Shown: positions 1 to 52,343 of the stretch, one piece after another
How positions within the stretch are numbered: position 1 is the first letter of the stretch
How the letters are laid out: each line of letters opens with the position of its first letter
Assembly (NCBI GenBank): GCA_004321885.1
Contig: SCQK01000002.1
Coordinates: forward strand, 1-52,343
DNA length: 52,343 nt
Direction: 5' to 3'
Source of the DNA: Patescibacteria group bacterium
GTDB lineage: Bacteria > Patescibacteriota > Patescibacteriia > Magasanikbacterales > GWA2-37-8
The notes under the pieces: model-generated
Told to the model about the DNA's origin: nothing
What the model saw: only the letters and a program-made list of their open reading frames with translations
Databases searched by the model: none
Program-made: the position numbers and the translations under genes

Positions 1-167
1 TGAAGCGCGCACAAGCCGCTGCGGCGGCGCGGCGCTATCTTCATGTACGAAGAAACAAACTTGCGCAAAGTGCCGATGTCCTTATAATCCACGGCCAGCC
101 TGTTATTCACGCAATAATAGCATTGCTTGCCTTTGAAAATGGTCGTCTGTGTTTTTGTCTTTAGCAT
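1..167 (-). CDS. rpsR: 30S ribosomal protein S18 (partial; start at 167, C-terminus runs off the window edge)
   Basis: Reverse-strand translation from ATG at 167..165 gives MLKTKTQTTIFKGKQCYYCVNNRLAVDYKDIGTLRKFVSSYMKIAPRRRSGLCA, matching the conserved S18 core (IDYKD..L..F.SE.GKI.PRR.TG). It lies downstream of ssb in the classical rpsF-ssb-rpsR order. Confidence 0.8.
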   Translation of the reverse strand, partial: MLKTKTQTTIFKGKQCYYCVNNRLAVDYKDIGTLRKFVSSYMKIAPRRRSGLCAL

Positions 168-186
168 ATCAGATATAATTTTTACT

Positions 187-630
187 TCAAAACGGAATAT
201 CCTCCACTCTTATTTCTTCTTCTATCACTTCGGCCGGCCCGGCTACAGGCCCCGCCTCTAGCGGAGCGGCCACGACCGGCGCCGGACCGGCACCCTCGCC
301 GCGCGGCCCGTCGAGCATTATCATGTTTTCCCCAATCACTTCGGTGCGGTAGCGCTTGAGGCCGTCCTGGCCCACCCAGTTGCGCGTTTGCATGCGGCCT
401 TCTATATACACCTTGCGCCCCTTGCGCAAATACTGGTTGGCTATTTCTCCCAACTTGGACCAGAGCACCACATTGTGAAACTCGGTCTGCTGCTGTTTTT
501 GCCCGTTGGCGTCTTTCCAAACCCGCCCGGTGGCCACGCCAAAGCTGGCGACCGACCGCCCGGTCGCGGTACTGCGCAACTCAGGGTCCTGCGTCAACCG
601 GCCTATAATCATCACGCGATTTAGGTCCAT
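187..630 (-). CDS. ssb: Single-stranded DNA-binding protein
   Basis: 147 aa with an OB-fold N-terminus (MIIGRLTQDPELR...), a Gly/Pro/Ala-rich linker and the canonical acidic C-terminal tail ending DIPF. It sits between rpsF and rpsR. Confidence 0.9.
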   Translation of the reverse strand: MDLNRVMIIGRLTQDPELRSTATGRSVASFGVATGRVWKDANGQKQQQTEFHNVVLWSKLGEIANQYLRKGRKVYIEGRMQTRNWVGQDGLKRYRTEVIGENMIMLDGPRGEGAGPAPVVAAPLEAGPVAGPAEVIEEEIRVEDIPF

Positions 631-645
631 AATAATGAATTAAAA

Positions 646-1110
646 TTACACCCCGGGAATTACGTCCCCGCCCAAAATCTCATCCAATTTTTTGTCAATA
701 TCCTTCAAATCCACCGGCCCCTTGCGCTCTTCGGCCAGCGGGCGAACGCCGTCTTCGCTTTTTTCCATCATAGTGGTAACCCCGGCTTCGCTGGTGGTGT
801 ACATAATTTTTTTAGCCGCCGTCACATTGGTCTTGAAATGAGCGACAATGGCGCGCAACAGATTCGTCTTCGCCTTCAGCTTGACTTCCAGCTCTTTCAC
901 AGCCGGCGCGACGGCCTCAAAAACTATGGCATAAAAATAGCCGTAGCGGATTTGCTTGATGGGATAGGCCAGGCGCATTTTGCCGATATTGTTTGTTTCC
1001 AGGTACTGGCCGTGCGCCTTGATCATTTCTACGATTTCCGCCAGCCGGGCGGCCGCCTCTTGGTCGTCCAAGGTGCCGGGCAGAACCAGTAATAACTCGT
1101 ATTTTTGCAT
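646..1110 (-). CDS. rpsF: 30S ribosomal protein S6 (with an extended acidic C-terminus)
   Basis: N-terminal MQKYELLLVL... followed by AYPI is typical of S6. The operon context is rpsF-ssb-rpsR. Confidence 0.85.
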   Translation of the reverse strand: MQKYELLLVLPGTLDDQEAAARLAEIVEMIKAHGQYLETNNIGKMRLAYPIKQIRYGYFYAIVFEAVAPAVKELEVKLKAKTNLLRAIVAHFKTNVTAAKKIMYTTSEAGVTTMMEKSEDGVRPLAEERKGPVDLKDIDKKLDEILGGDVIPGV

Positions 1111-1168
1111 ATGGGGGTAAATTTTATTTGTTGGCTTATATTACCATAACAATAAAAAAAGTCAACTA

Positions 1169-1196
1169 TTTAACGCCATCGGTTTTTATGATATAA
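1169..1196 (+). promoter_or_regulatory. Candidate sigma70-like promoter for the pil operon (TTAACG-16 nt-TATAAT) in the divergent rpsF/pilB intergenic region
   Basis: The hexamers ttaacg (1169-1174) and tataat (1191-1196) are 16 nt apart, and the -10 lies 24 nt upstream of the pilB ATG. This is sequence inspection only. Confidence 0.3.
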
Positions 1197-1219
1197 TAAT
1201 TCCAATTCTAACCACTTCT

Positions 1220-2941
1220 ATGCTCCCCATAAAAGTTTTGAAAAACGTCATCAAAAAATACAAGCTCGGCACGGCTGATGTTTGGCGCGCGGCCCAGGCC
1301 AAGGCCACCAAAATGAACAAAAATTTGGAAGACACGCTCATTGCCGACGGCACCGTGGACGAAACCGAACTCTACGAAAAAGCGGCCGACTATCTTAACC
1401 TGCCTTTTGTCGGCCTGAAAGGGCGCGAGATAAAAAAGGAAGTGCTGAACCTGATTCCCGGGCCCGTGGCCGGCACGCACCAGGTCATTGCTTTTGAAAA
1501 AGAAAAGACTGACTTGAAGCTGGCCATGACCGACCCCACAGACATCCAGACCATTGAATTCCTGCGGCGCAAAACCGGGCTGGAGCCAAAGGTTTACATC
1601 ACCTCTCCCGGAGACTTGAAAGAAGCCCTGCGGCGCTACCACAGCGAGTTAGAGGAAGACTTGAAGGTTATCCAAGATGTGTCGGGCGGCGGCCTCACGA
1701 GCAAAGACCTAAAAAAGGCGGCCGAAGAGGTTTCTATTATCAACGTGGTCAACAGCGTTTTGGAGCACGCGGTCTACGAGGGGGCTTCGGATATTCACAT
1801 CGAGCCGGGCGAAAAAGAAATCACGGTGCGCTACCGCATAGACGGCGTGTTAAAGCCCATCATGACCCTGCCGAAAAATATCCAAAACGGCATTATCGCG
1901 CGCGTCAAAATTTTGGCCAACCTGAAAATTGACGAACACATGATACCCCAGGACGGGCGCTTCAAAATTCAGATTCAGGATGAAAAGCTGGCGTTCCGCA
2001 CTTCGGTGATTCCGGTCTACGACGGCGAAAAAATCGTCTTGCGCCTGCTCCACGAGGGCGCCAAGCCCCTATCTTTGGACCAGCTTGGCTTTTTGGCCAA
2101 GGCGCAAAAATCGCTGGAAGAGGCCATCAAAAAACCGCACGGCATGGTACTCGTCACCGGCCCCACGGGCTCGGGCAAAACCACCACGCTTTACTCGGTG
2201 CTCGGCATCATCAACCGGCCCGGGGTAAACATCTCCACCATTGAAGACCCGATTGAGTACCGTATCGCCGGGGTCAACCAAAGCCAGATAAATCCCAAGG
2301 TGGGCTTTACCTTTGCCTCGGGCCTGCGCGCTTTTTTGCGCCAAGACCCAAACATCATCATGGTCGGCGAAATCCGCGACCAGGAAACCGCCGAAATCGC
2401 CATCCACGCGGCCATGACCGGCCATTTGGTGCTCTCCACCCTGCACACCAACGATGCCCCCACCACTGTGCCCCGCCTGATAGACATGGGCGTGCCCCCG
2501 TTTTTGGTGGCCTTTACCACGAACATTATCATCGCCCAGCGCCTGGTGCGCAAAATCTGCGCTTTTTGCAAAGAAGAATATTATCTGGATAAAGCCGCCG
2601 GCGACGAGCTGGGCAAGGTTTTTGACATCAAAAAACTCTCACAGCTTTTCAAAGACAACATATCCGACTACAAGGAAAAAGACCCGAATAAAATTGTCTT
2701 TTCCAAAGGCAAGGGTTGCCGCCGCTGCGGCGAAACCGGGTACAAGGGCCGCATGGGCATTTATGAAGTGATGGAAATAGACGAGGAGCTGACCAAAAAA
2801 ATCAACGCGCGGGCCAATGCCGACGAGATTAAGGCCTACGCGCGGACGCACGGCATGCTCACCATGCTGGAAGACGGCATTATCAAGGCCAAAATGGGGG
2901 TCACCTCCATCAGCGAAGTATTGCGCGTGACCAAAGAATAG
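1220..2941 (+). CDS. pilB: Type IV pilus assembly ATPase PilB (GspE family)
   Basis: 573 aa with an N-terminal GspII_E N-domain and a Walker A motif (GPTGSGKTTTLYS). The Asp box, Walker B/His box region and tetracysteine motif (CAFC...CRRCG) are present. It is followed by pilC. Confidence 0.9.
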   Translation: MLPIKVLKNVIKKYKLGTADVWRAAQAKATKMNKNLEDTLIADGTVDETELYEKAADYLNLPFVGLKGREIKKEVLNLIPGPVAGTHQVIAFEKEKTDLKLAMTDPTDIQTIEFLRRKTGLEPKVYITSPGDLKEALRRYHSELEEDLKVIQDVSGGGLTSKDLKKAAEEVSIINVVNSVLEHAVYEGASDIHIEPGEKEITVRYRIDGVLKPIMTLPKNIQNGIIARVKILANLKIDEHMIPQDGRFKIQIQDEKLAFRTSVIPVYDGEKIVLRLLHEGAKPLSLDQLGFLAKAQKSLEEAIKKPHGMVLVTGPTGSGKTTTLYSVLGIINRPGVNISTIEDPIEYRIAGVNQSQINPKVGFTFASGLRAFLRQDPNIIMVGEIRDQETAEIAIHAAMTGHLVLSTLHTNDAPTTVPRLIDMGVPPFLVAFTTNIIIAQRLVRKICAFCKEEYYLDKAAGDELGKVFDIKKLSQLFKDNISDYKEKDPNKIVFSKGKGCRRCGETGYKGRMGIYEVMEIDEELTKKINARANADEIKAYARTHGMLTMLEDGIIKAKMGVTSISEVLRVTKE

Positions 2942-2970
2942 CCTACTACATAATGTAGTAGGCAACAACT

Positions 2971-4077
2971 ATGCCAAAAAAGAAAAAGGAATTATCCTCC
3001 TTTGAAGAAAAACTAAACCGGTGGGTGGCCAGCCATTTGAGCCGTGTGCCGACAATGCAAAAGGTCTTGTTTGTCAGCCACCTGAAAACCATGACCAAAG
3101 CCGGTCTGTCTCTGATTGACTCGCTAAAGACTTTGGAGCAGGAAATTGAAAACAAAAAACTGAAAAAAATCGTGGGCGAAATAGCGTGCGGCGTGGAAGC
3201 GGGCAAGCAGTTGAGCGAGGTGCTGGCCGAATATTCCAAAGTCTTCCCTTCCATTTACGTCAGCATGATTGCCGCCGGCGAAAAGGCCGGCAAACTGGAA
3301 CACGCCCTGGAGCAGGTCTCTTTGCAGATGAAAAAAAATCACGAGCTCATCGCGCGCGTGCGCGGCGCCATGATTTACCCGGCTATCATTGTGCTGGCCA
3401 TGGCCGGCATTGCCACAGAAGTGGTGGTCTTCATTTTGCCCAAGCTGATGACGATGTTCAAAGAAATGGACGCCGAACTGCCCCTGGCCACGCGCGCGCT
3501 TATCGGACTCACCGACGCGGTGGCGCGATACGGGCTGTGGATGGCGCTGGGCCTGGCCGCTTTTATTGTTTTAGCGGCCTGGGCCGTAAAAAAACCGCGC
3601 GTGAAAAAAGTGGTGCACACTGTCAATCTCAAACTGCCCATCGCTGGCAAAATCATAAAAAAAATCAACCTGGCGCGCTTTACCATGACCATGTCTTCTT
3701 TGCTTGAAAGCACCATCCCCATTATTGAGGCCGCGCGCATCACCGCCGACGTGCTGGGCAATGTCATTTACAAGCGCAGTTTGATGGACGTTTCCGAGGC
3801 GCTCAAAAAAGGCGAAACCCTGTCCGAAATTTTAGCCCGCTACCCGGACATTTTCCCGCCCATGGTCACTGAAATGATAACGGTGGGCGAAAAATCGGGC
3901 AAAACCGAAGAGATGCTTTCTGAACTGTCCGACTATTACTCCAATGAGGTTGACGTCACCATGAAAAATTTCACCACCATCATCGAGCCGGCCATTATTC
4001 TGGTGCTGGGCCTGGCCGTGGCCGGCATAGCCGTGGCCGTTATCATGCCCATGTATTCCCTCACCCAAAACATTTAG
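2971..4077 (+). CDS. pilC: Type IV pilus inner-membrane platform protein PilC (GspF family)
   Basis: 368 aa with two repeated GspF-type domains and three TM segments. It lies immediately downstream of pilB. Confidence 0.85.
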   Translation: MPKKKKELSSFEEKLNRWVASHLSRVPTMQKVLFVSHLKTMTKAGLSLIDSLKTLEQEIENKKLKKIVGEIACGVEAGKQLSEVLAEYSKVFPSIYVSMIAAGEKAGKLEHALEQVSLQMKKNHELIARVRGAMIYPAIIVLAMAGIATEVVVFILPKLMTMFKEMDAELPLATRALIGLTDAVARYGLWMALGLAAFIVLAAWAVKKPRVKKVVHTVNLKLPIAGKIIKKINLARFTMTMSSLLESTIPIIEAARITADVLGNVIYKRSLMDVSEALKKGETLSEILARYPDIFPPMVTEMITVGEKSGKTEEMLSELSDYYSNEVDVTMKNFTTIIEPAIILVLGLAVAGIAVAVIMPMYSLTQNI

Positions 4078-4078
4078 T

Positions 4079-5185
4079 ATGTTCATCCGTAATCCTTTTG
4101 CCAATGCCTTTGGCATGGATATCAGCGACCTGTCCATCAAGCTGGTTCAGCTCGCGTCGTCTTCTTTGCTTGAACGCAAGAGCCTGAAGCTTAAAACCGC
4201 GCGCTCGGTGAGCCTGCCGCCGGGCCTGATTGTCAACGGCGAAATCCAGCAGCCCGAAATGGTGCGCAAAAAAATTTTGTATCTGCTTGGCAAAGAGCCA
4301 AAAGACAGCAAAAACAAACCAATTAGGGCCAGTTGGGTGGTGGCTAATCTGCCCGAATCAAAAACTTTTTTGAAGCTGATAGAGATAGCGAATGGCGAAG
4401 ACGAGCTGACTGAAGTTGATATAGCCAGCCAGGCGCGCAAACATCTGCCTTTTGAGCTGGAAGAGACCTACTTGGACTGGCAAATTTTGGAAAGCGTTGA
4501 GCCGGGCGTGTCGCGGGTGCTTATCGGCGCGTCGCCCAAACTGATAACCGATGCCTATACCTATCTTTTGGAAAGCGTGGGGCTGTGCGCGGTATCGCTG
4601 GAAATAGAAGCCGTGGCCGTAACGCGCGCCATGATAACGGCCGACAAAGATTACACCGGCCAGGCGCGCGCCATCCTGGACTTGGGCGCCACCAGGTCCA
4701 GCCTGATTGTTTACGACAAAAACAGCATCCAATTCAGCACCCTCTTGGGTTTTTCCGGCGAGCTGGTAACCACAGCCATCGAACAGGGCCTGCGCCTGGA
4801 AAGAGACGAAGCCGAAAAATTAAAAATCAAAAACGGGCTGTGTTATGACCGAGAAAATCCGCGCTACCTGATGAGCGTGGCTCCGACGGCAGAACAGCTG
4901 ATAAAAGAAATAAAAAACGCTTTTACTTTTTACAAAGCCCATTTTAGAAACACCAATAGCATCACCCATATCACCATGTGCGGCGGCATGTCCAACTGGG
5001 CCGGCATAGACAGCCTGATTTCTCGCAAACTGCGCGTCTCGGCGCGGCCCGGGCGCGCTTGGAAAAATCTTTTCAATCTCGGGATGTTTGAATATAATCA
5101 GGGAAAAAGCCTGGAGCTGGCCCCGGCCATTGGTTTGGCTTTGCGCGCGGCCAGCAATATTTTTGAAAATGGCGCGCGCATTTAG
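4079..5185 (+). CDS. pilM: Type IV pilus assembly protein PilM (actin-like ATPase fold)
   Basis: 368 aa with a PilM-like N-terminus (FGMDISDLSIKLVQL) and an actin/FtsA-like fold signature. Operon position is pilB-pilC-pilM. Confidence 0.8.
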   Translation: MFIRNPFANAFGMDISDLSIKLVQLASSSLLERKSLKLKTARSVSLPPGLIVNGEIQQPEMVRKKILYLLGKEPKDSKNKPIRASWVVANLPESKTFLKLIEIANGEDELTEVDIASQARKHLPFELEETYLDWQILESVEPGVSRVLIGASPKLITDAYTYLLESVGLCAVSLEIEAVAVTRAMITADKDYTGQARAILDLGATRSSLIVYDKNSIQFSTLLGFSGELVTTAIEQGLRLERDEAEKLKIKNGLCYDRENPRYLMSVAPTAEQLIKEIKNAFTFYKAHFRNTNSITHITMCGGMSNWAGIDSLISRKLRVSARPGRAWKNLFNLGMFEYNQGKSLELAPAIGLALRAASNIFENGARI

Positions 5186-5188
5186 AAT

Positions 5189-5776
5189 ATGATAATTGAC
5201 CTAAATCTATTACCGCCCCCCAAGAAAAACCGCCTGCGCTACATCGTGAGATTTATTTTTACCAAAGACATTTTGGAAATCACGCTTTTTGTCTGCGCCG
5301 TCATCGCCCTGTCGCTGATTTGGAGCTGGGTTGTTTTGCAGGAAAGCTTCACGCAACTGGCCCTGTCGGCCGCGGCCGTGGACCGCGAATTCGCTTCGTA
5401 CAATCAGGAAACAAAAAAACTAAACAAAACCATCAAAGGGCTCACTATGGCCAGCAAAGGTTACACGCCCGCCCTGCCCAAAATAATGGAACTGATAAAC
5501 AGCCTGCCCGGGGATATCAAATTAAATTATCTGCGCCTGGACAGAAAATCAGCCGCGCTAAATTTATCGGGCACAGCCAAAAGCCGAGCCGCCTTGCTCA
5601 ATTACCAAAAAATTTTAAGCTCTGTACCATGGGTGGAAAGAATTGATATACCGGTTTCCCAGCTTTTCCAAAAAGAAAACATCAATTTTGAAATTAAGGC
5701 CGGGCTCAAACTGCCCAAACTGCCGGGCGCCCCGGACGAACAAAGGCAGGCGGCGCCGGCCGAGGACGACATTTAA
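5189..5776 (+). CDS. pilN: PilN-like bitopic pilus assembly protein
   Basis: 195 aa with an N-terminal IDLNLLPP motif followed by a single TM helix and a periplasmic domain. It follows pilM. Confidence 0.7.
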   Translation: MIIDLNLLPPPKKNRLRYIVRFIFTKDILEITLFVCAVIALSLIWSWVVLQESFTQLALSAAAVDREFASYNQETKKLNKTIKGLTMASKGYTPALPKIMELINSLPGDIKLNYLRLDRKSAALNLSGTAKSRAALLNYQKILSSVPWVERIDIPVSQLFQKENINFEIKAGLKLPKLPGAPDEQRQAAPAEDDI

Positions 5777-5786
5777 CGATAGACTT

Positions 5787-6323
5787 ATGGCTTTGTTGGA
5801 ATCAACGACAAAAAGAATAATTTCGCTGGTAGGCGGCTTGTCTGTTTTGGCGGGCGCCATTGTGCTGGGCGTTATCTGGCCGGCGGTGAAGTCTATCAAA
5901 CAAACCACCGACGAAACATACCAGCTCCGCGCTTATCTGGAAAAAAGATACCAGCAATCTTTGCAGGCCCATGTTTCCAGGCGCAAATTCAAAGAAATCA
6001 AAGAGCAGACCGCCGAATTTCCGGAATATATATTCAAGGTCGGACAGGAATTGGCGCTCGTAACCGAACTGGAAAATTTGGCGGCCAGGCTGGGCGTGTC
6101 ACAGCAAATCACGAACAGTAATTTGGATAAAATCAGCGGTAATTCAGCCAGTGTGTCAGTGCGCGTCAGCGGCGACTACCGCGCTTTGCTGAATTACATC
6201 GCTGAAATAGACGCCATGAAATATTTTATCAGCATTGACCAATTGCAAATCGTGCCCAATTACGGCCAGGAAAAAATGAGCTATAACTTGGAATTATCCA
6301 TGCGCCTATATGCATCCAATTAA
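5787..6323 (+). CDS. pilO: PilO-like bitopic pilus assembly protein
   Basis: The ORF-track ORF 5643..6323 overlaps pilN, so the start is trimmed to the ATG at 5787 (MALLESTTKRIISLVGGLSVLAGAIVLGV...). It has a single TM helix plus a coiled-coil/periplasmic domain, as expected after pilN. Confidence 0.6.
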   Translation: MALLESTTKRIISLVGGLSVLAGAIVLGVIWPAVKSIKQTTDETYQLRAYLEKRYQQSLQAHVSRRKFKEIKEQTAEFPEYIFKVGQELALVTELENLAARLGVSQQITNSNLDKISGNSASVSVRVSGDYRALLNYIAEIDAMKYFISIDQLQIVPNYGQEKMSYNLELSMRLYASN

Positions 6324-6645
6324 CTTCAAATTCAGTCTGGAAAAAAGCGGCCGCTATGCCCACTGGCGCGTGCTTAATCTTATCATCGTCGGCCTGCTTC
6401 TGGGCGGCGCCATGTTTACCTTTTATTTCATCCAGCAAAACATCTTTTCTTCCATTGCCAATGCCAACGCTATCGTAGCCCTGCGCGCGAATGCGAGCGC
6501 CGACACGGTGAATTTACAGGCCTTCGCGGCGGCCAAAGATGCCATCGCTGAAAAAAAAATAAAAATAGAATTAAACACGGCCCTGCGCAATATTTTTTTC
6601 TATGCCGCGACTTCAACCAGAATCGCGAGCGGCACAAACCAGTGA
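6310..6645 (+). CDS. Small single-pass membrane protein of unknown function (possibly a pilus accessory protein)
   Basis: 111 aa ORF with one hydrophobic helix (LNLIIVGLLLGGAMFTFYFI). It is co-oriented with the pil operon and shows no recognisable domain. Confidence 0.4.
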   Translation: MHPINFKFSLEKSGRYAHWRVLNLIIVGLLLGGAMFTFYFIQQNIFSSIANANAIVALRANASADTVNLQAFAAAKDAIAEKKIKIELNTALRNIFFYAATSTRIASGTNQ

Positions 6646-7804
6646 ACAGAATAAATACTGGTTTGTCTTGGGCCGCGAACCGGAATTATCCGCGTCAGAA
6701 CTGGACGCGGTTCTTTGTTTGAACGGCCAATTTTCCATTAACCAAAACATCCTGATTGCGAATGCGGCTGTAAACGGCGAGCTGATAAACCGACTCGGCG
6801 GGACCATAAAAATCGGCCGGGAAATCGGAAGCGGTTTATCGGAAGAACAAATGATGGAGAAAATAATTGACGAACTAAAAACAATAGGCGGCAAAATCCA
6901 TTTTGGCTTGAGTTTTTACGGCCCTCCCCGGTTGCCGATGAAAACCTGGGGCCTACGAATCAAAAAAGAACTGACAAGCTCGGGCCTATCCGCGCGCTAT
7001 GTGGAAAACAAAACCCCGGTTTTGTCTTCGGTGACCGTGGCGAAAAATAATCTGCTTAAACGCGGGGCCGAATTTTTAATTTTTGGCGCGGGCGGTAAAT
7101 TTTCCCTTGCTAAAACCATCGCGGTCCAGCCGTTTGAAGAATTCAGCCGCCGCGATTATGGCCGCCCGGCACGCGACGACGTCAGCGGCATGCTGCCGCC
7201 GAAACTGGCCATGATGATGATAAATTTGACTGGCATCTCTCTCCCCTTGCTAAGGGGAGGGCTGGGGAGGGGTAAAATTTTGCTGGATCCTTTTTGCGGG
7301 TCGGGCACCATCCTGACCGAAGCCCTGCTTTTGGGATATGGCGACTTGGTTGGCAGTGATGTTTCCGCTAAAGCCGTGGCGGACACGTTAAAAAATATTG
7401 AATGGACGGCCAAAAATAAAAAGATAAACGTGTTTCAAAGCGACAGCGCGGACATCGGCAAACATCTCGCGCCCAACTCAATAGACGCCATTGTCACCGA
7501 ACCCTTTCTGGGCAAGCCATTGCGCGGCAATGAAAGCCGGGCCGATTTGGCCGGGCAGGCCGAAGAACTGCGACTTCTTTACGAAAAAGCCTTTCAACAA
7601 TTCCAAAAAATCATCAAACCGGGCGGCGTGGTGGTCTTCGCGAGCCCGAGATTTTTTTTCAAAAACGAAACAGTCAGGGTAAATTTTGAAACAAAAAAAT
7701 ACGGCTTTACGCCGGTTCCCTTTTTCAACAAACAAAACTTTCTTCTTTACCACCGGCCGGGCCAGCGCGTGGCGCGGGAAATCTGGCGGTTTGTTAAACG
7801 TTGA
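6602..7804 (+). CDS. THUMP-domain RNA methyltransferase (UPF0020, RlmL/Trm11-like class I SAM methyltransferase)
   Basis: 400 aa with a SAM motif LLDPFCGSGTILTEA and a catalytic TEPF (DPPY-like) motif. The N-terminal region is THUMP-like. Its start overlaps the upstream ORF by 44 nt and no alternative in-frame ATG is visible. Confidence 0.7.
   Translation: MPRLQPESRAAQTSEQNKYWFVLGREPELSASELDAVLCLNGQFSINQNILIANAAVNGELINRLGGTIKIGREIGSGLSEEQMMEKIIDELKTIGGKIHFGLSFYGPPRLPMKTWGLRIKKELTSSGLSARYVENKTPVLSSVTVAKNNLLKRGAEFLIFGAGGKFSLAKTIAVQPFEEFSRRDYGRPARDDVSGMLPPKLAMMMINLTGISLPLLRGGLGRGKILLDPFCGSGTILTEALLLGYGDLVGSDVSAKAVADTLKNIEWTAKNKKINVFQSDSADIGKHLAPNSIDAIVTEPFLGKPLRGNESRADLAGQAEELRLLYEKAFQQFQKIIKPGGVVVFASPRFFFKNETVRVNFETKKYGFTPVPFFNKQNFLLYHRPGQRVAREIWRFVKR
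7237..7276. repeat. Short palindromic element (CTCCCCTT-GCTA-AGGGGAG plus a GAGGGGTAAA tail) inserted in frame in the methyltransferase gene
   Basis: tctctccccttgctaaggggagggctggggaggggtaaa. It encodes ...SLPLLRGGLGRGK... directly before the LLDPFCGSGT motif, where homologues have a shorter loop. Related copies occur at 8212-8274 and 45172-45194. Confidence 0.6.
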
Positions 7805-8915
7805 CGTGAAAGTAACACACATCCCCATCACGGACTATATATTCTTTGCCCTCCAACCTTAACTTGCCGCTTTCTTTTATTTTTGACCAACCGCCGTACT
7901 GCACGAAGTCCTCCCAATTTGCCACATCGGCCTTGATAAAGCCCTTGATAAAATCCGTGTGAATCACCCCGGCCGCTTGCGGCGCTTTGGCGCCTTTTTT
8001 TACGGTCCAAGCGCGCGTTTCCGGTTCGCCGCTGGTTAAAAAAGTAATTAGTCCCAAAAGTTCATAACTCGCTTTAATCAATTTGTCCAAACCGGTTTCT
8101 TTCATACCCAACTCGCCCAGATACTGGCGCGCTTCATCAGGCGGCAGATCGGCCAATTCCGCTTCCAGCTTGGCGCAAATTTCTATTTGCGATGCGGTGG
8201 TCGTTGTCGATTCTCTCCCCTTTATAAGAGCTTGTCCCGAACTTGTTTCGAGAGGGGAGTGAGAGAGGGGTAAAGGCGCTTCATCGGTATTCACCACATA
8301 CAGCAAAGGCTTCATCGTCAGCAGATGCAATTCTTTCATCAATTCTGTCTCTTCCTCGTTATACTCCAACTCCCGCGCCGGTCTACTTTTTTGTAAAGTA
8401 TCATAAACTTTTTCCAGCAAAGCGATTTGATTTTGAAATTCCTTGGCCGCGGCGCCTTTTGCGGATTTTTTGAGCGTGTCCAGCCGTTTGGCCACGGTTT
8501 GCAAATCAGCCAACGCCAATTCGGTGTTGATAATTTCCGCGTCCTCGGCCGGGTTCACGCGGTTGTGCACATGGGCGACATTGGGGTCCGCGAAAGAGCG
8601 CACCACCTGCGCGATGGCGTCCACTTCGCGAATATGCGATAAAAATTTATTGCCCAAACCCTCGCCTTCGGAAGCGCCCTTTACCAAACCGGCAATATCC
8701 ACAAACTCCACGGCCGTGGGAATTATTTTTTTTGATTTAGAAATTTCGGCCAGTTTGGCTAAACGCTCGTCGGGTACCTCAACCACGCCCACATTGGGGT
8801 CTATGGTGCAAAAAGGATAATTTTGGACGTCCGCCTGCTTACTGCGAGTAAGGGCGTTGAACAAGGTTGACTTGCCCACGTTGGGCAGGCCCACTATACC
8901 GACGGAAAAAGACAT
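7794..8915 (-). CDS. ychF: Ribosome-binding ATPase YchF (Obg-family GTPase/ATPase)
   Basis: Start trimmed to MSFSVGIVGLPNVGKSTLFNALT (ATG at 8915), because the longer ORF-track start overlaps tRNA-Ser. The C-terminal TGS domain (IHTDFIKGFIKA...YIVRDGDV) is conserved. Confidence 0.9.
   Translation of the reverse strand: MSFSVGIVGLPNVGKSTLFNALTRSKQADVQNYPFCTIDPNVGVVEVPDERLAKLAEISKSKKIIPTAVEFVDIAGLVKGASEGEGLGNKFLSHIREVDAIAQVVRSFADPNVAHVHNRVNPAEDAEIINTELALADLQTVAKRLDTLKKSAKGAAAKEFQNQIALLEKVYDTLQKSRPARELEYNEEETELMKELHLLTMKPLLYVVNTDEAPLPLSHSPLETSSGQALIKGRESTTTTASQIEICAKLEAELADLPPDEARQYLGELGMKETGLDKLIKASYELLGLITFLTSGEPETRAWTVKKGAKAPQAAGVIHTDFIKGFIKADVANWEDFVQYGGWSKIKESGKLRLEGKEYIVRDGDVCYFHVNV
8212..8274. 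repeat. Palindromic element copy (CTCCCCTT...AGGGGAG...GAGAGGGGTAAA) in frame inside ychF
   Basis: tctctcccctttataagagcttgtcccgaacttgtttcgagaggggagtgagagaggggtaaa. It encodes PLPLSHSPLETSSGQALIKGRESTT in the variable loop between the G-domain and the TGS domain. It shares both ends with the copy at 7237. Confidence 0.55.
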
Positions 8916-8917
8916 AG

Positions 8918-9005
8918 CGGAGAGGGTGAGAATCGAACTCACGAGGCCATTCCTGGCCTACCGCATTTCGAGTGCGGCGCACTAGACCAACTATGCGACC
9001 TCTCC
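8918..9005 (-). tRNA. tRNA-Ser (anticodon CGA), type II with long variable arm
   Basis: Manual fold: acceptor GGAGAGG/CCTCTCC, 3-bp D stem, anticodon stem CCGCA/TGCGG with loop CTCGAAA, a long variable arm, T arm GTGAG-TTCGATT-CTCAC, and discriminator G. Confidence 0.8.
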
Positions 9006-9150
9006 AATGAATTTTTTAAATTTATCTAAATGTTTTTTATTATTTGTTCCAATAAGTTCAAAGTATGTTTTTACATCCGACAATGATCCTACCTTAACAC
9101 TCCACTTATTAAACCGCTCGGACAATATTCCGTATTTATTAAAAAATGAC

Positions 9151-9238
9151 TGGCGGAGGGTGCAGGACTCGAACCCGCAAGCCCCTTACGGGACCCCAGT
9201 TTTCAAGACTGGTGCCTTACCATTCGGCGCAACCCTCC
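9151..9238 (-). tRNA. tRNA-Ser (anticodon TGA), type II, CCA encoded
   Basis: Manual fold: acceptor GGAGGGT/ACCCTCC, D arm GCC-GAATGGTAA-GGC, anticodon stem CCAGT/ACTGG with loop CTTGAAA, a long variable arm, T arm GCGGG-TTCGAGT-CCTGC, and 3' GCCA. Confidence 0.8.
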
Positions 9239-9336
9239 GAAACGATCCGGTAAAATCCTAACATAAATCTACTAAATAATCAAGAAAAGACCAGTTGCCG
9301 GGCCTTTTTTAAAATTTTTACAATCCTCATTCTTCT

Positions 9337-10218
9337 TTATAATTTATTTATGCCTTCCTCTAAACCAATCGTCGGCTCCCAGCCCAGCAACTCCCGGGCG
9401 CGGCTGTTATCTGCTTCTATAAACCGCATTTCACCGGGCCTGGGAGGCAAATTCACAGTTGGCCAGCCTATCAATTCGGCTATTTCATTAACGCTGGTTT
9501 GCTTGCCTGAACCTATATTAATAGCTGCTCCATCCCTAACATCAGATTTCCAGGCCGCGATATTCGCTTCAACCACATCGGACACATACACATAATCACG
9601 GGTGGCCCGGCCATCGCCAACTACCGTCAATTTTTCACCTTCCTTTTTCTGGCGCAAGAAAATTGGGATCACCATCGGATAAGATCCGGTCGCCAATTTA
9701 CGCGGGCCAAACACGTTGAAATACCTTAGACTCACCGTGGCCAGCCGGAATAAATTATGAAATAACCGGCAATATTGCTCCCCAATGTACTTGTGTAATC
9801 CATACGGGCTCACCGGGCGCGGAACAAAGTCCTCTTTTATCGGTAGTGGCTGTTCGCCGTAGAGAGCGCAGGTGGAAGAGAAAATCACTTTCTTTACCCC
9901 GGCTTCTTTGGCCGCCTGCAAAACATTCAGCGTGCCCGTAACATTTATCTCATGCGTGGAAATCGGATCTTCTATGGAAACTTGCAAACGGGGATCGGCC
10001 GCTAAGTGAAAAACGGCTTCGGCTCCTTTGAAGAGCGGCTTCAATTTATTAAAATCCCTGATGTCGACTTTTTTAAACTCGGCTTTTTTATTAACGTATT
10101 CTTTTTTCCCGAGCATCAAATTATCAATCACCCTTACTTCGTGACCTTCGGAAATTAACCTGTCGGTTAGATGTGAGCCGATAAAGCCGGCGCCGCCGGT
10201 AACAATGTATTTTGACAT
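9337..10218 (-). CDS. NAD-dependent nucleotide-sugar epimerase/dehydratase (SDR; UDP-sugar 4-epimerase or UDP-glucuronate decarboxylase-like)
   Basis: 293 aa with a Rossmann motif (TGGAGFIGSHL) and a YxxxK active site (YGLHKY). It lies immediately downstream of ugd. Confidence 0.7.
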   Translation of the reverse strand: MSKYIVTGGAGFIGSHLTDRLISEGHEVRVIDNLMLGKKEYVNKKAEFKKVDIRDFNKLKPLFKGAEAVFHLAADPRLQVSIEDPISTHEINVTGTLNVLQAAKEAGVKKVIFSSTCALYGEQPLPIKEDFVPRPVSPYGLHKYIGEQYCRLFHNLFRLATVSLRYFNVFGPRKLATGSYPMVIPIFLRQKKEGEKLTVVGDGRATRDYVYVSDVVEANIAAWKSDVRDGAAINIGSGKQTSVNEIAELIGWPTVNLPPRPGEMRFIEADNSRARELLGWEPTIGLEEGINKL

Positions 10219-10225
10219 AAAAAAT

Positions 10226-11617
10226 TTATATCGCCTTAAAAAATGGACTGCCCACCGCGATTATATTAAATCCGGCCCTCTGCAAATCGTCATAACGGTT
10301 TTGCAACAGGCGCCGGCCGTCCATAATGAGCGGGTGTTTTTTTTGCGCCAGCAGATAATCGGCCAAACCGTGAAACACGGGCCAATCAGTAGCTATAATC
10401 AGCGCCTCGGCCCTGCCAACAGCCGCCAATTCGCTAGACGCATAGATTGCCTTGGGCTCTCTGGGATAAAGCGACTGAAAATTCGGCATCGCGGCCGGGT
10501 CGTAAAGAAAAAATTTTTTTACTTTGCTCCGCAAAAATTTAATTATCTCCGCGGCCGGCGAATGGCGCGCGTCATTAGTGTCTCTCTTGAAAGCCAAACC
10601 CAAAATCGCCACGCTCTTGCCCTGCCAATTAAAACCGGCTTCTTTTTCCGCGCGCGCTAAAAAAATTTTGAGCTGTCTTTTGTTCGCTTTGTCCACACTG
10701 TCTATCAGAGCAGTATTTTGCCCGGCCGCGCGCAACTGATGCGCCAGGGAGCGCGAATCTTTGATAAAACAACTGCCCCCGCAATACAGGCTGTTGTAAA
10801 AACCCCAGTCGCCCGCACCCAGCCTTTGATCGCCGGTCAGAATCTTTTTTAGATTTTCAAATTTTATGTCGGAAAAACTTTCGCTCACCCGGCCGGCCGC
10901 GTCAAAACACTGCATCAACTTGTTGTATAAATAATAATTGGCCAACAATTTACCCGCGGCCGCTTCTTTGGGATTCACCTCTATATATTGCACCGAAGCC
11001 GAATCGTAAAATCTTTGATAAACTTTTCTCATTATCTTGAAATCTCGCTCATGCCACGCTCCTATCACCACGCGCGAAGGCTTTAATGAGTCGCCGACGG
11101 CCTTGCCCGCGACCAAAAACTCGGGATTGCCCGCGACTCCAAAATTGACCGCGCCGGCTTTGGCAAAAATTTTTACAGTCGCATCCGCCGCCGCTATGGG
11201 CACGGTGCTTTTAATGACCACGACAATATATTTTGACTGTCGGCCGCGGTTTCGCCGCGCCATGGCTTGGGCCAGCTTTTCAACCGCGGCGTTAAAAAAA
11301 CACAGGTCGCTTTCACCGCTTTCACCCAGCTCGGGCGTGGGCAGACACAAAAAAATCGCGTCGCACTTGTCCAGAAAATGTCTCACCGCGCCATAATCAG
11401 CCGTAAAGGCTATTCTATCTTTATTGCGCGTCAAAATATCGGCCAGGCCTTTTTCAAAAAGGCGCGCCTCAATTTTTGCGTGGTCACCAGAACTCAACAT
11501 CCCTATTTTTTTTTCGTCGGTATCGTAAACCAGCACATCATGCCCGCTGTCGGCCGTAACAGCCGCGGAACAAGCGCCCACATAGCCGGCCCCGATATAC
11601 AGTATCCGCATAGACAT
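10226..11617 (-). CDS. ugd: UDP-glucose 6-dehydrogenase / nucleotide-sugar dehydrogenase
   Basis: 463 aa with N-terminal MRILYIGAGYVG, a central catalytic-Cys region and a C-terminal UDP-binding domain typical of the UDPG/GDP-mannose dehydrogenase family. Confidence 0.85.
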   Translation of the reverse strand: MSMRILYIGAGYVGACSAAVTADSGHDVLVYDTDEKKIGMLSSGDHAKIEARLFEKGLADILTRNKDRIAFTADYGAVRHFLDKCDAIFLCLPTPELGESGESDLCFFNAAVEKLAQAMARRNRGRQSKYIVVVIKSTVPIAAADATVKIFAKAGAVNFGVAGNPEFLVAGKAVGDSLKPSRVVIGAWHERDFKIMRKVYQRFYDSASVQYIEVNPKEAAAGKLLANYYLYNKLMQCFDAAGRVSESFSDIKFENLKKILTGDQRLGAGDWGFYNSLYCGGSCFIKDSRSLAHQLRAAGQNTALIDSVDKANKRQLKIFLARAEKEAGFNWQGKSVAILGLAFKRDTNDARHSPAAEIIKFLRSKVKKFFLYDPAAMPNFQSLYPREPKAIYASSELAAVGRAEALIIATDWPVFHGLADYLLAQKKHPLIMDGRRLLQNRYDDLQRAGFNIIAVGSPFFKAI

Positions 11618-11685
11618 TGAATTACTCTCCTTAATCTGCTAACATTAACTCAAATCGTATCACATAATAAAGGCAAAAACAAGGT

Positions 11686-12795
11686 ATGACGCAACCAAAA
11701 ATCCTGATAGTTATAACCAAAGCCGACATCGGCGGAGCCCAAATAGCGGCTCTGCATCTGGCCAAAGGGCTGAAAGCCAAGGGCCTGGCCGTCACCGCGG
11801 CCATCGGCGAGGGCTCTTTTTTGGCGGGCGAACTTAACCAAGCGAATATTCCGATAACGTTTATCAAAAACTTGAAGCGCAGTTTTAACCCCCTTAAAGC
11901 AATTTTTTCTTTTTTTGAATTTAAAAAAATCTTTGACAAAAACGTTTTTGACATTGCCCAGCTCAACAGCTCAAACTCGCTTTTGGCCGCGTTGGCGGCC
12001 AGGCTGGCCAAAAACAAGCCCAGGGTCGTGTTCACCTGGCACGGTTTGTCTTATCTGGACCCGGGCGCAAAAAAAAATTGGCTGATAAAAAAATTCTTTT
12101 CATTGGCTTTCAAAATTCTTCTGCATTTTGTTGATGAAAACGTCTTCGTTTGTCAAACCAACTTGGACCAGGTCAAAAAAACCAAGCTGGTAAAAACCGG
12201 CACAGTGATAAAAAACGGGGTAAAAATAGACGCCTTGGGAACAAAACAGGCGCGAGAATTTTTGGCCAACAAATTGAAAACGAATTTGAGCGGCCAGTTG
12301 CTCGTCGGTTCCATTGGCCGTCTATCCGAGCCGAAAAATTACGAATATTTTATAGAAGAGATGGCCGAGGTCAGAAAAATTCTGCCCGCAGCGGTTGGCG
12401 TCATCATCGGCGAAGGGCCCGAGCGCGCCAAATATGAAAATTTAATCAAAAAACTGGACTTGGCCAAAAATTTTTTTCTGGCCGGCGAAATCGCCCACGC
12501 CAGCCGCTATCTCCCGGCCTTTGATTTATTCATTCTCACTTCTTTGTACGAGGGCTCGTCCATCACTTTGGCCGAGGCCATGGCCTGCGGCGTGCCCATT
12601 GCCGCCAGCGCCACCGGCGGCACGCCCGAAACCGTGAGTGGCAAAGGGCAAATTTTTCCATTGCAAAAAGGGCGGCTCGCTCAAATTATCATGGCCGCAG
12701 CCAAACAGCCCAAACAAGAAAAAATGCCGGCGCAAGCCGACACCACTGTTGCCATGACTCTCGGGTATTTGAAGCTATTCAATCTTTCATCCTAA
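11686..12795 (+). CDS. Glycosyltransferase family 4 (GT-B, retaining)
   Basis: 369 aa with a C-terminal EX7E-type motif region (FILTSLYEGSSITLAEAMACGVPIAAS). Confidence 0.75.
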   Translation: MTQPKILIVITKADIGGAQIAALHLAKGLKAKGLAVTAAIGEGSFLAGELNQANIPITFIKNLKRSFNPLKAIFSFFEFKKIFDKNVFDIAQLNSSNSLLAALAARLAKNKPRVVFTWHGLSYLDPGAKKNWLIKKFFSLAFKILLHFVDENVFVCQTNLDQVKKTKLVKTGTVIKNGVKIDALGTKQAREFLANKLKTNLSGQLLVGSIGRLSEPKNYEYFIEEMAEVRKILPAAVGVIIGEGPERAKYENLIKKLDLAKNFFLAGEIAHASRYLPAFDLFILTSLYEGSSITLAEAMACGVPIAASATGGTPETVSGKGQIFPLQKGRLAQIIMAAAKQPKQEKMPAQADTTVAMTLGYLKLFNLSS

Positions 12796-13561
12796 AAAGA
12801 CTCGCTAAAAAGGCTTGCGCGCATCTTAAAATCCATTTCAAGCAGGCCATAAAAAAATTCGGGTACTGTCTTCTAAACCTGATAACCAGCTTAAAACTAT
12901 TTACTACTTGTTTTCTATTTTTTACGGCCGTTACGCCGCGCGGATTTAGCCGATATTTCAAGCCAAAAAAAGGCAGGTTCTTAAATTTATAAAACTGCCC
13001 GAGGCGCAGCCAAAGGCCGTAATCCTCAACATATTTTTCTTTCTCATCATACAGGCCGCATTTAACGGCGGCTTCTTTTTCCATCATTATTCCGGAATGC
13101 AAAAATTGATTTTTAATCAGTATTTTTTTTCTGATATCTCCGTCATTTTCGCTAAATTCAATTTTGCCGGCCGCCTCGCCCTTTTCGCTTGTCAACAACG
13201 CTTTTACCCCAACCAAGCCGTAATCCGGGTTATTGGCCAAAAATTCCGCCTGCTTTTTTATTTTATCATGGTCCAGCCATTCATCATCGCTGTCAATTCT
13301 GGCCAAAAACAAACCGCGCGCTTGTCTTACCCCATGGTTCAGCGCTCCCGCCAGACCGATGTGGTTTGAAAAATTAATTATTTTAATCCGCTTGTCAATT
13401 AAAGAAAATTTATCGGCTATTTCCAACGACCCGTCTGTTGAACCGTCGTTCAAAATTAAAATTTCCAAATCTTGATACGACTGGCTTAAAACGCTTTGGA
13501 TGCTTTTTTCTAAATAAGCTTCGCCGTTATAGACCGGCAAAAGCACGGTAACCGTCGGCAT
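12779..13561 (-). CDS. Glycosyltransferase family 2
   Basis: 260 aa with a GT-A N-terminus (VTVLLPVYNGEAYLEKSIQSVLSQ...LILNDGSTDGS) and DxD/DSDD motifs. Confidence 0.8.
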   Translation of the reverse strand: MPTVTVLLPVYNGEAYLEKSIQSVLSQSYQDLEILILNDGSTDGSLEIADKFSLIDKRIKIINFSNHIGLAGALNHGVRQARGLFLARIDSDDEWLDHDKIKKQAEFLANNPDYGLVGVKALLTSEKGEAAGKIEFSENDGDIRKKILIKNQFLHSGIMMEKEAAVKCGLYDEKEKYVEDYGLWLRLGQFYKFKNLPFFGLKYRLNPRGVTAVKNRKQVVNSFKLVIRFRRQYPNFFMACLKWILRCAQAFLASLFRMKD

Positions 13562-13565
13562 GCAA

Positions 13566-14426
13566 TTATATTTTTATCCACTCCGAAGGCAGTAAATCCC
13601 CGGCATCAATATCAGCGGCGACCAGCCAGCGGCCGGGCGCCACCACGATTTTTTTCTCATTCTGATTCAGCCAAGCCGCCCACCAGCTAAAAGTGCTGTT
13701 GGCGATTATTTGATGTTTGCACAAACTCATCAGCGCCAGCTCCTCGGCCGCTCTTAGCGATGGCCGGGAAACAAAAACCATCGGCTCATCAAATTTCAAA
13801 CTATCCTTGGCCCAGGCGATGTCATCCGAGAACACGAAAATTTTAAGCGGCGCGTATTTTTTCCTGACCTCGGCCAGCCCTTTTTGGTAATAATTTACAT
13901 CGCATAAGCCGTTCCAGTCCAAGCAGGAAGCGGCGTAATCGCCGCGGCGAATATGAACGGCGACCGCATTGGGCGTCTGCTCAATTTCTCTTGCCAGCGC
14001 CTGCGCTTCGCCGGAATATTCCCGCAAAACAAAATCAGCTAATAAAATGCCTCTGATAGAATCAAAATATTTATAACTCTGAAAATAACCGCTTAAAAAA
14101 ACGGCTTTTTTCTTTTTGAGCAGGCGCGAATTGAAGCGATAAAAATAATTTCTGTTCCAGCGGCCCCTTATTTTTTTCGCGAATTGATTAAGGCGAGCCA
14201 ACAGGCCGTTGCCCTGGGCCTTTTTTATTTCTTCAACGGTCGCTTTGTTCAAGTTCACCTTAAATCCGTCAATTTCCAAATCTCTCGGCGTCTCTCCGAT
14301 CCGGCTATGGCCAAACCACGACAGGTCAAATTTCAGCGGAGCGCCCCAATCCAAAGACAGGCGCCGGCCCAAGGCGTATTGAAACATCTGATTGCCCAGT
14401 CCGGCGCTTAGCCGCATTATTATCAT
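13566..14426 (-). CDS. Glycosyltransferase family 11 (alpha-1,2-fucosyltransferase-like)
   Basis: 286 aa with the hallmark GT11 motif I (GLGNQMFQYA) and the motif HIRRGDY. Confidence 0.75.
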   Translation of the reverse strand: MIIMRLSAGLGNQMFQYALGRRLSLDWGAPLKFDLSWFGHSRIGETPRDLEIDGFKVNLNKATVEEIKKAQGNGLLARLNQFAKKIRGRWNRNYFYRFNSRLLKKKKAVFLSGYFQSYKYFDSIRGILLADFVLREYSGEAQALAREIEQTPNAVAVHIRRGDYAASCLDWNGLCDVNYYQKGLAEVRKKYAPLKIFVFSDDIAWAKDSLKFDEPMVFVSRPSLRAAEELALMSLCKHQIIANSTFSWWAAWLNQNEKKIVVAPGRWLVAADIDAGDLLPSEWIKI

Positions 14427-14875
14427 GTCAGCAAATTATTTTTCCGCAAAAATTTGGCGTGAATGGGAATGGTTTTTTTCGGCAGTTTCTTAAAAAAATC
14501 AAACCGTGGCGCCTGGCCCCGGCCGGCCGGAAGCAAATTCTTCGGCCTGACCAAAAAAACCATACTGACCGTGTGTCTTTTTTTACCGGCCTGAACCTCG
14601 CGCAAAAATTCCATAAAGCCCAACAGCTTCACCGGTTCCACCGCCAAACCGGTTTCCTCTCGCGCGATTCTCTGGAGCGCCCGGCTGATTGTCTCGCGCC
14701 ACCTTAGCCGGCCGCCGGGCAAATGCCACTGATTTTTGTACGGCTCGATGGCGCGCCAAGTCAAAAGAACGCCGCGCTGATTTTTGACAACCAAATCAAC
14801 GCAAACCCGCGGCGCGCGGCTGTAAATAAAATTATAATCCTTGTCACTTAGCCAAGACTGTTTCCGCTTGTTCAT
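14423..14875 (-). CDS. Nudix hydrolase, GDP-mannose mannosyl hydrolase (Gmm/NudD)-like
   Basis: 150 aa with a modified Nudix box (HLPGGRLRWRETISRALQRIAREETGL) resembling the Gmm variant GGRxxxxETxxxAxxRxxxxELG. Confidence 0.65.
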   Translation of the reverse strand: MNKRKQSWLSDKDYNFIYSRAPRVCVDLVVKNQRGVLLTWRAIEPYKNQWHLPGGRLRWRETISRALQRIAREETGLAVEPVKLLGFMEFLREVQAGKKRHTVSMVFLVRPKNLLPAGRGQAPRFDFFKKLPKKTIPIHAKFLRKNNLLT

Positions 14876-17018
14876 ACTTATTTTTTTTGGCCGCCTCCAC
14901 CTGGGCCGCCACCCACTCGTACATTTTGGCCATGCCCTCGCGCAGGGACAGAGACGGAGCCCAGCCGAGCTTTTCCCGTATCAATTTATTGTCGGAATTG
15001 CGGCCGCGCACCCCCTCGGGCCCCGGGATATTTTTAATGGTTAATTTTTTTCCGGAAAAATCAATCACCATTTGCGTCAATCCGTTTATGGAAACCATTT
15101 CTTCAGACCCGATATTGAGCGGCCCGCCAAAATCAGAATCCATAAATCGGCGCACCCCCTCTAGGCAGTCGTCTATATAAAGAAAAGAGCGGGTCTGTTT
15201 GCCGTCGCCCCAAATCTCCACCACCCCGCCATCGGCAGCCTCGGCCACTTTGCGGCAAATGGCGGCCGGCGCTTTATCGCGCCCGCCTGTCCAGGCGGTT
15301 TCCGGCCCAAAGACATTGTGAAAACGGGCCACGCGCACCGGCAAACCATAATTGCGATTGTTGGCAAAATACAGCCGCTCGCTGAACAATTTTTCCCAGC
15401 CATAATCGCTGTCTGGCAGGGCCGGGTAAGCCGACTCTTCGGCGCAATTCGGGTTGGCCGGGTCCTGCTGATTAAAGCGCGGATAAATGCAGGCCGAAGA
15501 CGAATAAAAAATCTTTTTCGCGCCGGTTTTAGGCGCGAAATGCGCCATATTCAAATTTATCTGGGCCGAATTATGCATGACATCGGCGTCGTGTTCGCCC
15601 GTAAAAATATAGCCAGCTCCGCCCATATCAGCGGCCAACTGGTACACCTCGTCAAAATCCGCGGCCAAGACTTTTTGACACACCGCCGGGTCGCGCAAAT
15701 CGCCGAGCACAAATTCATCGGCCGCGGTCTGGCTGAACTCCGGATATTTCAAATCCACCCCGCGCACCCAAAAACCCTCGCCCTTTAATTTCTTCACCAG
15801 ATGACTGCCGATAAAACCGCCGGCCCCGCAAACCAAGGCTTTTTTGTTTGGCATAAATTTAATAGTTAAGTTTTTCGCGTAAAACTTTTTTACGATAAAA
15901 TTTTTTAATTTGATAGGCCAGTCCTTGTCCATGCACGGCTTTTCAAAAATCAGGTAGAAAATGCCGGTGATTAGTAAAATCGGAAGCGTCAGCAGTAGTA
16001 TCTGCAAAATGATATTAACCGCGTAACTGCTGGTTAAGCTCCAAAAAACAGTGGCATTGCCAAAGCCGGAGATGACGACCGTATGCGTCAGATACATAGA
16101 GTAGCACATCCCACCGATGCCGGCAATAATCTTGTTGCCCAGTATTTTCTTGAGCAAATCATCGGTCAAAAACAGATAAACCAAAAGAAATAACGACGTT
16201 AAAAAAATACTCTTGCCGATAAAATTATCAACGTCAATAAACACCAAAACGACAAAAGCCAGCCCGCTGGCGGCCAGCGCCAGTTTGAACGGAATCTTGG
16301 GCGCTGGTTCAGACACGTAAAAGTCGGCTATTAAAAATCCGATTAAAAAATAAAAAAGATAATTATAAAGCCAGATAAAGCCGATCTTGAAGTATAAATT
16401 CAAAAACGGAATCAAAAATATCAGAATAATGAGCAGGGGCCGCCTGATTTGTTTGCCCAGGCGAAAGACCTGGGCCAAAAGCGGGGCCACCAGATAAAAT
16501 TGCACCTCAATTTCCAATGTCCAGAGCAAAACCCCGAGCATGGAAAAGCCGGCCACCGGAATAACATTATGAAGATAGAAAAAATTTAAAATCAAGCCGG
16601 GCCACAACTCGGAAAAAGTATGCTCGCCTTTGATAAGATAAAGCAGAAAAAAAATAATCAGGGCCGCGAAATACGGCGGCTCCAGTCTGGTCAGGCGCCG
16701 TAGATAATATTTTCTTAAAACCGGCTTTTTCGCCGAGGCCAAAAAATGCTTGGCGAACGGCAGGGCCAGAATAAAACCGCTAAGCACGAAAAAAATCTGC
16801 ACGCCCTTGAATCCGTTTTTCAAAAAAATATCCAAAAGGCTGTTGACCGTATCATATTTCACGGGCGACTTGGTGAGGAAAAAATTGTTGATATGATAAA
16901 AAGTGACGATGGCGATGGCGATGAAGCGCACGCCGTCAACTTCCGGAATATAAAAATGCGACGTGGTGGTTCGCCTCAATCTGTCAAATAATTTATTCAA
17001 CGCAACGCGTCCATTCAT
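14844..17018 (-). CDS. Fusion: N-terminal acyltransferase-3 (OafA/NolL-like membrane O-acyltransferase) plus C-terminal NAD-dependent sugar epimerase (GDP-mannose-3,5-epimerase/CDP-sugar epimerase-like SDR)
   Basis: 724 aa single ORF. Residues 1-390 are polytopic with an acyltransferase-3 signature (VDGVRFIAIAIVTFYHI...). Residues 393 onward begin MPNKKALVCGAGGFIGSHL, with YxxxK (YGWEK) and a full SDR epimerase fold. An internal ATG at 15852 could make this two genes, but no stop separates the domains. Confidence 0.6.
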   Translation of the reverse strand: MNGRVALNKLFDRLRRTTTSHFYIPEVDGVRFIAIAIVTFYHINNFFLTKSPVKYDTVNSLLDIFLKNGFKGVQIFFVLSGFILALPFAKHFLASAKKPVLRKYYLRRLTRLEPPYFAALIIFFLLYLIKGEHTFSELWPGLILNFFYLHNVIPVAGFSMLGVLLWTLEIEVQFYLVAPLLAQVFRLGKQIRRPLLIILIFLIPFLNLYFKIGFIWLYNYLFYFLIGFLIADFYVSEPAPKIPFKLALAASGLAFVVLVFIDVDNFIGKSIFLTSLFLLVYLFLTDDLLKKILGNKIIAGIGGMCYSMYLTHTVVISGFGNATVFWSLTSSYAVNIILQILLLTLPILLITGIFYLIFEKPCMDKDWPIKLKNFIVKKFYAKNLTIKFMPNKKALVCGAGGFIGSHLVKKLKGEGFWVRGVDLKYPEFSQTAADEFVLGDLRDPAVCQKVLAADFDEVYQLAADMGGAGYIFTGEHDADVMHNSAQINLNMAHFAPKTGAKKIFYSSSACIYPRFNQQDPANPNCAEESAYPALPDSDYGWEKLFSERLYFANNRNYGLPVRVARFHNVFGPETAWTGGRDKAPAAICRKVAEAADGGVVEIWGDGKQTRSFLYIDDCLEGVRRFMDSDFGGPLNIGSEEMVSINGLTQMVIDFSGKKLTIKNIPGPEGVRGRNSDNKLIREKLGWAPSLSLREGMAKMYEWVAAQVEAAKKNKYEQAETVLAK

Positions 17019-18010
17019 AGCCCGACAATAGCCAGCAGTTTCTCCGCCGACCTTAGGTCGCTTAACTGCTCTTCCACATAGGCCCGGGGGTCAAAGCGCT
17101 TTAATACCCGCAAAAATTCCTCCAAAATCGCGGGCAATTCGGCAAAATCCGCAAAGGTCATGCCGCAACGCTCGTTTAGGTAAGGACAACTGATATTTTT
17201 CGCGCACCAAAAATAATTATTGTATTCATAACGCCCCCGGTCCCACACCAGGGTGGGCACGTTTCTGGCCCAGGCTTCCTGCAAGGCCAGGCCCTGGCTT
17301 TCGGACAAAGAAAAATAGAGCATGGCCTTGGCCTGATTCAGCTCGCGAAAATAATCTGCCTGCTTATAATCATCATAAAAAATAAACCCTACCGGGTATT
17401 TTATCTGCGCTCGCTCGGAAGTGAAAGCTTCGCTTTCGCTTCTCTCGCTTCGCTTGATAATAAATTTATAGGAAAGCGCGGCTAACGCGTTTTTGAGCGC
17501 TTGCAGTTCGCCGCCGGACAATGAATTTTTAACAAAAACTAAAATTTTCTCCCGCCGGTTGTTTGTTATTTCGGGCACGCGCACGCCGGCCGGCCAAACC
17601 TTAATTTTTTCAGACAAGCGCGGGCTGATGGACAGATAAAAATCCCTCACCCAGTCGGACGGCTGTAAAATCAGGTCAATTTCCGGCGCATTGATGATGC
17701 CCCCGCCATCATTAGGGGTAACAACCAAATTCGGGCCGGCCACTAACTTCTTAAATTTTTTTCTTTCTTTTATCGCCCACTGCAACGTTTCCAAACTGCC
17801 ATTGACAAAAACTGTGTCTTCCGGCTTTATCTCCGTTGATTTGACATTTAACAAATACGGGCGTTTAAGTTCGTCCAAACCGCGCAACAAACTATCCATG
17901 ACCGCGTCCGGCCCCCTTTTCACCCCAGCCAATCGCCGCAGAACGCGCCAATAAATCTCTTTGGAAAAAAGGCCGGCCTTGGGAGATTTTGTCAATATAA
18001 TTAGAGACAC
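17015..18010 (-). CDS. GT4-like glycosyltransferase (C-terminal GT-B domain with an EX7E motif)
   Basis: 331 aa with an ESQGLALQE motif (E-x7-E) followed by AWARNVPTLVWD, resembling the donor-binding GT4 signature. The N-terminal half is unassigned. Confidence 0.5.
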   Translation of the reverse strand: MSLIILTKSPKAGLFSKEIYWRVLRRLAGVKRGPDAVMDSLLRGLDELKRPYLLNVKSTEIKPEDTVFVNGSLETLQWAIKERKKFKKLVAGPNLVVTPNDGGGIINAPEIDLILQPSDWVRDFYLSISPRLSEKIKVWPAGVRVPEITNNRREKILVFVKNSLSGGELQALKNALAALSYKFIIKRSERSESEAFTSERAQIKYPVGFIFYDDYKQADYFRELNQAKAMLYFSLSESQGLALQEAWARNVPTLVWDRGRYEYNNYFWCAKNISCPYLNERCGMTFADFAELPAILEEFLRVLKRFDPRAYVEEQLSDLRSAEKLLAIVGL

Positions 18011-18011
18011 A

Positions 18012-20015
18012 CTATTTTTTTTGCTTTGTCAAAGAAGCCAAATCAAGCACAAAAATTTTACCATCGTCAAAAATTCTTTTTCTTGATTGCCCCAATTCTT
18101 TCAAATTATCGTTAAAATCAAAGGTTACCTTGGCGCCATTGCTTATCCAAATGTTGGTCGCGAGCCTAACAGTATCGCCGTATTTTGATTGGGGGAAAAC
18201 CTCGGTCGCGTAAGCAAAAATCACATATCTGATATCCTTTGCCAACAAATATCGCGCCAGCGCTTCGCCGCCCTGATACGAAGGCATGCCCGGTGGCAAA
18301 GACGCCCCGCCCGGCAAATCAATAATATAAATTTTATTGCGCCTAAAATCAAACAAAAAAGGCTTTTCGGTCCTGGCCAGGGCTGTTCGCGTCGGCGGAA
18401 CCGCCTCTTGCGCTTTTTGATAGCTAATCCTTTCCTCGGCCGTGGAAGTGAAGTCTCCGCTTATTCTCTGGCCGGCCAGCGCGATTTTCAAGGACACGAA
18501 CTGCCTGTCGGCCAGATGAGAACCAATTAATCCAAGATTATTTTTAATGGCCGGTAAAAAAGCCGACAAACCGGCCCCAAAAATAATGGCGCTCACGGCT
18601 AAAGCCACCCGCTCGTATTTCCAAGAAGTTAAATAACCCCGCCAATTTTCAGATTGGCCGGCAAAAATAACCAAAAGCAAAATAACGGCCGTATGAACTA
18701 TGGGAAAGGTATAATAAAAAACGCTAAGCCCGGCGGTGAGAAAGGCAATGGCCGCGACGGTCAAAACAGTGGCCCAAATAATCAATTTCAGACGGCGGCG
18801 CAACCCGTCGTTATGGGGCCCGGGCAGAGATTTCCAAACAAACAAGAGCAAAAAAAATAAAATAATAAACAGGACATTGGCCAGATTATATAATAATGTA
18901 AGCAAATTAGCGAAAGTGAGCCGTGAGTAAGGCAGGGCGTAGACCCCGTAAACAGAGCCGTGAAAGCCCTTGCCGAAAATCGGATAAAGCAGAGTGCCGG
19001 AAGACTGATACAATAAAATCATCCACGGCAACAATAAAACAAAGGCGGCTAAAGCGGAAACGAGCAGCGATTTGAGCGCGACTATTTTTTCCGCGCGCGA
19101 GACGGATTCGCGATAAGACAGCCAATGATAAAAAATAAAATAAAAAAAACCAATGACGATAACATTTGATTTTATGGAAGACAGCGCGGCGATGATAAGG
19201 GCGACAAACAGCGCACGCCGCCAAAATCCGGGCCGTTCGGATTTGGCTTCAAAAAATAACTGCCCGAAAACCAAAAGCAAGACCGTGGAGGTTATCTGTC
19301 CGGTAATATTGCACGAGGCCGCAGAAAACAGGGCCAAAGAACCGGTGGCCAAAGCGGCCGTTCTCCGGGACGCGCCGAATTTCCTGAACAATTCCCAGAC
19401 CAACAAAATTAAAACAAGCCAGCTGAGGCCGCGGTCAAATAAATTCAAATAATCATACGGCAAAACCGCCAACACAAATGTATCCAAAAAAGACTGCCCG
19501 CCCAAGGCCCCGGTGAGCCGCCGGTCGCTAAACGGCTGGGCGCCCAGGGCGCCGGTTTCCAGCATCTCGCCGCTGTAAACAAAATAGGCCTGGTAATCAT
19601 CAAGCGGGTTGGCAGGCGTGTAGGCCGCGACAATGTATTGATAAGACAGGATCAAGACAAGGCCGATAAAAAGCAGGGCAAAAATTTTATCTTTCTTAAA
19701 GTCGTTAAATAATTTTGCCATGTTGGCGCCAGTGACGCGCCAGCGGCGCAAAACAAAAAACAATAATAAAATGACGCCCAAACCTAAATAAATAATGACT
19801 GCTTTTGGCGAGACGGCCGAGAGCCAATTCATCACGCCGCCGACAATAAGGCTTAGCGCCAAACCAAGAGCGGCCTTAAATCCCAAACCGTGTTTTTGGC
19901 GCGGCCGCAACAAAGAAAGCGCGGCCCAGCCCCAGCCGAGCAGGGAAAAGAAAATAACCACCCCCCATAATAAAGAAAAAATTCCGGTCCTAAACATAGC
20001 TACGTTTTCAAACAC
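18012..20015 (-). CDS. Large polytopic membrane protein, putative GT-C fold glycosyltransferase (ArnT/PMT-like) or polymerase
   Basis: 667 aa with at least 12 predicted TM helices and a roughly 200-aa soluble C-terminal domain. It lies directly downstream of a DPM1-like GT2 polyprenyl-phosphate sugar synthase. Confidence 0.45.
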   Translation of the reverse strand: MFENVAMFRTGIFSLLWGVVIFFSLLGWGWAALSLLRPRQKHGLGFKAALGLALSLIVGGVMNWLSAVSPKAVIIYLGLGVILLLFFVLRRWRVTGANMAKLFNDFKKDKIFALLFIGLVLILSYQYIVAAYTPANPLDDYQAYFVYSGEMLETGALGAQPFSDRRLTGALGGQSFLDTFVLAVLPYDYLNLFDRGLSWLVLILLVWELFRKFGASRRTAALATGSLALFSAASCNITGQITSTVLLLVFGQLFFEAKSERPGFWRRALFVALIIAALSSIKSNVIVIGFFYFIFYHWLSYRESVSRAEKIVALKSLLVSALAAFVLLLPWMILLYQSSGTLLYPIFGKGFHGSVYGVYALPYSRLTFANLLTLLYNLANVLFIILFFLLLFVWKSLPGPHNDGLRRRLKLIIWATVLTVAAIAFLTAGLSVFYYTFPIVHTAVILLLVIFAGQSENWRGYLTSWKYERVALAVSAIIFGAGLSAFLPAIKNNLGLIGSHLADRQFVSLKIALAGQRISGDFTSTAEERISYQKAQEAVPPTRTALARTEKPFLFDFRRNKIYIIDLPGGASLPPGMPSYQGGEALARYLLAKDIRYVIFAYATEVFPQSKYGDTVRLATNIWISNGAKVTFDFNDNLKELGQSRKRIFDDGKIFVLDLASLTKQKK

Positions 20016-20018
20016 AAA

Positions 20019-20798
20019 TTAAACAACCGGCCGCTCATATTTTTCATAAGAACGCAAACCAGCCTTATGCAATAGATACTGGCAAACCGACTTCATTATT
20101 AAAGCCGCGTATTTTAGGCCGTTGACATAACAGATTTCATCGCCGTAATACGTCGGAATCGGCAATTCCACGATTTTTAGCCCGCGGTCCACGAATTGAA
20201 TGATAATCTCGCTGTCAAAATGATAATCGCCGGTATTTTTTTGAAAGTTAACCATTCGCAAAGCCTTGGTGGTATAGGCGCGATAGCCGGAGTGCCACTC
20301 GGACAGCCTGGCGCCGGTGGCCAAATTTTCCAAAAAAGTCAAAACCTTATTGCCGACGTATTTATAAAAAGGCATGCCCCCGCGCCGGGCCGCGCCTCTT
20401 ACAAGCATGCGCGAGCCAAAAACCGCGTCGGCCTTTTCCTCAATCAGCGGCGCCAAAATGGCCGGCAGCATCTCGGGCGCGTACTGCCCGTCGGCATGAA
20501 GCATCACCACGATATCATAGCCTTTTTTGATGGCGTAGGCATAGCCAAGCTTTTGATTGCCCCCGTATCCTTCGTTGGCTTGATTGCGGAAAATGCTTAA
20601 CTTGTCCAGGCCGGCTTTTTGCTTCCAATCCTCGGCCACCAGATTGGTGTTATCCGGCGAAGCATTGTCAAAAATCATAATTTCCTCCACTATATTTTTA
20701 ACGCCGGCCGGGATGCGGTCAAGCACTTTGGTGATGGTGGAAGCGGCGTTATAAGCCACAATCAGAATGGCGACTTTTTTTTGCATAAACAATGGCAA
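20019..20798 (-). CDS. GT2 polyprenyl-phosphate glycosyltransferase (dolichyl-phosphate mannose synthase / ArnC-like, soluble type)
   Basis: 259 aa with a GT-A N-terminus (VAILIVAYNAASTI...) and the motifs DNASPDNT and DADGQ. Confidence 0.7.
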   Translation of the reverse strand: MPLFMQKKVAILIVAYNAASTITKVLDRIPAGVKNIVEEIMIFDNASPDNTNLVAEDWKQKAGLDKLSIFRNQANEGYGGNQKLGYAYAIKKGYDIVVMLHADGQYAPEMLPAILAPLIEEKADAVFGSRMLVRGAARRGGMPFYKYVGNKVLTFLENLATGARLSEWHSGYRAYTTKALRMVNFQKNTGDYHFDSEIIIQFVDRGLKIVELPIPTYYGDEICYVNGLKYAALIMKSVCQYLLHKAGLRSYEKYERPVV

Positions 20799-20799
20799 T

Positions 20800-21699
20800 T
20801 TAATTGAGTAAACGACTATTTGGTTGCATTCTCGCCAGTATGTCGGAAAAAATATTTTCCAGACTATTAAATTGAAACTGAAATGTTTCTTGCGCCGCTT
20901 TTGAATTAGTGGAATTTAAGAGCGGCCGGCGGGCAACCTGCCCCAACAATTTCGTTTCCACCGGGATTATTAAGTCTTTGTTCCAGCCCATAAATTGACA
21001 AATTTTTACAGCAAAGTCATAGCGGCTCATGGATTCGTTGCCGGTAGCTAGAAACGTGCCGTTGAGCGCGGCGCTTAGCGTTTTTTTAAGCAACCGGCAA
21101 AAATCCATCACATAGGTGGGATTGCTGATTTGGTCCAAGGGCACGCGCATTTCCCGGCCCTCTTTCTGCTTGCGGTAGAGTTGCATAAAAAAATTCATGC
21201 CGTTGTCATCCCAGCCGTATATAACCGTGGGCCTAAGGATGATATGATTTTTTAAGGCCGACACTATTTTTTCTCCGGCCAGTTTGGTTTGGCCGTAATA
21301 TTGCAGGGGATTGGGGCAGGCGCTCTCGTCAAAATCGCCCTTGACACCGTCAAAAACATAATCCGAGGAGATAAAAATTATTTTCTTGTCATTTTGATTT
21401 GCCCATTCCGCTAACATCTTAACCGGGGCGATATTTTGCCTGTCGGTCAGCTCTTTTTCTTGCTCACATTTTTCCACATCAGAGAGCGCGGCCAGATGCA
21501 CGATTTCATCCGGATTAAAACCGCGCAAAACCTCAACCATAGCCTGTTTATCGCTGATGTCAACGACCGCGTCAACAACATTGCTTTTGCTGGCGCGGTC
21601 AACGCCAAAAACGTAGAAATTTTCATCTGACTTTAAAATTTTATACAGATTTTTTCCGACAAACCCGCCGGAACCGGTAATGAGTATTTTTTTAGCCAT
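20800..21699 (-). CDS. dTDP-4-dehydrorhamnose reductase-like SDR (RmlD-like)
   Basis: Start trimmed to MAKKILITGSGGFVGKNL (ATG at 21699). This start overlaps the rmlC-like stop in an ATGGCTAA arrangement. It is about 300 aa with an RmlD-like architecture. Confidence 0.6.
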   Translation of the reverse strand: MAKKILITGSGGFVGKNLYKILKSDENFYVFGVDRASKSNVVDAVVDISDKQAMVEVLRGFNPDEIVHLAALSDVEKCEQEKELTDRQNIAPVKMLAEWANQNDKKIIFISSDYVFDGVKGDFDESACPNPLQYYGQTKLAGEKIVSALKNHIILRPTVIYGWDDNGMNFFMQLYRKQKEGREMRVPLDQISNPTYVMDFCRLLKKTLSAALNGTFLATGNESMSRYDFAVKICQFMGWNKDLIIPVETKLLGQVARRPLLNSTNSKAAQETFQFQFNSLENIFSDILARMQPNSRLLN

Positions 21700-22147
21700 G
21701 TTTGATGTCCCAGTTGTAATTAATGTCTTTGGTAGACGGGTCAATGCGAATTATTTCATCCTGGTCGTGCGGCTCGGTGGCGCAATTGGCGACGATGGCT
21801 TCTTCCGAACCGACGCCCTTAAAACCATTCACCACTCCGGCCGGCACCCGCACCAGGCAATAATTCTTGTCGCCCATAAATATCTCCTGTATCTCGCCCC
21901 TTGTTTCGGAATCAGGCCTTTGGTCTGCCAAAACCAGTTTGATATTGCCGCGGACAACCGCGTAATGCAAAGCCATTATTTTGTGCAAATGCCAGGCCTT
22001 TACGGCCCCGGGATAAACAGTGGAAAAATAAATTTCCCCGAATTTTTCAAATTCCGGGTCGTCGTTTCTTAGCATGTGCATCACCGAGCCCCTTTCATCG
22101 CAAATTTTACTTAGCGGTTTGATGATGACGCCTTTAATCATACACAA
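21692..22147 (-). CDS. dTDP-4-dehydrorhamnose 3,5-epimerase-like cupin (RmlC family)
   Basis: 151 aa cupin with an RmlC-like core (GEIYFSTVYPGAVKAWHLHK...). Confidence 0.65.
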   Translation of the reverse strand: MCMIKGVIIKPLSKICDERGSVMHMLRNDDPEFEKFGEIYFSTVYPGAVKAWHLHKIMALHYAVVRGNIKLVLADQRPDSETRGEIQEIFMGDKNYCLVRVPAGVVNGFKGVGSEEAIVANCATEPHDQDEIIRIDPSTKDINYNWDIKHG

Positions 22148-22164
22148 AATTAGTGAATAAAAGT

Positions 22165-23226
22165 TTACGTTTTTGGTCCGCGTTTTTTTATGATAAAATA
22201 ATTTTGTTTTAGCATCTCCAAAATTTTTATTTTTTTAAGTGGCCGGTATAGCTTGGCCATAAATCTTTTCACAGCCGTCCGCCTTCTCGCACGCCGGCCC
22301 GCCAGTCTTTCGTTTTTTTCCAGCTCCAAGGCCTTGGCGGGATTAATTGTCCTACGTTTGGCCGCGGGGAGCGGCTGGTCTATAATATTTCTTAGAAAAT
22401 CTTCAAAACCTTGTTTCACTTTTTCAAAATCAGCGCCCGGCGCGACAATGGGCTGATTAATTATTTCTAAATACAGGTCGTCATCGTTGTCTATTTCTTT
22501 AACGCGCGCCACCACCCGGTCAAAACTCTCATAATTATGACAACTGATAAAACGGCGGTCGTTAAACTCGCGGCCGATCTCGGGGTTGCCCCAATAAATC
22601 GGAATGGTTCTGGCCGCGATGGAGCTGGCTATTTTCTCGGTAGTGTAGCCCAAGCGGGAAGAATTTTCAAAAGCAATGGAAAATTTATGCTTGGACTCAA
22701 AATCCAATTTGCTTTCAATTATTCCGCCGACATTATTCAAATAACGGCCGCCGGCGCTTATTTTTTTATACTGGCTCAGCTTATCAAAAAAATTTTTGCG
22801 CCTTTCATCGGCCAAATAATTGGAATACACAAAACTGCAAAATTCGGTTTTTTGGGCCAAATCGGCCCTGGTAAACGGCTCTGGTTTGGTAAAATCCGGG
22901 CCAATGCGAGCCGCCTCATTCTTGTCGTAGAATACCATGACATGATAAAGCGGATAGCGGTAGTATCTGTCTCCAAAAATCATGTAATCATAGCCGACGG
23001 CGTAGTCGCACAAATTAAAATTCGGGCTCACATTTTCGCCGGTATAAAATATCCTGACGCAATTATACTTCAAATATTTGTAGGACGACTCATTGTAAAA
23101 TACGTAATCCGGCTTTTCGGAAATTTCAACGTCGTAATATTTTATCAGTATTTTGTATATAAAATTATCGCGAAAATCCTGTTCGCTGTCGTCGTAGCCG
23201 CAAATTTTAACGCGTATTTTTCTCAC
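22165..23226 (-). CDS. Glycosyltransferase family 10 (alpha-1,3/4-fucosyltransferase-like)
   Basis: 353 aa containing the GT10 signature KFSIAFENSSRLGYTTEKI (consensus YxFxLxFENSxxxxYxTEK) and a FutA-like N-terminal motif (IFYTGENVSPNFNLCDYAVGYD). Confidence 0.75.
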   Translation of the reverse strand: MRKIRVKICGYDDSEQDFRDNFIYKILIKYYDVEISEKPDYVFYNESSYKYLKYNCVRIFYTGENVSPNFNLCDYAVGYDYMIFGDRYYRYPLYHVMVFYDKNEAARIGPDFTKPEPFTRADLAQKTEFCSFVYSNYLADERRKNFFDKLSQYKKISAGGRYLNNVGGIIESKLDFESKHKFSIAFENSSRLGYTTEKIASSIAARTIPIYWGNPEIGREFNDRRFISCHNYESFDRVVARVKEIDNDDDLYLEIINQPIVAPGADFEKVKQGFEDFLRNIIDQPLPAAKRRTINPAKALELEKNERLAGRRARRRTAVKRFMAKLYRPLKKIKILEMLKQNYFIIKKRGPKT

Positions 23227-23233
23227 AAAATTG

Positions 23234-24169
23234 TCATTTAATAATGGCGATTATTTGACTCAAATACCGCGGGTCAACGCAATCATCCGGATTTCTTTCA
23301 TGAATCTCGTTAAAATATTTATACTTTACCTTTTCTTGTTTCTCGGCCTTTCTTAAAAACATTTCGTATTCCATGTCAAGATGGCCAATATCAATAACCC
23401 GGTATCCCAATAAAAATAAATCATACGCCAATACCTTGGCAGTCGGACCCAAGGACAACAAAATTAACTTGTCTTTGCCGATTTTTGCCGCTTCATTTTT
23501 AATCGCTTCGTACTTATCAAAGGCGTTTTCGGGCGGACACAGTATTCTGTGCAATGATTTAACGCGACTAAACATATCGTTTCCCACGCCCAGCCGGCTT
23601 TTTGCGCCCTCAATTAGCGCCACGTCCTTCCCTTCCCAAATGAAAAATAATTTTTGAAAAGTATTCTGACAGCCGGATTTATCCTTAAAAGCCAGGTAAA
23701 AACGGGTCATATTCATGTTGCCGTATAGACGGTCGTAGGACAACAAACTCTTCCAGACATGCCCATACCTATACAAATGATGCATACTAAACCAAAAAGC
23801 GTAATCTTCCAGTCCGTTCAATTTTTCCCACATGCCCGGAATACAAATTAACAACCCGTCCAAATTTGATTGCAAAATCTGCTCCAGTCTCGCGGCTAAT
23901 TGCGCGTCCTGCTTTTGAAACCCCAAATCAATGCCGTCTAACAACGATATTTCGCCGTCGCCGAAACGGATAATCGAAAGATTTTTTTCAATTATCAAAT
24001 CAATGGTTTCATTAACAGACAGCACTTTGGGCCGTTGGCGATTTGGTCTGAAATAAATATTAAAATAATACAACACAAAAGCAATGACCGGGCCGATTTT
24101 GTGCCGAATGGCCAAAGGCGTCCTTTGCCGTATTTTTTGAAGAATAGATTGAAGCAAGGATTTTTTCAC
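23234..24169 (-). CDS. Putative GT-D type glycosyltransferase (DUF1792-like)
   Basis: 311 aa with an N-terminal TM helix and a DxE-type motif (IRFGDGEISLL) resembling the metal site of DUF1792/GT-D enzymes. The assignment is weak. Confidence 0.35.
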   Translation of the reverse strand: MKKSLLQSILQKIRQRTPLAIRHKIGPVIAFVLYYFNIYFRPNRQRPKVLSVNETIDLIIEKNLSIIRFGDGEISLLDGIDLGFQKQDAQLAARLEQILQSNLDGLLICIPGMWEKLNGLEDYAFWFSMHHLYRYGHVWKSLLSYDRLYGNMNMTRFYLAFKDKSGCQNTFQKLFFIWEGKDVALIEGAKSRLGVGNDMFSRVKSLHRILCPPENAFDKYEAIKNEAAKIGKDKLILLSLGPTAKVLAYDLFLLGYRVIDIGHLDMEYEMFLRKAEKQEKVKYKYFNEIHERNPDDCVDPRYLSQIIAIIK

Positions 24170-24789
24170 ACTGTTTTCAATTTTAAGTAAGAATTATTCC
24201 CGTCCCAAAAAACCAGGCGATAGCCAAACTGTTTTAAGAATTTGTAATTGCCGCCCTCCAGGCAAATAACAGCCGCCTGATACCTGCTCCAGTCATTGCT
24301 TTTCAACACGGCCTCTTCAAAATTTTCCACGTCAATCGTCATGAAATCCACTGTCCTTAGATTATTTTCCGCAAAAATTTCCCTGAGCGGCTTTAATTTT
24401 ATTTTTCTGCTTTTCGTAATCCCCCGCGCCGCGGCCAATTCTTTCACGCAGGTGGCGCCTGATGATTCGTTTTCATCGCCAAAATACTCAACCTCGCCCT
24501 CGCCCACGGCGCAGTTTAAATTAATATCTTCCAGTCTCTTTTCACAAAATAATTTATAACCGATAGGGCTTGGCTCAATATTTATCCCCCGCCAGCCTCT
24601 TTCATAAAATAATTTGGTGTTGCTGATTTTATCCGGATGATAAGCCCCGATATCTATGTAAGTTCCTTTTTCTTTATAGCCGGTCAGCCAGTCAATAACA
24701 TTATCCTCGTTTAATTGGGAATAAGAAAATTTGTTTTTGAATCCGAAAAGCCTCACTAAAATCCGGCCCAAATAATATTTTAGATTCAT
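24166..24789 (-). CDS. FkbM-family SAM-dependent methyltransferase (probable sugar O-methyltransferase)
   Basis: 207 aa with an FkbM-type motif (GTYIDIGAYHPD) and a class I MT fold. Confidence 0.65.
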   Translation of the reverse strand: MNLKYYLGRILVRLFGFKNKFSYSQLNEDNVIDWLTGYKEKGTYIDIGAYHPDKISNTKLFYERGWRGINIEPSPIGYKLFCEKRLEDINLNCAVGEGEVEYFGDENESSGATCVKELAAARGITKSRKIKLKPLREIFAENNLRTVDFMTIDVENFEEAVLKSNDWSRYQAAVICLEGGNYKFLKQFGYRLVFWDGNNSYLKLKTV

Positions 24790-25619
24790 ACAATATCTTT
24801 CAACATCCGTTCCTTTGACGCGCTGTAATCTTTTTCCATTGATTCCAAAGTCAAACCGTTTTCCAATTCATACAGCCGCATATAAACCATAAACCTATAG
24901 AAAGCATGTAATATCGCCACATTAAACCCCTTGACGCCGCTTCTAAAAAAACGCTTATAAAAAAGGAAAAAATACCTACACATCGCGCCCAGCATCAAAA
25001 AAACGCTAAACTTCTTTTTTTTCTCGAATTTATACCATGCCTCGCTTTCAGCGCAATAAAGATGCCTTGCGATATATTTACGCATATCATACAAACTATA
25101 ATGATGGATGGCGTATTTTTCTTCCATGGGCAAGGTCAGTATTTCATCTGCTGTGCCGGTAAACCGGCCAAACCCATGCAAATAATTGCCGGAAAAATCG
25201 ATGCTGTCCTTTTTAAAAAATCTGGGGTTATAGCCTTTATGGGCCGGGTATTTTGTTTCGCCCCACAAATAAGTAAACATCGGAACTCTCGCGTATTTAT
25301 ATTTATCCTGCAGGGAAATCTCGCGCATTTTCTCCAGTAGTTCAACCGGCAGCATATAATCCGCGCACCCCCAAAAAATCCAACTGCCGTCCTTGACATA
25401 TTGTCTGACAAATTGATACATTCGCTCATCTTCCGCCTCTATTATTTCGTGCGGTCTGGTGATAAATTTTGCTCCCAGCCCCTCGACAATCTCTTGGGTT
25501 CTGTCGTCGCTAGCATCGTCAAAAATTAGCACTGCGCCGTATTTGGTGAGATTACGGACAACATAGCCAATTCTTTTCTCCTCATTTTTGGTAAAAATTA
25601 CGAAAGCAATGTTTCTCAT
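24786..25619 (-). CDS. Glycosyltransferase family 2
   Basis: 277 aa with a GT-A N-terminus (IAFVIFTKNEEKRI...LIFDDASDDRT). Confidence 0.7.
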   Translation of the reverse strand: MRNIAFVIFTKNEEKRIGYVVRNLTKYGAVLIFDDASDDRTQEIVEGLGAKFITRPHEIIEAEDERMYQFVRQYVKDGSWIFWGCADYMLPVELLEKMREISLQDKYKYARVPMFTYLWGETKYPAHKGYNPRFFKKDSIDFSGNYLHGFGRFTGTADEILTLPMEEKYAIHHYSLYDMRKYIARHLYCAESEAWYKFEKKKKFSVFLMLGAMCRYFFLFYKRFFRSGVKGFNVAILHAFYRFMVYMRLYELENGLTLESMEKDYSASKERMLKDIV

Positions 25620-25645
25620 ATTGTAATGGAATGAAAAAAATAATT

Positions 25646-26539
25646 TTAAGCCGAAAAAAAATCCACAGTTTTCTGCAGGCCGTCGCGCCAGTTAATGACC
25701 GCCCGCCAATTAATCTTCTCATTAGCCGACAAATCGGCCCGGGAATCCATTATCTCATTTCCGCGATAATTCAATCTGCCGAATGCCAGCGCAGAACCGC
25801 TTTTGGTGATTCCTTTCAAATAGGCGACAGCCTCTTTGATGGAAACAGAACGGCCGTGGCCAATGCCAAACTCTTGATAATTTTCTAAAACCGGATAACT
25901 CTTAAAAACCTGAACAAACGCCCGGGCCACGTCATCCACGAATATAAAATCGCGTTTCTGGTCTCCGTTGGTCAACTCTATATTTTTAGCATTGGAGAGC
26001 AATTCTTTAATAATGGCGGGAATAAATTTTTTGGCGCTGTCGCCCGGACCGTACATTTGTTCTATTCTTAAATTAAAAAATTTGATTTTTATCTGCGGCG
26101 CGGCGTCTCTAACTATGGCCAAAAAATCCTTTTTGGTTTTAACATAAAAATGCTCATGGCTGGCAAAGCTCATTTTATCGTTAAAAAAAGTATCGGCGTT
26201 AATGAAACATTGGACTCCCGCCTGCTCACCCGCAAGCAAAAGTTGAAGGGGCAAAAGCAGATTAACTCCGGCGATTTCGTGCCAGGGTTCATCGTTTCGG
26301 CCGTAGCAAGTGGCCGTATGGATTATAGCGCTGATTTTATACTTAAAAAAACACTCTTTCAAATCATCTTCGCCTAAAAAAATTTTCACTAACCGCGGAT
26401 GATTCGCGAATGGTTTTAGGCGCTCGCCGGCAGAATTCCGGCGCACCAAAACAACCGCGCGACAGCCTTCGGCCAAAAACAATGCTGTCACTTTTGCTCC
26501 TAAAAAACCAGTGGCGCCGGTTATCAAAACTGTTTCCAT
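25646..26539 (-). CDS. NAD(P)-dependent nucleotide-sugar reductase/epimerase (SDR; CDP-abequose/paratose synthase-like size)
   Basis: 297 aa with a Rossmann motif (ITGATGFLGAKV) and an SDR core. Its size and context suggest a 4-ketoreductase acting on a CDP-4-keto-3,6-dideoxyhexose. Confidence 0.55.
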   Translation of the reverse strand: METVLITGATGFLGAKVTALFLAEGCRAVVLVRRNSAGERLKPFANHPRLVKIFLGEDDLKECFFKYKISAIIHTATCYGRNDEPWHEIAGVNLLLPLQLLLAGEQAGVQCFINADTFFNDKMSFASHEHFYVKTKKDFLAIVRDAAPQIKIKFFNLRIEQMYGPGDSAKKFIPAIIKELLSNAKNIELTNGDQKRDFIFVDDVARAFVQVFKSYPVLENYQEFGIGHGRSVSIKEAVAYLKGITKSGSALAFGRLNYRGNEIMDSRADLSANEKINWRAVINWRDGLQKTVDFFSA

Positions 26540-26540
26540 A

Positions 26541-27431
26541 TCATTTTTTTCTCCAGCCCATTTTTTTAAGAATCTTTTTTATCAATTCCTTGAAAGACAC
26601 CCAGCAGCCGCGAATTAAAAAGTAGGCATAAACTTTAGAGCGCGAAATCGGCAAGCCATATAAATTTGCTATCCAGAACACGGCTCGGGCCGTGCCCACG
26701 CTACGTTTATAATTATTCTCAAGCCCCTGGTACGAATCCCAGCGCAAATTATCATTGCGCGTTTTTATGAATGGCTCGGCCAACAAGGCAAACCGGCTGT
26801 TCTTAAAAGCCTGCAACAAGACAAAAAAATGGATGGTGCTGGTGCCGATATACTCATTTTTTGTTTCAAAATCCAGCCATGTTTTTCTAAGAAATAACTG
26901 CGTGGACATGCCGCCGAAAAAACCGACTAAATCAAGATAATTTTTAATTGACTTTACAAAATCGGCTAAGGTATCGTAAACCGCATCCTTTTCCAATTTT
27001 TGATTTGGCTGCGACAGGACCGGTTCTTTAAGCCAGTGGTCATAACCCCAGCAATTAAGCATAAAATAGGGGGCGCCGATGGTTTTAATTTTTTCAAGCA
27101 ATAACGCAAAACTGCCCGGGAAAAAACCATCATCATCGCCGATAGTCAAACAATACTGGCCCGAGCTTTGTTCAATGGCATTTAACAAATTCCGGTCAAA
27201 GCCCAGATTTTCTTGATTGCGCAAGTATCTGATATTGTCAAAATTTTCCTGGTAAGTTTTGACGACTGCCATGGTATTATCTGCACTGGCATTGTCGGAA
27301 ATAACAACTTCAACTTGCTCGCAAACTTCCTTATTATCAAATTGGCAAACAATACTGTTCAAAAGGTCTTTCAAACAGTCCGCTCTGTTGTATGTTGGAA
27401 CGCAAACGCTGATTATTTTATTGCCGGACAT
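26541..27431 (-). CDS. Glycosyltransferase family 2
   Basis: 296 aa with a GT-A N-terminus (ISVCVPTYNRADCL...VVISDNASADNT). Confidence 0.7.
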   Translation of the reverse strand: MSGNKIISVCVPTYNRADCLKDLLNSIVCQFDNKEVCEQVEVVISDNASADNTMAVVKTYQENFDNIRYLRNQENLGFDRNLLNAIEQSSGQYCLTIGDDDGFFPGSFALLLEKIKTIGAPYFMLNCWGYDHWLKEPVLSQPNQKLEKDAVYDTLADFVKSIKNYLDLVGFFGGMSTQLFLRKTWLDFETKNEYIGTSTIHFFVLLQAFKNSRFALLAEPFIKTRNDNLRWDSYQGLENNYKRSVGTARAVFWIANLYGLPISRSKVYAYFLIRGCWVSFKELIKKILKKMGWRKK

Positions 27432-28702
27432 AACTGAGGCTCTTTAATTCTTTTGTAATAGAGATACCAAAGCAGGACAACGATAATAAACATCTCCAAA
27501 GATTTGAAAGCAAAAAGCGTCATCATGGGCTGACTGCCGAAGATGGGAAAGAGCAGCCACTGGGATATGGACAAATAAAACAGGGCCTGTAAAAGAAAAT
27601 CATAAGCCGTAGACAAAGCCGGACGCATGTTCCAATAAGCGGTGAACATAAATAAATAATAAAGCCCATTATGCAGACCAGAAGCGGTGGGAAAAAATGA
27701 AACAAAAAACATTAAAGTCCCGAACTCCAGCAGAATTAAACTATTGTCGGCATCCGCTATTTTTTTTATCCTATTCATTCTATAGGTCAAGTAATAAAAT
27801 GCCGCGGAAATAATTAAAATAAGCGTCAGCGCAATAGTCTGCGCTTGGGAAAGGCTTAGTAAGTGATAGGTAAAACGATTATAAAACAGGCCCCCCAAAC
27901 TAGCGCTCCACCCGCCGGCATTGATTGAATCAGCGCCGAAACTGAACGTGGCGGCCATAAAATCCGTCAGCATGTCAAAACCAAACCACAACGTGAAAAA
28001 AGCCAGAAAAACCAGGGTGGAGTAAAAAACCGTTTTATTCTTGATGAAAAAATACGGCAGAAAAACTATCGGCATTAACTTGAACATGATGGCGGCGGCC
28101 AAAAGCAAGCCGGTAATTTTATATTTCTTTTTCAAATAGAACAGCAAACACAAGGAAAGCAAAAATATGACCGGCACATTTGTCTGCCCGTGGTCAAGAT
28201 GAAGAAAAAAGAACGGCGAAAATAAAAAAACCAAAGCGGCAATGATAAAATACCACATTTTCTTGCGCATGAAACTGCTTAAAATATAAATGGACCACAT
28301 AAACAGCGCTATCGTAAACATGCTATAGACAATCAGGGAAACATAAAAAGGAAGCAGGCTGAAAGGGATGAAAAAATAGGCCATGAGCGGGGGATAAACA
28401 AACTGAACAATAAAATGGGGCAGTGAAAGTTCGTTGGGATTGGGCTCGTTGGGCGAGGCGAAATAAAAATTCTTGCCCTGGCTCGCTTTCAAGCCAGCGT
28501 AATAGAAGAAATGATAATCTGAACCGCCGAGGCCGCGGCTAACGCTCGGCGAGAAAAGTTGGCGGTTGTCCAGTTGCAGGGGATACCAGCCGAAAACAGC
28601 CGTAATCACGAATAAAAAAACCAGCCCGCCCAAATAAAGGGCGAAAAACGGCGACCGTAGCCAGGTCTCTTTTGGCGATTCTTGATTTTCGTTAAGCATC
28701 AT
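27413..28702 (-). CDS. Polytopic membrane protein, putative GT-C-like glycosyltransferase (DUF2029/GT87-like) or O-antigen polymerase-like
   Basis: 429 aa with 10-12 TM helices and a conserved loop (SDYHFFYYAG). It lies downstream of gtrA/gtrB in the position of a GtrC-type transferase. Confidence 0.4.
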   Translation of the reverse strand: MMLNENQESPKETWLRSPFFALYLGGLVFLFVITAVFGWYPLQLDNRQLFSPSVSRGLGGSDYHFFYYAGLKASQGKNFYFASPNEPNPNELSLPHFIVQFVYPPLMAYFFIPFSLLPFYVSLIVYSMFTIALFMWSIYILSSFMRKKMWYFIIAALVFLFSPFFFLHLDHGQTNVPVIFLLSLCLLFYLKKKYKITGLLLAAAIMFKLMPIVFLPYFFIKNKTVFYSTLVFLAFFTLWFGFDMLTDFMAATFSFGADSINAGGWSASLGGLFYNRFTYHLLSLSQAQTIALTLILIISAAFYYLTYRMNRIKKIADADNSLILLEFGTLMFFVSFFPTASGLHNGLYYLFMFTAYWNMRPALSTAYDFLLQALFYLSISQWLLFPIFGSQPMMTLFAFKSLEMFIIVVLLWYLYYKRIKEPQLCPAIK

Positions 28703-30009
28703 ACGTAACCCCTTAAAAATTCATTAAAACATTCCACCACATACTCCAGCATCTCTTTGTTCAATCCCGGATAACAACCCACCCAAAAAGTGTTGTTCAT
28801 GATGAAATCAGTATTTTTTAAATCGCCGACAACGCGGTAATTGATTTTATTGTCTATAAAATATGGCTGCTTCAATAGATTGCCGGCGAACAAATAACGG
28901 GTGGCAATATTATATTCCTGCAAAAACCGTACCAGCTGGTCGCGATTAAACGGCGCGTCTTCTTTGACAGTCAGCAAAAAGCCAAACCAGCTTGGCTCGG
29001 CCTTTTCTTCCCACACAGGCAAAACAAAATATTTTTCGTATTTTTTCAGGCCATCATATAAAATCTGAAAATTTTCCCGGCGCCTCTGTATAAAATCGTC
29101 AAGCTTCTCCAACTGGGCCACGCCAATGGCGGCTTGCAGGTCAGTCGGCTTCAAGTTATACCCGATTTCCGAATAAATATACTTGTGGTCATAGCCAAAC
29201 GGCAACTGGCCCAATTGCCAGCCAAATCTCATGCCGCAGGTGTTATCATGCCCGGTTTTACAGCAGCAATCCCTGCCCCAGTCTCTGATAGACCTGATAA
29301 TTTTGTTGAGCAGAGGGTCGTTCGTAAACACGGCCCCGCCTTCACCCATAGTGATATGGTGCGCCGGGTAAAAACTCAAGGTCGCCAGATGTCCAAAAGT
29401 GCCGGTTCGCTGGCCGTTAAAAGTTGACCCGAGGGCGTCGCAGTTGTCTTCTATCAGCCACAAATCTTTTTCTTTGCATAACTTTACGACAGCGTCAAGA
29501 GCAAACGGGTTGCCCAGAGTATGGGCAATCATAATGGCCCTGGTTTTTGGGCCGAGGGCTTTTTTAATTTCTTCAATGCTCGCGTTATAAGTTCCCAATT
29601 CCACGTCAACAAAAACCGGAACCAAGCTATTTTGAATTATCGGATTGACAGTGCTGGGGAAACCCGCGGCCACTGTAATAACCTCATCGCCGTCTTTTAA
29701 TTTCTTATTCCCTAATCTGGGAGACCGCAAAGCCGCGACCGCCAAGAGGTTGGCCGACGACCCGGAGTTGGTAATATTCACATACGGCACTCCCAGCCAG
29801 CGGCCGAGCCTGGCTTCAAATAAGTCGGAAAATCTTCCCTCGGTCCACCAGCCATCTAGAACCGCTTCGGTCGCCAGCAAAATTTCTTTTTCGTCAAAAA
29901 CTTTTCCAGAAATGGGAATCGATGTTTCTCCAGGAATAAATTTTTTAAACGGAAATTTTTCCCTATACTCTTGAATCAGCCTACTCTTCAATTCTTCGTT
30001 CATAAACAA
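28699..30009 (-). CDS. ddhC: CDP-6-deoxy-D-xylo-4-hexulose 3-dehydrase (E1; PMP-dependent DegT-fold dehydrase with [2Fe-2S] site)
   Basis: 436 aa DegT/DnrJ/EryC1 fold in which the Schiff-base Lys is replaced by His (FYPAHHITMGEGGAVFT). A Cys cluster (RDWGRDCCCKTGHDNTC) follows. These features and the length (about 437 aa) are diagnostic of E1/RfbH rather than an aminotransferase. Confidence 0.85.
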   Translation of the reverse strand: MFMNEELKSRLIQEYREKFPFKKFIPGETSIPISGKVFDEKEILLATEAVLDGWWTEGRFSDLFEARLGRWLGVPYVNITNSGSSANLLAVAALRSPRLGNKKLKDGDEVITVAAGFPSTVNPIIQNSLVPVFVDVELGTYNASIEEIKKALGPKTRAIMIAHTLGNPFALDAVVKLCKEKDLWLIEDNCDALGSTFNGQRTGTFGHLATLSFYPAHHITMGEGGAVFTNDPLLNKIIRSIRDWGRDCCCKTGHDNTCGMRFGWQLGQLPFGYDHKYIYSEIGYNLKPTDLQAAIGVAQLEKLDDFIQRRRENFQILYDGLKKYEKYFVLPVWEEKAEPSWFGFLLTVKEDAPFNRDQLVRFLQEYNIATRYLFAGNLLKQPYFIDNKINYRVVGDLKNTDFIMNNTFWVGCYPGLNKEMLEYVVECFNEFLRGYV

Positions 30010-30370
30010 AACGTTTGTTTAGATAAAAAGCTATGAAAGCCATGGGCAGAATCAGAATTGCTCCGGAAACATAATTGCTTACGCCTTTTAAGTTAAGAAA
30101 ACAAAGAAAAACAAGATTGATTAAATAGGTAAAAGCGTAAACACCAACAAACTTAAAAAGTAAATCGCGACGGTAAGAGGCGAAGACCAGCCGGCCGACG
30201 GTCTGAAAATTGAACAAAACCCCCAAAATAGTGGCCAGGAGCGCGGCCAAAGCATAATGCAGGCCGAAAAAAATCATAAGAGCAAAAACTCCATAGCCAA
30301 AAATTGTGTTTATTCCGCCGACCGCTAAAAAACGGATGAATTTATTCTCAAAAATTCGCCTCAAATTCAT
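29981..30370 (-). CDS. gtrA: GtrA-family small membrane protein (lipid-linked sugar flippase subunit)
   Basis: 129 aa with 4 TM helices and a GtrA signature (FIRFLAVGGINTIFGYGVFALM). Confidence 0.75.
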   Translation of the reverse strand: MNLRRIFENKFIRFLAVGGINTIFGYGVFALMIFFGLHYALAALLATILGVLFNFQTVGRLVFASYRRDLLFKFVGVYAFTYLINLVFLCFLNLKGVSNYVSGAILILPMAFIAFYLNKRFVYERRIEE

Positions 30371-31305
30371 ACATTAAAATTTATTCTTTCCTTTTCAATC
30401 ACCAGCGGCCGGTTTTTTACCTGGGTGTAAATGGCCGCGATATATTCCCCCAAAATGCCGACGAAAAAAAGCTGCATTGAGCCGAGAAAAAAGAACCCAA
30501 TGATAAGCGGCGCCAATCCCAACTGGAATCTCTGCCAATAAATTAACTTATAAATTAAATAGGCGAGGCCGAGCGCGAAACTTAGGGCCGATAGGACAAA
30601 GCCAATAAAGCTGGCCAACCGCAAAGGCAATTTAGAGTGATTGACAAAACCCAGCATGGCCACGCCGTACATGGTATACCAATTCCTGCCTTTTGATTTT
30701 CCTTTCTTTCTTTCATTCTGCGTGTATTTGAGCTCGGCATGCTGGAAGCCAACCTCGTTAATCATGCCGCGAAAATAAGGATCCGGATCGTCAAATTTTC
30801 TGATGGCTTCAATAAACTCCCGGTCATAAAGCCCGAAGCCGTGAAAATTTCTAATCTGTTCAATATCCGCGATTTTCTTGATTAAAAAATAATACAGCTT
30901 GCGGATATTAAACATTATGCCGCCCTCCTCGCTTTTATTTTTTATGCCGACAACGACCTTGTAGCCCTCTTCCCATTTTTTGATAAAATCCTTCATCAGG
31001 GCAGGCGGGTCCTGCAAATCGGAGACCAGCGATATAACCGCGTCACCCCTGGCCTGCAGCAAAGCGTGATGCAGGGAAGAGGCATGAAAATTGCGCGAGT
31101 TAACTATAATTTTTACATGCTTGTCTGCTTGCGCGATGCCTTTTAGTATGTTCACGGTCTCATCCGTGGAAGCGTTATCAATAAAAAGATGCTCGTAGTC
31201 GTACTGGGGCAGCTGGGCGAAAATTTCTCTAACTTGCAGATAGACATCCTTAATATTTTCTTCTTCGTTGTACGCGGGGGTGACCACGCTGATTAATTTT
31301 GCCAT
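30367..31305 (-). CDS. gtrB: GtrB/ArnC-type polyprenyl-phosphate glycosyltransferase (GT2 with C-terminal TM helices)
   Basis: 312 aa with a GT-A domain (ISVVTPAYNEEENI...DNASTDET) and two C-terminal TM helices. It lies upstream of gtrA. Confidence 0.8.
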   Translation of the reverse strand: MAKLISVVTPAYNEEENIKDVYLQVREIFAQLPQYDYEHLFIDNASTDETVNILKGIAQADKHVKIIVNSRNFHASSLHHALLQARGDAVISLVSDLQDPPALMKDFIKKWEEGYKVVVGIKNKSEEGGIMFNIRKLYYFLIKKIADIEQIRNFHGFGLYDREFIEAIRKFDDPDPYFRGMINEVGFQHAELKYTQNERKKGKSKGRNWYTMYGVAMLGFVNHSKLPLRLASFIGFVLSALSFALGLAYLIYKLIYWQRFQLGLAPLIIGFFFLGSMQLFFVGILGEYIAAIYTQVKNRPLVIEKERINFNV

Positions 31306-31313
31306 AAAATTTT

Positions 31314-32360
31314 TCAGATAAAACTTTTTATCGTCCGGTAAAAACCGTCGCGCACGCTAAACCGGCATTGATAGCCAAGCTTTTGAATTTTTGCAATTGA
31401 CAGTGTGGGTCTGACTTTATTCTTGTTTTCCAAATAGTCTTTGCCGGCCGCGCGCTTTTCGTAAATCACCTTTAATTTTTTTTCCGGCCACATCGCCACG
31501 AGCAAATTCGCCAATTCGCCTATGGATATTCGCCCGTTTTCATTGCCCACATTATAACTTTCACCCCGCTTGCCGTTTAATAGCACGTTAAAAAACCCGG
31601 CGGTAGCGTCGGCAATATAACAGAAAGTGCGCACCGGCGAGCCGTCGCTTTTAATCACTATGTCTTTATTACGAACGACATTTGAAACAAACTCGGCAAA
31701 AACCCTTTTATCATTTTCCAAGTCTATTGTGGGGCCGTAGGTGTGTTCGGGCCTGACGGCCACGGCCGGCACCTGGTACTGGTGATGCCAGCACTGGCAC
31801 ATATTTTCACCCATGCGCTTGCTTTCGCCATAACAGCTTCTGATGTCCATCTGATTCAAATACCCGCTGTCTTCTTCGCTGATGAGCGGCTTGTCCATGG
31901 TCCCGCAAACTTCCCCGCTGCTAAAAAATAAAAATCCCTTGGATTTCTTGGCTCTGGCCAATTCCAACAAATTTTTGGTGCCAAAAACATTCGGGGCTAT
32001 CACTCCAACCGGGTCAATGCCGTAAAACTGGGAACTGGCCGGACTGGCGGCGTGGATGATATAATCAATGCTTCCTTCAAAATCCAATTTTTCGGTGATG
32101 TCGTCGCATCTTATATAAAAAAACGGCGAATCCAAAAAATCGCCAAATCTCTTTTTGGCTTTTTTCAAATTTCGGCAGAGGGCAATAATTTTTAAATTCA
32201 AGCCGGGAATTTTTTCGCTTAAAAACGCCAACATGAAAACCATATAAGACGCCAGCATCCCATTCGCTCCGGTAACCAAAACCGTGGCGTTTTTAAACTT
32301 CTCCCAATCTAAACCGCTTTGGTAAATAATTTCTAAATCTTCTTTAATGATATCATTCAT
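31314..32360 (-). CDS. NAD-dependent nucleotide-sugar epimerase/dehydratase (SDR)
   Basis: 348 aa with a Rossmann fold (VLVTGANGMLASYM) and a YxxxK site (YGESK). Confidence 0.6.
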   Translation of the reverse strand: MNDIIKEDLEIIYQSGLDWEKFKNATVLVTGANGMLASYMVFMLAFLSEKIPGLNLKIIALCRNLKKAKKRFGDFLDSPFFYIRCDDITEKLDFEGSIDYIIHAASPASSQFYGIDPVGVIAPNVFGTKNLLELARAKKSKGFLFFSSGEVCGTMDKPLISEEDSGYLNQMDIRSCYGESKRMGENMCQCWHHQYQVPAVAVRPEHTYGPTIDLENDKRVFAEFVSNVVRNKDIVIKSDGSPVRTFCYIADATAGFFNVLLNGKRGESYNVGNENGRISIGELANLLVAMWPEKKLKVIYEKRAAGKDYLENKNKVRPTLSIAKIQKLGYQCRFSVRDGFYRTIKSFI

Positions 32361-32361
32361 G

Positions 32362-33522
32362 TTAATATATTTTGACTATTTCATTTTTTAGCTTCAATTC
32401 ATCTTTTATTTGGCGTGCCACCTCTTCCTGATAAGAAAAAGTTGAGATTAAAATGGGGGCGTTTTCTTTGATTTCTCGCGGAGACTTGATTTCAACCCCG
32501 TTGATTTTCTTTCCGTGATATTTGACGTTTGAATCCACGAAATACAATACCTTGGCCAGGTCCAGGCCGGCGCCCACCAGGCGCTGGGTGTGCGTGCCCA
32601 CGCCCCAAATGATTATTTTTTCGTGCTTGCCCAAAACTTCGCTCAAAAACTTGTTCACCTCGATGTCCAGTTGCGCGCATTTTGATATGTAGTCGCCGAG
32701 TTTCTTCTCGGTAATATCATCTTTGACAATTTCAGACTTAAGTTGAGGGGAAAACTTTGCTAAAACAAAAATGTCCGGGTCTATCGTCTGATTGACCGTG
32801 TTTTCATTTTTTTGCATTTCCACGATTTCAAAACCAAACTTCCCCAACAAATTTTTTAAGGACACATCGCTGAAATAATCAATATGCTCTATGCTGAACT
32901 GCTGAAACGGGGTAAAAATATACGAATCAAAACGCGTCGCGTCCGGCACCTCCACAAACAACAGACCGCCTTCGTTTAATAATGACTGAATTTTATCCAC
33001 GGAGCCGCTAAAATCCACCAGGTGCTCCAATACAGCTGACAAAATTATTACGTCAAATTTGTTCTCCGCGCTAAAATTGGAAATTGTGTCAGCGACGGCG
33101 TCAATGCCGTAGAGTTCCTTTACTGTTTTGACGCAAGTCGGCGAAGGGTCAATGCCCAAAAGATTGACGTAGCCTTTTTCCTTGAGCATATTGAGCAGAC
33201 AGCCAGTGGAGCATCCAATGTCCACTATTTTGGCGCGCTTGTCTTTGAGATGGGGAACCAAAAAATCAATAATCTTTTTAAAATATTTTTGGTAATCCTC
33301 CGAAACAACGCCATCCTTATAATTAAACTCCCACTTGGACATTATTTCATAGTATTTATTAAATTCCTCTTGTCCGGGAATATTATCAGCAAAAACAAAA
33401 CCGCATTTTTGGCACACCACAACATCATAGCCGTCCATTATGGCAATGGCTTTATTGCCGAAATTCTGTCTAAAAAATTTTTTCTTTCCCTCGGATAAAC
33501 AAATCGGACAAGGCCTAAGCAT
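32362..33522 (-). CDS. NDP-hexose C-methyltransferase-like (TcaB9/TylC3 architecture: Zn-ribbon plus SAM-MT plus C-terminal domain)
   Basis: 386 aa with an N-terminal Cys4 zinc ribbon (CPICLS...CQKCGFVF), a class I SAM motif (IVDIGCSTGCLL) and a C-terminal C-methyltransferase-like domain. Confidence 0.55.
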   Translation of the reverse strand: MLRPCPICLSEGKKKFFRQNFGNKAIAIMDGYDVVVCQKCGFVFADNIPGQEEFNKYYEIMSKWEFNYKDGVVSEDYQKYFKKIIDFLVPHLKDKRAKIVDIGCSTGCLLNMLKEKGYVNLLGIDPSPTCVKTVKELYGIDAVADTISNFSAENKFDVIILSAVLEHLVDFSGSVDKIQSLLNEGGLLFVEVPDATRFDSYIFTPFQQFSIEHIDYFSDVSLKNLLGKFGFEIVEMQKNENTVNQTIDPDIFVLAKFSPQLKSEIVKDDITEKKLGDYISKCAQLDIEVNKFLSEVLGKHEKIIIWGVGTHTQRLVGAGLDLAKVLYFVDSNVKYHGKKINGVEIKSPREIKENAPILISTFSYQEEVARQIKDELKLKNEIVKIY

Positions 33523-33524
33523 AT

Positions 33525-34544
33525 TTAAGATTGATAATGTTGTTTTAACCTTTCAGCAGCGCTGTTTAAGTTATCCTCCGGGAACAATCTGTATTTAACA
33601 ATATTGCAGTCCGCGCATGGCCCGCCCAAGATTTTGGCTCCTTCCAGCATTGTCCTTCTAAATTTTTGAAAGACAGGACCATTCCAGATTTCGGTTACTG
33701 ATTCTTTGTTGCAATCGCCCATAATGCCCGGATAATCCCAAGAATAGCAAGGAACAACCTTTCCGTCCGGATTGATTTGCATGTGAAAAAAAGGCTGGGG
33801 GCAAATTTTAACTTCCGAAACAGGCAGGCCAAACTGGGTTAGGTTCATTTCTTTGGCGCCGGGCATTTCTTCGTAATTCACACCGGCGTGGATGGGCACG
33901 GTATGCTCAACGGCTATAGAATCGCAAATGTCTCCAAAAATATCATAAAATTTTTCTTCGTCTTCTTTGTTGTCCAAAGCCGTGTCCACGATTTTGAAAT
34001 AGGCGTGCGCTTGGCCCTTGTGCTCGTAAAAATATCGTAAATTTCCCACGAATTTTTCAAAATCCAAATTAGCTTGGGAAATTTCTTGATATTTTTCCGC
34101 CGTAGTGCCCTGCAAAGAAACCACCAGCCGGTTCAACCCGGCAACGAGCAAGGCGTCGCTCATTTGCGGGGTAAGCAAAGAGGCGTTGGTTAAAATTTCA
34201 ATAACATTCGCTATCTTTTTTTCGGCCGTGTAGCGCACCATTTCCACAATGTCTTTATGCAAAAGCGGCTCGCCGATGCCGACAAAACGGATAACCTTGA
34301 TTTTGCCGGGGAATTTGGCCATGTCATCCACGCATTTTTTGTACAAACTTAAATCCATCATTATTTTATCGGAAATAAACCCGCGCTTGGAAGGCTCCAC
34401 TGAAAAAATACAATAACAACACTTAAAAACACAGGCGTAAATGGGGAAAATTTGTACAGCAAAAGGCGTGTCCAAAGGAAGCGCTTCCGAGAGTGGAGTT
34501 CTTTTGCCTCCCGGGGCTTGTCCACCTATATTTTTTGCTTTCAT
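33525..34544 (-). CDS. Radical SAM enzyme with C-terminal SPASM/twitch domain
   Basis: The CX3CX2C motif (CVFKCCYC) and a C-terminal Cys-rich auxiliary cluster region (PCYSW...GGPCADC) are present. The start is trimmed to MKAKNIGG (ATG at 34544), which overlaps the upstream gene stop as ATGA. Confidence 0.7.
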   Translation of the reverse strand: MKAKNIGGQAPGGKRTPLSEALPLDTPFAVQIFPIYACVFKCCYCIFSVEPSKRGFISDKIMMDLSLYKKCVDDMAKFPGKIKVIRFVGIGEPLLHKDIVEMVRYTAEKKIANVIEILTNASLLTPQMSDALLVAGLNRLVVSLQGTTAEKYQEISQANLDFEKFVGNLRYFYEHKGQAHAYFKIVDTALDNKEDEEKFYDIFGDICDSIAVEHTVPIHAGVNYEEMPGAKEMNLTQFGLPVSEVKICPQPFFHMQINPDGKVVPCYSWDYPGIMGDCNKESVTEIWNGPVFQKFRRTMLEGAKILGGPCADCNIVKYRLFPEDNLNSAAERLKQHYQS

Positions 34545-36211
34545 ACCAAGGGCGCTAACGCGAATTGCTCGGCGTATTTTTTCCAAAATGCCGATTGAGA
34601 AACTATGGCATTATATTTTGACCTGTATTCATCGTACTTATCCGCCTGGTTCATCATTTTATAACATTTGGCCGCGAAATAATAAGCAAAGGCATGGTCG
34701 TCTCTCGCTTGAATCGTGTTGGCAAAACCCTTCAGGGCCGTGGCATAATTGCCCAGCCGGAATTCCGTGTTGAGCGCGAAATTAAGTTCCAGATTCATGG
34801 TATAGGCTTTTTCCTGAATATATTCCGGGGTAAAATCATCGGTCCCGATAACCGCTCTCTTAAAATCACAGCTCATGTAATCCCCCTTGATAAAATTTTT
34901 CTGCAGGCACGTATCCAGCATTTCACTGCCCACCAGGGGCGTGGCCATGCTGATTCTAAACCAGGAGGCGTTAAGCGTTTTCAAAAAAGCCAGGGCATCT
35001 TCAATATCCTGTTTGGTTTCCCCGGGCAAACCGATGAGTATGGACACGTCCGAAGCAATGCCCAGCGCGCGACAATCGCGCAGAACCCGCGACACTATGG
35101 AGAGATTAAGCGGCTTGTGCATAATCTCGCGCAGGACCCGTTCACTGCCCGATTCCACTGACAGTATCAAATTATCCATGCCGGTGCTTTTTAGCGCTTC
35201 CAGCATTTTATAATCCAGCGCGTACAAGGCCAAAGAAGACGGGAAAAAAGACGTAAGCTTCAACTCGTTTAAGATATTCACGATTTCAAAAGCCCTGTGC
35301 CTGTTCACCAGCAAATGGTCGTCAAAAAACACCGCGGTCTGGGCGCCGTACTCGTCCCGCAGGCGCATCAAGTCCTCGCGCACTCTTTTCAAACTGTGAA
35401 AGCGCACGACCCGGCCGTGCACGGTGTGCGAAGCGCAAAAACAGCATTTATGCGGGCATCCCCGCGACGTCATTATGGGCATGCCTTTTTTTTGCCGTTC
35501 TTTTTCCAGGGGAAACAGGCCCAACAGCGAATGCTCGCGGTAATCATCCGCGTTGAGAATGCTGAAATCATAAAATGGAATTTCATCCAAATCTTCAATA
35601 AAATCAAACTGGAACATCTGGTTGTTTTCGGCTTTTTCCCTCGTAATCCAGCTAAGATGATTGCGCAGTAATGCTTTTTTATCCCCGGCTTTGACCAGCG
35701 CGAGCAGGGGTTTTTCCGCCTCGCCATAGCAAATCGCGTCAAAGCAGTCGCTGGCCTTAAACATTTCCCGGTACATATTGGTTGGCACCCCGCCGCCGGC
35801 CATGAGCATAGACGCGGGGAAAATTTTGCGCGCCGTTGCCGCCAAATCCAGCATATTGTAATAGGCCGGGGCAAACAGCGCGGATATGCCAACCATGGTG
35901 GGAGCGAAATCTTTCCACTCTGGCGCGGAAAGAGTTTCAAAAAATAATTCGGCAAAAGAATTATAATTAAAACTTTCTATTTTATTCAAAACCACGTTAA
36001 AATCCAGCAGCCTGACTTCCACCGGCGCGTTTTTTTTCAAATAAGCGCTCAGCGAAATAAGCCCGATAGGCATTTCGGTAAGCACGCTACCGTAGTTTCC
36101 CGTCCTTTTTTGCACGACGCGCTCATTAAAAGCGGGCCGAACAAAACTTTCAAACTTAATGTAAGGCGGGACGATAAATAAAATTCGTTCCATAGTAATA
36201 GACTTATTCAT
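34541..36211 (-). CDS. Cobalamin-binding (class B) radical SAM enzyme
   Basis: It has an N-terminal B12-binding Rossmann-like domain and a radical SAM core (SRGCPHKCCFCAS). The start could be MNKS (36211), MERIL (36193), or the annotated 36262. Length is about 555-573 aa. Confidence 0.7.
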   Translation of the reverse strand: MNKSITMERILFIVPPYIKFESFVRPAFNERVVQKRTGNYGSVLTEMPIGLISLSAYLKKNAPVEVRLLDFNVVLNKIESFNYNSFAELFFETLSAPEWKDFAPTMVGISALFAPAYYNMLDLAATARKIFPASMLMAGGGVPTNMYREMFKASDCFDAICYGEAEKPLLALVKAGDKKALLRNHLSWITREKAENNQMFQFDFIEDLDEIPFYDFSILNADDYREHSLLGLFPLEKERQKKGMPIMTSRGCPHKCCFCASHTVHGRVVRFHSLKRVREDLMRLRDEYGAQTAVFFDDHLLVNRHRAFEIVNILNELKLTSFFPSSLALYALDYKMLEALKSTGMDNLILSVESGSERVLREIMHKPLNLSIVSRVLRDCRALGIASDVSILIGLPGETKQDIEDALAFLKTLNASWFRISMATPLVGSEMLDTCLQKNFIKGDYMSCDFKRAVIGTDDFTPEYIQEKAYTMNLELNFALNTEFRLGNYATALKGFANTIQARDDHAFAYYFAAKCYKMMNQADKYDEYRSKYNAIVSQSAFWKKYAEQFALAPLV

Positions 36212-37304
36212 TCTCAAACAATCGCGGGTCTTCGTGAAACGGCTTCCGTGTTTTGTCTTCATCCGTAAAAACCTCGGCGCACGGCACCGGCAATGGCTTG
36301 CCGTAAACGCGCGGCTCCAGATATTTTTTCATGAATGCGCGGTCTTCGGCAATGGTGCAGGTGTCCACGTACTCGCCGAAATACTTGATGTCAAACCCGC
36401 GCTTAATAATGTCTTTCAGCGGCTCTTGCAAAACATTGCCGATGGACACGTGAATGTAGGGGCAGGGCAAAACATCGCCGTATTGGGTGACGGAAAACAT
36501 GCCTTTCAAAGCAATACAGCCCATATTCAAGCCATAGGCCGGGGTCAAATGCGTGAAGACCTTGTATTTTTTTTCCAGCTCGCGCATATAGGCCATGTCT
36601 TTTTTATCCACCAGGCCGTCATATTTTCTTTCCCAGTTGCCCACGGGCTTGGCATAGCTGACAAATACGCCAATGCCCTTATCAGTAAAGTATTCCAAAA
36701 ATTTTATGAACTCATCGGAATACAAACGGTCTTTCCAAACAACGGTCTGCATAAAAACATCCAGCCCGGCGGTCTTGGCATTATCCACCGCTTTCAGCAC
36801 GCGCTCGTATGCGCCGGGCGCGTGCCGAAACTCATCATGGCTTTTGGCGTCAAAGCTGTCCAGGCTGATTTGCATGCGGTCCACGCCAATGCTTTTGAGA
36901 TGCTTGGCGCGCTCTGCGGTCAGCAGAAAGCCGTTGCTGTCGCAGTTGATGTAAAATTTTTGCGGGTCAATGGCCGCCACCAGGGCGTCAAAATCCTTGA
37001 AAACGAGCGGCTCGCCGCCAGTGATGGTTACCCGCGCCAAACCCAGCTCGTCGGCCTGCCGAAAGAGCTCGCGCACGTCCGCGATGGTCATCTCGCGGGC
37101 GCCGTCGCTGCGGCTCTGAAATCTTTTGATGGAGCAATGCTCGCACTTGAAATTGCAGGTGTAATTGTATTGAAATTGAATAATGGCAATGCTTTCGCCG
37201 CGCCTAATTTTTTCGTCAAATTTCAAAATTTTTTCGTAGACGAGCGGCTTATTTTCTTTCAGATAATTGCGCTTGCCCTGTTCACGCTGGGAAAGTTGCT
37301 CCAT
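36204..37304 (-). CDS. Radical SAM enzyme with SPASM domain
   Basis: 366 aa with CX3CX2C (CNFKCEHC) and C-terminal auxiliary-cluster cysteines (CPYIH...C...C). Confidence 0.7.
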   Translation of the reverse strand: MEQLSQREQGKRNYLKENKPLVYEKILKFDEKIRRGESIAIIQFQYNYTCNFKCEHCSIKRFQSRSDGAREMTIADVRELFRQADELGLARVTITGGEPLVFKDFDALVAAIDPQKFYINCDSNGFLLTAERAKHLKSIGVDRMQISLDSFDAKSHDEFRHAPGAYERVLKAVDNAKTAGLDVFMQTVVWKDRLYSDEFIKFLEYFTDKGIGVFVSYAKPVGNWERKYDGLVDKKDMAYMRELEKKYKVFTHLTPAYGLNMGCIALKGMFSVTQYGDVLPCPYIHVSIGNVLQEPLKDIIKRGFDIKYFGEYVDTCTIAEDRAFMKKYLEPRVYGKPLPVPCAEVFTDEDKTRKPFHEDPRLFENE

Positions 37305-37312
37305 AATCGTAA

Positions 37313-37375
37313 TGAGTGAACAAAATTGTTTTGAATATCAAAACAATTTTTGAACGAATTAGATTATATGCCTAA
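37313..37375. promoter_or_regulatory. Two perfect hairpins in the ddhB-rSAM intergenic spacer (13-bp stem AAAATTGTTTTGA/TCAAAACAATTTT and TATATGCCT-AA-AGGCATATA)
   Basis: Seen directly in the sequence. The first hairpin lies about 20 nt upstream of the rSAM start codon on the minus-strand mRNA. Confidence 0.4.
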
Positions 37376-38350
37376 AGGCATATATTTTTTATTGTTAATT
37401 TTGTTTTGATACCAGGCAAATGTTTCTTTGATTCCTTCCGCAAACGGGTAGCGCGATTGCCAACCCAACACCTTGGCCGCTTTTTCAAAATTAAGGCTCT
37501 GCTCGGGAATTTCATTTTTTTGATTGTTCAAAATTTCGTGTTTAATTTTTACGCCGATAATGTCGGAAATTTTGGCCACCAAATCCAAAACCGAAAAATT
37601 CTGGCCCGAGCTGAAGTTAAACGCCTCGCCCCTGGCCGCGGCAATGTTTTCGGCCAGGCAAAGATAGCCGTCCACCACGTCTGGCGCGTACACATAATCC
37701 CTCTTAAAATGCCCGTCGCTGCGGATTTGTAAAACTGAATTTTCCAGCGCGGCTTTCATTATCCCCGGGATAATGCGGTTGAAATTCAAATCACCGGGCC
37801 CGTAGATATTGCCGAACCGGCTCACAGTGGCCGGCAGGCCGTAGGTTTTGGCGTATGTTTGCGCGAGCAAATCAGCGCAGGATTTGGACGCGTCATAAGG
37901 ATGATCGCCGGCCAGGGCCTGATTTTCCTCGGCCAAAAGGCAGTGCTTGCCATAGGCCTTGTCGCTGGAAGCCACTATCACGGCGCGGGTAGAGGGCGAT
38001 AAACGCGCGGCTTCCAAGATATTGACCGTGCCCATGATATTTGTATCCAATGTTTCGTAAGGATTAACATAGGCCGTGGGCACGATGGGCTGGGCCGCCA
38101 CGTGAAAAATATAATTTATTTCATGCTTGGAAATTAAATCAAACATCCTTTCCTTGTCTTTCAAGTCTCCGTACGAGCAAACCACCTGCTCATCCAATTT
38201 TTCCGAATAAAACAAAGACAACGGATCGCGGCTGCGGCACAAACAAACGATTTTAGCGGGCTTTAATGCCAACAGCCGGCTCACCAGATGCGCACCGACC
38301 AGTCCGGCGCCGCCGGTAACAAAAATATTTTGTCCGGTTAAATGCGACAT
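37364..38350 (-). CDS. ddhB: CDP-glucose 4,6-dehydratase-like SDR
   Basis: 328 aa with a Rossmann fold (IFVTGGAGLVGAHL) and a YxxxK site (YDASK). It lies immediately downstream of the cytidylyltransferase. Confidence 0.65.
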   Translation of the reverse strand: MSHLTGQNIFVTGGAGLVGAHLVSRLLALKPAKIVCLCRSRDPLSLFYSEKLDEQVVCSYGDLKDKERMFDLISKHEINYIFHVAAQPIVPTAYVNPYETLDTNIMGTVNILEAARLSPSTRAVIVASSDKAYGKHCLLAEENQALAGDHPYDASKSCADLLAQTYAKTYGLPATVSRFGNIYGPGDLNFNRIIPGIMKAALENSVLQIRSDGHFKRDYVYAPDVVDGYLCLAENIAAARGEAFNFSSGQNFSVLDLVAKISDIIGVKIKHEILNNQKNEIPEQSLNFEKAAKVLGWQSRYPFAEGIKETFAWYQNKINNKKYMPLGI

Positions 38351-39162
38351 AGAGGATTTGTTTTTGTTTCATGCCAAACTTTCCAAAACGGGTCTTTGTG
38401 CCACAGCTCGTTCATGTCCTCCACTTCCTTATACGTATCCATGCATTTCCACTTGCCCTGATGCGCGTAAATAGAAAGCTGACCTGCCCTGGCCAGGGGA
38501 GCAAAGATTGATTCAATCATGCTATTTTCAGTCAACAAGTCAAAGATGTCTTTCTTGAATATCATAAAGCCGCCGTTGACATAATCAGAATCGCCCGACC
38601 GCACTTCATTGTAATCAGTCACCTTGTGCTGAAAAAAACCGCGCAATTTTTTGGTCTGATGGTCTATGTCCAGCATGCCAAAGCGCGAAGTGAGCTTGAT
38701 GCCGGTAATGGTGCCCAAAGTATTCTGATTTTTATGAAAATTGAGCAAATCCTGGATATTGATGTCTCCTACCCCGTCGCCATAGGTTACCATAAATTCT
38801 TCATCGCCGTCCAGATATGGCCGCAGGCGGCGCACGCGCTCGCCGGTCAGGCTCTCGGGGCCGGTTTCGGCGAAGGTTATTTTGAAATGGTCGCAATCAT
38901 TGTTGTGAAAGGTGACTTCGTGATTGTGAGTGTCCAGCGTAAAATCATTCGCCAGACTGCGCCAATTCAAAAAATACTGCTTGATCATATCGCCCTTGTA
39001 GCCCAGCGCCAGAATAAATTCATTGAAGCCGTAATGGGCGTATATTTTCATGATATGCCACAATATCGGCTTGCCGCCCACCAAAACCAGCGGCTTTGGC
39101 TTAAATTCCGTTTCCTCCTTCATGCGCGTGCCTATGCCGCCGCATAAAATAATGGTTTTCAT
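38338..39162 (-). CDS. ddhA: Glucose-1-phosphate cytidylyltransferase
   Basis: 274 aa with N-terminal MKTIILCGGIGTRMKEETEFKPKPLVLVGGKPILWHIMKIYAHYG, closely matching RfbF/DdhA. Confidence 0.85.
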   Translation of the reverse strand: MKTIILCGGIGTRMKEETEFKPKPLVLVGGKPILWHIMKIYAHYGFNEFILALGYKGDMIKQYFLNWRSLANDFTLDTHNHEVTFHNNDCDHFKITFAETGPESLTGERVRRLRPYLDGDEEFMVTYGDGVGDINIQDLLNFHKNQNTLGTITGIKLTSRFGMLDIDHQTKKLRGFFQHKVTDYNEVRSGDSDYVNGGFMIFKKDIFDLLTENSMIESIFAPLARAGQLSIYAHQGKWKCMDTYKEVEDMNELWHKDPFWKVWHETKTNPLCRI

Positions 39163-39174
39163 ACAAAATTACGG

Positions 39175-40062
39175 TTAAAATTCCACCCAGCTATTGGCAA
39201 AAACGCTGTCATATTTATTAAAATTATTCCAATTCTTGGGAGCGATAACTATTTTGGCGCGGTTGGTATTTAGCCAGGCCGCCCACCAGCTAAATGTGCT
39301 GGACGACATAATACTGTGTTTGCACAAACTCATCAGACGTAGGTCAAGATAGGAATTTTTGCCAATATTATTGTCAACAATGACGCACTGCGCCGGTATT
39401 TTTAAATTTGCTTTGGCCCAACTGGGGTCATCGGAAAAAATAAAAAAAACCGGCTCGCTTACTTTTTTTAATATATATTCACAAGCCTCCTGACAATAGC
39501 GCAAATCCCGCTTTTGCGCAAATGCCGCCTTGGCCGGGTCGCCCTGAATATGGTCGCCGCGGCGGATATGAAGAAAAACCGAATTAGTGGCGGCTATCAT
39601 GTTGGCCAATTCTTTGTTTTTCCCGGCGAGCGGCTCCTGGAAAGAAAAATCCCGCCTGATAGCATCGGCCGCGTCCGCGAAATAATTTTCATGGGCCCAA
39701 ATACCGGACAGATAGGCCTTTTTTCCCAAACCCAAAATTTTAGGCTCAAAGCATTTGGGAGCAGCCTCTTCTATCACATAGCCGCGCTCAAAAATTTTCG
39801 CCAGTTTGTTCAATAAAAAAGCTATGACAAACGCCAAATTATTAAAATAAAAAGCGACCCTGGATAAAAAAGTAAAATTTGCTTTAAGATTAAAAATACC
39901 CAGCCCATAACTGCGAAAAGTAAAATCTTTTCTCGGCAAACGATGCAATAAAAAAGTCAGGTCAAGTTTTAATTTAACACCCCGCTTCAAAGCCAAGCGC
40001 CGGGCGCAAGCGTATTGAAACATCTGATTGCCAAGCCCGCCGATAAGTTTAACTGTTATCAT
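39175..40062 (-). CDS. Glycosyltransferase family 11 (alpha-1,2-fucosyltransferase-like), second copy
   Basis: 295 aa with GGLGNQMFQYA and HIRRGDH motifs. Confidence 0.75.
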   Translation of the reverse strand: MITVKLIGGLGNQMFQYACARRLALKRGVKLKLDLTFLLHRLPRKDFTFRSYGLGIFNLKANFTFLSRVAFYFNNLAFVIAFLLNKLAKIFERGYVIEEAAPKCFEPKILGLGKKAYLSGIWAHENYFADAADAIRRDFSFQEPLAGKNKELANMIAATNSVFLHIRRGDHIQGDPAKAAFAQKRDLRYCQEACEYILKKVSEPVFFIFSDDPSWAKANLKIPAQCVIVDNNIGKNSYLDLRLMSLCKHSIMSSSTFSWWAAWLNTNRAKIVIAPKNWNNFNKYDSVFANSWVEF

Positions 40063-40070
40063 ATAATTGA

Positions 40071-40895
40071 CTATACCCCCGCGATGGATCCCGACTCAGT
40101 CGGGATGACAATCGGCTTCACAAACCAAAAACAACCACAGCCATAATCCTGGCTGTCGGCCAATGCTTTGGGCGGATTGATTACCAGCTCGCCGTCGCCG
40201 GCGCGCGGTATCAAAGCAAATTCTTTAAGCTCCAGTTCCTTAAAATATTCTTTGACCTGCTCGTAACTGTAAATGCGATGCGCGTTAAACATTATCTTTG
40301 GTTTGCCAATCGGCGCCACAAACAGCAAGACGCCGCCCGGGGCCAAGACCCTTTTTAATTCGGAAATCGCCTTCAAATCACCATCATAATCCAGTTTATC
40401 GCCATAGCGCCCCAGGCCAACATGCTCTATCACGTGCATACAGGAAAGCGATTCAATTTCATTGTCCTTAAACGGCAATTTTGAGACATCGGCCTGGCCG
40501 CAGGTGAGGCCCGACAGCGCCAAGGGCGCGGGGCGAAAATCATAAAAGCGCACGGGCACAAAAGCCGAAACCAAAGCACAAAAATACAGGCTGGAAGAAA
40601 TGTCAACGTGAAAAGCCGGCCTGGCGGCGGCCAATACTCGCGCGGCCCAGGCCGTGTGATAAATATAGTGCCGGTCAAAGCCGGTTTGGGCCGTGGCTTC
40701 GCCGATGATGGGCAGAAGGTCTTTCCAGCCAACGGCCAAACGCGGCGCTTTGCCTGCCAAAGAACGAAAGTAAAACCAATCGCGGAAAAACCTCGGATAG
40801 AGCAAAAATCTCTTTAAGCCGTAAATTTTTAAAAGCAAATTAGCCAACATTCTGGGCATTCGGTGGTAAATTTTTTTCAGCCATTCCCTGTTCAT
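40071..40895 (-). CDS. Class I SAM-dependent methyltransferase
   Basis: 274 aa with a methyltransferase fold and a Methyltransf_11-like motif region (VLAPGGVLLFVAP). Confidence 0.5.
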   Translation of the reverse strand: MNREWLKKIYHRMPRMLANLLLKIYGLKRFLLYPRFFRDWFYFRSLAGKAPRLAVGWKDLLPIIGEATAQTGFDRHYIYHTAWAARVLAAARPAFHVDISSSLYFCALVSAFVPVRFYDFRPAPLALSGLTCGQADVSKLPFKDNEIESLSCMHVIEHVGLGRYGDKLDYDGDLKAISELKRVLAPGGVLLFVAPIGKPKIMFNAHRIYSYEQVKEYFKELELKEFALIPRAGDGELVINPPKALADSQDYGCGCFWFVKPIVIPTESGSIAGV

Positions 40896-42259
40896 ACCGA
40901 GGGTCTTTTAAGCAAAAATCCGAATAAAATTGACCGGGCGTGCGGCCTGGTTTTTTTGAAAAATAATATGGACAAGGGTATTAGCGAGTAAGAAATCAAT
41001 GTCGCCAGGGCCGCGCCGCTTGTGCCATACCGCGGTATGAAAAGCAAATTCAAGAGCACATTGGCCAGCATGCCGATGCAATTTATATAGAGCGAAACGC
41101 GGGTCAAATTTTCCACCAGCAAGTACTGGTTGATGACCGTGCCCAGCGACACGGCAAAACCGGCCCAGATATAAATTTTCAGCACCGAGACTGACTCCAA
41201 AAACTGCGAGCCGTATAAAATTTTGATAACCGGCTCGGCAAAAAAATACAGCGGTAAAATCACCAAAAAAGAAACGTAAATAATCAGCGAATACAGCATG
41301 GCCAGCCGGCGCCGGTAAATCAGCTCATCGGTTTTTTTGGCGTTGACTATGGCCGGAAAAATAGAGCCCACGATAATGACCGGAACAAAGTACCAAAATT
41401 CCGACAAACGCACCCCGGCGTCGTACAAACCCACGGCCGCAGCGCTCATCATATTCTTTAGCATCACCTGGTCAATCCTGGAATAGGCAAAGGCGAAGGC
41501 GCTCGCCAGCATCAGGGGCCACGAATCTTTCAACATGGCCACAGCCAAAAAACGATTAAACGACCAATTGAAAATGGACAGACCCTGTTTTTTGTATAGA
41601 ACAATATAACTGACGGCGTAAACAACGGATTCCAGCACAAACACGCCCACGAAATAAATAAGCTTTAATTTTAGAAATATAAACAACAGCTTGACGCCGG
41701 ATAAAAACAGGCCGATAAAAACGGCGTTGAGAGTGGCTTTTTTTGACAAGACCTTGGCCTGAAAATGATAATAAATAATCTGAAAGGACTGGAAAATAAA
41801 CGACAGCGAGGCGAAAATAATCAGCAGATTCGTATAAAAATCATTGTTGGTGAACTGAATAAAAAAAATAATGAGCAGTATAGCCGCGGCCGCGCCGGCG
41901 AATCTTAAAAACAAGGCGCTGCCGAATAATTCATTTTGTTTTTCCGGGGTTTTGACCAGCTCGCGCAGAAGAATATTGTCCACTCCCAGATTGGTGATAA
42001 AAGAAAACAAGCCGACAAAACTTAACACATAAGAGAGCAGGCCGTAATTGTGTGGGCCCAGATAGCGCACCACGTAAACGCTGACAAAAAAAGATATAAA
42101 CAGGCCGGCAATTTTGCCCACGAAATTCCAGGAAGTATTTAAAAAATATCTCTTAAATCCGTCCGAAACAACGGCGGCGGAAAAATGGGCGGGCGCCACT
42201 CGCTTCACGACGGCTAAAACCATTTTTTCTATTTTCTCAAAAAACATAGACCCTACCAA
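40892..42259 (-). CDS. wzx: Wzx-type polysaccharide/O-unit flippase (MOP superfamily)
   Basis: 455 aa with 12-14 TM helices and typical polysaccharide biosynthesis protein features. Confidence 0.7.
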   Translation of the reverse strand: MVGSMFFEKIEKMVLAVVKRVAPAHFSAAVVSDGFKRYFLNTSWNFVGKIAGLFISFFVSVYVVRYLGPHNYGLLSYVLSFVGLFSFITNLGVDNILLRELVKTPEKQNELFGSALFLRFAGAAAAILLIIFFIQFTNNDFYTNLLIIFASLSFIFQSFQIIYYHFQAKVLSKKATLNAVFIGLFLSGVKLLFIFLKLKLIYFVGVFVLESVVYAVSYIVLYKKQGLSIFNWSFNRFLAVAMLKDSWPLMLASAFAFAYSRIDQVMLKNMMSAAAVGLYDAGVRLSEFWYFVPVIIVGSIFPAIVNAKKTDELIYRRRLAMLYSLIIYVSFLVILPLYFFAEPVIKILYGSQFLESVSVLKIYIWAGFAVSLGTVINQYLLVENLTRVSLYINCIGMLANVLLNLLFIPRYGTSGAALATLISYSLIPLSILFFKKTRPHARSILFGFLLKRPSV

Positions 42260-42498
42260 TTTTTTGTTTTTTCAACGGTTTTTCTTTTAACTTTCTGATA
42301 CAAGTCAGTGGCTCTTTCATCTATGGTCGGAGACAACATTTTGAGAAGCACGTGCCCCAAGATGCGGTACTGCTTGCCGATTTTGTTGGCGCGCAGCAAC
42401 CCGCGCTTGATTAAGCGCTTCATGGTGCTGTTGCTGATTTTGAGGAGCTGTTGGGTTTCGCTGGTGGTATAAACCTCGTTTGGTTTGATTTCCGACAT
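42253..42498 (-). CDS. Small helix-turn-helix DNA-binding protein (excisionase/MerR-superfamily HTH)
   Basis: Start trimmed to MSEIKPNEVYTTSETQQLLKISNSTMKRLIKRGLLRANKIGKQYRI, an HTH_17/excisionase-type motif. It is the first gene of the long minus-strand block and overlaps the wzx start. Confidence 0.55.
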   Translation of the reverse strand: MSEIKPNEVYTTSETQQLLKISNSTMKRLIKRGLLRANKIGKQYRILGHVLLKMLSPTIDERATDLYQKVKRKTVEKTKNW

Positions 42499-42508
42499 AC
42501 CGATTGTC

Positions 42509-42528
42509 ATTCCTGCGCAAGCAGGAAT
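42509..42528. promoter_or_regulatory. Perfect 8-bp inverted repeat ATTCCTGC-GCAA-GCAGGAAT 11-30 nt upstream of the HTH gene start (candidate operator or leader hairpin)
   Basis: Seen directly in the sequence. Confidence 0.4.
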
Positions 42529-42656
42529 CCAGTTAAAAATATTTCTCCAGCCATAGTATACCATCAGGTGTCTTTGGGTGTCAAACGATGCCAGTAGGAC
42601 TTATCCACAAGCAGGAGAAACTTGACCAAAATCGTAATATTTGAGAACATACTGTC

Positions 42657-43448
42657 ATGAAACTCACCATTTTAGGGTCTGGAACAGACGCGTCGCATCT
42701 GGCCGGGATTGCCAACCGCTTCCCGCCGGGTTTTTTGGTTGAGTGGAATGAACACAAACTGCTGATTGAATGCAGTGAAGGCATTCGCTTTCGCCTGGAA
42801 AAAATCGGGGTGGACTACGCCGACATCAGGCATCTGGCCATTAGCCACGCGCACCCCGACCACTACGCCCTGCCGCAATTTCTGCAATCGGTCTGGAATA
42901 AAATCATGTGGAGCGGAAAAAATTACGACCATGAACTGGAAATTTTTTGCACCAAAGATATAGCGGACAATTATAATAAACTGTGGAATTTGTATCGGCC
43001 CGGAGAAGATTACCTGCCCAAGCCAAAGTTGATTTTTAAGCCGATGTCTAATGGCGAACAATATGAATTAGGCGGGGCAAAATTGTCGGCCGCCAATGTT
43101 TCGCACAGCAAGATGGACGCGCTGGCCTTTCGTCTGGAATTAAACAACCGCGCGCTGGTTTATTCGGGCGATACCGATGATTGCCTGGGCATAAGAAAAA
43201 TCGCGAAAGACGCTGATATTTTTATTTGCGAATGTTCAGCGCTGATTGGCGCTGAAAAAACATCGCTGACCACGCATTTAAATCCGTTTCAAATTGGCGC
43301 GATTGCGCGCGACTCGGCTGTAAAAAAATTAATATTAACGCATTATTCCGGTTTAAATAGCGACGAGGAAATGACCAATGAATGCCGGCGGGCCGGGTTC
43401 AAAGGCGAGATAACCATAGGAAAAGATTTTCAGACCTTTGAAATATAA
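42657..43448 (+). CDS. MBL-fold metallo-hydrolase (RNase Z/beta-lactamase-like)
   Basis: 263 aa with the motif HAHPDH. Confidence 0.7.
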   Translation: MKLTILGSGTDASHLAGIANRFPPGFLVEWNEHKLLIECSEGIRFRLEKIGVDYADIRHLAISHAHPDHYALPQFLQSVWNKIMWSGKNYDHELEIFCTKDIADNYNKLWNLYRPGEDYLPKPKLIFKPMSNGEQYELGGAKLSAANVSHSKMDALAFRLELNNRALVYSGDTDDCLGIRKIAKDADIFICECSALIGAEKTSLTTHLNPFQIGAIARDSAVKKLILTHYSGLNSDEEMTNECRRAGFKGEITIGKDFQTFEI

Positions 43449-43455
43449 TCTTTAT

Positions 43456-43490
43456 AAAAAAACTTCCACTGATTAAGGTGGAAGTTTTTT
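43456..43490. terminator. Bidirectional rho-independent terminator (A-run, stem AACTTCCAC/GTGGAAGTT, loop TGATTAAG, T-run)
   Basis: A perfect 9-bp stem flanked by A7 and T6. It separates the MBL gene from the GC-rich cassette. Confidence 0.75.
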
Positions 43491-43496
43491 AAATAC

Positions 43497-43565
43497 TTTC
43501 ATCAGACCACTCGCCAACCGTGCACCCTTGTGGTGTATGGCTAACGAGTAGGTGGCCTGATGAAG
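43497..43565. repeat. About 70-nt structured element with terminal inverted repeats TTCATCAGACCAC...GTGGCCTGATGAA
   Basis: Seen directly in the sequence, at the boundary of the GC-rich cassette just downstream of the SDR stop. Confidence 0.35.
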
Positions 43566-43597
43566 AAAGAACAACGCGCCGCCCACTCGCGGGGATT

Positions 43598-44320
43598 CTA
43601 CCGGACCAACGAATTCTGAGCAACGAGACCTCCGTCCACCACGATCTCTTGGCCGACGATATAGGAGGCCGCGGGTGATGCCATGAAAGTGACCACCGTG
43701 GCGACCTCTTTCGGATTCGCGAACCGGCCGATCGGAATCTTCTTCCCCCAATCGGAAAGTTCGGTCTCGCTCATGCGCATCGTGCCACCGGTGTCGCGAG
43801 TAGCGCCGGGGGCGACTGCGTTCACACGGATTCCGAAGGGCGCCAGCTCCACGGCGCGGCATCGCATATACCCGACGAGACCGCACTTGGACACGTCATA
43901 CGCGCAATCGCCGGCAAAGGCGACCCGCGAATGCACCGAAGTGATGAAGATGATTACGCCAGCACGGCGCTTCTTCATTCCCGGAATCACCGCTTCGGTG
44001 ACGTTACGCGTGCCGTTCAGGTTGGTAGCAATGACATTTTCCCAGTCATCGCCGCTGGTGATGGCGGCGTTGTTGACCAGGATGTCAAGGTGTCTCGTCT
44101 CCAGGCCGGAAACCTGGGTCTTGTCGCGAATGTTCACGCGCTCGTATGTCGCGCGCATACTTGCGTATGCTTCCTGCGTGACTTCATCCGCGGGCGGAGC
44201 AAGAATGTCAAAGTTTAACACTCTTGCCCCCAGGGACAAGAACTCATTTACGACGGCGGCGCCGATTCCCCGCGAACCACCGGTGACCAAAACCGTCTGT
44301 CCGCTGAACTGCTTCGTCAT
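43598..44320 (-). CDS. Short-chain dehydrogenase/reductase (classical SDR, FabG-like)
   Basis: 240 aa with TGGSRGIGAAV and YxxxK (YDVSK) motifs. Its GC content and codon usage (AAG/GAG/TTC/AAC) are distinct from neighbouring genes. Confidence 0.8.
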   Translation of the reverse strand: MTKQFSGQTVLVTGGSRGIGAAVVNEFLSLGARVLNFDILAPPADEVTQEAYASMRATYERVNIRDKTQVSGLETRHLDILVNNAAITSGDDWENVIATNLNGTRNVTEAVIPGMKKRRAGVIIFITSVHSRVAFAGDCAYDVSKCGLVGYMRCRAVELAPFGIRVNAVAPGATRDTGGTMRMSETELSDWGKKIPIGRFANPKEVATVVTFMASPAASYIVGQEIVVDGGLVAQNSLVR

Positions 44321-44344
44321 TTCTTCTCTCCGTGATAGAGTAGG

Positions 44345-44995
44345 TCAGAGCTTGACCCCATTTTCCAGGTACACCAGCTCGATGGACTGGCTGTCCGATG
44401 TTTGACAGGCTCGTAAGGCCAAGGGAGCGTAATAAAGACGGTGGTTTTCCTGCATATTGGCAGGCAAGCGATTGGCTGAGAACCATCGTCTGGTTTCGTC
44501 TTCCTTCGGCTCCTCATCGAACCATACCAGGTTGATCCACGAGATGCTCGGGATTCCGTATCCGTGATTGCCCCGGGCTATATCCCAGACCTCGGCGATG
44601 CGGACGAAATGAATGCCTTTCGTGCCGTTGAACTCGAGTCGATCAGCCGTTTCCTGTTCCGTCTCCCACGGACGCAAGTACGAACCGATGAAGTGCCACT
44701 CGTTTTGGAAGCATTCTTTTGCCGAGCGGAGACGCATGAAGAACTCAAACTCGCCCGATCGATTGCGCCGCATCGGAATCGCTTCGAACGCGATATTATT
44801 CGATTTCCGGGCGATGGAGAGCCAGAACTCGTGCCCAAACGCCCCCTTGGTTGGCACGATATCAATCAGTTGGGCCACCGTTTGTTTGAACAGCTGGGGG
44901 TCAGCTTGCCACACCTCCTCGAGCAAGCGCTTGGCGACCAGCGCCTTCAATTTCAGAGCATCACTCTGAACCACTACAATCTCTTTTCCGCTCAT
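44345..44995 (-). CDS. Divergent Gmm-like Nudix-fold protein with N-terminal extension
   Basis: 216 aa. The segment EWHFIGSYLRPWETEQETADRLEFNGTKGI aligns with the modified Nudix boxes of the two Gmm-like proteins in this window (GWHFPGGLLRFRESFDERIQAVAWKELGI). It is GC-rich like the adjacent SDR. Confidence 0.4.
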   Translation of the reverse strand: MSGKEIVVVQSDALKLKALVAKRLLEEVWQADPQLFKQTVAQLIDIVPTKGAFGHEFWLSIARKSNNIAFEAIPMRRNRSGEFEFFMRLRSAKECFQNEWHFIGSYLRPWETEQETADRLEFNGTKGIHFVRIAEVWDIARGNHGYGIPSISWINLVWFDEEPKEDETRRWFSANRLPANMQENHRLYYAPLALRACQTSDSQSIELVYLENGVKL

Positions 44996-45137
44996 CGTTT
45001 CACCCCGATGTTCGTTGTGTTGTAAATGATTTTGGTCAAAGCCAAAATCATCTCACCCTAACATACACCGATAAAAAAATCAAGGCCTTGAGCCCTGATT
45101 TTGCGATTTTGACTGAATTCTGTTTTACCCCCTCCCT

Positions 45138-45168
45138 GTCACCACACCAAAATTTTTGGTGTGGTGAC
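45138..45168. repeat. Perfect 31-nt palindrome GTCACCACACCAAAA-T-TTTTGGTGTGGTGAC
   Basis: Seen directly in the sequence, in the intergenic region between the two Nudix genes. Confidence 0.6.
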
Positions 45169-45171
45169 AAG

Positions 45172-45194
45172 CCTCCCCCTTGTCAAGGGGGAGG
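45172..45194. repeat. Intergenic copy of the CTCCCCCTT-GTCA-AGGGGGAG palindromic element
   Basis: cctcccccttgtcaagggggagg. It is related to the in-frame elements at 7237 and 8212. Confidence 0.6.
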
Positions 45195-45197
45195 AAT

Positions 45198-45653
45198 TCA
45201 TCCCATCACCCTCTGCCAAAATCCCCTGTGCCCGTCAATAATATTCTTGGGCATGGTTTTGAAAAATCTGCCTTTTTTCGGCTTCATAATAGTCCGGCAC
45301 TCAAACACCAGCGACACTGTGTGCCCGCGCGAACCCTGGCTGCAATCATTGGCAAACAAAAATTTGGAATCGCTGACATTAATCCCCAGCTCTTTCCAGG
45401 CCACGGCCTGGATGCGTTCGTCAAAGCTCTCGCGAAAGCGCAGAAGACCGCCCGGGAAATGCCAGCCGCGCCACCACTGGTCGTCGCGCCAGGTGAGCAA
45501 CACGCCCCGCGGACTCTTTATCACCAGCTCTACGGCCGCAAAAGTTACTACGCCGAGCAGAGCTTCAAAAACCGGCTGTGGCAGGCCCTCGTGAGGGTTG
45601 TCTATTTTTTTCAGCAGGACGCAAAGCTGTTTTAATTCTTTCGCGTTTAACAT
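45198..45653 (-). CDS. Nudix hydrolase, GDP-mannose mannosyl hydrolase (Gmm)-like, second copy
   Basis: 151 aa with motifs VLLTWRD and GWHFPGGLLRFRESFDERIQAVAWKELG, paralogous to 14423..14875. Confidence 0.6.
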   Translation of the reverse strand: MLNAKELKQLCVLLKKIDNPHEGLPQPVFEALLGVVTFAAVELVIKSPRGVLLTWRDDQWWRGWHFPGGLLRFRESFDERIQAVAWKELGINVSDSKFLFANDCSQGSRGHTVSLVFECRTIMKPKKGRFFKTMPKNIIDGHRGFWQRVMG

Positions 45654-45690
45654 ACGATACCAGTATACATTTTTTTATTTAAAAAAACAA

Positions 45691-46734
45691 TCAACGCGCG
45701 CGAACCATAATAACAATGGCAAAAAAAAGAAAAATTACGGCGGCAATCATCCGCGCGCGGGGCTTGCCGCCAATGCCTTTCCATTCTCCGGAAATAAAGC
45801 CGGCGCCCTGGCCGCCCAAGATCTGCATGGCCTGGGCAATACCCACTCCCACCGAAGCCCCGACCGCTCCCAAAGCCACCATGCCCAGACCCTGCAAAGC
45901 AAAAGCGACAATCAGTTGCGAACCTATCAGAAGAGCCAGCGCGGCCTCGGATTTTTTTTGAAAAAAAACCGACCAAGACCTTTTTCTTATGATCAGCCAA
46001 ACCGGATAGGCCAAATTTATCACGGCGCCGCCGACAAATCCGCCGGCCCAGACGCCAAAATTGGCGGATATAACTCCGGCGCCCTGGGCTTTCATGGCCG
46101 CGATAATCGGCCCCTGGCTGTAGACAAAAGCCAGCGACGGACCCACTGAAAGCGCTCCGGCGATGATGGCCATTACCAGTCCGCCGCGAAAACTACCCGC
46201 TGGCGCGCAGACAACCGTTGGATATTTTTCAGACCGCTGATTTGCGATTTTTTCCCGGCCAAAGCCGGCCAACGCCGCCAAAAACACGCCGCCCAGCATT
46301 ATCGCCACGCCCGAAAGCACGGTTAGCCCGGCCAGAGAAAAAATATCCGGGGAATTTTCAAATAATCCGGTGCCTTTGAAAATCATGGGCAATATCACGG
46401 CCAGAGAAGCGCCCACGCCCGTCAGTATGGCGCCGGTCAAAGACAAACCAATGCGCTCGGCACAGCGGCCGGCCAGTACATTGGCCACTCCCCAGCCCAC
46501 CGCGAAAAGATTGGAAATAATTAGAGGCTTCCAGCCGACCGCGGCATAAGCGGCCCACGGATTGCCCACCCCGGCCAGCACCACTACCCATGGGATAATA
46601 AAAAGCGGCAACATACCGATAAACCAGTAGTGCTCAAACTTGTACTGGCGCATTTTTTTCATCGGCCACAAGGCGCTGCCGGTGCCCAGGCCGGCGATGG
46701 CGGAAAGCGCGACTCCTGAAAATATGGAAGACAT
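45691..46734 (-). CDS. DMT-superfamily sugar:proton symporter (RhaT-like)
   Basis: 347 aa with 10 TM helices and an RhaT-like repeat organisation. Confidence 0.5.
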   Translation of the reverse strand: MSSIFSGVALSAIAGLGTGSALWPMKKMRQYKFEHYWFIGMLPLFIIPWVVVLAGVGNPWAAYAAVGWKPLIISNLFAVGWGVANVLAGRCAERIGLSLTGAILTGVGASLAVILPMIFKGTGLFENSPDIFSLAGLTVLSGVAIMLGGVFLAALAGFGREKIANQRSEKYPTVVCAPAGSFRGGLVMAIIAGALSVGPSLAFVYSQGPIIAAMKAQGAGVISANFGVWAGGFVGGAVINLAYPVWLIIRKRSWSVFFQKKSEAALALLIGSQLIVAFALQGLGMVALGAVGASVGVGIAQAMQILGGQGAGFISGEWKGIGGKPRARMIAAVIFLFFAIVIMVRAR

Positions 46735-46817
46735 AAGTGTATTAAAGAATATCGTAAAACGGCCATTACCGGCTGATTGGCGGAATAATAATGACGATAG
46801 GGGCGGCCCTCATCGTG

Positions 46818-48542
46818 CTAAGCAGAAGATGAATTTACATATGGTATTTCCGCGTACAGGCCGGCGGACCATTTCTCGGGCATTTTTTGATCGGGATCAA
46901 TCATCAGCTCGCAGACAATCGGCCCGTCAAAATCCATAACTTTTTTTACCTTGTCCAACTCGCTGTCATTGTTAATCCGCTCAAAGGCAATGCCCCAGGC
47001 CGGAATTAGTTTGCTGAAATCCGGAATGCTCACTCCTGTCTCTGGGTCTGAAGCAAAAATCTTTTTAAAGAAATGCGTGTGCGTGGCCCGGATGGAATAA
47101 TAGCCATTGTTGTTGACAATAAAAATTTTAAGCGGCAGTTTGTGATGAACCACGGTTTGCAATTCCTGTAAATTCATCATTATGGAACCGTCGCCTTCAC
47201 TGCAGATGACGGCCTGGCGGCCACGCGCGATGCTGGCGCCAATGGCCATGGGCAGGCCCGAACCCATATGACCCAAACCGGCGTTGGTGAGAAACCGCTG
47301 GCCGCGGGAAACTTTAAGCGCCTGGTGAGGGGTAAGCGAAGCCATGCCATTGGCCGTGGTGATATCCAAACCTGGATTCCGGCTCCCGGGCCGGAATGAC
47401 ATGTTGCATGCGCCTATCTCGCGCCAAAATTTGTAGACATTCAAATATTTCGGGTCGCAGGCCAAATCAGCGGGATTGAGCGGCTCCACTTTCACGTCCC
47501 AGCGATTGAGGGTGATGTCTTGTTTGTATAATTCATCTAAAAATACTTTGGCATCGCAATGCACAGCCAAATCCACGGATAATTGTTTACGTTTCATTTC
47601 ATTGTCATCAATATCAACCATTATTTTTTTTGCGTTCGGCGCGAATTTATTGTAGTCCCATGAAACTTGCGTGAGTTGCATACGCTCGCCCACGATAAGC
47701 AGAAGGTCGCAGTTGTCTGCCGCGTAATTGGCGGCTTTGTTACCCGGCATTCCCTGCCTGCCCAAATAATAGGGATAGTCGTAAGTGACTAAATCATCAG
47801 CCGTAAAAATTGGCGTAACCGCGTTGATTTTAAATTTATCCAAAGACTTCCACAAAATTTCTTCGCCCCCGGCCAGACGTATGCCATTGCCGGCGATGAG
47901 CAGGGGGCGTTTGGCTTCGCGTAAAAGTGTGACGATTTTTTCCATTGTCGCGCGCTCCAGCGAACCTGGATTCCAGCTCTCGGGCTGGAATGATAAAAGT
48001 GTGTCCGGGTCAATTTCCGCGGCCTGCACGTCCAAAGGAATTTCCACAAACACCGGGCCGGGCCGGCCGTGGGTAGCTAAATACAGGGCTTTTTCCAGAT
48101 GATAGCGAATTTCATTTTCATTTTCCACGGTTACGGCGTACTTGCAAACCGGCTTGGCAATATCAATGACGTTTAATTCCTGAAAGCCGATGGCGCGCAC
48201 TACTGGTTGTCCGTTGGCATCGCGAGGCGTGATGTCCGCTCGCTTCACTTGTCCGGCAACAACAAACATCGGGATACTGTCCAGCCAGGCCCCGGCCATG
48301 CCGGTTACCGCGTTGGTGCCGCCCGGGCCCGTGGTTACCAGAGCGACCCCCGGAGAATTTTTTATCCTGCCATAGCCCTCGGCCGCGATGGCCACTGCCT
48401 GCTCGTGATGACAACAGTAAGATTTGAGGTTTGACCGGCCCAGTGAATCCACCAGGTGCATAATGCCGCCGCCCGAAACCAAAAAGACCGAGTCAGCCAC
48501 TTTTTGTTCAATAAATTGCCAGACGTAGTCGGATAGTTTCAT
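46818..48542 (-). CDS. Thiamine-diphosphate-dependent enzyme of the acetolactate-synthase/YerE family
   Basis: 574 aa with three ThDP-enzyme domains: an N-terminal Pyr domain (VFLVSGGGIMHL...GPGGTNAVTGMAGAW), a central domain, and a C-terminal PP domain with GDGS...NN ThDP-binding motif (GDGSIMMNLQEL...NNNGY). Confidence 0.75.
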   Translation of the reverse strand: MKLSDYVWQFIEQKVADSVFLVSGGGIMHLVDSLGRSNLKSYCCHHEQAVAIAAEGYGRIKNSPGVALVTTGPGGTNAVTGMAGAWLDSIPMFVVAGQVKRADITPRDANGQPVVRAIGFQELNVIDIAKPVCKYAVTVENENEIRYHLEKALYLATHGRPGPVFVEIPLDVQAAEIDPDTLLSFQPESWNPGSLERATMEKIVTLLREAKRPLLIAGNGIRLAGGEEILWKSLDKFKINAVTPIFTADDLVTYDYPYYLGRQGMPGNKAANYAADNCDLLLIVGERMQLTQVSWDYNKFAPNAKKIMVDIDDNEMKRKQLSVDLAVHCDAKVFLDELYKQDITLNRWDVKVEPLNPADLACDPKYLNVYKFWREIGACNMSFRPGSRNPGLDITTANGMASLTPHQALKVSRGQRFLTNAGLGHMGSGLPMAIGASIARGRQAVICSEGDGSIMMNLQELQTVVHHKLPLKIFIVNNNGYYSIRATHTHFFKKIFASDPETGVSIPDFSKLIPAWGIAFERINNDSELDKVKKVMDFDGPIVCELMIDPDQKMPEKWSAGLYAEIPYVNSSSA

Positions 48543-48545
48543 ACA

Positions 48546-49460
48546 CTAGAAAATAAGAAATTCAATCGCTTTATATACGCGGTCAACTGGTGATAACTCG
48601 GCATCCAACAATATATACGGCGGCTGATCCGGATTTTGTTTTTGGCCGGCAAACTCGTCAGAATTGGTAAAGCTGTAGGGGAAGCTCAACAGGCCTTCAT
48701 CATTGCCGAGCGGCATATCCCCAAAAGTGGCCACTTCATCTTCTTTAAAACCCAGTATCTTCAGCACGGTTTTAATGGCCACGGTCTTGCTGTCTTCATG
48801 CAGTTTTTTTGTCATGTGCACATAGGTATCATCGCCGGCGGCCGCGGTGAGCTCATTGCCCAATTCGGCGTTAAGCTCAGCCACCAGCTGGGCATGAATT
48901 GTTTTGTCTTTGGGCAAAACAAAAGTTACCTTGGCCTGCTCGGTGAAAAATTCCCCGTCAGCCGGGCGGCAGACGTCAATCATTTCAGCCGGCACATAGC
49001 CCTCCCAGCTATCCAACAAAAATTTTCTAAATGTCTCAATGCCTTTCTCGGCCAAGTCAGCGCGAGTGATGCCCAGATTGGCGTAGACTTTTTTCCCGAT
49101 TTCCACCGCTTTCAAAATTTGCGGCATTTCCAGGCCGTGATTATATATCTCAATCAACTGGTCTTTTTTTACCTCGTACAATGTGGTGCTATTGCCCCCG
49201 GCCACAAAGCTGGGCACAGACACATTTTCTTTATTCAACAGCTCCTGCAAGGGCGGCACCAACACCTTGATGGCTGTGGCCGCGCGCGCGGAAATAAAAG
49301 CCACTGATTTGTTTTTCTTTAAAATTTTATCCACCAACTCAAAAACCTGGGGCTGTTTGTGCGTGGCATCGCCGAGCGTGCCATCGTAATCCAAGCCGAA
49401 CAATTTGATTTTTGTTTTTGCTTCCTCTAATTTGACCTGCGCGATTTCGGAGTGATTCAT
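48546..49460 (-). CDS. HAD-superfamily phosphatase (HAD-IIB, sugar-phosphate phosphatase-like)
   Basis: 304 aa with motif I DYDGTL and motif IV GDMPLGNDEG. Confidence 0.65.
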   Translation of the reverse strand: MNHSEIAQVKLEEAKTKIKLFGLDYDGTLGDATHKQPQVFELVDKILKKNKSVAFISARAATAIKVLVPPLQELLNKENVSVPSFVAGGNSTTLYEVKKDQLIEIYNHGLEMPQILKAVEIGKKVYANLGITRADLAEKGIETFRKFLLDSWEGYVPAEMIDVCRPADGEFFTEQAKVTFVLPKDKTIHAQLVAELNAELGNELTAAAGDDTYVHMTKKLHEDSKTVAIKTVLKILGFKEDEVATFGDMPLGNDEGLLSFPYSFTNSDEFAGQKQNPDQPPYILLDAELSPVDRVYKAIEFLIF

Positions 49461-49464
49461 AACT

Positions 49465-49585
49465 TTAGCTCAAGTAAGCGCCGTCTGGATGTGCTCGCAG
49501 CGGCTTGTGGCGCCCAGAGCGCCACGCCCGAGCCCTCGCGGGCGAGGAAAGCGAGAGCACATCAAGACGGCGCGAACGAGAAAAT
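49465..49585. ncRNA. GC-rich, highly structured intergenic element with nested inverted repeats (GCGCCGTCTGGATGTGCTCGC ... GCGAGAGCACATCAAGACGGCGC). It is a candidate structured RNA or REP-like element
   Basis: A long imperfect inverted repeat encloses two inner hairpins (TGGCGC-CCAGA-GCGCCA and GCCCTCGCGGGC). Its GC content is far above the flanking sequence, and no coding potential is apparent. Confidence 0.35.
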
Positions 49586-51144
49586 TAAAGTACCCAATAA
49601 GTTAAAATTGTTTTACGATTTTTGTTTTGCGCGATGCTTTCGTCGGCGTAGTAAGAATCATCCTTATAGTGAGTGGTGGAAATTTCTTCAAACACGCAGC
49701 CGTTTTTGGTGGAAAACCCGTGCGCTAAATCGCGCTCTATCGTCACAATATCGCCGGGCCCGCTTTCTTTGATGACGCCGTTTAGGTCAAAAATCGCGTC
49801 GCCCCACAAGATATGAAAGGTCTCTTCTTTTAATTTATGCGAGTGCACCGGGTGTTTTTGGCCGGGCAGAAGTACAATCAATTTTTTGCAATATTCGCGG
49901 TTGAAACAATTTATCAGGCTGGCGCCGTATTCGTAGAATTTTTCTATGCCATAATGATGCGACAGCTCAAATTCCCACTTGTTTGATACCGGGATATTGG
50001 CGTTTTTGAGCAGCTGGTTGATTTGGGAAATGGCGGTATAAACCTGCTCGCGCAATTCCAGACAATTTACGTCCGCGGCCATGATGGGCTCGTTTTTCTT
50101 GAAGTCGCGGCTGGCCGTAAACACCGTGTATTTGGACAGGTCGTTGGCCAAAACCTGCCCGGCCATGTTGGGAAACGCGAAAAAAGAATTTTTGATGTCC
50201 ACGCGCTCGCCCGGCCTGATATCGCCGGCCGCGAACACTCCGCGCTGAAACTGGCGGATGTCGGCCAGCTCCTGGGGCGCGAAATCATGGCGCCTCCCGG
50301 AAACGCCGCAAGCGCGAAACGCCTCGGCCGCGGCTTCCAGCCATTTTTGTACCTGGTCTGGCGTGGCTGAATAGCCGTTTACGGAATACTTTTCGCTTTT
50401 AGCCGAGACATGCTTTTCAAAAGTGCCGGCGCCTTTGGCCACGGCCAGCTTTACCGCGTCAAAATTGTCGGCGTGTTCGTGGGTGGAAAAACCAATGGTT
50501 ATTTCCGGGTACCGCTCGCGCAACAAAGTAATCTGATTGAATTGCAGCTGCTCGTGGGGGGTGGGATACTGCCCGATGCAGTGCTCCAGCGCGAATTTTT
50601 TATTGCGGTTGATGAAAAAACTCACCACGCGGTCAATTTTTTCCAAAGCCGCGCCGCCGGTGGAGGCGATAATCGGCTTATCGGTTTTGGCAATGGCCTC
50701 CAAAAGCGTCCAGTCGGTAAAAGAACAGCTGGCGACTTTAATAATATCATAGCCGTGGCGCGCCACATTTTCCACGGACTTTTCGTCAAAAGGCGTGCAC
50801 ATGGAAATGAAGCCCAGCTTGTCGGCCTCGCTCTTTAATATCAAAAATTCCTCGCCCGTCAACCGCGCCTCGGAAAATCTTTTGATATATTTCAAATCCA
50901 TCCGCTCTTTATAATCCGGATGGATAAAAGTGTCCAGGTCGCGATACTGGAACTTGAACGCGAACCGGAAACCCAAATCCGGAGCAATAAAATTTTTACA
51001 GACCTCGCCAATCTCCCTGATTATTTTCAAGCCAAACTCCACATCGCCCATGTGGTTGTTGGCCAGCTCAAAAATAAAAAGAGGCGCCGCCGTTCCTCCT
51101 CTTTGCGCGAAAATCGCGTCAATTTTTTCCGCCATAATATACAT
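49585..51144 (-). CDS. NeuB-family nonulosonate (sialic-acid-like) synthase fused to a C-terminal cupin domain
   Basis: 519 aa. Residues 1-350 carry a NeuB/SpsE PEP-condensing TIM barrel plus SAF domain. Residues 400-519 form a cupin fold (HSHKLKEETFHILWGDAIFDLNG...). The start overlaps the fcl stop as TAATG. Confidence 0.65.
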   Translation of the reverse strand: MYIMAEKIDAIFAQRGGTAAPLFIFELANNHMGDVEFGLKIIREIGEVCKNFIAPDLGFRFAFKFQYRDLDTFIHPDYKERMDLKYIKRFSEARLTGEEFLILKSEADKLGFISMCTPFDEKSVENVARHGYDIIKVASCSFTDWTLLEAIAKTDKPIIASTGGAALEKIDRVVSFFINRNKKFALEHCIGQYPTPHEQLQFNQITLLRERYPEITIGFSTHEHADNFDAVKLAVAKGAGTFEKHVSAKSEKYSVNGYSATPDQVQKWLEAAAEAFRACGVSGRRHDFAPQELADIRQFQRGVFAAGDIRPGERVDIKNSFFAFPNMAGQVLANDLSKYTVFTASRDFKKNEPIMAADVNCLELREQVYTAISQINQLLKNANIPVSNKWEFELSHHYGIEKFYEYGASLINCFNREYCKKLIVLLPGQKHPVHSHKLKEETFHILWGDAIFDLNGVIKESGPGDIVTIERDLAHGFSTKNGCVFEEISTTHYKDDSYYADESIAQNKNRKTILTYWVL

Positions 51145-52103
51145 TATTTTAAGTTACAATTTGATTGATACCAATCATAGGTCGTTTTGAGTCCTTGGTC
51201 AAGCTCTATTTTGTGCCGCCAGCCCAGGGCCCGGATGCGGGAAATATCCAGTGTCCTCCGGAAAACGCCGTCCGGCTTGGCCGGGTCCCATTCAATTTTT
51301 CCCTCATAGCCCGTAATTTTTTGAATCAGCTCGGCCAAATCCTTTATCGTGATATCCTGGCCCATGCCCAGATTCGCGAAAATTTCTCCCCGCTCGTTCT
51401 GTTCTTTGGTCGGATTAAAATGCTCCATTAAAAATATACAGCCGTCGGCCATATCGTCCGCGTGCAAAAATTCCCGCCAGGGCGCGCCCGTGCCCCAGAG
51501 CGTCACTTTTTTTTCTCCACTTGTTTTGGCCTCGTGAAATTTGCGCAGCAGGGCCGGAATCACGTGCGAATTTTGCAAATCAAAATTATCGCCGGGCCCG
51601 TACAAGTTGGCCGGCATCACCGCGATAAAATTAGCGCCGTATTGGCGGTTATAACTCTGGCACATTTTCAGCCCGGCAATTTTGGCGACAGCGTAAGGTT
51701 CGTTGGTCGGCTCCAGCGGCCCGGACAGCAGATATTCCTCTTTTATCGGCAACTGGCAAACCTTTGGGTAGATGCAGGCCGAACCCAAAAACAAAAGCTT
51801 CCTTACATTATATATATAGGAAGCGTGAATGACGTTGTTTTGTATGGCCAGATTATTATAAATAAAATCAGCCGGATAGGTGTTGTTGGCGCCGATGCCG
51901 CCCACCTTGGCCGCGGCCAAAAAAACGTATTCCGGTTTTTCAGCCGCAAAAAAATCATTGACCGCTTTTTGCTCGCGCAAATCCAATTCTTGATGGGTTT
52001 TTAACAAAAAATTGCCAAAGCCCTCGGCCCGCAAACGGCTAACCAAAGCCGAACCCACCAATCCGCGGTGTCCGGCAACATAAACTTTGGCATTTTTTTC
52101 CAT
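51144..52103 (-). CDS. fcl: GDP-L-fucose synthase (GDP-4-keto-6-deoxy-D-mannose 3,5-epimerase/4-reductase)
   Basis: Start trimmed to MEKNAKVYVAGHRGLVGSALVSRL (ATG at 52103), because the longer ORF runs through tRNA-Ala. Fcl-specific motifs include FLGSACIYPK. Confidence 0.85.
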   Translation of the reverse strand: MEKNAKVYVAGHRGLVGSALVSRLRAEGFGNFLLKTHQELDLREQKAVNDFFAAEKPEYVFLAAAKVGGIGANNTYPADFIYNNLAIQNNVIHASYIYNVRKLLFLGSACIYPKVCQLPIKEEYLLSGPLEPTNEPYAVAKIAGLKMCQSYNRQYGANFIAVMPANLYGPGDNFDLQNSHVIPALLRKFHEAKTSGEKKVTLWGTGAPWREFLHADDMADGCIFLMEHFNPTKEQNERGEIFANLGMGQDITIKDLAELIQKITGYEGKIEWDPAKPDGVFRRTLDISRIRALGWRHKIELDQGLKTTYDWYQSNCNLK

Positions 52104-52104
52104 G

Positions 52105-52177
52105 TGGACCTCAGGGGGATCGAACCCCTTACCTCTTCCGTGCCACGGAAGCGCTCTACCAAATGAGCTAGAGGCCC
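52105..52177 (-). tRNA. tRNA-Ala (anticodon GGC)
   Basis: Manual fold: acceptor GGGCCTC/GAGGTCC with a G3:U70 pair, D arm GCTC-ATTTGGTA-GAGC, anticodon stem CTTCC/GGAAG with loop GTGGCAC, T arm AGGGG-TTCGATC-CCCCT, and discriminator A. The G3:U70 pair is the alanine identity element. Confidence 0.8.
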
Positions 52178-52235
52178 TCATTTCTCCTAAATACTATTAG
52201 AAAATGTTTGCTTTGTCAAACAGATGTACAGTTAA

Positions 52236-52252
52236 CACCATAGGGTAACATA
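52236..52252. promoter_or_regulatory. Perfect palindrome CTGTTCAC-TGT-GTGAACAG upstream (minus-strand sense) of tRNA-Ala/fcl
   Basis: Seen directly in the sequence. Approximate position near 52235-52255. Confidence 0.3.
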
Positions 52253-52343
52253 TGGTAGTATCAAGGGTTACACCTGTTCACTGTGTGAACAGTAATAATC
52301 GCTTAACCATATGGCCTATCCAATGGCAGCTGGTCGTCGGGAA

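Follow-up and report, generated by a model that had tools for sequence, protein, structure and literature searches.

A gene cluster in the DNA analysed here (the window, 52,343 nucleotides from a Patescibacteria group bacterium) appears, on balance, to make and deliver a CDP-linked, C4-acyl-branched 3,6-dideoxyhexose of the yersiniose/erwiniose/caryophyllose type, tailored by radical SAM enzymes. The pathway type, for branched 3,6-dideoxy sugars, would be a known one, here carrying three uncharacterised radical SAM enzymes and leading to an unusual cell-surface sugar. Branching is most probably the work of a YerE/JanthE-like ThDP-dependent carboligase, with a NeuB-type synthase supplying its keto acid, which would make the pathway a variant of the published acyl-branched scheme (PMC9306805). 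An earlier note on this DNA did not recognise the pathway, which the YerE-like ThDP enzyme and the E1 front end match to that scheme. Its guess of C-branching was right in spirit, although the branching enzymes lie outside the coordinates it considered, at 45-51 kb. The relevant genes are the following:

27413..28702, minus strand: GT87 (GT-C type) membrane glycosyltransferase (PF09594, 85 bits)
28699..30009, minus strand: E1/RfbH/DdhC, PMP- and [2Fe-2S]-dependent CDP-4-keto-6-deoxyglucose 3-dehydrase (NF011936, 690 bits)
29981..30370, minus strand: GtrA-family small membrane protein, putative lipid-linked-sugar flippase (PF04138, 52 bits)
30367..31305, minus strand: GtrB/ArnC/PgfS-like GT2, putative polyprenyl-phosphate sugar transferase (PF00535, 92 bits)
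31314..32360, minus strand: extended SDR, candidate ketoreductase of the tailoring cassette (PF01370, 135 bits)
32362..33522, minus strand: Zn-ribbon, class I SAM methyltransferase and C-terminal domain (Pfam Methyltransf_23, general methyltransferase models)
33525..34544, minus strand: radical SAM B (rSAM_B), BtrN-like twitch domain (PF13186, 58 bits; PF04055, 53 bits)
34541..36193, minus strand: B12-binding-domain radical SAM, 550 aa (PF02310, 48 bits; PF04055, 70 bits)
36204..37304, minus strand: radical SAM A (rSAM_A), SPASM/twitch-like (PF04055, 99 bits; PF13186, 23 bits)
37364..38350, minus strand: CDP-glucose 4,6-dehydratase-like extended SDR, DdhB-like (TIGR02622, 195 bits)
38338..39162, minus strand: glucose-1-phosphate cytidylyltransferase-like, DdhA-like (TIGR02623, 265 bits; PF00483)
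39175..42564, minus strand: HTH_17, Wzx-type flippase, DUF268 methyltransferase and GT11 fucosyltransferase-like genes, a polysaccharide operon head (Pfam)
45198..45653, minus strand: NUDIX-fold protein (PF00293, 22.7 bits)
45691..46734, minus strand: RhaT-like (DMT) permease (PF06379, 38 bits; RhaT NCBIfam 146 bits, under cut-off)
46818..48542, minus strand: YerE/JanthE-like ThDP-dependent carboligase, candidate C4 acyl-branching enzyme (three TPP_enzyme domains)
48546..49460, minus strand: HAD-IIB phosphatase (PF08282, 34 bits)
49585..51144, minus strand: NeuB-family synthase with fused cupin (PF03102, 136 bits; PF07883, 28 bits)

Positions 28699-39162 form a single tightly packed operon on the minus strand, with a widest intergenic gap of 59 nt. 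All the genes named in the earlier note were recovered there by Pfam and NCBIfam profile searches, on the minus strand. The GT2 (30367-31305) and GtrA (29981-30370) genes inside this interval had been overlooked, as had GT87 immediately downstream (27413-28702) and the ThDP, NeuB, HAD and NUDIX genes upstream (45198-51144). A promoter-like site (11 of 12 positions matching) is located at 42584-42555, minus strand. The ThDP/NeuB genes constitute their own transcription unit, separated by about 4.4 kb from the 28699-39162 operon; the intervening stretch carries one HTH, one MBL-fold and one SDR gene.

As in the ddh/asc pathway (DdhA-D, then Abe/Prt/Tyv or AscE/F), there are DdhA-like and DdhB-like proteins and a high-scoring DdhC/E1. 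TIGR02623 and TIGR02622 are the best families for the first two, in agreement with the earlier assignment, both under their equivalog cut-offs (265 bits against 300, the second-best family reaching only 73 bits, and 195 bits against 278). The top PDB match of the DdhB-like SDR is CDP-glucose 4,6-dehydratase (1rkx, 129 bits), with which its S-D-K and YxxxK motifs align. The E1 protein exceeds the NF011936 (RfbH) cut-off of 423 bits and scores 562 bits against Yersinia E1 (3bcx) versus 209 against ColD. It carries YPAHHITMGEGG, the His-for-Lys motif, aligned with 3bcx, and DCCCKTGHDNTC, which is C-x-C-x7-C, the Fe-S cysteine pattern as in E1. By these scores and both motifs, which the earlier note had already quoted for its E1 call, the product is a true 3-dehydrase; the RfbH and 3bcx scores and the His-for-Lys motif rule out ColD or a transaminase. 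Unlike the ddh/asc pathway, the window has no DdhD/E3: the absence noted previously extends to all 57 scanned ORFs of the contig, and in the related loci a regex test turned up no FNR-like family that recurs. A clear terminal reductase/epimerase set is likewise missing, as had been claimed, though a weak RmlC/RmlD-like pair at 20800-22147, 7 kb downstream of the operon, had escaped notice. Its RmlC-like match is weak (Pfam E 1e-10, no NCBIfam match), and RmlA and RmlB are absent from the contig.

Formation of the branch could be realized by the genes at 45-51 kb. The ThDP enzyme has its top PDB match in 8rph (347 bits), which is JanthE (PMC12188165), a YerE-type carboligase that accepts ketones, followed by 5ahk (231 bits) and acetolactate synthases (about 210-220 bits). 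An acetolactate synthase identity was rejected, since the NCBIfam models were all far under cut-off and JanthE was closest. The NeuB/cupin synthase is a candidate for producing a donor of the 3-deoxy-2-ulosonic acid type. It shares with NeuB, PseI, LegI and KDN-9-P synthase the NeuB TIM barrel and with the KDN and Neu5Ac-9-P routes an adjoining HAD gene; unlike those synthases, it has a C-terminal cupin and scores about 120 bits with the PseI and NeuB models, far under the cut-offs of 340-400. Also unlike those routes, the window contains no CMP-ulosonic acid synthetase, and the acid is proposed for use by the ThDP enzyme rather than for activation. The HAD phosphatase matches TIGR01484 under cut-off. 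Identity between the window NeuB, HAD and ThDP proteins and their counterparts in related locus L004 is 69-76%: the HAD protein shares 76% with the L004 neighbour of NeuB/cupin, and the NeuB/cupin protein 69% with the gene next to the radical SAM cassette of L004 and L006. In L004 an EamA-type gene separates the HAD gene from the ThDP gene. The NUDIX protein shares 66% identity with its L057 member; this family occurs in 43 of 79 related loci, where its usual place is between the genes for the B12-type enzyme and rSAM_B.

The three radical SAM enzymes are members of a sugar pathway, not of a RiPP module. Both proteins described earlier as SPASM-type give Radical_SAM and SPASM Pfam matches. For rSAM_A no NCBIfam model reaches cut-off; Cys50/54/57, Cys263 and Cys281 are invariant among homologues and Cys316 nearly so, and the auxiliary cluster is probably a three-Cys one. 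Its AF2 model (pLDDT 80) is closest in fold to MoaA, SkfB, SuiB, viperin and BlsE, and homologues of 70-80% identity occur in many bacterial lineages, some with archaeal labels. The rSAM_B ORF spans 33525-34586 with a probable start at 34544 (after the L084 gene call); its twitch region matches BtrN (E 6e-11), more weakly BlsE and DesII, and its translation has two Cys about 20 residues apart, then CxxC. The B12-type ORF (34541-36262) probably starts at 36193 (gene callers: MERIL, 550 aa). It meets no NCBIfam cut-off, the best being a P-methyltransferase family (133 bits) and HpnJ (130 bits). Foldseek with its AF2 model (pLDDT 86.7) places AprD4 on top (6fd2, E 4e-21), followed by CysS, OxsB, TsrM, MgmA and TokK. 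AprD4 is a cobalamin-independent sugar diol dehydratase. Since this is the nearest solved relative, methylation stays one candidate function, and the enzyme may be a methylase or an AprD4-like dehydratase/rearrangase; of the earlier "class-B cobalamin" description, the B12-binding and Radical_SAM domains stand, but a methylase is not a given.

Carbohydrate radical SAM enzymes include the AprD4 diol dehydratase, the BtrN dehydrogenase, DesII, BlsE and the B12 C-methylases GenK and GenD1. The nearest by sequence or fold are AprD4 (B12-type), the BtrN twitch domain (rSAM_B) and MoaA/BlsE (rSAM_A), and the known nearest relatives all act on sugars or nucleotides. Unlike these enzymes, the window proteins match no NCBIfam equivalog, and their suggested roles draw on distant similarity (13-22% identity) and gene order. 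The substrates of the known enzymes are intermediates of aminoglycoside, macrolide or nucleoside antibiotics rather than CDP-sugars destined for cell-surface glycans.

Like TcaB9, TylC3 and KijD1, the methyltransferase is a three-part protein (Cys4 Zn-ribbon, class I SAM domain, C-terminal domain) with a Glu-His pair, which aligns with the E-H of the TcaB9 'YDEH'; unlike them, it has Ser where that stretch has Tyr, and it passes neither Pfam Methyltransf_13 nor Methyltransf_14. The family N-terminus has four invariant Cys. The family profile (A2) reaches both TcaB9 (2e-10, residues 34-238) and TylC3 (4rv9, 2e-10, residues 97-370), so that the TcaB9/TylC3-type assignment made previously is retained in part: judged by these matches, the protein is only a distant relative of these sugar C-methyltransferases. 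Another 35 loci use a different paralogue (c6), which is clearly of the TcaB9 type and has the three Pfam domains complete. The neighbouring SDR has no NCBIfam equivalog match; the order rSAM_B, methyltransferase, SDR is kept in L006, L011, L013 and L014.

Delivery could be performed by a set resembling the Gtr/Arn/Pgf systems (GtrA-GtrB-GtrC; ArnC-ArnT), in which a GT2 with C-terminal TM helices, GtrA and a multi-pass GT-C enzyme come together. The GT2 scores 177 bits with PgfS and 110 bits with ArnC, both under cut-off, has two hydrophobic segments at its C-terminal end and has homologues in 23 of the 79 loci; the GtrA protein has four hydrophobic segments. GT87, with about ten, overlaps the E1 stop by 4 nt and is likely the user of a polyprenyl-phosphate-linked sugar. 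This family is best known from mycobacterial mannosyltransferases. The window system differs in that the donor would be a CDP-sugar, not a UDP-sugar, and the GT-C enzyme is a GT87.

By homology, the cytidylyltransferase-like and 4,6-dehydratase-like enzymes would yield CDP-4-keto-6-deoxyglucose, from which E1 would strip the 3-hydroxyl to give CDP-4-keto-3,6-dideoxyglucose. The NeuB/cupin synthase could condense PEP with an aldose to a 3-deoxy-2-keto acid, while the HAD phosphatase and NUDIX protein could free that aldose or dephosphorylate the keto-acid product. The JanthE/YerE-like enzyme would then decarboxylate the keto acid and place the acyl group on the C4 ketone. Tailoring of the sugar or side chain might be realized by the cassette of rSAM_A, the B12-type enzyme, rSAM_B, methyltransferase and SDR. 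The most economical reading of its last three members would be oxidation, C-methylation and reduction: rSAM_B, as a BtrN-like dehydrogenase, would oxidise first, the methyltransferase, as a TcaB9-like enolate methylase, would C-methylate beside the new ketone, and the SDR would then reduce it. The pair of rSAM_A and the B12-type enzyme could methylate an unactivated carbon or dehydrate in the manner of AprD4. Judging by family assignments, the finished sugar would be loaded on polyprenyl phosphate by the GtrB-like GT2, flipped across the membrane by GtrA and attached by GT87 to a surface glycan, Wzx-dependent and probably fucosylated, on the Patescibacteria bacterium.

The cluster recurs in dozens of genomes, cultured ones included, of more than a dozen bacterial lineages; homologues labelled archaeal were also found. 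The 79 loci were retrieved with the B12-type radical SAM, 41 having full 10-kb flanks, so the statistics apply to the surroundings of that enzyme and not to YerE-like clusters in general. Its commonest neighbour is the ThDP enzyme (35 of 41 full-flank loci, 58 of 79 overall), followed in full-flank loci by rSAM_A and NUDIX (28/41 each) and E1 (27/41); rSAM_A directly adjoins it in 45/79. NeuB/cupin occurs in 25/41 (38/79 overall) and an HpcH aldolase in 6/41 (11 related loci carry this version), never both in one locus, and 30 of the 35 ThDP enzymes are paired with one or the other. Of the 27 full-flank loci with E1, 26 also have the ThDP enzyme. Within 10 kb, E1 is absent from 14 of 41, among them L004, a close relative; a 3-deoxy acceptor is thus not a strict requirement of the cassette. 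In the closest relatives, L006 and L004, NeuB/cupin directly follows the cassette. Geobacter sp. SVR carries about ten pathway components in one contiguous operon (NTP, 38% identical to the DdhA-like protein, dehydratase, E1, NeuB/cupin, ThDP, HAD, rSAM_A, B12-rSAM, NUDIX-like, rSAM_B and methyltransferase).

The cassette might instead tailor a second portion of CDP-4-keto-6-deoxyhexose, and we regard this as a possible but clearly less probable course. NUDIX and HAD would strip nucleotide and phosphate to free a modified 6-deoxy aldose, NeuB (HpcH elsewhere) would extend it with PEP or pyruvate to a long keto acid, and the ThDP enzyme would graft that acid onto the E1 product, giving a very large sugar of C14 or more. 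The order NTP, dehydratase, rSAM_A, B12, NUDIX, rSAM_B, methyltransferase, SDR, NeuB/cupin, HAD, ThDP indeed reads as linear (L011, L013, L014, L006, L004). NeuB-family enzymes of the Leg/Pse pathways use sugars freed from NDP-sugars, a precedent for such substrates, and full-flank loci with an aldol-type enzyme have NUDIX (24/31) and HAD (22/31) more often than those without (4/10 and 3/10). However, the NUDIX assignment is weak (22.7 bits), and a HAD beside NeuB may just as well have a 9-phosphate product as its substrate, on the model of the KDN and Neu5Ac-9-P pathways. The earlier note had the radical SAM enzymes and C-methyltransferase act directly on CDP-4-keto-3,6-dideoxyhexose, giving a C-methylated, epimerised or deoxygenated hexose; with the ThDP/NeuB genes then unrelated, this is doubtful. 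It would fit the operon's own promoter-like site, the separate ThDP/NeuB unit and locus L001, where only methyltransferase and SDR lie near the B12-type enzyme, but the ThDP enzyme is that enzyme's commonest neighbour, shares the operon in Geobacter sp. SVR and is JanthE-like rather than an acetolactate synthase.

It is just as doubtful that two products are made, E1 with the RmlC/RmlD-like pair yielding an ascarylose-type 3,6-dideoxy-L-hexose while the cassette and ThDP enzyme use 3-hydroxy CDP-4-keto-6-deoxyglucose. The pair without RmlA or RmlB, the placement of E1 after GtrA, apart from the NTP and dehydratase genes, and the 14 loci lacking E1, L004 among them, would agree with this; the near-constant company of E1 with the ThDP enzyme, the position of E1 inside the Geobacter operon and the weak RmlC-like match speak against it. 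Most improbable is a RiPP maturation module whose precursor peptide was overlooked, even though RiPP clusters often contain SPASM and B12-type radical SAMs and weak NCBIfam matches to RiPP maturases occur: the 59-nt gap leaves no room for a precursor, and no NCBIfam RiPP model comes near cut-off. The earlier note had suggested comparing neighbourhoods in related genomes, and the three genes keep the same sugar-enzyme neighbours in dozens of them, across many phyla.

The branched 3,6-dideoxyhexose reading places the cluster beside the pathways for yersiniose (YerE/YerF), erwiniose (ErwE/F/I/J), caryophyllose (MMAR_2331-2333) and gastriose (PMC9306805; PMC12247030), in which CDP-4-keto-3,6-dideoxyglucose receives aldolase-derived alpha-keto acids through the action of YerE-like enzymes (PMC9306805). 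The earlier note had allowed that an identical cluster might already have a characterised product; none was found in the literature searched, nor was a radical SAM enzyme reported there for the described acyl-branched pathways. Unlike them, the window has a NeuB-family/cupin keto-acid maker in place of a class II pyruvate aldolase, two to three added radical SAMs, a NUDIX protein and HAD phosphatases, no E3, and delivery via a polyprenyl-phosphate carrier and a GT-C enzyme. Common to both are the CDP-glucose, 4,6-dehydratase and E1 front end, the YerE-like carboligase, a dedicated alpha-keto acid donor enzyme and a product destined for a surface glycan; with the putative R. palustris cluster the window also shares SDR reductases and a SAM methyltransferase.

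The window comprises an entire contig (52,343 bp) of a Patescibacteria MAG. The region at 28699-39162 lies within a polysaccharide locus on the minus strand (about 14.8-42.6 kb). It comprises ten genes, which overlap or are spaced by at most 59 nt, and its gene content agrees with that first described from the sequence. The genes are listed in the order of transcription, followed by the gene directly behind them.

Genes of the operon (first ten entries, minus strand) and the adjoining transferase gene
First gene: glucose-1-phosphate cytidylyltransferase-like (DdhA-like); TIGR02623, 265 bits (cut-off 300; next family 73)
Second gene: CDP-glucose 4,6-dehydratase-like SDR (DdhB-like); TIGR02622, 195 bits (cut-off 278)
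36204-37304: rSAM_A, radical SAM enzyme of the SPASM/twitch type
34541-36193: B12-type radical SAM enzyme
33525-34544: rSAM_B, radical SAM enzyme with a BtrN-like twitch domain
32362-33522: methyltransferase (MT)
31314-32360: extended SDR
30367-31305: GT2 glycosyltransferase
29981-30370: GtrA-family protein
28699-30009: RfbH/E1 dehydrase
27413-28702: GT87, multi-pass GT-C-type glycosyltransferase directly after E1 (PF09594, about 10 TM segments)

The first two genes had been named ddhA and ddhB. These are indeed the nearest families, although both scores stay below the equivalog cut-offs. The top PDB match of the DdhB-like SDR is 1rkx, just 5 bits over a dTDP-glucose dehydratase, and the S-D-K and YxxxK motifs align with those of 1rkx. 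The assignment of the last gene to E1/DdhC is firm (690 bits to the RfbH model NF011936, cut-off 423). Both motifs quoted for it in the earlier note are present: AHHITMGEGG carries His in place of the Schiff-base Lys, the C-x-C-x7-C Cys motif of the [2Fe-2S] cluster aligns, and YPAHHITMGEGG of the window protein is identical to E1. A ColD-type enzyme or a transaminase with an intact Lys is ruled out by this replacement and by the scores (3bcx, the structure of Yersinia E1, 562 bits; ColD, 209 bits).

The absence of E3 (DdhD, the reductase partner of E1) is borne out for the 52-kb contig, since Pfam and NCBIfam searches of 57 scanned ORFs found no E3-type ferredoxin-reductase domain; a gene for it may lie in another part of the genome. 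The same domain was not found in the Pfam-annotated related loci L001-L004 and L085, and an E3 motif regex, a weak test, had no match in 1,225 ORFs of related loci.

Related loci were collected with an alignment of B12-type enzyme homologues from many phyla (58-79% identity). By means of this alignment 78 genomic loci were fetched, and all their ORFs were clustered. Since the sample was built from the B12-type enzyme, the counts below describe the neighbourhood of that enzyme alone.

Neighbours of the B12-type enzyme, in loci out of 79
ThDP enzyme of about 600 aa (commonest neighbour): 58
rSAM_A: 45
Small NUDIX-fold protein: 43
E1: 39
NeuB+cupin fusion: 38
True TcaB9-type methyltransferase: 35
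rSAM_B: 27
Cytidylyltransferase: 27
Polyprenyl-phosphate GT2: 23

An HpcH/HpaI aldolase occurs in 11 loci and is mutually exclusive with NeuB/cupin (49 loci in all). Among the 41 loci with full 10-kb flanks, those with the ThDP enzyme carry NeuB/cupin or the aldolase in 30 of 35 cases, and those with E1 also carry the ThDP enzyme in 26 of 27; E1 is absent within 10 kb in the other 14 of the 41. Because the NeuB-or-aldolase exclusivity and the co-occurrence of the ThDP enzyme with E1 match YerE-type logic, NeuB/cupin is read as the keto-acid maker.

In the cultured Geobacter sp. SVR, whose genome is complete, the whole set forms one uninterrupted operon: cytidylyltransferase, dehydratase, E1, NeuB/cupin, ThDP enzyme and HAD, then rSAM_A, the B12-type radical SAM, a NUDIX-like protein, rSAM_B and MT. 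Between this locus (L085, AP024469.1 4560336-4581421) and the window (33525-39162), the radical SAM enzymes are 72%, 56% and 64% identical, whereas the cytidylyltransferase, dehydratase and ThDP enzyme reach 38%, 29% and 37%. This contrast in sequence conservation suggests either a strong constraint on the cassette or horizontal transfer.

Some variants of the cluster hold further families. A family of about 270 aa that has no Pfam match (c21; L058, L060, L065, L071, L072, L073, L082, L083) forms a pair with rSAM_A, for the most part in loci of proteobacteria, and is not present in the window. Additional radical SAM families (c16, e.g., L017, L029, L056, L060; c27, L026, L052, L062, L067, L078) have, N-terminally, a domain similar to the one at the C-terminus of sugar C-methyltransferases, with a weak PF08484 match for c16. 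Extra B12-type radical SAMs (c22) are found as well.

The ThDP enzyme is encoded outside 28699-39162. As tblastn revealed, the window itself carries this and other recurrent genes upstream of the main operon:

45198-45653: NUDIX
45691-46734: RhaT-like permease
46818-48542: ThDP enzyme (the counterpart of that in Geobacter sp. SVR)
48546-49460: HAD-IIB phosphatase
49585-51144: NeuB+cupin

These upstream genes are 66-76% identical to genes flanking the radical SAM cassette in three related loci (L004, L006, L057). In the window the ThDP/NeuB genes form a transcription unit apart from the main operon, with HTH_17, MBL-fold and SDR genes lying between the two, and at 42584-42555 there is a separate promoter-like site for the main operon.

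The closest solved relative of the window ThDP enzyme is 8rph (347 bits, E 1e-102), followed at about 210-220 bits by acetolactate synthases. All acetolactate synthase NCBIfam models score far under cut-off, and with JanthE as the top match a housekeeping acetolactate synthase is ruled out. The structure 8rph is that of JanthE (PMC12188165), a YerE-like carboligase of unknown natural substrates that joins keto-acid donors to ketones. YerE-like enzymes add alpha-keto acids, supplied by clustered aldolases, to CDP-4-keto-3,6-dideoxyglucose, which leads to yersiniose, erwiniose, caryophyllose and gastriose (Steitz et al. 2022, PMC9306805). At the level of homology, the window enzyme can be assigned to the YerE-like, ketone-accepting carboligases. 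For the supply of the acceptor, CDP-4-keto-3,6-dideoxyglucose, the DdhA-like, DdhB-like and E1 enzymes are encoded and the reductase partner is missing. The donor side differs from described YerE-type pathways, where a class II aldolase makes the donor: no aldolase for an alpha-keto acid donor was found in the window, and NeuB+cupin and HAD occupy that place.

For the methyltransferase, the TcaB9/TylC3 architecture proposed earlier holds as far as the layout and a Glu-His pair are concerned, but clear family membership does not follow, as Pfam gives general class I SAM-domain models only. TcaB9 and TylC3 combine a Zn-binding N-terminal domain (PF08421), a SAM domain and PF08484, whereas the window MT matches the SAM domain alone in Pfam. 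For a profile built from nine orthologues, the alignment to TcaB9 begins at residue 34 and that to TylC3 extends to residue 370 (each E 2e-10). The family has four invariant N-terminal Cys, and its invariant E212 and H213 align with the E-H of "YDEH" in TcaB9 and of "YHEH" in TylC3; the Glu-His pair is the catalytic pair of these sugar C-methyltransferases. The MT homologue in locus L001 has a weak match to the C-terminal domain PF08484. The window MT is thus, judging by these alignments, a putative distant TcaB9/TylC3 relative of the same layout and not a clear family member.

The B12-type enzyme starts at a site giving 550 aa, the 573-aa ORF being too long. It matches PF02310 (47.7 bits, cut-off 32.1) and PF04055 (70 bits), possesses a CxxxCxxC core with invariant Cys246/250/253, and in the AF2 model (pLDDT 86.7) shows a B12-binding Rossmann domain and a radical SAM domain. 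No NCBIfam equivalog is reached; the top models are a P-methyltransferase family (133 bits) and HpnJ (130 bits). By sequence as well as by fold, the nearest solved relative is AprD4, a radical SAM 1,2-diol dehydratase whose substrate is an aminoglycoside sugar and which shares the domain layout; CysS, OxsB, TsrM, MgmA and TokK come next in the fold search. AprD4 is reported to work without cobalamin. The earlier designation as a class-B (cobalamin) radical SAM is therefore upheld for the B12-binding domain and the radical SAM core but not for methyl transfer: with AprD4 as the nearest relative on both counts, a methylase function is a plausible prediction.

The twitch domain of rSAM_B matches BtrN (E 6e-11). 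For rSAM_A, the structure of which was predicted from an alignment built from database homologues, three C-terminal Cys are conserved and the nearest relatives are MoaA, SkfB, SuiB, viperin and BlsE. Fold searches with rSAM_A and the B12-type enzyme returned general relatives only. The radical SAM genes could instead have belonged to a RiPP maturation module. This was ruled out: no precursor peptide gene lies beside them, the operon gaps leaving no room for one, and their neighbours are sugar enzymes in all related loci. The earlier placement of these enzymes in a sugar pathway is thus supported.

From these assignments we infer the reactions and the product of the cluster. Homology supports a first stage in which CDP-glucose would be formed, dehydrated at C4 and C6 and deoxygenated at C3 in an E1-dependent reaction. 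Also on grounds of homology, the NeuB-type enzyme would condense PEP with an aldose to a 3-deoxy-2-keto acid, and decarboxylative addition of this acid to the C4 ketone could be catalyzed by the ThDP enzyme. Subsequently rSAM_B may oxidize an alcohol, as BtrN-like enzymes do, MT may C-methylate beside the new ketone by TcaB9-like enolate chemistry, and the SDR may reduce the product; this series is proposed because the order of rSAM_B, MT and SDR is conserved. The always adjacent rSAM_A and B12-type enzyme could methylate an unactivated carbon or dehydrate a diol. According to the family assignments, GT2 would place the sugar on polyprenyl phosphate, GtrA would flip it, and GT87 would attach it outside the membrane.

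Two other uses of the same enzymes are to be considered. In a variant of the route, NUDIX and HAD may free an already tailored 6-deoxy aldose from the CDP-sugar, which NeuB would then extend; gene order and the co-occurrence of NUDIX and HAD are compatible with it. A freed sugar is likewise extended by NeuB-type enzymes in the legionaminic and pseudaminic acid routes. Alternatively, the E1 product could be diverted to a plain 3,6-dideoxy-L-hexose. The only candidates for a terminal C4 reductase/epimerase set (Abe, Prt, Tyv, AscE/F) are an RmlC-like gene (weak match, Pfam E 1e-10) and an RmlD-like gene (TIGR01214, 193 bits, cut-off 224) at 20800-22147 on the minus strand. Diversion is consistent with the presence of this pair in a contig where neither RmlA nor RmlB was found. 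The pair may represent an AscE/AscF-like pair acting on a CDP-4-keto sugar.

The general kind of the branched-sugar route proposed here, an acyl-branched 3,6-dideoxyhexose pathway, is already known. The accessible literature does not describe such a route with a NeuB-type donor synthase, with radical SAM enzymes of these three families, with NUDIX and HAD proteins or with delivery via polyprenyl phosphate. A full-text search found no literature that associates CDP-dideoxyhexose or YerE-type clusters with radical SAM enzymes; a survey of YerE-like clusters and the JanthE paper lay outside this search and could mention them. The survey, by Krug et al. in 2024, reportedly covered more than 200 YerE-like clusters in silico, according to a 2025 review. 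Nucleotide sugars destined for cell-surface glycans are, to our knowledge, very rarely substrates of radical SAM enzymes. Here, three radical SAM families, none with an NCBIfam equivalog, are tied to a CDP-deoxysugar/ThDP branching pathway, and they constitute a group of sugar-modifying enzymes that is uncharacterised, widespread, highly conserved and accessible to experiment. For the orphan JanthE-like carboligases, the cluster suggests a physiological context. As the carriers include cultured organisms (Geobacter sp. SVR, Rhodoferax sp. U11-2br, Holophaga foetida DSM 6591, Telmatospirillum siberiense), the product is directly determinable.

Homologues of two of the radical SAMs are labelled Nanoarchaeota, Pacearchaeota and Bathyarchaeia. 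A bolder reading, which we regard as possible but rather improbable, is that the three families perform new chemistry on nucleotide sugars (for example, repeated methylation of a side-chain carbon that is not activated, or a dehydration or C-C ring closure by a radical route), yielding very large (C12-C16), C-methylated, possibly carbocyclic "higher" sugars on the surfaces of Patescibacteria, DPANN-type archaeal MAGs and many anaerobic bacteria, the cassette having spread horizontally as a unit. If true, this would establish a new class of "higher" sugars; the archaeal MAGs concerned are those with homologues of the cassette enzymes.

In CPR bacteria the sugar is probably part of the cell surface; such reduced-genome organisms rely on cell-cell contact. 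Gtr-type glycosylation employs an adjacent polyprenyl-phosphate GT2, GtrA and GT-C transferase, and the window has all three. GT2 (PF00535) has PgfS/ArnC-like and GtrB-like matches and two C-terminal TM segments; the GtrA-family protein matches PF04138. The surrounding locus also encodes Wzx, FkbM and DUF268 methyltransferases, several GT2s and a GT-D, together with the following genes:

22165-23226, 39175-40062 and 51144-52181, minus strand: GT10-/GT11-type fucosyltransferase-like and GDP-L-fucose synthase-like genes

The GDP-L-fucose synthase-like SDR scores 474 bits (cut-off 500). These genes point to a fucosylated glycan on the surface of a CPR bacterium; the contig stops before any Gmd gene could appear.

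At 17015-20015 (minus strand), ORFs of 331 and 667 aa have no Pfam match of significance; the longer product, with about 11 hydrophobic segments, is a possible polymerase, ligase or GT-C-type enzyme. At 14423-17018 (minus strand), a 724-aa protein fuses an Acyl_transf_3 membrane domain to an SDR domain, and the end of its gene is overlapped by a second NUDIX gene with weak similarity to GDP-mannose mannosyl hydrolase. Within 42253-44995, the HTH_17 gene stands at the head of the polysaccharide operon, behind the promoter-like site, which is strong and on the minus strand. Between this gene and the ThDP/NeuB unit lie an MBL-fold gene in divergent orientation, a FabG-like SDR and an ORF of 216 aa that matches no family. 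The G+C content there is about 0.53, above that of the glycan genes.

Across 22000-34000 the G+C content is 0.40-0.42, versus 0.50-0.53 at the contig ends and flanks, as is typical where glycan loci are exchanged horizontally. At 1.2-6.3 kb there are type IV pilus genes, and YchF is 70-77% identical to its best database matches, every named one of which is labelled Magasanikbacteria or Patescibacteria. The polysaccharide locus and the sugar pathway span about 38 kb of the 52,343-bp contig, a large share for organisms with genomes of roughly 1 Mb.

Follow-up and report, generated by a model that had tools for sequence, protein, structure and literature searches.

The window considered here, meaning the whole stretch of DNA that was analysed, is a 52-kb contig of a Patescibacteria MAG in which a glycan cluster predominates. 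ORF calling and profile searches place three radical SAM (rSAM) genes at 33525-37304, an interval filled by minus-strand ORFs arranged head to tail and referred to below as rSAM-A, rSAM-B and rSAM-C (Table 1). The three consecutive rSAM genes described in the initial annotation are borne out by these ORFs and their Pfam matches, and the nucleotide-sugar operon in which it placed them is confirmed by the family assignments of the neighbouring genes.

Table 1. Genes of the rSAM operon and other sugar-related genes in the window
Gene product	Coordinates	Strand	Matches and remarks
GT87-type GT-C glycosyltransferase, candidate for sugar transfer from lipid to final acceptor	27413..28702	-	PF09594 85 bits
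RfbH/E1 CDP-6-deoxy-4-hexulose 3-dehydrase (DdhC)	28699..30009	-	NF011936 690 bits (cutoff 423)
GtrA-family membrane protein, putative flippase partner of the GT2	29981..30370	-	PF04138 52 bits
GtrB/ArnC/PgfS-like GT2, polyprenyl-phosphate glycosyltransferase	30367..31305	-	PF00535; PgfS 177, ArnC 110 bits
SDR-type NAD-dependent epimerase/reductase, putative ketoreductase of the tailoring module	31314..32360	-	PF01370 135 bits
Class I SAM methyltransferase, TcaB9/TylC3 type (NDP-4-ketosugar C-methyltransferase)	32362..33522	-	Methyltransf_23 90 bits
rSAM-C, radical SAM with BtrN-type twitch (abridged SPASM) domain	33525..34544	-	339 aa; CVFKCCYC motif
rSAM-B, radical SAM with N-terminal B12-binding-type Rossmann domain	34541..36193	-	550 aa; CPHKCCFC motif
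rSAM-A, radical SAM with twitch-like C-terminal domain	36204..37304	-	366 aa; CNFKCEHC; PF04055 99 bits
RfbG/DdhB-like SDR, CDP-glucose 4,6-dehydratase-like	37364..38350	-	TIGR02622 best, 195 bits (cutoff 278); PF16363 164
RfbF/DdhA-like glucose-1-phosphate cytidylyltransferase	38338..39162	-	TIGR02623 265 bits (cutoff 300), full length
Nudix hydrolase	45213..45653	-	PF00293 22.7 bits; tblastn matches to F3 Nudix family
YerE/JanthE-like ThDP-dependent carboligase	46818..48542	-	all three TPP domains
HAD-IIB hydrolase, putative phosphatase for the NeuB product	48546..49460	-	PF08282; TIGR01484 weak
NeuB-family synthase with C-terminal cupin, putative maker of the alpha-keto-acid donor	49585..51144	-	PF03102 136, Cupin_2 28 bits

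Junctions and domains of the rSAM trio

From rSAM-A through rSAM-B and rSAM-C to the next gene, the spacers measure 10 nt, -4 nt (ATGA) and 2 nt; the sole non-coding stretch at the trio is the 59 nt upstream of rSAM-A. Coupling by overlapping start and stop codons, as proposed earlier, holds for rSAM-B/rSAM-C, a true 4-nt ATGA overlap in which the start of rSAM-C lies on the stop codon of rSAM-B, but not for rSAM-C and the methyltransferase gene, which are separated by 2 nt (TAAATATG) without overlap. The rSAM-A/rSAM-B junction varies with the start codon picked for rSAM-B: the ATG at 36193, chosen because it fits the N-termini of homologues (MxKILFIVPPY), leaves the 10-nt spacer, an alternative in-frame ATG at 36211 gives an 8-nt overlap with rSAM-A (ATGAATAA), and the NCBI model TAN34196.1 (573 aa, start 36262) overlaps rSAM-A by 59 nt. 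The arrangement of the trio is beyond chance, the same genes being found together again in dozens of loci.

The earlier SPASM/B12/SPASM labelling agrees with the PF13186 and PF02310 matches, except that the SPASM domains are twitch-like, with three and four invariant auxiliary Cys. With 23.4 bits, the SPASM match of rSAM-A barely clears the cutoff of 21.5 and extends over no more than model positions 1-44 of 67; in 120 homologues C50/C54/C57, C263, C281 and C316 are invariant and C342 is present in 80%. rSAM-C scores 58.5 bits with PF13186 and 53 with PF04055; its homologues have C38/42/45, C248, C266, C310 and C313 invariant, with C207 and C278 in 95-97%. Its best PDB match is the BtrN twitch domain (5e-11, residues 256-320), with BlsE also near, while rSAM-A is closest by sequence to MoaA, SkfB and BlsE.

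In rSAM-B the N-terminal domain (PF02310, 47.9 bits) is followed by the rSAM core (PF04055, 70 bits) and a helical, TPR-like C-terminal tail. Its top NCBIfam score is with the Sden_1168 P-methyltransferase family (133 bits, cutoff 575), other scores including HpnJ (130), ApyD (111) and AprD4 (75), and AprD4 is its best solved relative in sequence searches (6.7e-16; profile 2.6e-22) as well as in fold (6fd2, TMt 0.77, E 3.6e-24), where CysS, OxsB, TsrM, MgmA and TokK come next. AprD4 is not known to use cobalamin, and we tentatively entertain the possibility that rSAM-B is likewise a cobalamin-independent 1,2-diol dehydratase, which would deoxygenate the sugar or its side chain together with an SDR, and not a methyltransferase; an SDR gene directly adjoins rSAM-B in related loci L001, L008 and L012 and comes after it in L045-L048. 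However, the profiles that outscore AprD4 (Sden_1168, HpnJ, ApyD) are of predicted B12-dependent families, the TMq to AprD4 (0.65) is barely over that to the cobalamin enzymes (0.57-0.62), and the top rank of AprD4 reflects sampling, because closer families are absent from the PDB. As a role for rSAM-B, AprD4-like dehydration fits the data no less well than methylation does.

Peptide or sugar as substrate

Neither the window nor 44 related loci yielded a conserved precursor-peptide ORF beside the rSAMs, in line with the initial annotation, which had noted the lack of one. ORFs of at least 20 aa inside 33525-37304 all lie within the three rSAM genes in other frames, small ORFs in the vicinity of the rSAM genes, most of them intergenic, are conserved in no more than four close relatives among the 44 loci, and where relatives leave ~530 nt between rSAM-B and rSAM-C, that space is occupied by a Nudix gene. 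In the NCBIfam search the whole trio fell under every curated family cutoff (best scores 89-133 bits, cutoffs 380-575), and by these cutoffs rSAM-A and rSAM-C have no anSME or peptide-maturase affiliation.

SPASM-domain rSAMs are nevertheless often peptide maturases, and the SPASM/twitch proteins could in principle be RiPP or protein maturases that lie in a glycan cluster by happenstance, particularly as several RiPP maturase models appear among the weak NCBIfam matches and as the maturases SkfB and SuiB are among the top fold matches of rSAM-A, ranking level with MoaA, so that its fold may be compatible with a peptide substrate too. We regard this explanation as highly improbable in view of the missing conserved small ORF in the 44 loci and in the intergenic space of the window, of maturase-family scores that are all far under cutoff, of rSAM cores that begin at about residue 45 (rSAM-A) and 33 (rSAM-C) and therefore leave no room for an RRE domain, and of an association with sugar genes that is constant across phyla and both domains. 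The nearest solved relatives of the trio include the sugar- or nucleotide-acting AprD4, BtrN, BlsE and MoaA. The carbohydrate substrates first suggested for these enzymes are thus supported by the lack of a conserved precursor ORF and of a maturase affiliation, and the trio most likely modifies a sugar rather than a peptide; the AviX12-like epimerisation and GenK/Fom3-like methylation named in the initial annotation are candidate chemistries.

The gene set in related loci

Synteny was compared in 54 non-duplicate related loci, mapped by tblastn and ORF clustering and belonging to Patescibacteria, Omnitrophota, Nitrospirota, Desulfobacterota, Bacteroidota, Kiritimatiellota, Firestonebacteria, Nanoarchaeota and Bathyarchaeia, in which the rSAMs recur in the company of RfbF/G/H, the NeuB+cupin protein, HAD, the ThDP enzyme, Nudix, the C-methyltransferase, SDRs, GT2 and GtrA. 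Co-occurrence was counted in loci of at least 14 kb only: those anchored on rSAM-B (n=14) contain rSAM-A in 13 cases, NeuB+cupin in 12 and the ThDP enzyme in 12, and those anchored on rSAM-C (n=16) contain them in 16, 14 and 13, respectively. rSAM-A is therefore the constant rSAM of a conserved gene set and rSAM-B and rSAM-C are optional modules; among distant paralogues of rSAM-A, six proteins carry a Methyltransf_23 fusion and one a B12-rSAM fusion. The whole set lies in one co-directional run in the cultured Geobacter sp. SVR. In the window, the NeuB, HAD and ThDP genes (46.8-51.1 kb) are ~4 kb away from the rSAM operon, and the stretch between them contains unrelated genes and genes of opposite orientation (42.6-45.6 kb).

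The Nudix protein of the window is akin to the one that many loci encode between rSAM-B and rSAM-C, and is 66-69% identical to its counterparts in L021, L031, L041 and L056. Counterparts of the HAD-IIB hydrolase in related loci are 41-76% identical, and those of the GT2, whose PgfS and ArnC scores are under cutoff, are 55-67% identical in loci from other phyla. The methyltransferase gene, where present, stands directly downstream of rSAM-C in 11/11 loci, usually followed by an SDR gene, and related loci have SDR genes after those of the rSAMs or of the methyltransferase. Its product consists of an N-terminal Zn-ribbon and a C-terminal C-methyltransferase domain (Methyltransf_14 match weak), with TcaB9, a sugar 3-C-methyltransferase and D-mycarose 3-C-methyltransferase as PDB matches.

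The co-occurrence of the rSAMs with ddhABC-type genes, which had been anticipated, is seen in the RfbF, RfbG and RfbH genes of related loci. In the window, RfbH is above its equivalog cutoff and RfbF and RfbG are below theirs, and profile searches found no E3/AscD reductase for RfbH encoded there. The rSAM pathway is narrower than 'ddhABC', namely a predicted YerE-type acyl-branched sugar pathway. The ThDP carboligase matches PDB 8rph, the YerE-like JanthE (PMC12188165), with E 1.3e-102 and 347 bits, the best acetolactate synthase reaching 231 bits, and the NeuB+cupin protein matches 3g8r at 1e-105. The gene set is widely conserved and uncharacterised, and its product seems to be a branched deoxy-sugar of unusual type, destined for the cell surface. 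Mostly anaerobic lineages predominate among its hosts, in keeping with deoxy and C-methyl positions being reached without oxygen.

Proposed pathway and known systems

The functional links of the trio come from gene neighbourhood and remote homology, and these suggest that the rSAMs are probably tailoring enzymes for an acyl-branched 3,6-dideoxyhexose that is activated with CDP, belongs to the yersiniose/erwiniose/caryophyllose class and is delivered to a cell-surface glycan. The known scheme for such sugars relies on CDP-4-keto-3,6-dideoxyglucose together with an enzyme that forms the keto acid, a YerE-like enzyme and a reductase (PMC9306805). Judging by family assignment, RfbF, RfbG and RfbH would convert glucose-1-phosphate to CDP-4-keto-3,6-dideoxy-D-glucose, the YerE/JanthE-like ThDP enzyme would add the acyl branch at C-4, and the GtrB/ArnC-like GT2, GtrA and the GT-C would pass the finished sugar to polyprenyl phosphate and then to the acceptor, the latter transfer being ascribed to the GT-C because its gene adjoins the GtrA and GtrB-like genes. 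The ThDP donor may be a hydroxylated 3-deoxy-2-keto acid from the NeuB+cupin synthase and HAD phosphatase, which would stand in for the class II aldolase of known pathways.

As to the exact rSAM reactions, we infer that they come after the ThDP step and take place on the CDP-linked sugar itself or on its side chain, a polyol, and that each rSAM would abstract hydrogen from a carbon that is either unactivated or part of a carbinol. rSAM-C, with a putative BtrN-type fully ligated auxiliary cluster, could turn a secondary alcohol into a ketone, whereupon the TcaB9-like methyltransferase would add a methyl group to the alpha carbon and the next SDR re-reduce the ketone. In rSAM-A the auxiliary cluster has three invariant Cys, as in MoaA, which may leave one iron open to substrate binding, and this constant enzyme could catalyse a core step, be it dehydrogenation, dehydration, epimerisation or C-C coupling. 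For rSAM-B, the reaction could be either methylation of an unactivated carbon with its predicted cobalamin, following the logic of GenK/Fom3, or an AprD4-like dehydration of a vicinal diol that prepares the substrate for an SDR, following that of AprD3.

The rSAMs might instead act upstream of ThDP ligation, the substrate being a free aldose or the 3-deoxy-2-keto-acid of the NeuB+cupin enzyme and not a CDP-sugar, with for example the future side chain deoxygenated, epimerised or methylated. NeuB+cupin and the ThDP enzyme do accompany rSAM-A as often as the Rfb genes or more, several loci (e.g. L041, L045-L048) have rSAMs beside NeuB, HAD or ThDP genes and not RfbF/G, and YerE-like enzymes accept pre-functionalised keto acids (PMC9306805). 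We nonetheless consider this order unlikely, although deserving of some weight, given the rSAMs directly after RfbF/RfbG in the window, L004, L021, L023 and L056 and a partner methyltransferase of the NDP-4-ketosugar-using type. It is improbable that the rSAMs, instead of using soluble precursors, act late, on a polyprenyl-phosphate-linked sugar or on a glycan or lipid that is already assembled. HpnJ and HpnR, both among the weak family matches of rSAM-B, are presumed B12-type rSAMs with a lipid-linked substrate, and GtrB-like GT2 and GtrA genes often adjoin the rSAMs, but Pfam membrane-protein families match none of the three, the AF2 models (pLDDT 92 for rSAM-B) are compact and globular, and the partner methyltransferase and SDRs are of NDP-sugar enzyme types.

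The CDP-sugar tailoring pathway favoured here has RfbF/G/H, a YerE-like ThDP carboligase and SDR reductases in common with the YerE/ErwE/MMAR_2332/JanthE pathways (yersiniose A, erwiniose, caryophyllose), and the R. palustris cluster has a SAM methyltransferase, as does the set in the window (PMC9306805). In contrast with the class II pyruvate aldolase of YerE-type pathways, a NeuB+cupin synthase and HAD phosphatase are present here, with one to three (sometimes more) rSAMs and a Nudix hydrolase added, neither rSAMs nor Nudix being described in the characterised YerE-type clusters (PMC9306805, PMC12247030).

Of the individual rSAMs, rSAM-B resembles AprD4 (with AprD3, the 1,2-diol dehydratase and reductase of C3' deoxygenation in apramycin), whose substrate is a carbohydrate, in sequence and fold, N-terminal Rossmann domain included, and in the SDR that often adjoins it, but identity is only ~20%, the NCBIfam AprD4 model gives 75 bits against a cutoff of 500, rSAM-B has an extra C-terminal helical domain of ~100 residues, and its context is CDP-sugar rather than aminoglycoside synthesis. 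Cobalamin-dependent class B rSAM methyltransferases, both those with sugars or CMP-linked compounds as substrates (GenK, GenD1, Fom3) and TokK/CysS/TsrM, have the same order of B12-binding-type domain and rSAM core, and the substrate of Fom3 is cytidylylated; in fold, rSAM-B matches CysS, OxsB, TsrM, MgmA and TokK at E 1e-14 to 1e-20, but sequence identity is 13-17% and rSAM-B, whose cobalamin binding and methyl transfer are putative, is under the cutoff of every curated class B family. rSAM-C shares with BtrN, the twitch dehydrogenase of 2-deoxy-scyllo-inosamine, an alignable C-terminal domain (5e-11) with four invariant Cys in the pattern C-x17-C...C-x2-C, although the rSAM cores are only remotely similar and C207 and C278 are additional conserved Cys in rSAM-C. 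BlsE, a related twitch sugar enzyme as is HygY, is the next match for both rSAM-A and rSAM-C. MoaA, the GTP 3',8-cyclase, is the best PDB sequence relative of rSAM-A (1e-18; profile 3e-23) and has a three-Cys auxiliary cluster, matching the three strictly conserved Cys of rSAM-A, but TIGR02666 gives 101 bits against a cutoff of 284, identity is 21% and the molybdopterin context is absent.

The radical-SAM genes and their glycan cluster

The window makes up the whole 52,343-bp contig of a Patescibacteria MAG. A large glycan-biosynthesis region spans the window from ~9 kb to 52 kb and includes three consecutive radical-SAM (rSAM) genes, here termed rSAM-A, rSAM-B and rSAM-C, each of which possesses a CxxxCxxC motif and a Radical_SAM Pfam match above cutoff. 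The genes belong to a co-directional run with spacers of -29 to +59 nt, which starts with an HTH gene, a Wzx flippase, a DUF268 methyltransferase and a GT11 glycosyltransferase, followed by an RfbF-like glucose-1-phosphate cytidylyltransferase (best match full-length, 265 bits vs a cutoff of 300) and an RfbG-like SDR resembling CDP-glucose 4,6-dehydratases (best match full-length, 195 bits vs 278). After rSAM-A, rSAM-B and rSAM-C the run continues with a methyltransferase (Zn-ribbon, Methyltransf_23 and Methyltransf_14) related in the PDB to TcaB9 and similar C-3 methyltransferases of NDP-sugars, and then with an SDR, a GtrB/ArnC/PgfS-like GT2, GtrA, the RfbH/E1 3-dehydrase (NF011936, 690 bits, passing the cutoff of 423), a GT87 GT-C enzyme and further glycosyltransferases.

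The initial annotation had described overlapping start and stop codons along the three genes. This holds for the B/C junction, which is an ATGA overlap (-4 nt), but not for the junction of rSAM-C with the gene after it, which begins 2 nt beyond the rSAM-C end, while rSAM-A and rSAM-B are separated by 10 nt if rSAM-B starts at ATG 36193. That start agrees with the N-terminus MxKILFIVPPY conserved in 120 homologues; alternative in-frame ATG codons lie at 36211 (ATGAATAA), which would give an 8-nt overlap with rSAM-A, and at 36262, the start in the NCBI model TAN34196.1 (573 aa). The NCBI records for the window genes are TAN34195-34197. The gene, motif and junction data thus confirm the observation with small corrections, concerning the strand and which of the junctions truly overlap.

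Features of the window and of related loci. Edge genes are numbered within their own loci (L019, Geobacter sp. SVR; L002 and L009, other related loci).
Feature	Position	Strand	Remarks
rSAM-A	36204-37304	minus	366 aa; CxxxCxxC and PF04055 above cutoff
rSAM-B	34541-36193	minus	550 aa; CxxxCxxC and PF04055 above cutoff; B12-binding domain
rSAM-C	33525-34544	minus	339 aa; CxxxCxxC and PF04055 above cutoff; full SPASM match
Second block	45.2-52.2 kb	minus	Fcl-like GDP-fucose synthase, NeuB+cupin, HAD-IIB hydrolase, three-domain ThDP enzyme, RhaT-like transporter, Nudix hydrolase
Interval splitting the sugar pathway in two	42253-45600		HTH_17 gene, opposite-strand metallo-beta-lactamase-fold gene, family-less ORFs; the unrelated genes at 42.6-45.6 kb
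Best promoter-like site	42584-42555		Ahead of the HTH/Wzx genes; not taken as evidence of an operon limit
GT87 GT-C glycosyltransferase	27413-28702		Adjoins GtrA and the GtrB-like GT2
Fucosyltransferase-family genes (two GT11, one GT10), with the Fcl-like gene	39175-40062, 13566-14426, 22165-23226, 51144-52181		GDP-L-fucose synthase-like, 474 bits vs cutoff 500
tRNA-Ala (GGC)	52104-52177		Inside the 5' part of the Fcl-like gene in its longest ORF form
667-aa ORF	18012-20015		Inside the glycan cluster; no Pfam match
331-aa ORF	17015-18010		Inside the glycan cluster; faint GT1 match only
724-aa fusion	14844-17018		Acyl_transf_3 membrane acyltransferase and SDR epimerase/dehydratase
Second Nudix gene	14423-14875		After the Acyl_transf_3/SDR fusion
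Two tRNA-Ser genes	8917-9238
Region outside the glycan cluster	187-8942		SSB, ribosomal protein S6, type IV pilus block (PilB-like T2SSE, PilC-like T2SSF, PilM, T2SSM-like), methyltransferase, YchF
Edge B12-type rSAM, L019	18529-20319
Edge B12-type rSAM, L002	19172-21650
Edge B12-type rSAM, L009	15509-18038

The second block supplies a NeuB-family synthase with a C-terminal cupin (NeuB+cupin) and a ThDP enzyme which matches PDB 8rph at 1.3e-102 and 347 bits, vs 231 bits for the highest-scoring acetolactate synthase. PDB 8rph is JanthE, a YerE-like carboligase (PMC12188165). The class II pyruvate aldolase that donates the keto acid in the YerE-type pathway was not found, and NeuB+cupin and the HAD phosphatase stand in that position. 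Nor did the window ORFs scanned include an E3/AscD [2Fe-2S] flavoprotein reductase, the partner of RfbH, in place of which a housekeeping reductase may act. The idea that rSAM-A itself substitutes for the missing E3 was rejected, as its SAM-cleaving motif is complete and it has no positional tie to RfbH. A phosphonate pathway, which could be read from the cytidylyltransferase, a ThDP decarboxylase and a Fom3-like B12 rSAM, was likewise dropped: the scanned ORFs of the window contain no PEP mutase, and the ThDP enzyme, with its three domains, is YerE-like.

The two pathway blocks of the window adjoin directly in relatives such as loci L004, L021 and L056. Between 27 and 46 kb, predicted promoters and terminators showed no enrichment relative to shuffled sequence (33 vs 27.4 and 32 vs 29.9). 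The cluster looks compositionally mosaic, with a G+C content of 0.39-0.43 in the glycosyltransferase part (23000-34000) against ~0.50 elsewhere, rSAM-A and rSAM-B being at ~0.49. Together the GT11, GT10 and GDP-L-fucose synthase-like genes suggest a fucosylated surface glycan in this Patescibacterium; the true start of the Fcl-like gene must be further downstream given the tRNA-Ala within its 5' end, and its family alignment begins at residue 30.

Domain composition and nearest relatives

All three families are large, strongly conserved and only generically named. The cysteines of the radical-SAM cluster (C50/54/57 in A, C246/250/253 in B and C38/42/45 in C) are invariant in 120 homologues of each protein, the homologues being 69-100% identical for rSAM-A (including Nanoarchaeota, Pacearchaeota, Bathyarchaeia and the cultured Geobacter sp. 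SVR), 58-100% for the top 120 of rSAM-B (~549 aa) and 65-100% for rSAM-C. At 50% clustering the rSAM-A orthogroup reduces to a handful of representatives within a wider set of 240 (E <= 1e-30), and tblastn of rSAM-A against a plasmid collection returned no match.

The labels SPASM, B12 and SPASM, initially assigned to A, B and C respectively, are borne out by the B12-binding domain of rSAM-B and by a full Pfam SPASM match in rSAM-C (58.5 bits), but in rSAM-A the match is partial and marginal (23.4 bits, spanning model positions 1-44 of 67). When SPASM is taken in the sense of the seven-cysteine motif CX9-15GX4C ... CX2CX5CX3C ... C, which holds two auxiliary [4Fe-4S] clusters, neither A nor C conforms, the CX2CX5CX3C block being absent from both. 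Beyond its core, rSAM-A has invariant C263-x17-C281 (with GX4C) and C316, C342 being present in only 80% of the 120 homologues; this three-cysteine auxiliary site has the pattern of MoaA. In rSAM-C, C248-x17-C266 and C310-x2-C313 are invariant and C207 and C278 conserved among 120 homologues, the four invariant residues having the arrangement of the BtrN auxiliary cluster. A twitch domain of the BtrN type consists of a beta-hairpin plus helix and binds one auxiliary cluster through C-x(~18)-C ... C-x2-C, and the four patterned cysteines of rSAM-C, along with its direct alignment to the BtrN twitch domain, predict such a domain here.

In rSAM-B the PF02310 match (47.9 bits, cutoff 32.1) covers residues 41-166, ahead of the rSAM core, and the protein thus has the N-terminal cobalamin-binding Rossmann domain that defines class B. 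Its AF2 model (pLDDT 92) superposes on CysS, OxsB, TsrM and TokK. However, AprD4, which has the same domain, is not known to bind cobalamin, and the domain therefore does not decide cobalamin use in rSAM-B.

Curated-family membership was defined as an NCBIfam score at or above the trusted cutoff, and none of the three proteins belongs to any of the families tested (AprD4, DesII, BlsE, PhpK/Sden_1168, HpnJ, KedN5, MoaA and RiPP maturases). For rSAM-B the scores were 133 for Sden_1168 (cutoff 575), 130 for HpnJ (578), 111 for ApyD (750), 88 for BchE (481), 82 for PhpK (600), 75 for AprD4 (500) and 45 for KedN5 (700), the Sden_1168 P-methyltransferase, HpnJ and ApyD thus ranking above AprD4 with all far under cutoff. 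The DesII model gave rSAM-C 29 bits (cutoff 450), and the BlsE model gave 51 bits for A and 41 for C (cutoff 400).

By sequence, the PDB relatives of rSAM-A are MoaA (1e-18; profile 3e-23), SkfB and BlsE, those of rSAM-B are AprD4 (6.7e-16; profile 2.6e-22), MgmA and TokK, and those of rSAM-C are the BtrN twitch domain (5e-11) and then BlsE. The AF2 model of rSAM-A (pLDDT 83) matches SkfB, MoaA, SuiB, BlsE, PqqE and viperin at TM ~0.5-0.56, generic SPASM/twitch neighbours in which peptide and nucleotide enzymes are mixed and which are not decisive. The top fold match of rSAM-B is AprD4 with paromamine (TMt 0.77, E 3.6e-24), followed by the cobalamin enzymes CysS, OxsB, TsrM, MgmA and TokK; the fold and sequence rankings do not separate methylase from dehydratase. 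Judged on fold and context, the three proteins would work like known rSAM sugar enzymes.

Related loci and the question of a peptide substrate

For comparison, 56 loci were collected, of which exact look-up of homologues gave three for rSAM-B, look-up gave two for rSAM-A, species-representative genomes carrying rSAM-B gave 15 and metagenomes carrying rSAM-C gave 36. Window proteins and families from all-against-all ORF clustering were then mapped onto them. The recurring set comprises RfbF, RfbG, RfbH, NeuB+cupin, HAD, the YerE-like ThDP enzyme, SDRs, Nudix, the C-methyltransferase, rSAMs, the GtrB-like GT2 and GtrA; the association with ddhABC-type genes, which the initial annotation had proposed to check, is found across related loci. 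Across phyla of both bacteria and archaea, among them the genome-reduced CPR and DPANN lineages, the pathway retains 55-80% identity.

Co-occurrence was counted in loci measuring 14 kb or more. In the 14 anchored on rSAM-B, A is present in 13, B in 14, C in four, NeuB+cupin, the ThDP enzyme and the C-methyltransferase in 12 each and Nudix in 11; for the 16 anchored on rSAM-C the corresponding numbers are A 16, B 8, C 16, NeuB+cupin 14, ThDP 13, C-methyltransferase 4 and Nudix 13. These counts make rSAM-A the constant partner and rSAM-B and rSAM-C optional modules. L004, L021, L023, L012/L029 and L056 reproduce the A-B-C order of the window exactly, whereas L006, L007, L019 and L042 have A-B-Nudix-C. 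Geobacter sp. SVR (L019; operon at AP024469.1, 4,560,336-4,581,421, with rSAM-A as WP_173197639.1) has a single co-directional run of NTP-transferase, dehydratase, DegT, NeuB+cupin, ThDP, HAD, A, B, Nudix and C, continuing with methyltransferase, two GT2 genes, SDR and a further B12-rSAM. An MT23-type methyltransferase lies directly downstream of rSAM-C in 11/11 cases, usually with an SDR next.

Distant rSAM-A paralogues (28-35% identity; P0416, P0429, P0441, P0458, P0428, P0462 and P0503) are fused, six of them to Methyltransf_23, in a form that aligns with the window methyltransferase including its Zn-ribbon, and one (934 aa) to a B12-binding rSAM. These fusions mirror gene adjacencies in the window and constitute Rosetta-stone evidence. 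The edges of the same clusters hold additional B12-type rSAM genes that are more distantly related (~500-600 aa, a C2185-like domain being present at the N-terminus of some), and some pathways accordingly have four or five rSAM enzymes.

SPASM-type enzymes had raised the question of a precursor peptide, the absence of which was noted from the outset and is supported by the data. The spacers around the three genes are 59, 10, -4 and 2 nt, the only free DNA being the 59 nt upstream of rSAM-A, and the small ORFs inside the region all lie in other frames of the three genes. In related loci successive rSAM genes are 4-26 nt apart, a distance that rises to ~530 nt when the Nudix gene intervenes. A survey of 328 small ORFs (18-89 aa, mostly intergenic, within 2.5 kb of rSAM genes, 44 loci) yielded no conserved family near these genes, the largest spanning four closely related loci of the 44, the window not included. 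There is also no RRE/PqqD-like domain: the Pfam rSAM match starts at residue 49 in A and 34 in C, leaving no room and with no Pfam domain ahead of it. An affiliation with peptide maturases or anaerobic sulfatase-maturating enzymes (anSME) would have spoken for a peptide substrate, and A and C score far under cutoff with all of the respective NCBIfam models.

Proposed chemistry and comparison with known pathways

The pathway context, the absence of a peptide, and the types of cluster and domain are supported by the data, and because the gene set fits the acyl-branched sugar scheme we interpret the three rSAMs as enzymes that tailor a CDP-linked branched sugar, in keeping with the carbohydrate substrates first proposed. 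Their substrate may be the CDP-sugar, the free keto acid or a lipid-linked sugar. In this pathway rSAM-A would carry out a core radical step (dehydrogenation, dehydration, epimerisation or C-C coupling), rSAM-B would either methylate an unactivated carbon with cobalamin or dehydrate a diol like AprD4, and the BtrN-like rSAM-C would form a ketone, to be used by the adjacent C-methyltransferase and reduced by the SDR. The GtrB-like GT2, GtrA and the GT87 GT-C enzyme suggest delivery via a polyprenyl-phosphate sugar; the best-known members of GT87 are mycobacterial mannosyltransferases that depend on polyprenyl-phosphate-mannose.

We consider it rather unlikely, and put it forward as a speculation, that these genes represent a previously unrecognised route, spread horizontally over bacterial and archaeal phyla (CPR and DPANN included), to higher-carbon sugars that would form a class of their own, branched by ThDP chemistry and tailored by radicals. 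On that proposal rSAM-A, the constant member, whose auxiliary cluster would be open as in MoaA, would perform a type of reaction not known so far on nucleotide sugars, e.g., radical C-C cyclisation yielding a caryose- or bradyrhizose-like sugar that is carbocyclic or bicyclic, and twitch-rSAM, C-methyltransferase and SDR would form a general system for oxygen-free C-methylation of unactivated carbinols.

To our knowledge, nearly all known sugar-acting rSAMs belong to antibiotic pathways (DesII, BtrN, AprD4, GenK, BlsE and AviX12). The literature searched contained no description of the present rSAMs, of rSAM tailoring within a YerE-type cell-surface sugar pathway or of a twitch-rSAM/C-methyltransferase/SDR triad, the YerE-type scheme alone being relevant. 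Here up to three or more rSAMs are fixed components of a conserved cell-surface sugar pathway, and elucidating their chemistry would probably widen the repertoire of rSAM reactions on nucleotide sugars by new ones. The "unifying scheme" of acyl-branched sugars would gain a NeuB-fed branch, and an uncharacterised surface sugar would be predicted in many uncultured lineages. With Geobacter sp. SVR as a cultured host the question is directly testable, making this a solid and broadly conserved enzymology lead.

As a system, the gene set does not open up a new category. In the published scheme for acyl-branched sugars a YerE-like ThDP enzyme joins a functionalised alpha-keto acid to C-4 of CDP-4-keto-3,6-dideoxy-D-glucose, and reduction follows (PMC9306805). 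The clustering of a YerE-like carboligase with 4-keto-3,6-dideoxy sugar genes, by which YerE-type pathways are recognised, is present in many loci. Compared with that scheme, the conserved set uses the NeuB+cupin/HAD pair instead of an aldolase, and adds the rSAMs, a Nudix hydrolase and a TcaB9-like C-methyltransferase.

Follow-up and report, generated by a model that had tools for sequence, protein, structure and literature searches.

A GC-rich two-gene cassette with a conserved 3′ hairpin module beside a sugar operon of a Patescibacteria genome

INTRODUCTION

Integron gene cassettes carry one or a few foreign open reading frames (ORFs), followed by an attC site, a structured imperfect palindrome with extrahelical bases that folds on one strand. 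REP and REPIN sequences, which are mobilized by RAYTs, are extragenic imperfect palindromes at the 3′ ends of genes. In mosaic O-antigen and capsule clusters, xenologous displacement in situ substitutes a gene of atypical composition for one of equivalent function at a position that is conserved in the operon. The genomes of Patescibacteria are tiny, and these bacteria are believed to rely on gene exchange.

Here, we describe a locus that resembles each of these systems in part. It lies in a 52,343-nt stretch of DNA of a Patescibacteria group bacterium (contig SCQK01000002.1, positions 1 to 52,343, GenBank assembly GCA_004321885.1; the whole stretch is hereafter "the window"). A first-pass annotation, made from the sequence alone, had described positions 43,497 to 44,995 as a compositionally foreign pair of genes, a short-chain dehydrogenase/reductase (SDR) and a divergent Nudix-like protein, consistent with a recent horizontal insertion next to a resident paralogue. 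As in the systems above, foreign-looking ORFs are here closed by a bulged imperfect palindrome, and an atypical gene occupies a conserved operon position.

RESULTS AND DISCUSSION

A self-contained unit between two terminators

From ~43,496 to ~45,070, the minus strand carries two genes that form a unit complete in itself, with the order leader, long Nudix gene (p216), SDR, structured 3′ element and intrinsic terminator. The terminator (43,457 to 43,490) is bidirectional, with 13-nt arms that are 100% complementary, an 8-nt loop, a run of A before it and a run of T after it. It forms a 13- to 14-bp stem on either strand, and is common to the cassette (minus strand) and a convergent MBL-fold gene (plus strand). 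At the other end, the leader (44,996 to 45,072, minus strand) is AT-richer than the ORFs, and a promoter scan of it returned no minus-strand entry and no convincing sigma-70 promoter for the cassette.

The cassette sits directly downstream of the terminator of a sugar operon (NeuB-HAD-TPP-RhaT-Nudix151). This terminator, at 45,073 to 45,100 on the minus strand, was read from the sequence as a hairpin, AUCAGGGC..GCCUUGAU, followed by U7, and we consider it the real terminator of that operon. A simple terminator scan missed this hairpin. Farther upstream, a compound palindromic structure (45,114 to 45,200, minus strand; folding z = −7.0) has an outer stem, TGAATTC/GAATTCA, that overlaps the stop codon of Nudix151 and encloses two perfect palindromes (45,137 to 45,169 and 45,172 to 45,194), which are two of the four of their kind in 52 kb. 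These twin palindromes had been placed at 45,127 to 45,194, about 10 nt too early at the start. The earlier view that terminators and hairpins delimit the cassette otherwise stands, given the perfect terminator, the two palindromes and an inverted repeat at 43,498 to 43,564 (folding z = −6.7).

A GC-rich segment of another organism could have been joined to this contig at the palindrome during assembly. The right junction does cross a perfect palindrome at which both independent Logan contigs break: L029 (45,154 to 47,400) and L001 (42,503 to 45,165) stop inside the 33-nt palindrome and overlap by 12 nt. However, the two contig ends are complementary halves of one palindrome, and L001, an independent assembly, reproduces the left junction exactly and connects the cassette, on its other flank, to MBL and HTH genes of host composition. 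The succession of a short Nudix gene and a GC-rich long Nudix gene also recurs in two other loci (L016 and L028), which come from other samples and assemblers. We therefore regard a chimera as very improbable.

Coding DNA shaped by a GC-richer regime

The regime under which the coding DNA of the cassette evolved was GC-richer than that of the host genome. Positions 43,497 to 44,995 have a GC content of 0.566, compared with 0.474 for the whole window, and form its top 1.5-kb stretch. The margin is small: the runner-up non-overlapping 1.5-kb windows reach 0.546 and 0.543, and isolated 500-nt windows outside the cassette rise to 0.586 to 0.594, so GC amplitude by itself is not unique to the cassette. 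A sliding-window GC check, as proposed with the original description, thus singles out the cassette only narrowly.

The codon and oligonucleotide signature, in contrast, is unique within the 52-kb window. Under a synonymous-codon model built from the other 47 genes, the log-likelihood is 0.008 for the SDR and −0.035 for p216 (z = −3.2 and −4.4), compared with a mean of 0.127 (SD 0.037, minimum 0.055) for the remaining 47; the two are the least host-like pair among 49 genes. TTC makes up 17 of 21 (81%) TTC and TTT codons in the cassette but 201 of 966 (21%) in other genes (Fisher test, P = 1 × 10−8). The shares of AAG (63% versus 27%, P = 0.001), GAG (61% versus 36%, P = 0.006) and ATC (68% versus 38%, P = 0.003) are likewise raised, whereas that of AAC (52% versus 37%) is not significantly so. 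Of the proposed switch to AAG, GAG, TTC and AAC, the first three are significant.

A 4-mer Markov model trained on the window minus the cassette, and scored in 300-nt windows, gave z < −2 in most windows with starts between 43,401 and 44,951 (a few reached only −1.6 to −1.95). With a minimum of −4.4, this is the longest and deepest excursion of the whole window; the remaining excursions fall on tRNA genes. Amino acid usage is shifted as well, with R/(R+K) at 0.59 to 0.68 in the cassette proteins and 0.15 to 0.48 in host genes. Foreign composition is thus borne out at the codon, 4-mer and amino acid levels. The cassette combines atypical nucleotide, codon and amino acid composition with sharp boundaries, as expected of a horizontally acquired genomic islet.

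Two other sources of this signature were considered and rejected. At third codon positions, base counts show plain GC enrichment, without the bias specific to adenine that DGR-type mutagenesis leaves. Nor can the codon signal be put down to high expression, since ribosomal protein S6 and SSB use codons in the way typical of the host.

A rare Nudix family and an intact SDR

The 216-amino acid protein p216 (44,345 to 44,995, minus strand) has a Nudix fold behind an N-terminal three-helix extension, and belongs to a rare family of long Nudix proteins with a degenerate, Gmm-like box. Alone, it matches nothing in Pfam (including PF00293) or NCBIfam (including PRK15434), and as a single query in a word-indexed protein search it retrieves only itself; a family-profile search through the word index yielded three proteins only. 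Among 1.84 billion cluster representatives, we found 97 distant homologues, with at most 35% identity, and PF00293 is matched by 44 of 60 homologues. The family profile matches Nudix chains in the PDB (down to E = 1.6 × 10−9), and a Foldseek search with the AF2 model of p216 (pLDDT 87.7) returned AraR, NUDT18, MTH1 and GDPMH with probability 1.00. Profile, model and structural search thus agree with the initial assignment of this protein as a divergent Nudix.

The closest described parallel is Gmm (NudD/WcaH; E. coli b2051, PDB 1RYA). Both Gmm and the long Nudix family have a Nudix fold and a degenerate box without the second and fifth glutamates, and Gmm, like p216, is encoded within polysaccharide clusters beside SDR-type sugar enzymes. 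The family consensus R-L-x-x-x-E-[FL]-G matches R-L-T-M-A-E-L-G of E. coli Gmm. The box of p216 itself (G104-S-YLRPW-E111-TEQETAD-R119-L-E121-F-N-G) departs from the canonical GX5EX7REUXEEXGU, with Ser at the first Gly position and the REUXEE glutamates reduced to one. Its helix is short (residues 113 to 119), and the box is some two to three residues shorter than in the family or Gmm between R-L and E-F.

In the GDPMH mechanism, the catalytic base is His124, in a Q-H motif before a conserved Trp. At this position of the alignment, p216 (D-E-T-R-R-W) and the L016 homologue have Arg, whereas three family members (P0122, P0123 and P0129) keep His. The Gmm-like box that had been noted is therefore a property of the family consensus, from which p216 deviates in its shortened box and its Arg in place of His124, and the activity of p216 may be weakened as a result. 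Other differences from Gmm are an identity of only ~16 to 17%, the three-helix extension of p216, its lack of a PRK15434 match, and the SDR partner, which is of the extended Gmd/Fcl type in Gmm clusters but classical and FabG-like here. Given its family and context, the long Nudix protein would act like GDP-mannose mannosyl hydrolase and bind or cleave an intermediate that is a nucleotide sugar.

The 240-amino acid partner (43,598 to 44,320, minus strand; GC 0.592, GC3 0.72) is an intact classical SDR (Pfam adh_short_C2, E = 1 × 10−44; adh_short, E = 1 × 10−40), with the cofactor and catalytic motifs TGGSRGIG, LVNNAAI, ITSVHS and YDVSK in its translation. It scores below the FabG equivalog cutoffs (178.9 bits versus 222, and 172 versus 332), and its gene context is one of sugar genes, not fatty acid genes. 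Its closest relatives (59 to 62% identical) are on short CPR-like contigs. Genes for relatives of the SDR stand beside those for DegT, epimerase, NTP-transferase and TPP enzymes. Other proteins encoded next to SDR homologues (231 to 235 and 160 to 168 amino acids, without a Pfam match) are unrelated to p216 by BLASTP and by the family HMM.

From family and context, the SDR would reduce a keto group of the sugar on which the long Nudix protein acts, or of its side chain derived from the TPP enzyme. Branched-sugar tailoring of the YerE/YerF type pairs a TPP enzyme with a reductase. It offers a possible parallel, since here and in locus L002 NDP-sugar genes are likewise accompanied by genes for a small reductase and a TPP enzyme of three domains. 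The operon described here additionally has NeuB and HAD genes, which are typical of nonulosonic acid routes.

A recurrent position after the short Nudix gene

The gene upstream of the cassette, Nudix151 (45,198 to 45,653, minus strand; 151 amino acids), matches PF00293 (E = 1 × 10−4), has no match in NCBIfam and has host-like codon usage. Comparison of Nudix151 with the p216 family (hhalign probability 98%, E = 1 × 10−13) upholds its description as a resident paralogue of p216, albeit a distant one. A third Nudix gene (14,423 to 14,875) gives the only PRK15434 match among the Nudix proteins, which is below the cutoff. Nudix151 closes an operon of NeuB-cupin, HAD phosphatase, TPP enzyme and RhaT-like transporter genes that is conserved in Patescibacteria. 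Its orthologues, 61 to 75% identical, occur in four Patescibacteria genomes, directly after the TPP enzyme in three of the four.

Long Nudix genes all lie within TPP/DegT/GT2 glycan clusters, and in each of the five genomes compared they stand out as GC-rich: the window and loci L014 (0.63 versus 0.41), L016 (0.63 versus 0.40), L026 (0.60 versus 0.38) and L028 (0.51 versus 0.34). In L016 and L028, the long Nudix gene immediately follows a Nudix151 orthologue, and the L016 gene ends in the 3′ hairpin that also closes the cassette; the position is therefore an old and recurrent one. It is empty of a long Nudix gene in L014, L015 and L017, although L014 has one elsewhere in its cluster. None of the four sister loci, L014 to L017, has the SDR, and none is a relative with >90% identity. 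Long Nudix proteins are only 26 to 35% identical to each other, compared with 61 to 75% for the short Nudix, and the occupant of the slot is not a clear ortholog (28% identity versus 68% for the flanking gene).

These comparisons qualify the proposal of a recent horizontal insertion. The composition is foreign and sister loci lack the SDR, but homologous GC-rich long Nudix genes stand at the same site in L016 and L028, which in part counts against the proposal. Searches with both proteins did find relatives, the best of them 35% (p216) and 62% (SDR) identical, but both are on CPR-like contigs with 37 to 45% GC. With relatives this distant and no donor found, "recent" cannot be shown. The position after the short Nudix gene would instead be a recurrent accessory slot, occupied in other genomes by a long Nudix gene, and a recurrent slot points to replacement or exchange of its occupant rather than a first-time random insertion. 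Displacement in O-antigen and capsule clusters is similar, with the differences that the gene in this slot is GC-rich in all genomes examined and that some cassettes share a noncoding 3′ module.

The genes might alternatively be native, their GC-rich codons kept by a gene-specific constraint (rare codons that hold hydrolase levels low, or mRNA structure), with no transfer. The GC-richness of long Nudix genes in five of five genomes, all in the same functional neighborhood, and the adjacency of short and long Nudix genes in the window, L016 and L028 are what such a constraint would produce. Selection on synonymous sites is not expected to bias amino acids too, yet Arg is favored over Lys and GARP is raised. 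Moreover, unrelated enzymes (SDR, MBL and 2OG oxygenase) have the same signature, long Nudix genes are far more diverged than their neighbors, and sister loci are without the SDR. We consider this explanation improbable.

A conserved structured element at the 3′ ends of GC-rich genes

The inverted repeat behind the SDR is part of a conserved structured element of ~100 nt (43,496 to 43,600, minus strand; covariance model R1, 71 bits, E = 2 × 10−15). A short P1 helix is followed by the long hairpin, whose proximal arms are invariant and whose distal stem varies, with a 4-nt bulge (CCUA). A metagenome scan with both hairpin arms yielded seven contigs, five of them distinct, and the element is now known from six distinct copies, including that of the window; the others are in L016, L018, L020, L021/L023 and L022. 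Three loci were each assembled twice (L016 = L019, L018 = L024 and L021 = L023). Across the copies, 92% of cells are paired, nine pairs show compensatory changes, and none of 500 shuffles matched this. The outer arms, AUCAGGCYA and URGYCUGAU, do not vary between copies, and conserved G·U pairs lie on the cassette (sense) strand, on which the element would fold. The window copy has a divergent P1, with GAGUGGGCGG for the usual GCAAGGGG. The repeat had been described as a 70-nt delimiter; it does bound the cassette, but is more than a delimiter, being a conserved element of other GC-rich cassettes as well.

In each of the five distinct contigs, the element begins at most ~40 nt past the end of a gene (its stop codon) whose GC content exceeds that of the contig, and with the window included, five of the six preceding genes are strong GC outliers. 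Beyond the window, these genes encode a long Nudix, an MBL hydrolase (GC3 0.79), a 2OG-Fe oxygenase (GC3 0.72) and two proteins of unknown function (115 and 170 amino acids). The MBL cassette gene (L018) and the MBL gene that adjoins the cassette in the window are only remote relatives. L018 and L020 have a common 163-nt 3′ module, 92% identical, behind unrelated genes. The rise in GC is limited to the ORF ± ~50 to 100 nt, and cassette codon usage (RSCU) correlates better with that of cassettes in other genomes (0.72 to 0.78) than with that of its own genome (0.59 to 0.68).

The element occurs once in the 52-kb window and once in each other locus that has it, including one in a 14-kb contig. 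The long Nudix genes of L014, L026 and L028 lack it, as do the rest of the window and the closest SDR homologues, of which L007 to L011 have plain terminators. Neither this copy nor those of the five other loci match Rfam 15 at or above the gathering score. The sole hit, Thr_leader (27.9 bits; gathering score, 55), was rejected as a generic hairpin-plus-terminator shape. Two patterns searched in IMG/VR, and searches of INPHARED phages and PLSDB plasmids, gave no match.

One reading of the locus invokes only the mosaicism of glycan clusters. Both genes would have arrived by homologous recombination or in situ displacement from a Patescibacterium with a similar operon, and the hairpin would be a 3′ untranslated region (3′UTR) element common to the lineage, which stabilizes mRNA or guides RNase processing and has no role in mobility. 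The cassette does lie in a window with a ~43-kb glycan island, where gene GC ranges from 0.40 to 0.60. A terminator follows the element in every copy, so the element would be transcribed as a 3′UTR, and its sense-strand G·U pairs suit an RNA. The GC of its variable parts follows that of the host, not of the ORF. The window is without a recombinase: no integrase or transposase was found among its ~48 Pfam-scanned genes. Frequent horizontal transfer between Patescibacteria has also been reported (PMC12455944). Mosaicism leaves unexplained, however, why the same module stands behind unrelated GC-rich genes at unrelated loci of different genomes, and why five of six of these genes are strong GC outliers; the invariant proximal arms and bulge also exceed the needs of a stabilizing hairpin. 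On balance, we judge this reading unlikely, although it deserves to be taken seriously.

Recognition of the hairpin as an attC site would make the unit an integron-type gene cassette. The element is an imperfect palindrome of 55 to 60 nt that adjoins the 3′ end of an ORF; its outer arms are conserved, its center varies but is self-complementary, and its bulge is asymmetric. The cargo that it follows is diverse and of foreign composition. Its outer arms, however, lack the core sites RYYYAAC (R″) and GTTRRRY (R′), with their AAC and GTT. There is no intI and no cassette array in the window or the other element loci, and no tyrosine recombinase in the window. The cassettes of L014, L018 and L020 have their own promoters, and those described here have terminators and an extra P1 helix that integron cassettes lack. 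An integron origin is thus extremely improbable.

REP and REPIN sequences offer a further comparison. As in these sequences, the arms of the element contain GTAG, and its bulge corresponds to a 4-nt TAGG/GTAG duplication in one arm. They are scattered, whereas the element is tied to GC-rich genes, and no RAYT gene was seen in the loci.

A proposed family of cassettes

We favor a joint explanation, which we regard as probable though well short of settled: a unit of foreign composition, a GC-rich cassette family with a hairpin module, and a recurrent slot whose occupant is exchanged. The cassette would come from a gene pool that is foreign or evolves separately, and would belong to a family of GC-rich one- or two-gene Patescibacteria cassettes that end in the ~100-nt hairpin module. 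The element would serve either in the processing or stabilization of RNA or as a site of single-strand recombination that the cassettes carry with them.

A bolder proposal, which we offer tentatively and think rather doubtful, is that these are an undescribed Patescibacteria class of small cassettes with GC-rich ORFs, for which the 3′ element is the functional handle and the long Nudix slot a preferred target. Such a handle could be an attC-like single-strand recombination site for some recombinase, or a structured RNA (a ribozyme or processing signal) for the expression of foreign genes.

A conserved element that closes foreign-looking genes in several lineages is a searchable marker for single-gene acquisition, and a testable candidate for a recombination site or RNA signal. 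The long Nudix proteins are in turn a rare GDPMH-like family and a regular but fast-turning-over part of a conserved NeuB/TPP-enzyme glycan pathway. Their turnover points to diversification of surface sugars in these bacteria, which live attached to the cells of their hosts.

The surroundings of the cassettes vary. Element loci are found beside tRNA-Asp, tRNA-Val and PPDK genes in different genomes, and three other cassettes adjoin convergent tRNA genes; the tRNA gene nearest to the cassette in the window is 34 kb away. No conserved 5′ boundary element or motif common to the cassettes was found. The sequences CAAGGGG/CCCCTTG and ATCAGG(G)C, noted post hoc, recur near some cassette 5′ ends.

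Composition and genomic setting of the cassette

We find that the DNA of the cassette (minus strand, 43,497–44,995) has evolved in a GC-richer setting than that of its host, as seen at the codon, oligonucleotide and amino acid levels. Raised GC had been claimed in the first-pass annotation, and at 0.566, versus 0.474 for the whole window, the cassette does have the highest GC content of all 1.5-kb windows. However, it leads only narrowly (the next windows are at 0.546 and 0.543), and isolated 500-nt windows elsewhere reach 0.59. GC amplitude by itself is unconvincing; the codon signal is convincing. Under the synonymous-codon usage of the other 47 genes (mean score per codon 0.127, SD 0.037, minimum 0.055), the SDR gene scores 0.008 (z = −3.2) and p216 scores −0.035 (z = −4.4). 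TTC is preferred at 81% in the cassette versus 21% elsewhere (P = 1 × 10−8), AAG at 63% versus 27%, GAG at 61% versus 36% and ATC at 68% versus 38%. The foreign codon choice first proposed is thus borne out, except that AAC (52% versus 37%) alone shows no significant difference. High expression is ruled out as the cause, because ribosomal protein S6 and SSB show ordinary host usage. A 4-mer Markov model places the window's longest and deepest excursion at ~43,400–45,250, with the remaining excursions falling on tRNA genes, namely two tRNA-Ser genes (8917–9238) and a tRNA-Ala gene (52104–52177). Among the proteins, R/(R+K) is 0.59 to 0.68 in the cassette versus 0.15 to 0.48 in neighboring host genes. 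Because one called ORF (51144–52181) overlaps the tRNA-Ala gene, its real start probably lies further downstream.

The window is a 52,343-nt contig from a Patescibacteria MAG. Its first 9 kb encode SSB, S6, type IV pilus proteins, YchF and the tRNA-Ser pair, whereas ~9.3–52 kb form a single large glycan-biosynthesis island with many glycosyltransferases, epimerases/dehydratases, a flippase, a DegT aminotransferase and three radical-SAM enzymes. The radical-SAM trio (33525–37304; two with SPASM domains, one B12-binding) has counterparts in two Magasanikbacteria loci, L014 and L015. The cassette occupies the 3' end of a minus-strand sugar operon, which runs epimerase, NeuB-cupin, HAD phosphatase, three-domain TPP enzyme, RhaT-like transporter and a 151-aa short Nudix protein (Nudix151; 45198–45653); next come p216 (216 aa; 44345–44995) and the SDR (240 aa; 43598–44320). 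Convergent with the cassette is an MBL-fold gene (42657–43448) with weak matches to RNase Z, cyclic-nucleotide phosphodiesterase and Apyc1-like proteins.

Boundaries and assembly

The structures first proposed to delimit the cassette are all real: on the left a perfect terminator (43457–43490) and an inverted repeat (43498–43564), and on the right two perfect palindromes (45137–45169, 33 nt, and 45172–45194), there being just four of this kind in the 52 kb. The upstream operon actually terminates at a minus-strand hairpin with a U7 run (45073–45100). The stretch 45114–45200 is a compound palindrome, whose outer stem (TGAATTC/GAATTCA) overlaps the Nudix151 stop codon and encloses both perfect palindromes; the GGGAGGGGG run after its second hairpin could instead pair with CCUCCCCC of the first. 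A promoter scan of this window gave no sigma-70-like promoter for the cassette.

An assembly chimera would also explain foreign genes beside host genes. An independent Logan contig, L001, matches window 42503–45165 exactly and thus ties the cassette to its left-hand neighbors, which are of host type. A second such contig spans 45154–47400; the two end inside the 33-nt palindrome and share 12 nt. Support for the right junction therefore comes from the original assembler and from the same gene order in two other loci (L016 and L028), and we consider a chimera very unlikely.

A probable recurrent slot for long Nudix genes

Orthologs of Nudix151 (61 to 75% identity) occur in four species-representative genomes: Magasanikbacteria L014 and L015, a Hainich groundwater Patescibacterium (L016) and a Falkowbacterium (L017). 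NeuB-HAD-TPP-Nudix151 synteny is kept in L014 and L015, and TPP-Nudix151 in L016. A p216-family long Nudix gene directly follows Nudix151 in L016; it lies between GtrA and DegT in L014 and before DegT in L026, a 779-kb Patescibacteria contig. In L028, a fused double long Nudix gene directly follows a Nudix151-like gene; the 409-aa product (5001–6230), with two tandem units, sits before DegT and is GC-richer than its neighbors. A further locus, L027, has a short-type family member. A GT2-GtrA-DegT-GT87 block (27413–31305) lies 14 kb from the Nudix genes in the window but follows them in L016 and L014, indicating that the cluster was rearranged.

Every long-type Nudix gene placed on a contig is a strong GC outlier: 0.63 versus 0.41 in L014 (GC3 0.75), 0.63 versus 0.40 in L016, 0.60 versus 0.38 in L026 (GC3 0.79) and 0.51 versus 0.34 in L028. 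The rise is limited to the ORF ± 50 to 100 nt, with very AT-rich upstream promoter regions, and the proteins are mutually only 26 to 35% identical. Such uniformity could come from rapid turnover, with a varied GC-rich pool as the source, or from a constraint specific to the gene. That the two cassette genes are native, with a composition of their own, is improbable in our judgment. As long Nudix genes follow the short one in other genomes, the position is an old slot whose occupants seem to have been swapped, not inherited. The recent insertion first suggested thus stands as regards horizontal origin, which the foreign composition supports, but not as a one-off recent event.

A conserved structured element behind GC-rich genes

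In L016, CATCAGGCTACCTACTCGTTAG...AACGAGTGGCCTGATGAAA stands behind the long Nudix gene, with a terminator after it. Both arms of this repeat are nearly identical to those of the window, though the preceding genes differ. Scanning the JGI metagenome collection with both arms gave seven contigs, five of them distinct. In all five, a gene with higher GC than its contig comes first; the element starts a short way past its stop codon, and a terminator follows. The preceding genes encode an MBL hydrolase (GC3 0.79), a 2OG-Fe(II) oxygenase (GC3 0.72), the L016 long Nudix and two unknown proteins of 115 and 170 aa, the latter with only mild GC contrast. Three of these cassettes adjoin a convergent tRNA gene (tRNA-Asp in L018 and L022, tRNA-Val in L020). 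Two contigs of the same metagenome, L018 (8180–8341) and L020 (5853–6015), carry 163-nt modules of element plus terminator that are 92% identical behind unrelated GC-rich genes. The L018 gene (7114–8166) also encodes an Apyc1-like MBL protein, only remotely related to that of the window, and a further GC-rich stretch (8441–8851) separates its module from the tRNA. In L022, a PurH (AICARFT/IMPCHase) fragment (92–553; GC3 0.90) adjoins the 115-aa cassette that carries the hairpin, as well as tRNA-Asp; genes for purine synthesis are uncommon in Patescibacteria.

Three parts make up the consensus: a P1 helix (CCCC...GCAAGGGG), from which the window copy diverges, a long hairpin and an A-rich linker. 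In the hairpin, the proximal arms and a 4-nt bulge are invariant, and the distal stem varies yet stays paired. Paired cells make up 92% of the alignment, and compensatory changes occur at nine pairs; none of 500 shuffles reached the observed covariation, and slid controls dropped to 33 to 46% paired. Conserved G·U pairs show that it is the sense strand that folds, either as RNA or as DNA of that strand. The hairpin may serve as an RNA 3'-UTR element or as a site of single-strand recombination. No Rfam family includes the element, nor did it match anything in IMG/VR, INPHARED or PLSDB, and a covariance model found no further copy across 189 kb of window and related loci. The word ATCAGG(G)C that begins the hairpin recurs, perhaps by chance, in the upstream terminator stem (45092–45099), the 5' leader of the L020 cassette (~4866–4873) and the foot of the L014 3' hairpin (~10444–10450).

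An integron-type cassette is exceedingly unlikely: the element differs from attC in lacking the core sites, and these loci showed no gene for an integrase, a transposase or RAYT. It is possible, though doubtful, that the hairpin is merely a 3'-UTR element typical of the lineage and that transfer was by ordinary recombination. We consider it probable that the cassette is foreign, belongs to a hairpin-marked family and occupies a recurrent slot. Its foreign composition, together with a codon style (RSCU r = 0.72 to 0.78 with other cassettes versus 0.59 to 0.68 with its own genome) and a noncoding 3' module shared with other foreign-looking Patescibacteria genes, supports horizontal origin. Horizontal transfer in Patescibacteria is already documented in general (PMC12455944), in a study that makes no mention of hairpins, cassettes or Nudix genes.

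Predicted functions of the cassette proteins

Alone, p216 has no Pfam or NCBIfam match, and a word-indexed protein search found no relative. Searched exhaustively with HMMER, 1.84 billion cluster representatives yielded 97 relatives at 22 to 38% identity, with PF00293 in 44 of the best 60. The AF2 model, a confident one (pLDDT 87.7), has three N-terminal helices and then a Nudix fold, for which Foldseek matched AraR, NUDT18, MTH1, CDP-Chase and GDP-mannose mannosyl hydrolase (Gmm). Aligned with E. coli Gmm from the annotated MG1655 record, the degenerate long-Nudix consensus box (R-L-x-x-x-E-[FL]-G) parallels R-L-T-M-A-E-L-G, and several members retain a His aligned with Gmm Q-H. The Gmm-like box first ascribed to p216 therefore fits the family, but in p216 itself the box is shortened (R119-L-E121-F-N-G) and Arg replaces the His. 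Nudix151 was correctly taken for a resident paralog, albeit a distant one, as its full length aligns with the family profile (hhalign 98%, E = 1 × 10−13). A third Nudix protein (14423–14875; 150 aa) has a more canonical box (RIAREETGL), is 39% identical to Nudix151 and best matches Gmm in NCBIfam, below cut-off; its gene sits beside an acyltransferase-epimerase fusion and a gene resembling a GT11 fucosyltransferase. Gene context and the likeness to Gmm suggest that p216 may act on a nucleotide-sugar intermediate in the NeuB/TPP-enzyme pathway and that the SDR might reduce a keto group on the same intermediate.

The SDR is, by its motifs (TGGSRGIG, NNAA, YDVSK; Pfam E = 1 × 10−44), an intact classical short-chain reductase that falls below every curated FabG cut-off in NCBIfam. 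It is missing from all four Nudix151 sister loci (L014 to L017). Its closest relatives (50 to 62% identity) group in a small clade, found on short CPR-like contigs of low GC, and those with visible context adjoin DegT, epimerase/dehydratase, NTP-transferase and TPP-enzyme genes. One such contig, L002, carries genes for an SDR homolog (53% identical) and for a 276-aa protein with no Pfam match (2839–3669 and 5012–5722), both at GC 0.52 within a cluster of GC 0.36 to 0.41 that includes DegT, epimerase, NTP-transferase and TPP-enzyme genes.

Follow-up and report, generated by a model that had tools for sequence, protein, structure and literature searches.

A probable composite of an intrastrand triplex motif and a nested mini-palindrome downstream of a Nudix hydrolase gene in a Patescibacteria genome

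Described small repeats and the locus

Intrastrand triplex motifs have been described as BoxC, as PIT elements (Hoyne, Edwards, Viari, and Maher 2000, J Mol Biol), and as TM or TMECO motifs in ITxF (Holder et al. 2015, NAR, PMC4666352). The isolated strand of the E. coli motif forms a stable triplex in vitro, but no triplex could be detected in vivo or in duplex DNA; PIT and BoxC elements showed neither promoter nor terminator activity in earlier experiments and are linked to locally rearranged loci, and the purine-motif triplex has been reported not to form in RNA (PMC4666352).

The outer element of the locus described here is laid out like these motifs, with a pyrimidine (Y) arm, a short loop, a purine (R) arm, a loop, and a mirrored G-rich third strand. 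Like them, it has G/C-rich stems of 9 to 10 nt and a 3-nt loop 1, and many bacterial genomes carry multiple dispersed copies of it, most of them between genes and without gene strand bias. It departs from them in its sequence, in its Patescibacteria host, in a 36-nt loop 2 that is itself a perfect hairpin, and in having a sister copy on the same contig that lies in frame inside a gene.

Three further systems are close to the palindrome nested in this element. The small dispersed repeats (SDRs) of heterocystous cyanobacteria are reported to be hairpin-forming mobile repeats of 21 to 27 nt, often nested inside copies of other repeats, and an RNA intermediate has been proposed for them (Elhai et al. 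2008, Genome Res; cited in PMC3116915). The present locus likewise holds a very small hairpin-forming mobile repeat nested in another repeat, with different sequences and a different host. The REP, BIME, and REPIN elements of proteobacteria form stable hairpins able to protect upstream mRNA, and REP loops are known insertion-sequence targets (PMC3116915). The palindromes studied here share with them a position in a 3' untranslated spacer and the stability of their hairpins; unlike REPs, which are species specific, the inner palindrome has a sequence conserved across many species and also occurs inside genes. Rickettsia palindromic elements (RPEs) are said to insert into coding genes with the reading frame preserved and to occur also between genes; they reportedly measure approximately 100 to 150 bp and add a short peptide to housekeeping proteins. 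In-frame insertion in genes is common to RPEs, to the family of the inner palindrome, and to the second triplex motif of this contig, whereas the inner palindrome measures 29 nt plus a 4-nt duplication, differs in host and sequence, and is intergenic in the copy studied here.

The window analyzed (Table 1) covers one entire contig, 52,343 nt long, from a Patescibacteria MAG. A preliminary description had placed two palindromes between two Gmm-like Nudix genes. The 151-aa protein is 100% identical to the NCBI entry "NUDIX hydrolase [Patescibacteria group bacterium]", and the 216-aa ORF is only weakly Nudix-like, with no match in Pfam or NCBIfam. The spacer between the two genes is 202 nt long and among the longest in this tightly packed contig. 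Read in the sense of the genes, it contains, after the Nudix stop codon TGA (45200-45198), the 3 nt ATT, hairpin A, CT, palindrome B, GGGAGGGGGT (45136-45127), and then hairpins C and D. Approximately 25 nt (a 24-nt spacer) lie between GGGAGGGGGT and hairpin C on the gene strand, and hairpin C has an A-tract before its stem and a U7 tail after it. Hairpin D, which begins 31 nt upstream of the start of the 216-aa ORF and is outside the composite, is followed by GGGGTGA, a ribosome-binding-site-like stretch located 5' of the ATG of that ORF. Elsewhere in the contig, a hairpin flanked by A6 and T6 lies between convergent genes at 43457-43490, and the A-tract/stem/T-tract style of hairpin C resembles it.

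Table 1. Features of the composite, its surroundings, and the second triplex motif of the window
Feature	Position	Strand	Basis or remark
Y arm, CCTCCCCCTT	45185..45194	-	Left half of palindrome A; triplex-motif finder, DNA and RNA folds
Loop 1, GAC	45182..45184	-	Sequence, triplex-motif finder
R arm, AAGGGGGAGG	45172..45181	-	Watson-Crick partner of Y arm
Third (reverse-Hoogsteen, RH) strand, G-GGAGGGGGTA	45126..45136	-	Triplex-motif finder; mirror image of R arm
Palindrome B, 33 nt, TGTCA-CCACACCAAAA-N-TTTTGGTGTGG-TGACA	45137..45169		Longest perfect hairpin of the window
NUDIX hydrolase gene, 151 aa	45198..45653	-	Pfam PF00293; name from NCBI
216-aa ORF, degenerate Nudix-like paralogue	44345..44995	-	Nudix likeness weak
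Hairpin C, terminator-like, AAAAUCAGGGCU-CAA-GGCCUUGAUUUU then UUUAU	45073..45102	-	12-pair stem in MFE fold
Hairpin D, ATGATTTTGG-loop-CCAAAATCAT	45026..45051		10-bp perfect stem
Second triplex motif, CTCCCCTT-GCT-AAGGGGAG-GGCTGGG-GAGGGGTA	7241..7274	+	Triplex-motif finder

Anatomy of the outer motif and its second loop

Both palindromes are perfect, as had been claimed, and they are far beyond chance. Palindrome B, which had been given as the 31-nt sequence GTCACCACACCAAAATTTTTGGTGTGGTGAC (45138-45168), is indeed perfect over that length and extends by one further pair, so that its true extent is the 33 nt from 45137 to 45169, with arms of 16 nt around a central T. Palindrome A, CCTCCCCCTTGTCAAGGGGGAGG (45172-45194), has arms of 11 nt, also around a central T, and is parted from B by two bases (AG). 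On the minus strand, hairpin A reads CCTCCCCCTTG-A-CAAGGGGGAGG (45194-45172) and palindrome B reads TGTCACCACACCAAAA-A-TTTTGGTGTGGTGACA (45169-45137). Among all perfect hairpins of the 52-kb window, A is within the top five. With up to 3 mismatches allowed, the patterns of A and B had no occurrence in 100 dinucleotide-preserving shuffles, and no second copy of either was found elsewhere in the window. Both strands folded into the two hairpins far better than did shuffled sequences: the 215-nt spacer stretch folded as RNA gave -94.5 kcal/mol (z = -9.0) for the minus strand and z = -7.5 for the plus strand, and an 81-nt stretch folded as DNA gave -28.4 kcal/mol (z = -6.7). The hairpin energies in DNA were -10.5 kcal/mol for A and -16.6 kcal/mol for B, and the RNA hairpins were more stable. 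CRISPR was considered and set aside, as there is no array, and attC or protelomerase-type sites were set aside as well, since the palindromes are perfect and without bulges and no linked enzyme gene was found among the scanned neighbors.

The interval first marked for this locus began at 45127 and thereby took in ACCCCCTCCC (45127-45136), which had been left without comment and proves to be an integral third part of element A. The Y and R arms form 10 perfect pairs, a homopyrimidine/homopurine hairpin within the stem range of 6 to 15 nt set for such motifs. When the sequence GGAGGGGGTA (45135-45126) is laid against the reversed R arm, GGAGGGGGAA, all 10 of 10 positions form allowed triads, with only G.G-C, A.A-T, and T.A-T used and with the third strand antiparallel on the R arm. 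The triplex-motif finder called no motif in 50 shuffles of the window. The third strand remained unpaired in every Watson-Crick fold, and Watson-Crick pairing is the only kind that these folds compute.

The two loops of the motif differ in how they compare with published definitions, which permit loops of 1 to 6 nt in ITxF and of 0 to 10 nt in Hoyne et al. (PMC4666352). Loop 1, at 3 nt, falls within both ranges, and loop 2 measures 36 nt, made up of CT (45171-45170), palindrome B, and G (45136); it closes on itself as a 16-bp hairpin whose ends are adjacent. By its sequence, palindrome A with its flank is thus a class II intrastrand triplex motif of the BoxC/PIT/TM kind (PMC4666352), provided that a self-closed insert is permitted in loop 2, since a loop of this length is beyond the published definitions. 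The strict TMECO/BoxC pattern, CCCTCNCCC N3-6 GGGNGAGGG N3 GGGNGAGGG, is absent from the locus, where the arms are CCTCCCCCTT, AAGGGGGAGG, and GGAGGGGGT; the design is that of TMECO/BoxC and the sequence is different.

Long second loops recur in other genomes. About 20 copies of the family to which A belongs (about one in six) have a loop 2 of 11 to 43 nt, and in 19 of 20 long loops from other genomes the loop is an end-closed hairpin that folds far better than shuffled sequences. Several of these nested loops share with the window the closing pair of sequences (T)GTC...GAC(A), and one copy from Ignavibacteriales has a nested hairpin of 13 pairs. Further hairpin-loop examples are among the 24 triplex motifs found on contigs that carry B. 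As the third strand stays next to the R arm when the insert is self-closed, the triplex design survives it. The recurrence of hairpin-closed loops could reflect selection for the three-strand geometry, and it could equally reflect simply the palindromic nature of the inserts; it offers a cheap comparative test of selection on triplex geometry.

We consider it likely that the 68-nt stretch is one composite, in which a G/C-rich triplex motif carries the mini-palindrome B in its loop 2. A palindromic or chimeric join made during assembly, the least credible of the explanations considered, would account for the fact that the Logan contigs of SRR8426592 break inside B and overlap by just 12 nt, one of them containing A and one arm of B and the other most of B and the third strand. 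That independent assembly nevertheless recovers identical sequence on both sides, and across B the third strand matches the R arm in 10 of 10 triads, which a chimera would not yield. Moreover, triplex motifs with a hairpin-closed loop 2 were seen in about 20 unrelated assemblies, some of them from long reads, which also speaks against an artifact.

The two repeat families in other genomes

The preliminary description had offered as one possibility that the palindromes were a target or footprint of a family of palindromic elements, and this reading is supported, with A belonging to the triplex-motif kind and B to a second dispersed family. In a scan of one genome per species, the 21-mer CTCCCCCTTGNCAAGGGGGAG was found in at least 120 genome stretches, with hosts in Bacteroidota, Cellvibrio, Poribacteria, Actinomycetota, Chloroflexota, Planctomycetota, Cyanobacteria, Patescibacteria, and others. 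Element A is thus dispersed and multi-copy: some MAGs hold several copies of the 21-mer, and the window holds a divergent second motif. With a sequence that hardly varies, the BoxC/PIT-type motif reaches far past proteobacteria and cyanobacteria, and its range includes the ultra-small genomes of Patescibacteria. In these genomes, spare DNA is scarce.

A G-rich or C-rich flank was located within 16 nt of the hairpin in 109 of 131 copies; the conserved flank is (G)GAGGGGGT 3 to 5 nt after the hairpin or its complement before the hairpin. When 115 distinct oriented copies were scored for extra Watson-Crick pairs in the stem and for extra mirrored bases in the third strand, the two extensions agreed at (0,0) in 57 copies, (1,1) in 38, (2,2) in 10, and (3,3) in 2, and they were discordant in 8. 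With these extensions accounted for, loop 2 is exactly 3 nt long in 78 of the 115. The third-strand base that faces an A-T pair varies as A or T (GAGGGGGT or GTGGGGGT), in keeping with the triplex rules. That the length of the third strand tracks the length of the stem across these copies is a covariation-type argument for a triplex design.

Relative to the genes, 21 copies of family A were in sense and 13 in antisense orientation, which is no significant bias, and the motif had no direct repeat at any offset above permutation that would mark a target-site duplication. A search of Rfam returned no match at or near the site with E values up to 10 and no triplex-motif family in 12 other loci. 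In viral contigs, both full palindromes and the B core were absent and the triplex-motif core was found in only 2 contigs, a distribution that gives no link to phage.

The 23-nt core of palindrome B, CCACACCAAAA-N-TTTTGGTGTGG, which matches the window exactly at 45142-45164, was detected in at least 120 contigs in a scan of JGI metagenomes, many of them from groundwater and sediment; the metagenomes over which the family is dispersed are rich in Patescibacteria. In 103 distinct copies, the element has the form CCC-core-GGG, a 29-nt palindrome with a free center base, and variants in its outer arms are usually compensated on the opposite arm. In 51 of these copies, an identical 4-nt direct repeat, mostly TNNA, lies beside the element, where 2,000 permutations gave 14 on average and never more than 26; inverted flanks were found in only 5. 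The 4-nt duplication suggests that insertion proceeds by a DNA mechanism, either cut-and-paste or copy-in. To our knowledge, no enzyme has been associated with the mobility of B. In the loci examined, we found no longer autonomous element bounded by B arms and no half-sites beside a transposase; the surroundings of B in these loci held further degenerate copies only.

The consensus of B is free of stop codons in all six frames, and because the 29 nt of the element and the 4 nt of the duplication add up to 33 nt, each insertion adds 11 codons and keeps the frame. With ORFs called at these loci by a crude, greedy longest-ORF method, 59 copies were located within stop-free stretches of at least 150 codons, where the added peptides read [NYH]PHTKxFGVGV, PPHQ[KN]FWCGG, or TPTPKxLVWG. 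Copies are present inside recognizable PNPase, MurB, DprA, SecD, DinB-like, and AAA-ATPase sequences. In the PNPase of Candidatus Giovannonibacteria, an 11-residue insert is present in 2 proteins and missing from 38, including one that is 90% identical, and at the DNA level the filled site is exactly 33 nt longer than the empty one and has a duplicated TAAA. In the MurB of Parcubacteria, the insert is likewise present in 2 proteins and is missing from homologues at 92 to 93% identity and from all of the rest. The presence/absence patterns in PNPase and MurB indicate that B-type elements have recently been mobile in Patescibacteria. No description of palindromic or MITE-type elements from Patescibacteria turned up in searches of the literature, a weak negative, and searches by sequence strings returned nothing relevant.

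Palindrome B could also be read as an operator for a dimeric regulator of the downstream Nudix-like gene, given that it is a perfect 16+16 palindrome, intergenic and upstream of a gene, with arms that covary across family members. We regard this as very improbable, since the terminator-like hairpin comes after B, the next start codon is 140 nt away from B, its core is found inside unrelated housekeeping genes (PNPase, MurB, DprA, SecD, AAA ATPase, and DinB), and its intragenic copies show the target duplications and presence/absence polymorphism of an insertion element.

The copy of B in the window is not a canonical one. Its termini are TCA and TGA, still complementary, rather than the CCC and GGG of the family, in which C occupies position 1 in 91 and position 3 in 80 of the 103 copies. 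Its flanks on the minus strand are CTTG and CAGG, which agree only in the outer C and G and form no 4-nt repeat. With such atypical termini and flanks, a simple recent canonical insertion of B at this site is not demonstrated, and family membership and position are what suggest that B was inserted here. No empty counterpart of the locus was found in a close relative; even the nearest Nudix homologue shares only 75% identity, and an unrelated spacer lies beside it. Flanking the composite, two GAATTC hexamers (45115-45120 and 45194-45199) were considered as a possible 6-bp duplication of the whole; a pair 80 nt apart is expected by chance at roughly 1 in 10, given 8 such sites in the window.

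Gene context, proposed origin, and the second triplex motif

The composite lies 3' of the Nudix coding region, in the untranslated spacer, and the U-tailed hairpin C follows it. It was suggested at the outset that the twin hairpins could act as a terminator or insulator; as a factor-independent one, they would end the Nudix transcript and shield the downstream gene. Like a Rho-independent terminator, the locus has a very stable G/C-rich hairpin straight after the stop codon, beginning 3 nt past it, and the spacer is unusually long for so packed a contig. In contrast to such terminators, neither A nor B is followed by a T/U run on either strand (the minus strand continues as CUUGUCAC after A and GGGAGGGGGU after B), the consensus scan called nothing, and a separate hairpin with a U7 tail is located approximately 25 nt downstream. 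Furthermore, copies of both repeat families are found within ORFs just as often as in intergenic DNA, and those of family A have no strand bias. PIT elements were inactive as terminators in earlier tests (PMC4666352). The terminator or insulator reading is therefore not supported, and we hold it to be unlikely. Hairpin C, which the consensus scan did not call and which was recognized from its fold and a reading of the sequence, is the likely true signal for the 3' end of this transcript.

The palindromes had also been proposed to be a recombination junction, lying between a compositionally foreign cassette and the resident Nudix gene; the site of joining would then be att-like or attC-like. 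Such a junction would suit a contig that carries a polysaccharide-type cluster of variable GC content (39 to 43% at 22 to 34 kb), and triplex motifs of E. coli are tied to rearranged loci. At the spacer itself, however, the GC content is approximately 54% on either side, and the order of a Nudix gene followed by a Nudix-like gene is kept in a related Patescibacteria contig. In this relative, the second gene encodes a 187-aa homologue of the 216-aa ORF (33% identity, E = 8e-26), and the two genes are separated by an unrelated spacer of 143 nt that is without these palindromes. As both palindromes are perfect and no integrase or recombinase was found among the scanned neighbor genes, a junction at a foreign cassette appears very unlikely, and the available evidence does not support it. 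In annotation, this stretch should be labeled neither a terminator nor an island boundary.

We infer instead that insertion brought the composite to this site as selfish or neutral repeat DNA and that it is not a dedicated signal. In the proposed course of events, the usual 3-nt loop 2 of the outer motif would have been replaced by the 33-nt B, a member of a family that inserts in Patescibacteria with a 4-nt target duplication, adding 33 nt in such a way that reading frames survive. Since the inserted palindrome closes on itself and its ends come to lie next to each other, the three-strand geometry of the outer element would be kept. Probably, then, the composite is a known kind of repeat with a nested mini-element, an unusual variant that requires no new category, and the mini-element is one that has not been described before.

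In DNA, the composite may fold as a hairpin or triplex when its G-rich strand is single stranded during replication or transcription, and, by analogy with what has been published for the E. coli motif, polymerases might stall there and the DNA become locally unstable. The cumulative GC skew of the plus strand is negative throughout and most genes are on the minus strand, which suggests that the G-rich class II strand is probably exposed as the lagging-strand template. On the mRNA, two very stable 3' hairpins could slow 3'-exonucleolytic decay, as REP hairpins do; because the purine-motif triplex is reported to be absent from RNA, only the two hairpins would be expected there.

Taken together, the two families lead us to a tentative reading, which we hold at slightly less than even likelihood: B would be a nano-sized transposable palindrome of Patescibacteria, and triplex motifs in many phyla would tolerate a long loop 2 only if it is an end-closed hairpin. 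If so, B has recently entered core genes (PNPase, MurB, DprA, SecD, DinB, and AAA ATPase) and supplied them with peptides such as NPHTKxFGVGV, and the Candidate Phyla Radiation would have in it a counterpart to the Rickettsia palindromic elements, one close to the minimum size of mobile DNA. Hairpin-closed loops would then also constitute comparative evidence for a selected three-strand geometry, which has so far been beyond the reach of experiments with BoxC and PIT. A very small, frame-preserving palindromic insertion element in Patescibacteria may remodel surface loops of essential proteins, and the B family provides a tractable marker of recent insertions and of strain divergence in uncultured lineages. 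Both the B family and the structured-loop variant of the triplex motif seem to merit a dedicated survey.

One of the two palindromes had been taken for a copy of an element that lies in frame in a gene of the same contig, namely, the second triplex motif of Table 1. The two do belong to the same triplex-motif family; they are related and differ in sequence, and no copy with up to 3 mismatches is present. The second motif lies in frame within a 400-aa methyltransferase ORF (6602-7804), where it encodes the 9 residues LPLLRGGLG immediately ahead of the SAM-binding motif LLDPFCGSGT. These residues are missing from almost all of the 60 best representatives aligned. Triplex motifs, like B, can thus persist in frame inside genes.

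In-frame elements in coding sequences

The triplex motif (a class II intrastrand triplex repeat) recurs in frame within a gene for a TIGR01177/Trm14-like methyltransferase. Here it encodes nine extra residues, LPLLRGGLG, placed immediately N-terminal to the SAM-binding motif and absent from nearly all homologues among the 60 closest representatives. One homologue, P0260, carries a different insert of 11 residues, RGVGAIHELPL, at the corresponding loop position, perhaps because a second kind of small frame-preserving element has hit this permissive site.

The mini-palindrome B, a 29-nt palindromic insertion element with a 4-nt target duplication, likewise keeps the reading frame where it has inserted into patescibacterial housekeeping genes at metagenome loci (L175, L241, L149/L177/L233, L173, L155/L178, L208/L221, and others), among them the genes for PNPase, MurB, a DinB-like protein, an AAA ATPase, DprA, and SecD. 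The encoded peptide is mostly xPHTKxFGVGV, and for PNPase and MurB the presence or absence of B was confirmed between homologues that are 90 to 93% identical.

Paired triplex motifs in other phyla

Inverted pairs of triplex motifs, spaced 50 to 120 nt apart, occur in metagenome-assembled genomes of Planctomycetota (L015, L057, L094, and L098) and in Nitrospinota (L040). Because their outer third strands are mutually complementary, each pair makes up a MITE-like unit bounded by ~32-nt terminal inverted repeats. The cyanobacterial triplex motif consists of two neighbouring units in opposite orientation (L017, L055, L065, L101, L103, L106, L110, and L120), and a conserved stretch (...CTACGGTGTACACACAAGT...) adjoins the paired motif at these loci; together, these features suggest that the motif belongs to a more extensive repeat in cyanobacteria.

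Surroundings of the composite element

The site GAATTC is scarce in the contig, with 8 occurrences versus ~22 in shuffled sequences, and the composite of triplex motif and palindrome B is flanked on either side by one of these eight sites. A third lies ~100 nt from the triplex motif of the methyltransferase gene. Chance could account for this pattern, as could restriction-site avoidance or a 6-bp duplication generated around the entire composite. In an independent k-mer assembly of SRR8426592, the break between the Logan contigs falls precisely on the midpoint of palindrome B, where L001 ends and L002 starts, and one of the two contigs stops just short of the centre base. The break could stem from A/T heterogeneity of that base (palindrome flipping) or from a drop in coverage at the hairpin.

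The window holds two further hairpins of note. The perfect 10-bp hairpin upstream of the 216-amino-acid, weakly Nudix-like ORF contains TTGACC in its loop region and could be an operator or leader structure. The other has the appearance of a bidirectional intrinsic terminator and provides an example of terminator style in the source genome. The preliminary description had placed the palindromes beside a compositionally foreign cassette; by this it may have meant a block of lower GC content (39 to 43%, versus 47 to 55% elsewhere) inside a long minus-strand gene run, but this block is 11 kb from the palindromes.

Positions of repeat elements, hairpins, and compositional features
Feature	Position	Strand	Context
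In-frame triplex motif	7241-7274	+	Methyltransferase ORF 6602-7804
Hairpin ATGATTTTGG...CCAAAATCAT	45026-45051		Starts 31 nt upstream of 216-aa ORF start
Hairpin AAAAAACTTCCAC-loop-GTGGAAGTTTTTT	43457-43490		Between convergent genes
GAATTC	45115-45120		Brackets composite
GAATTC	45194-45199		Brackets composite
GAATTC	7139-7144		Near in-frame triplex motif
Lower-GC block	22000-34000		Minus-strand gene run
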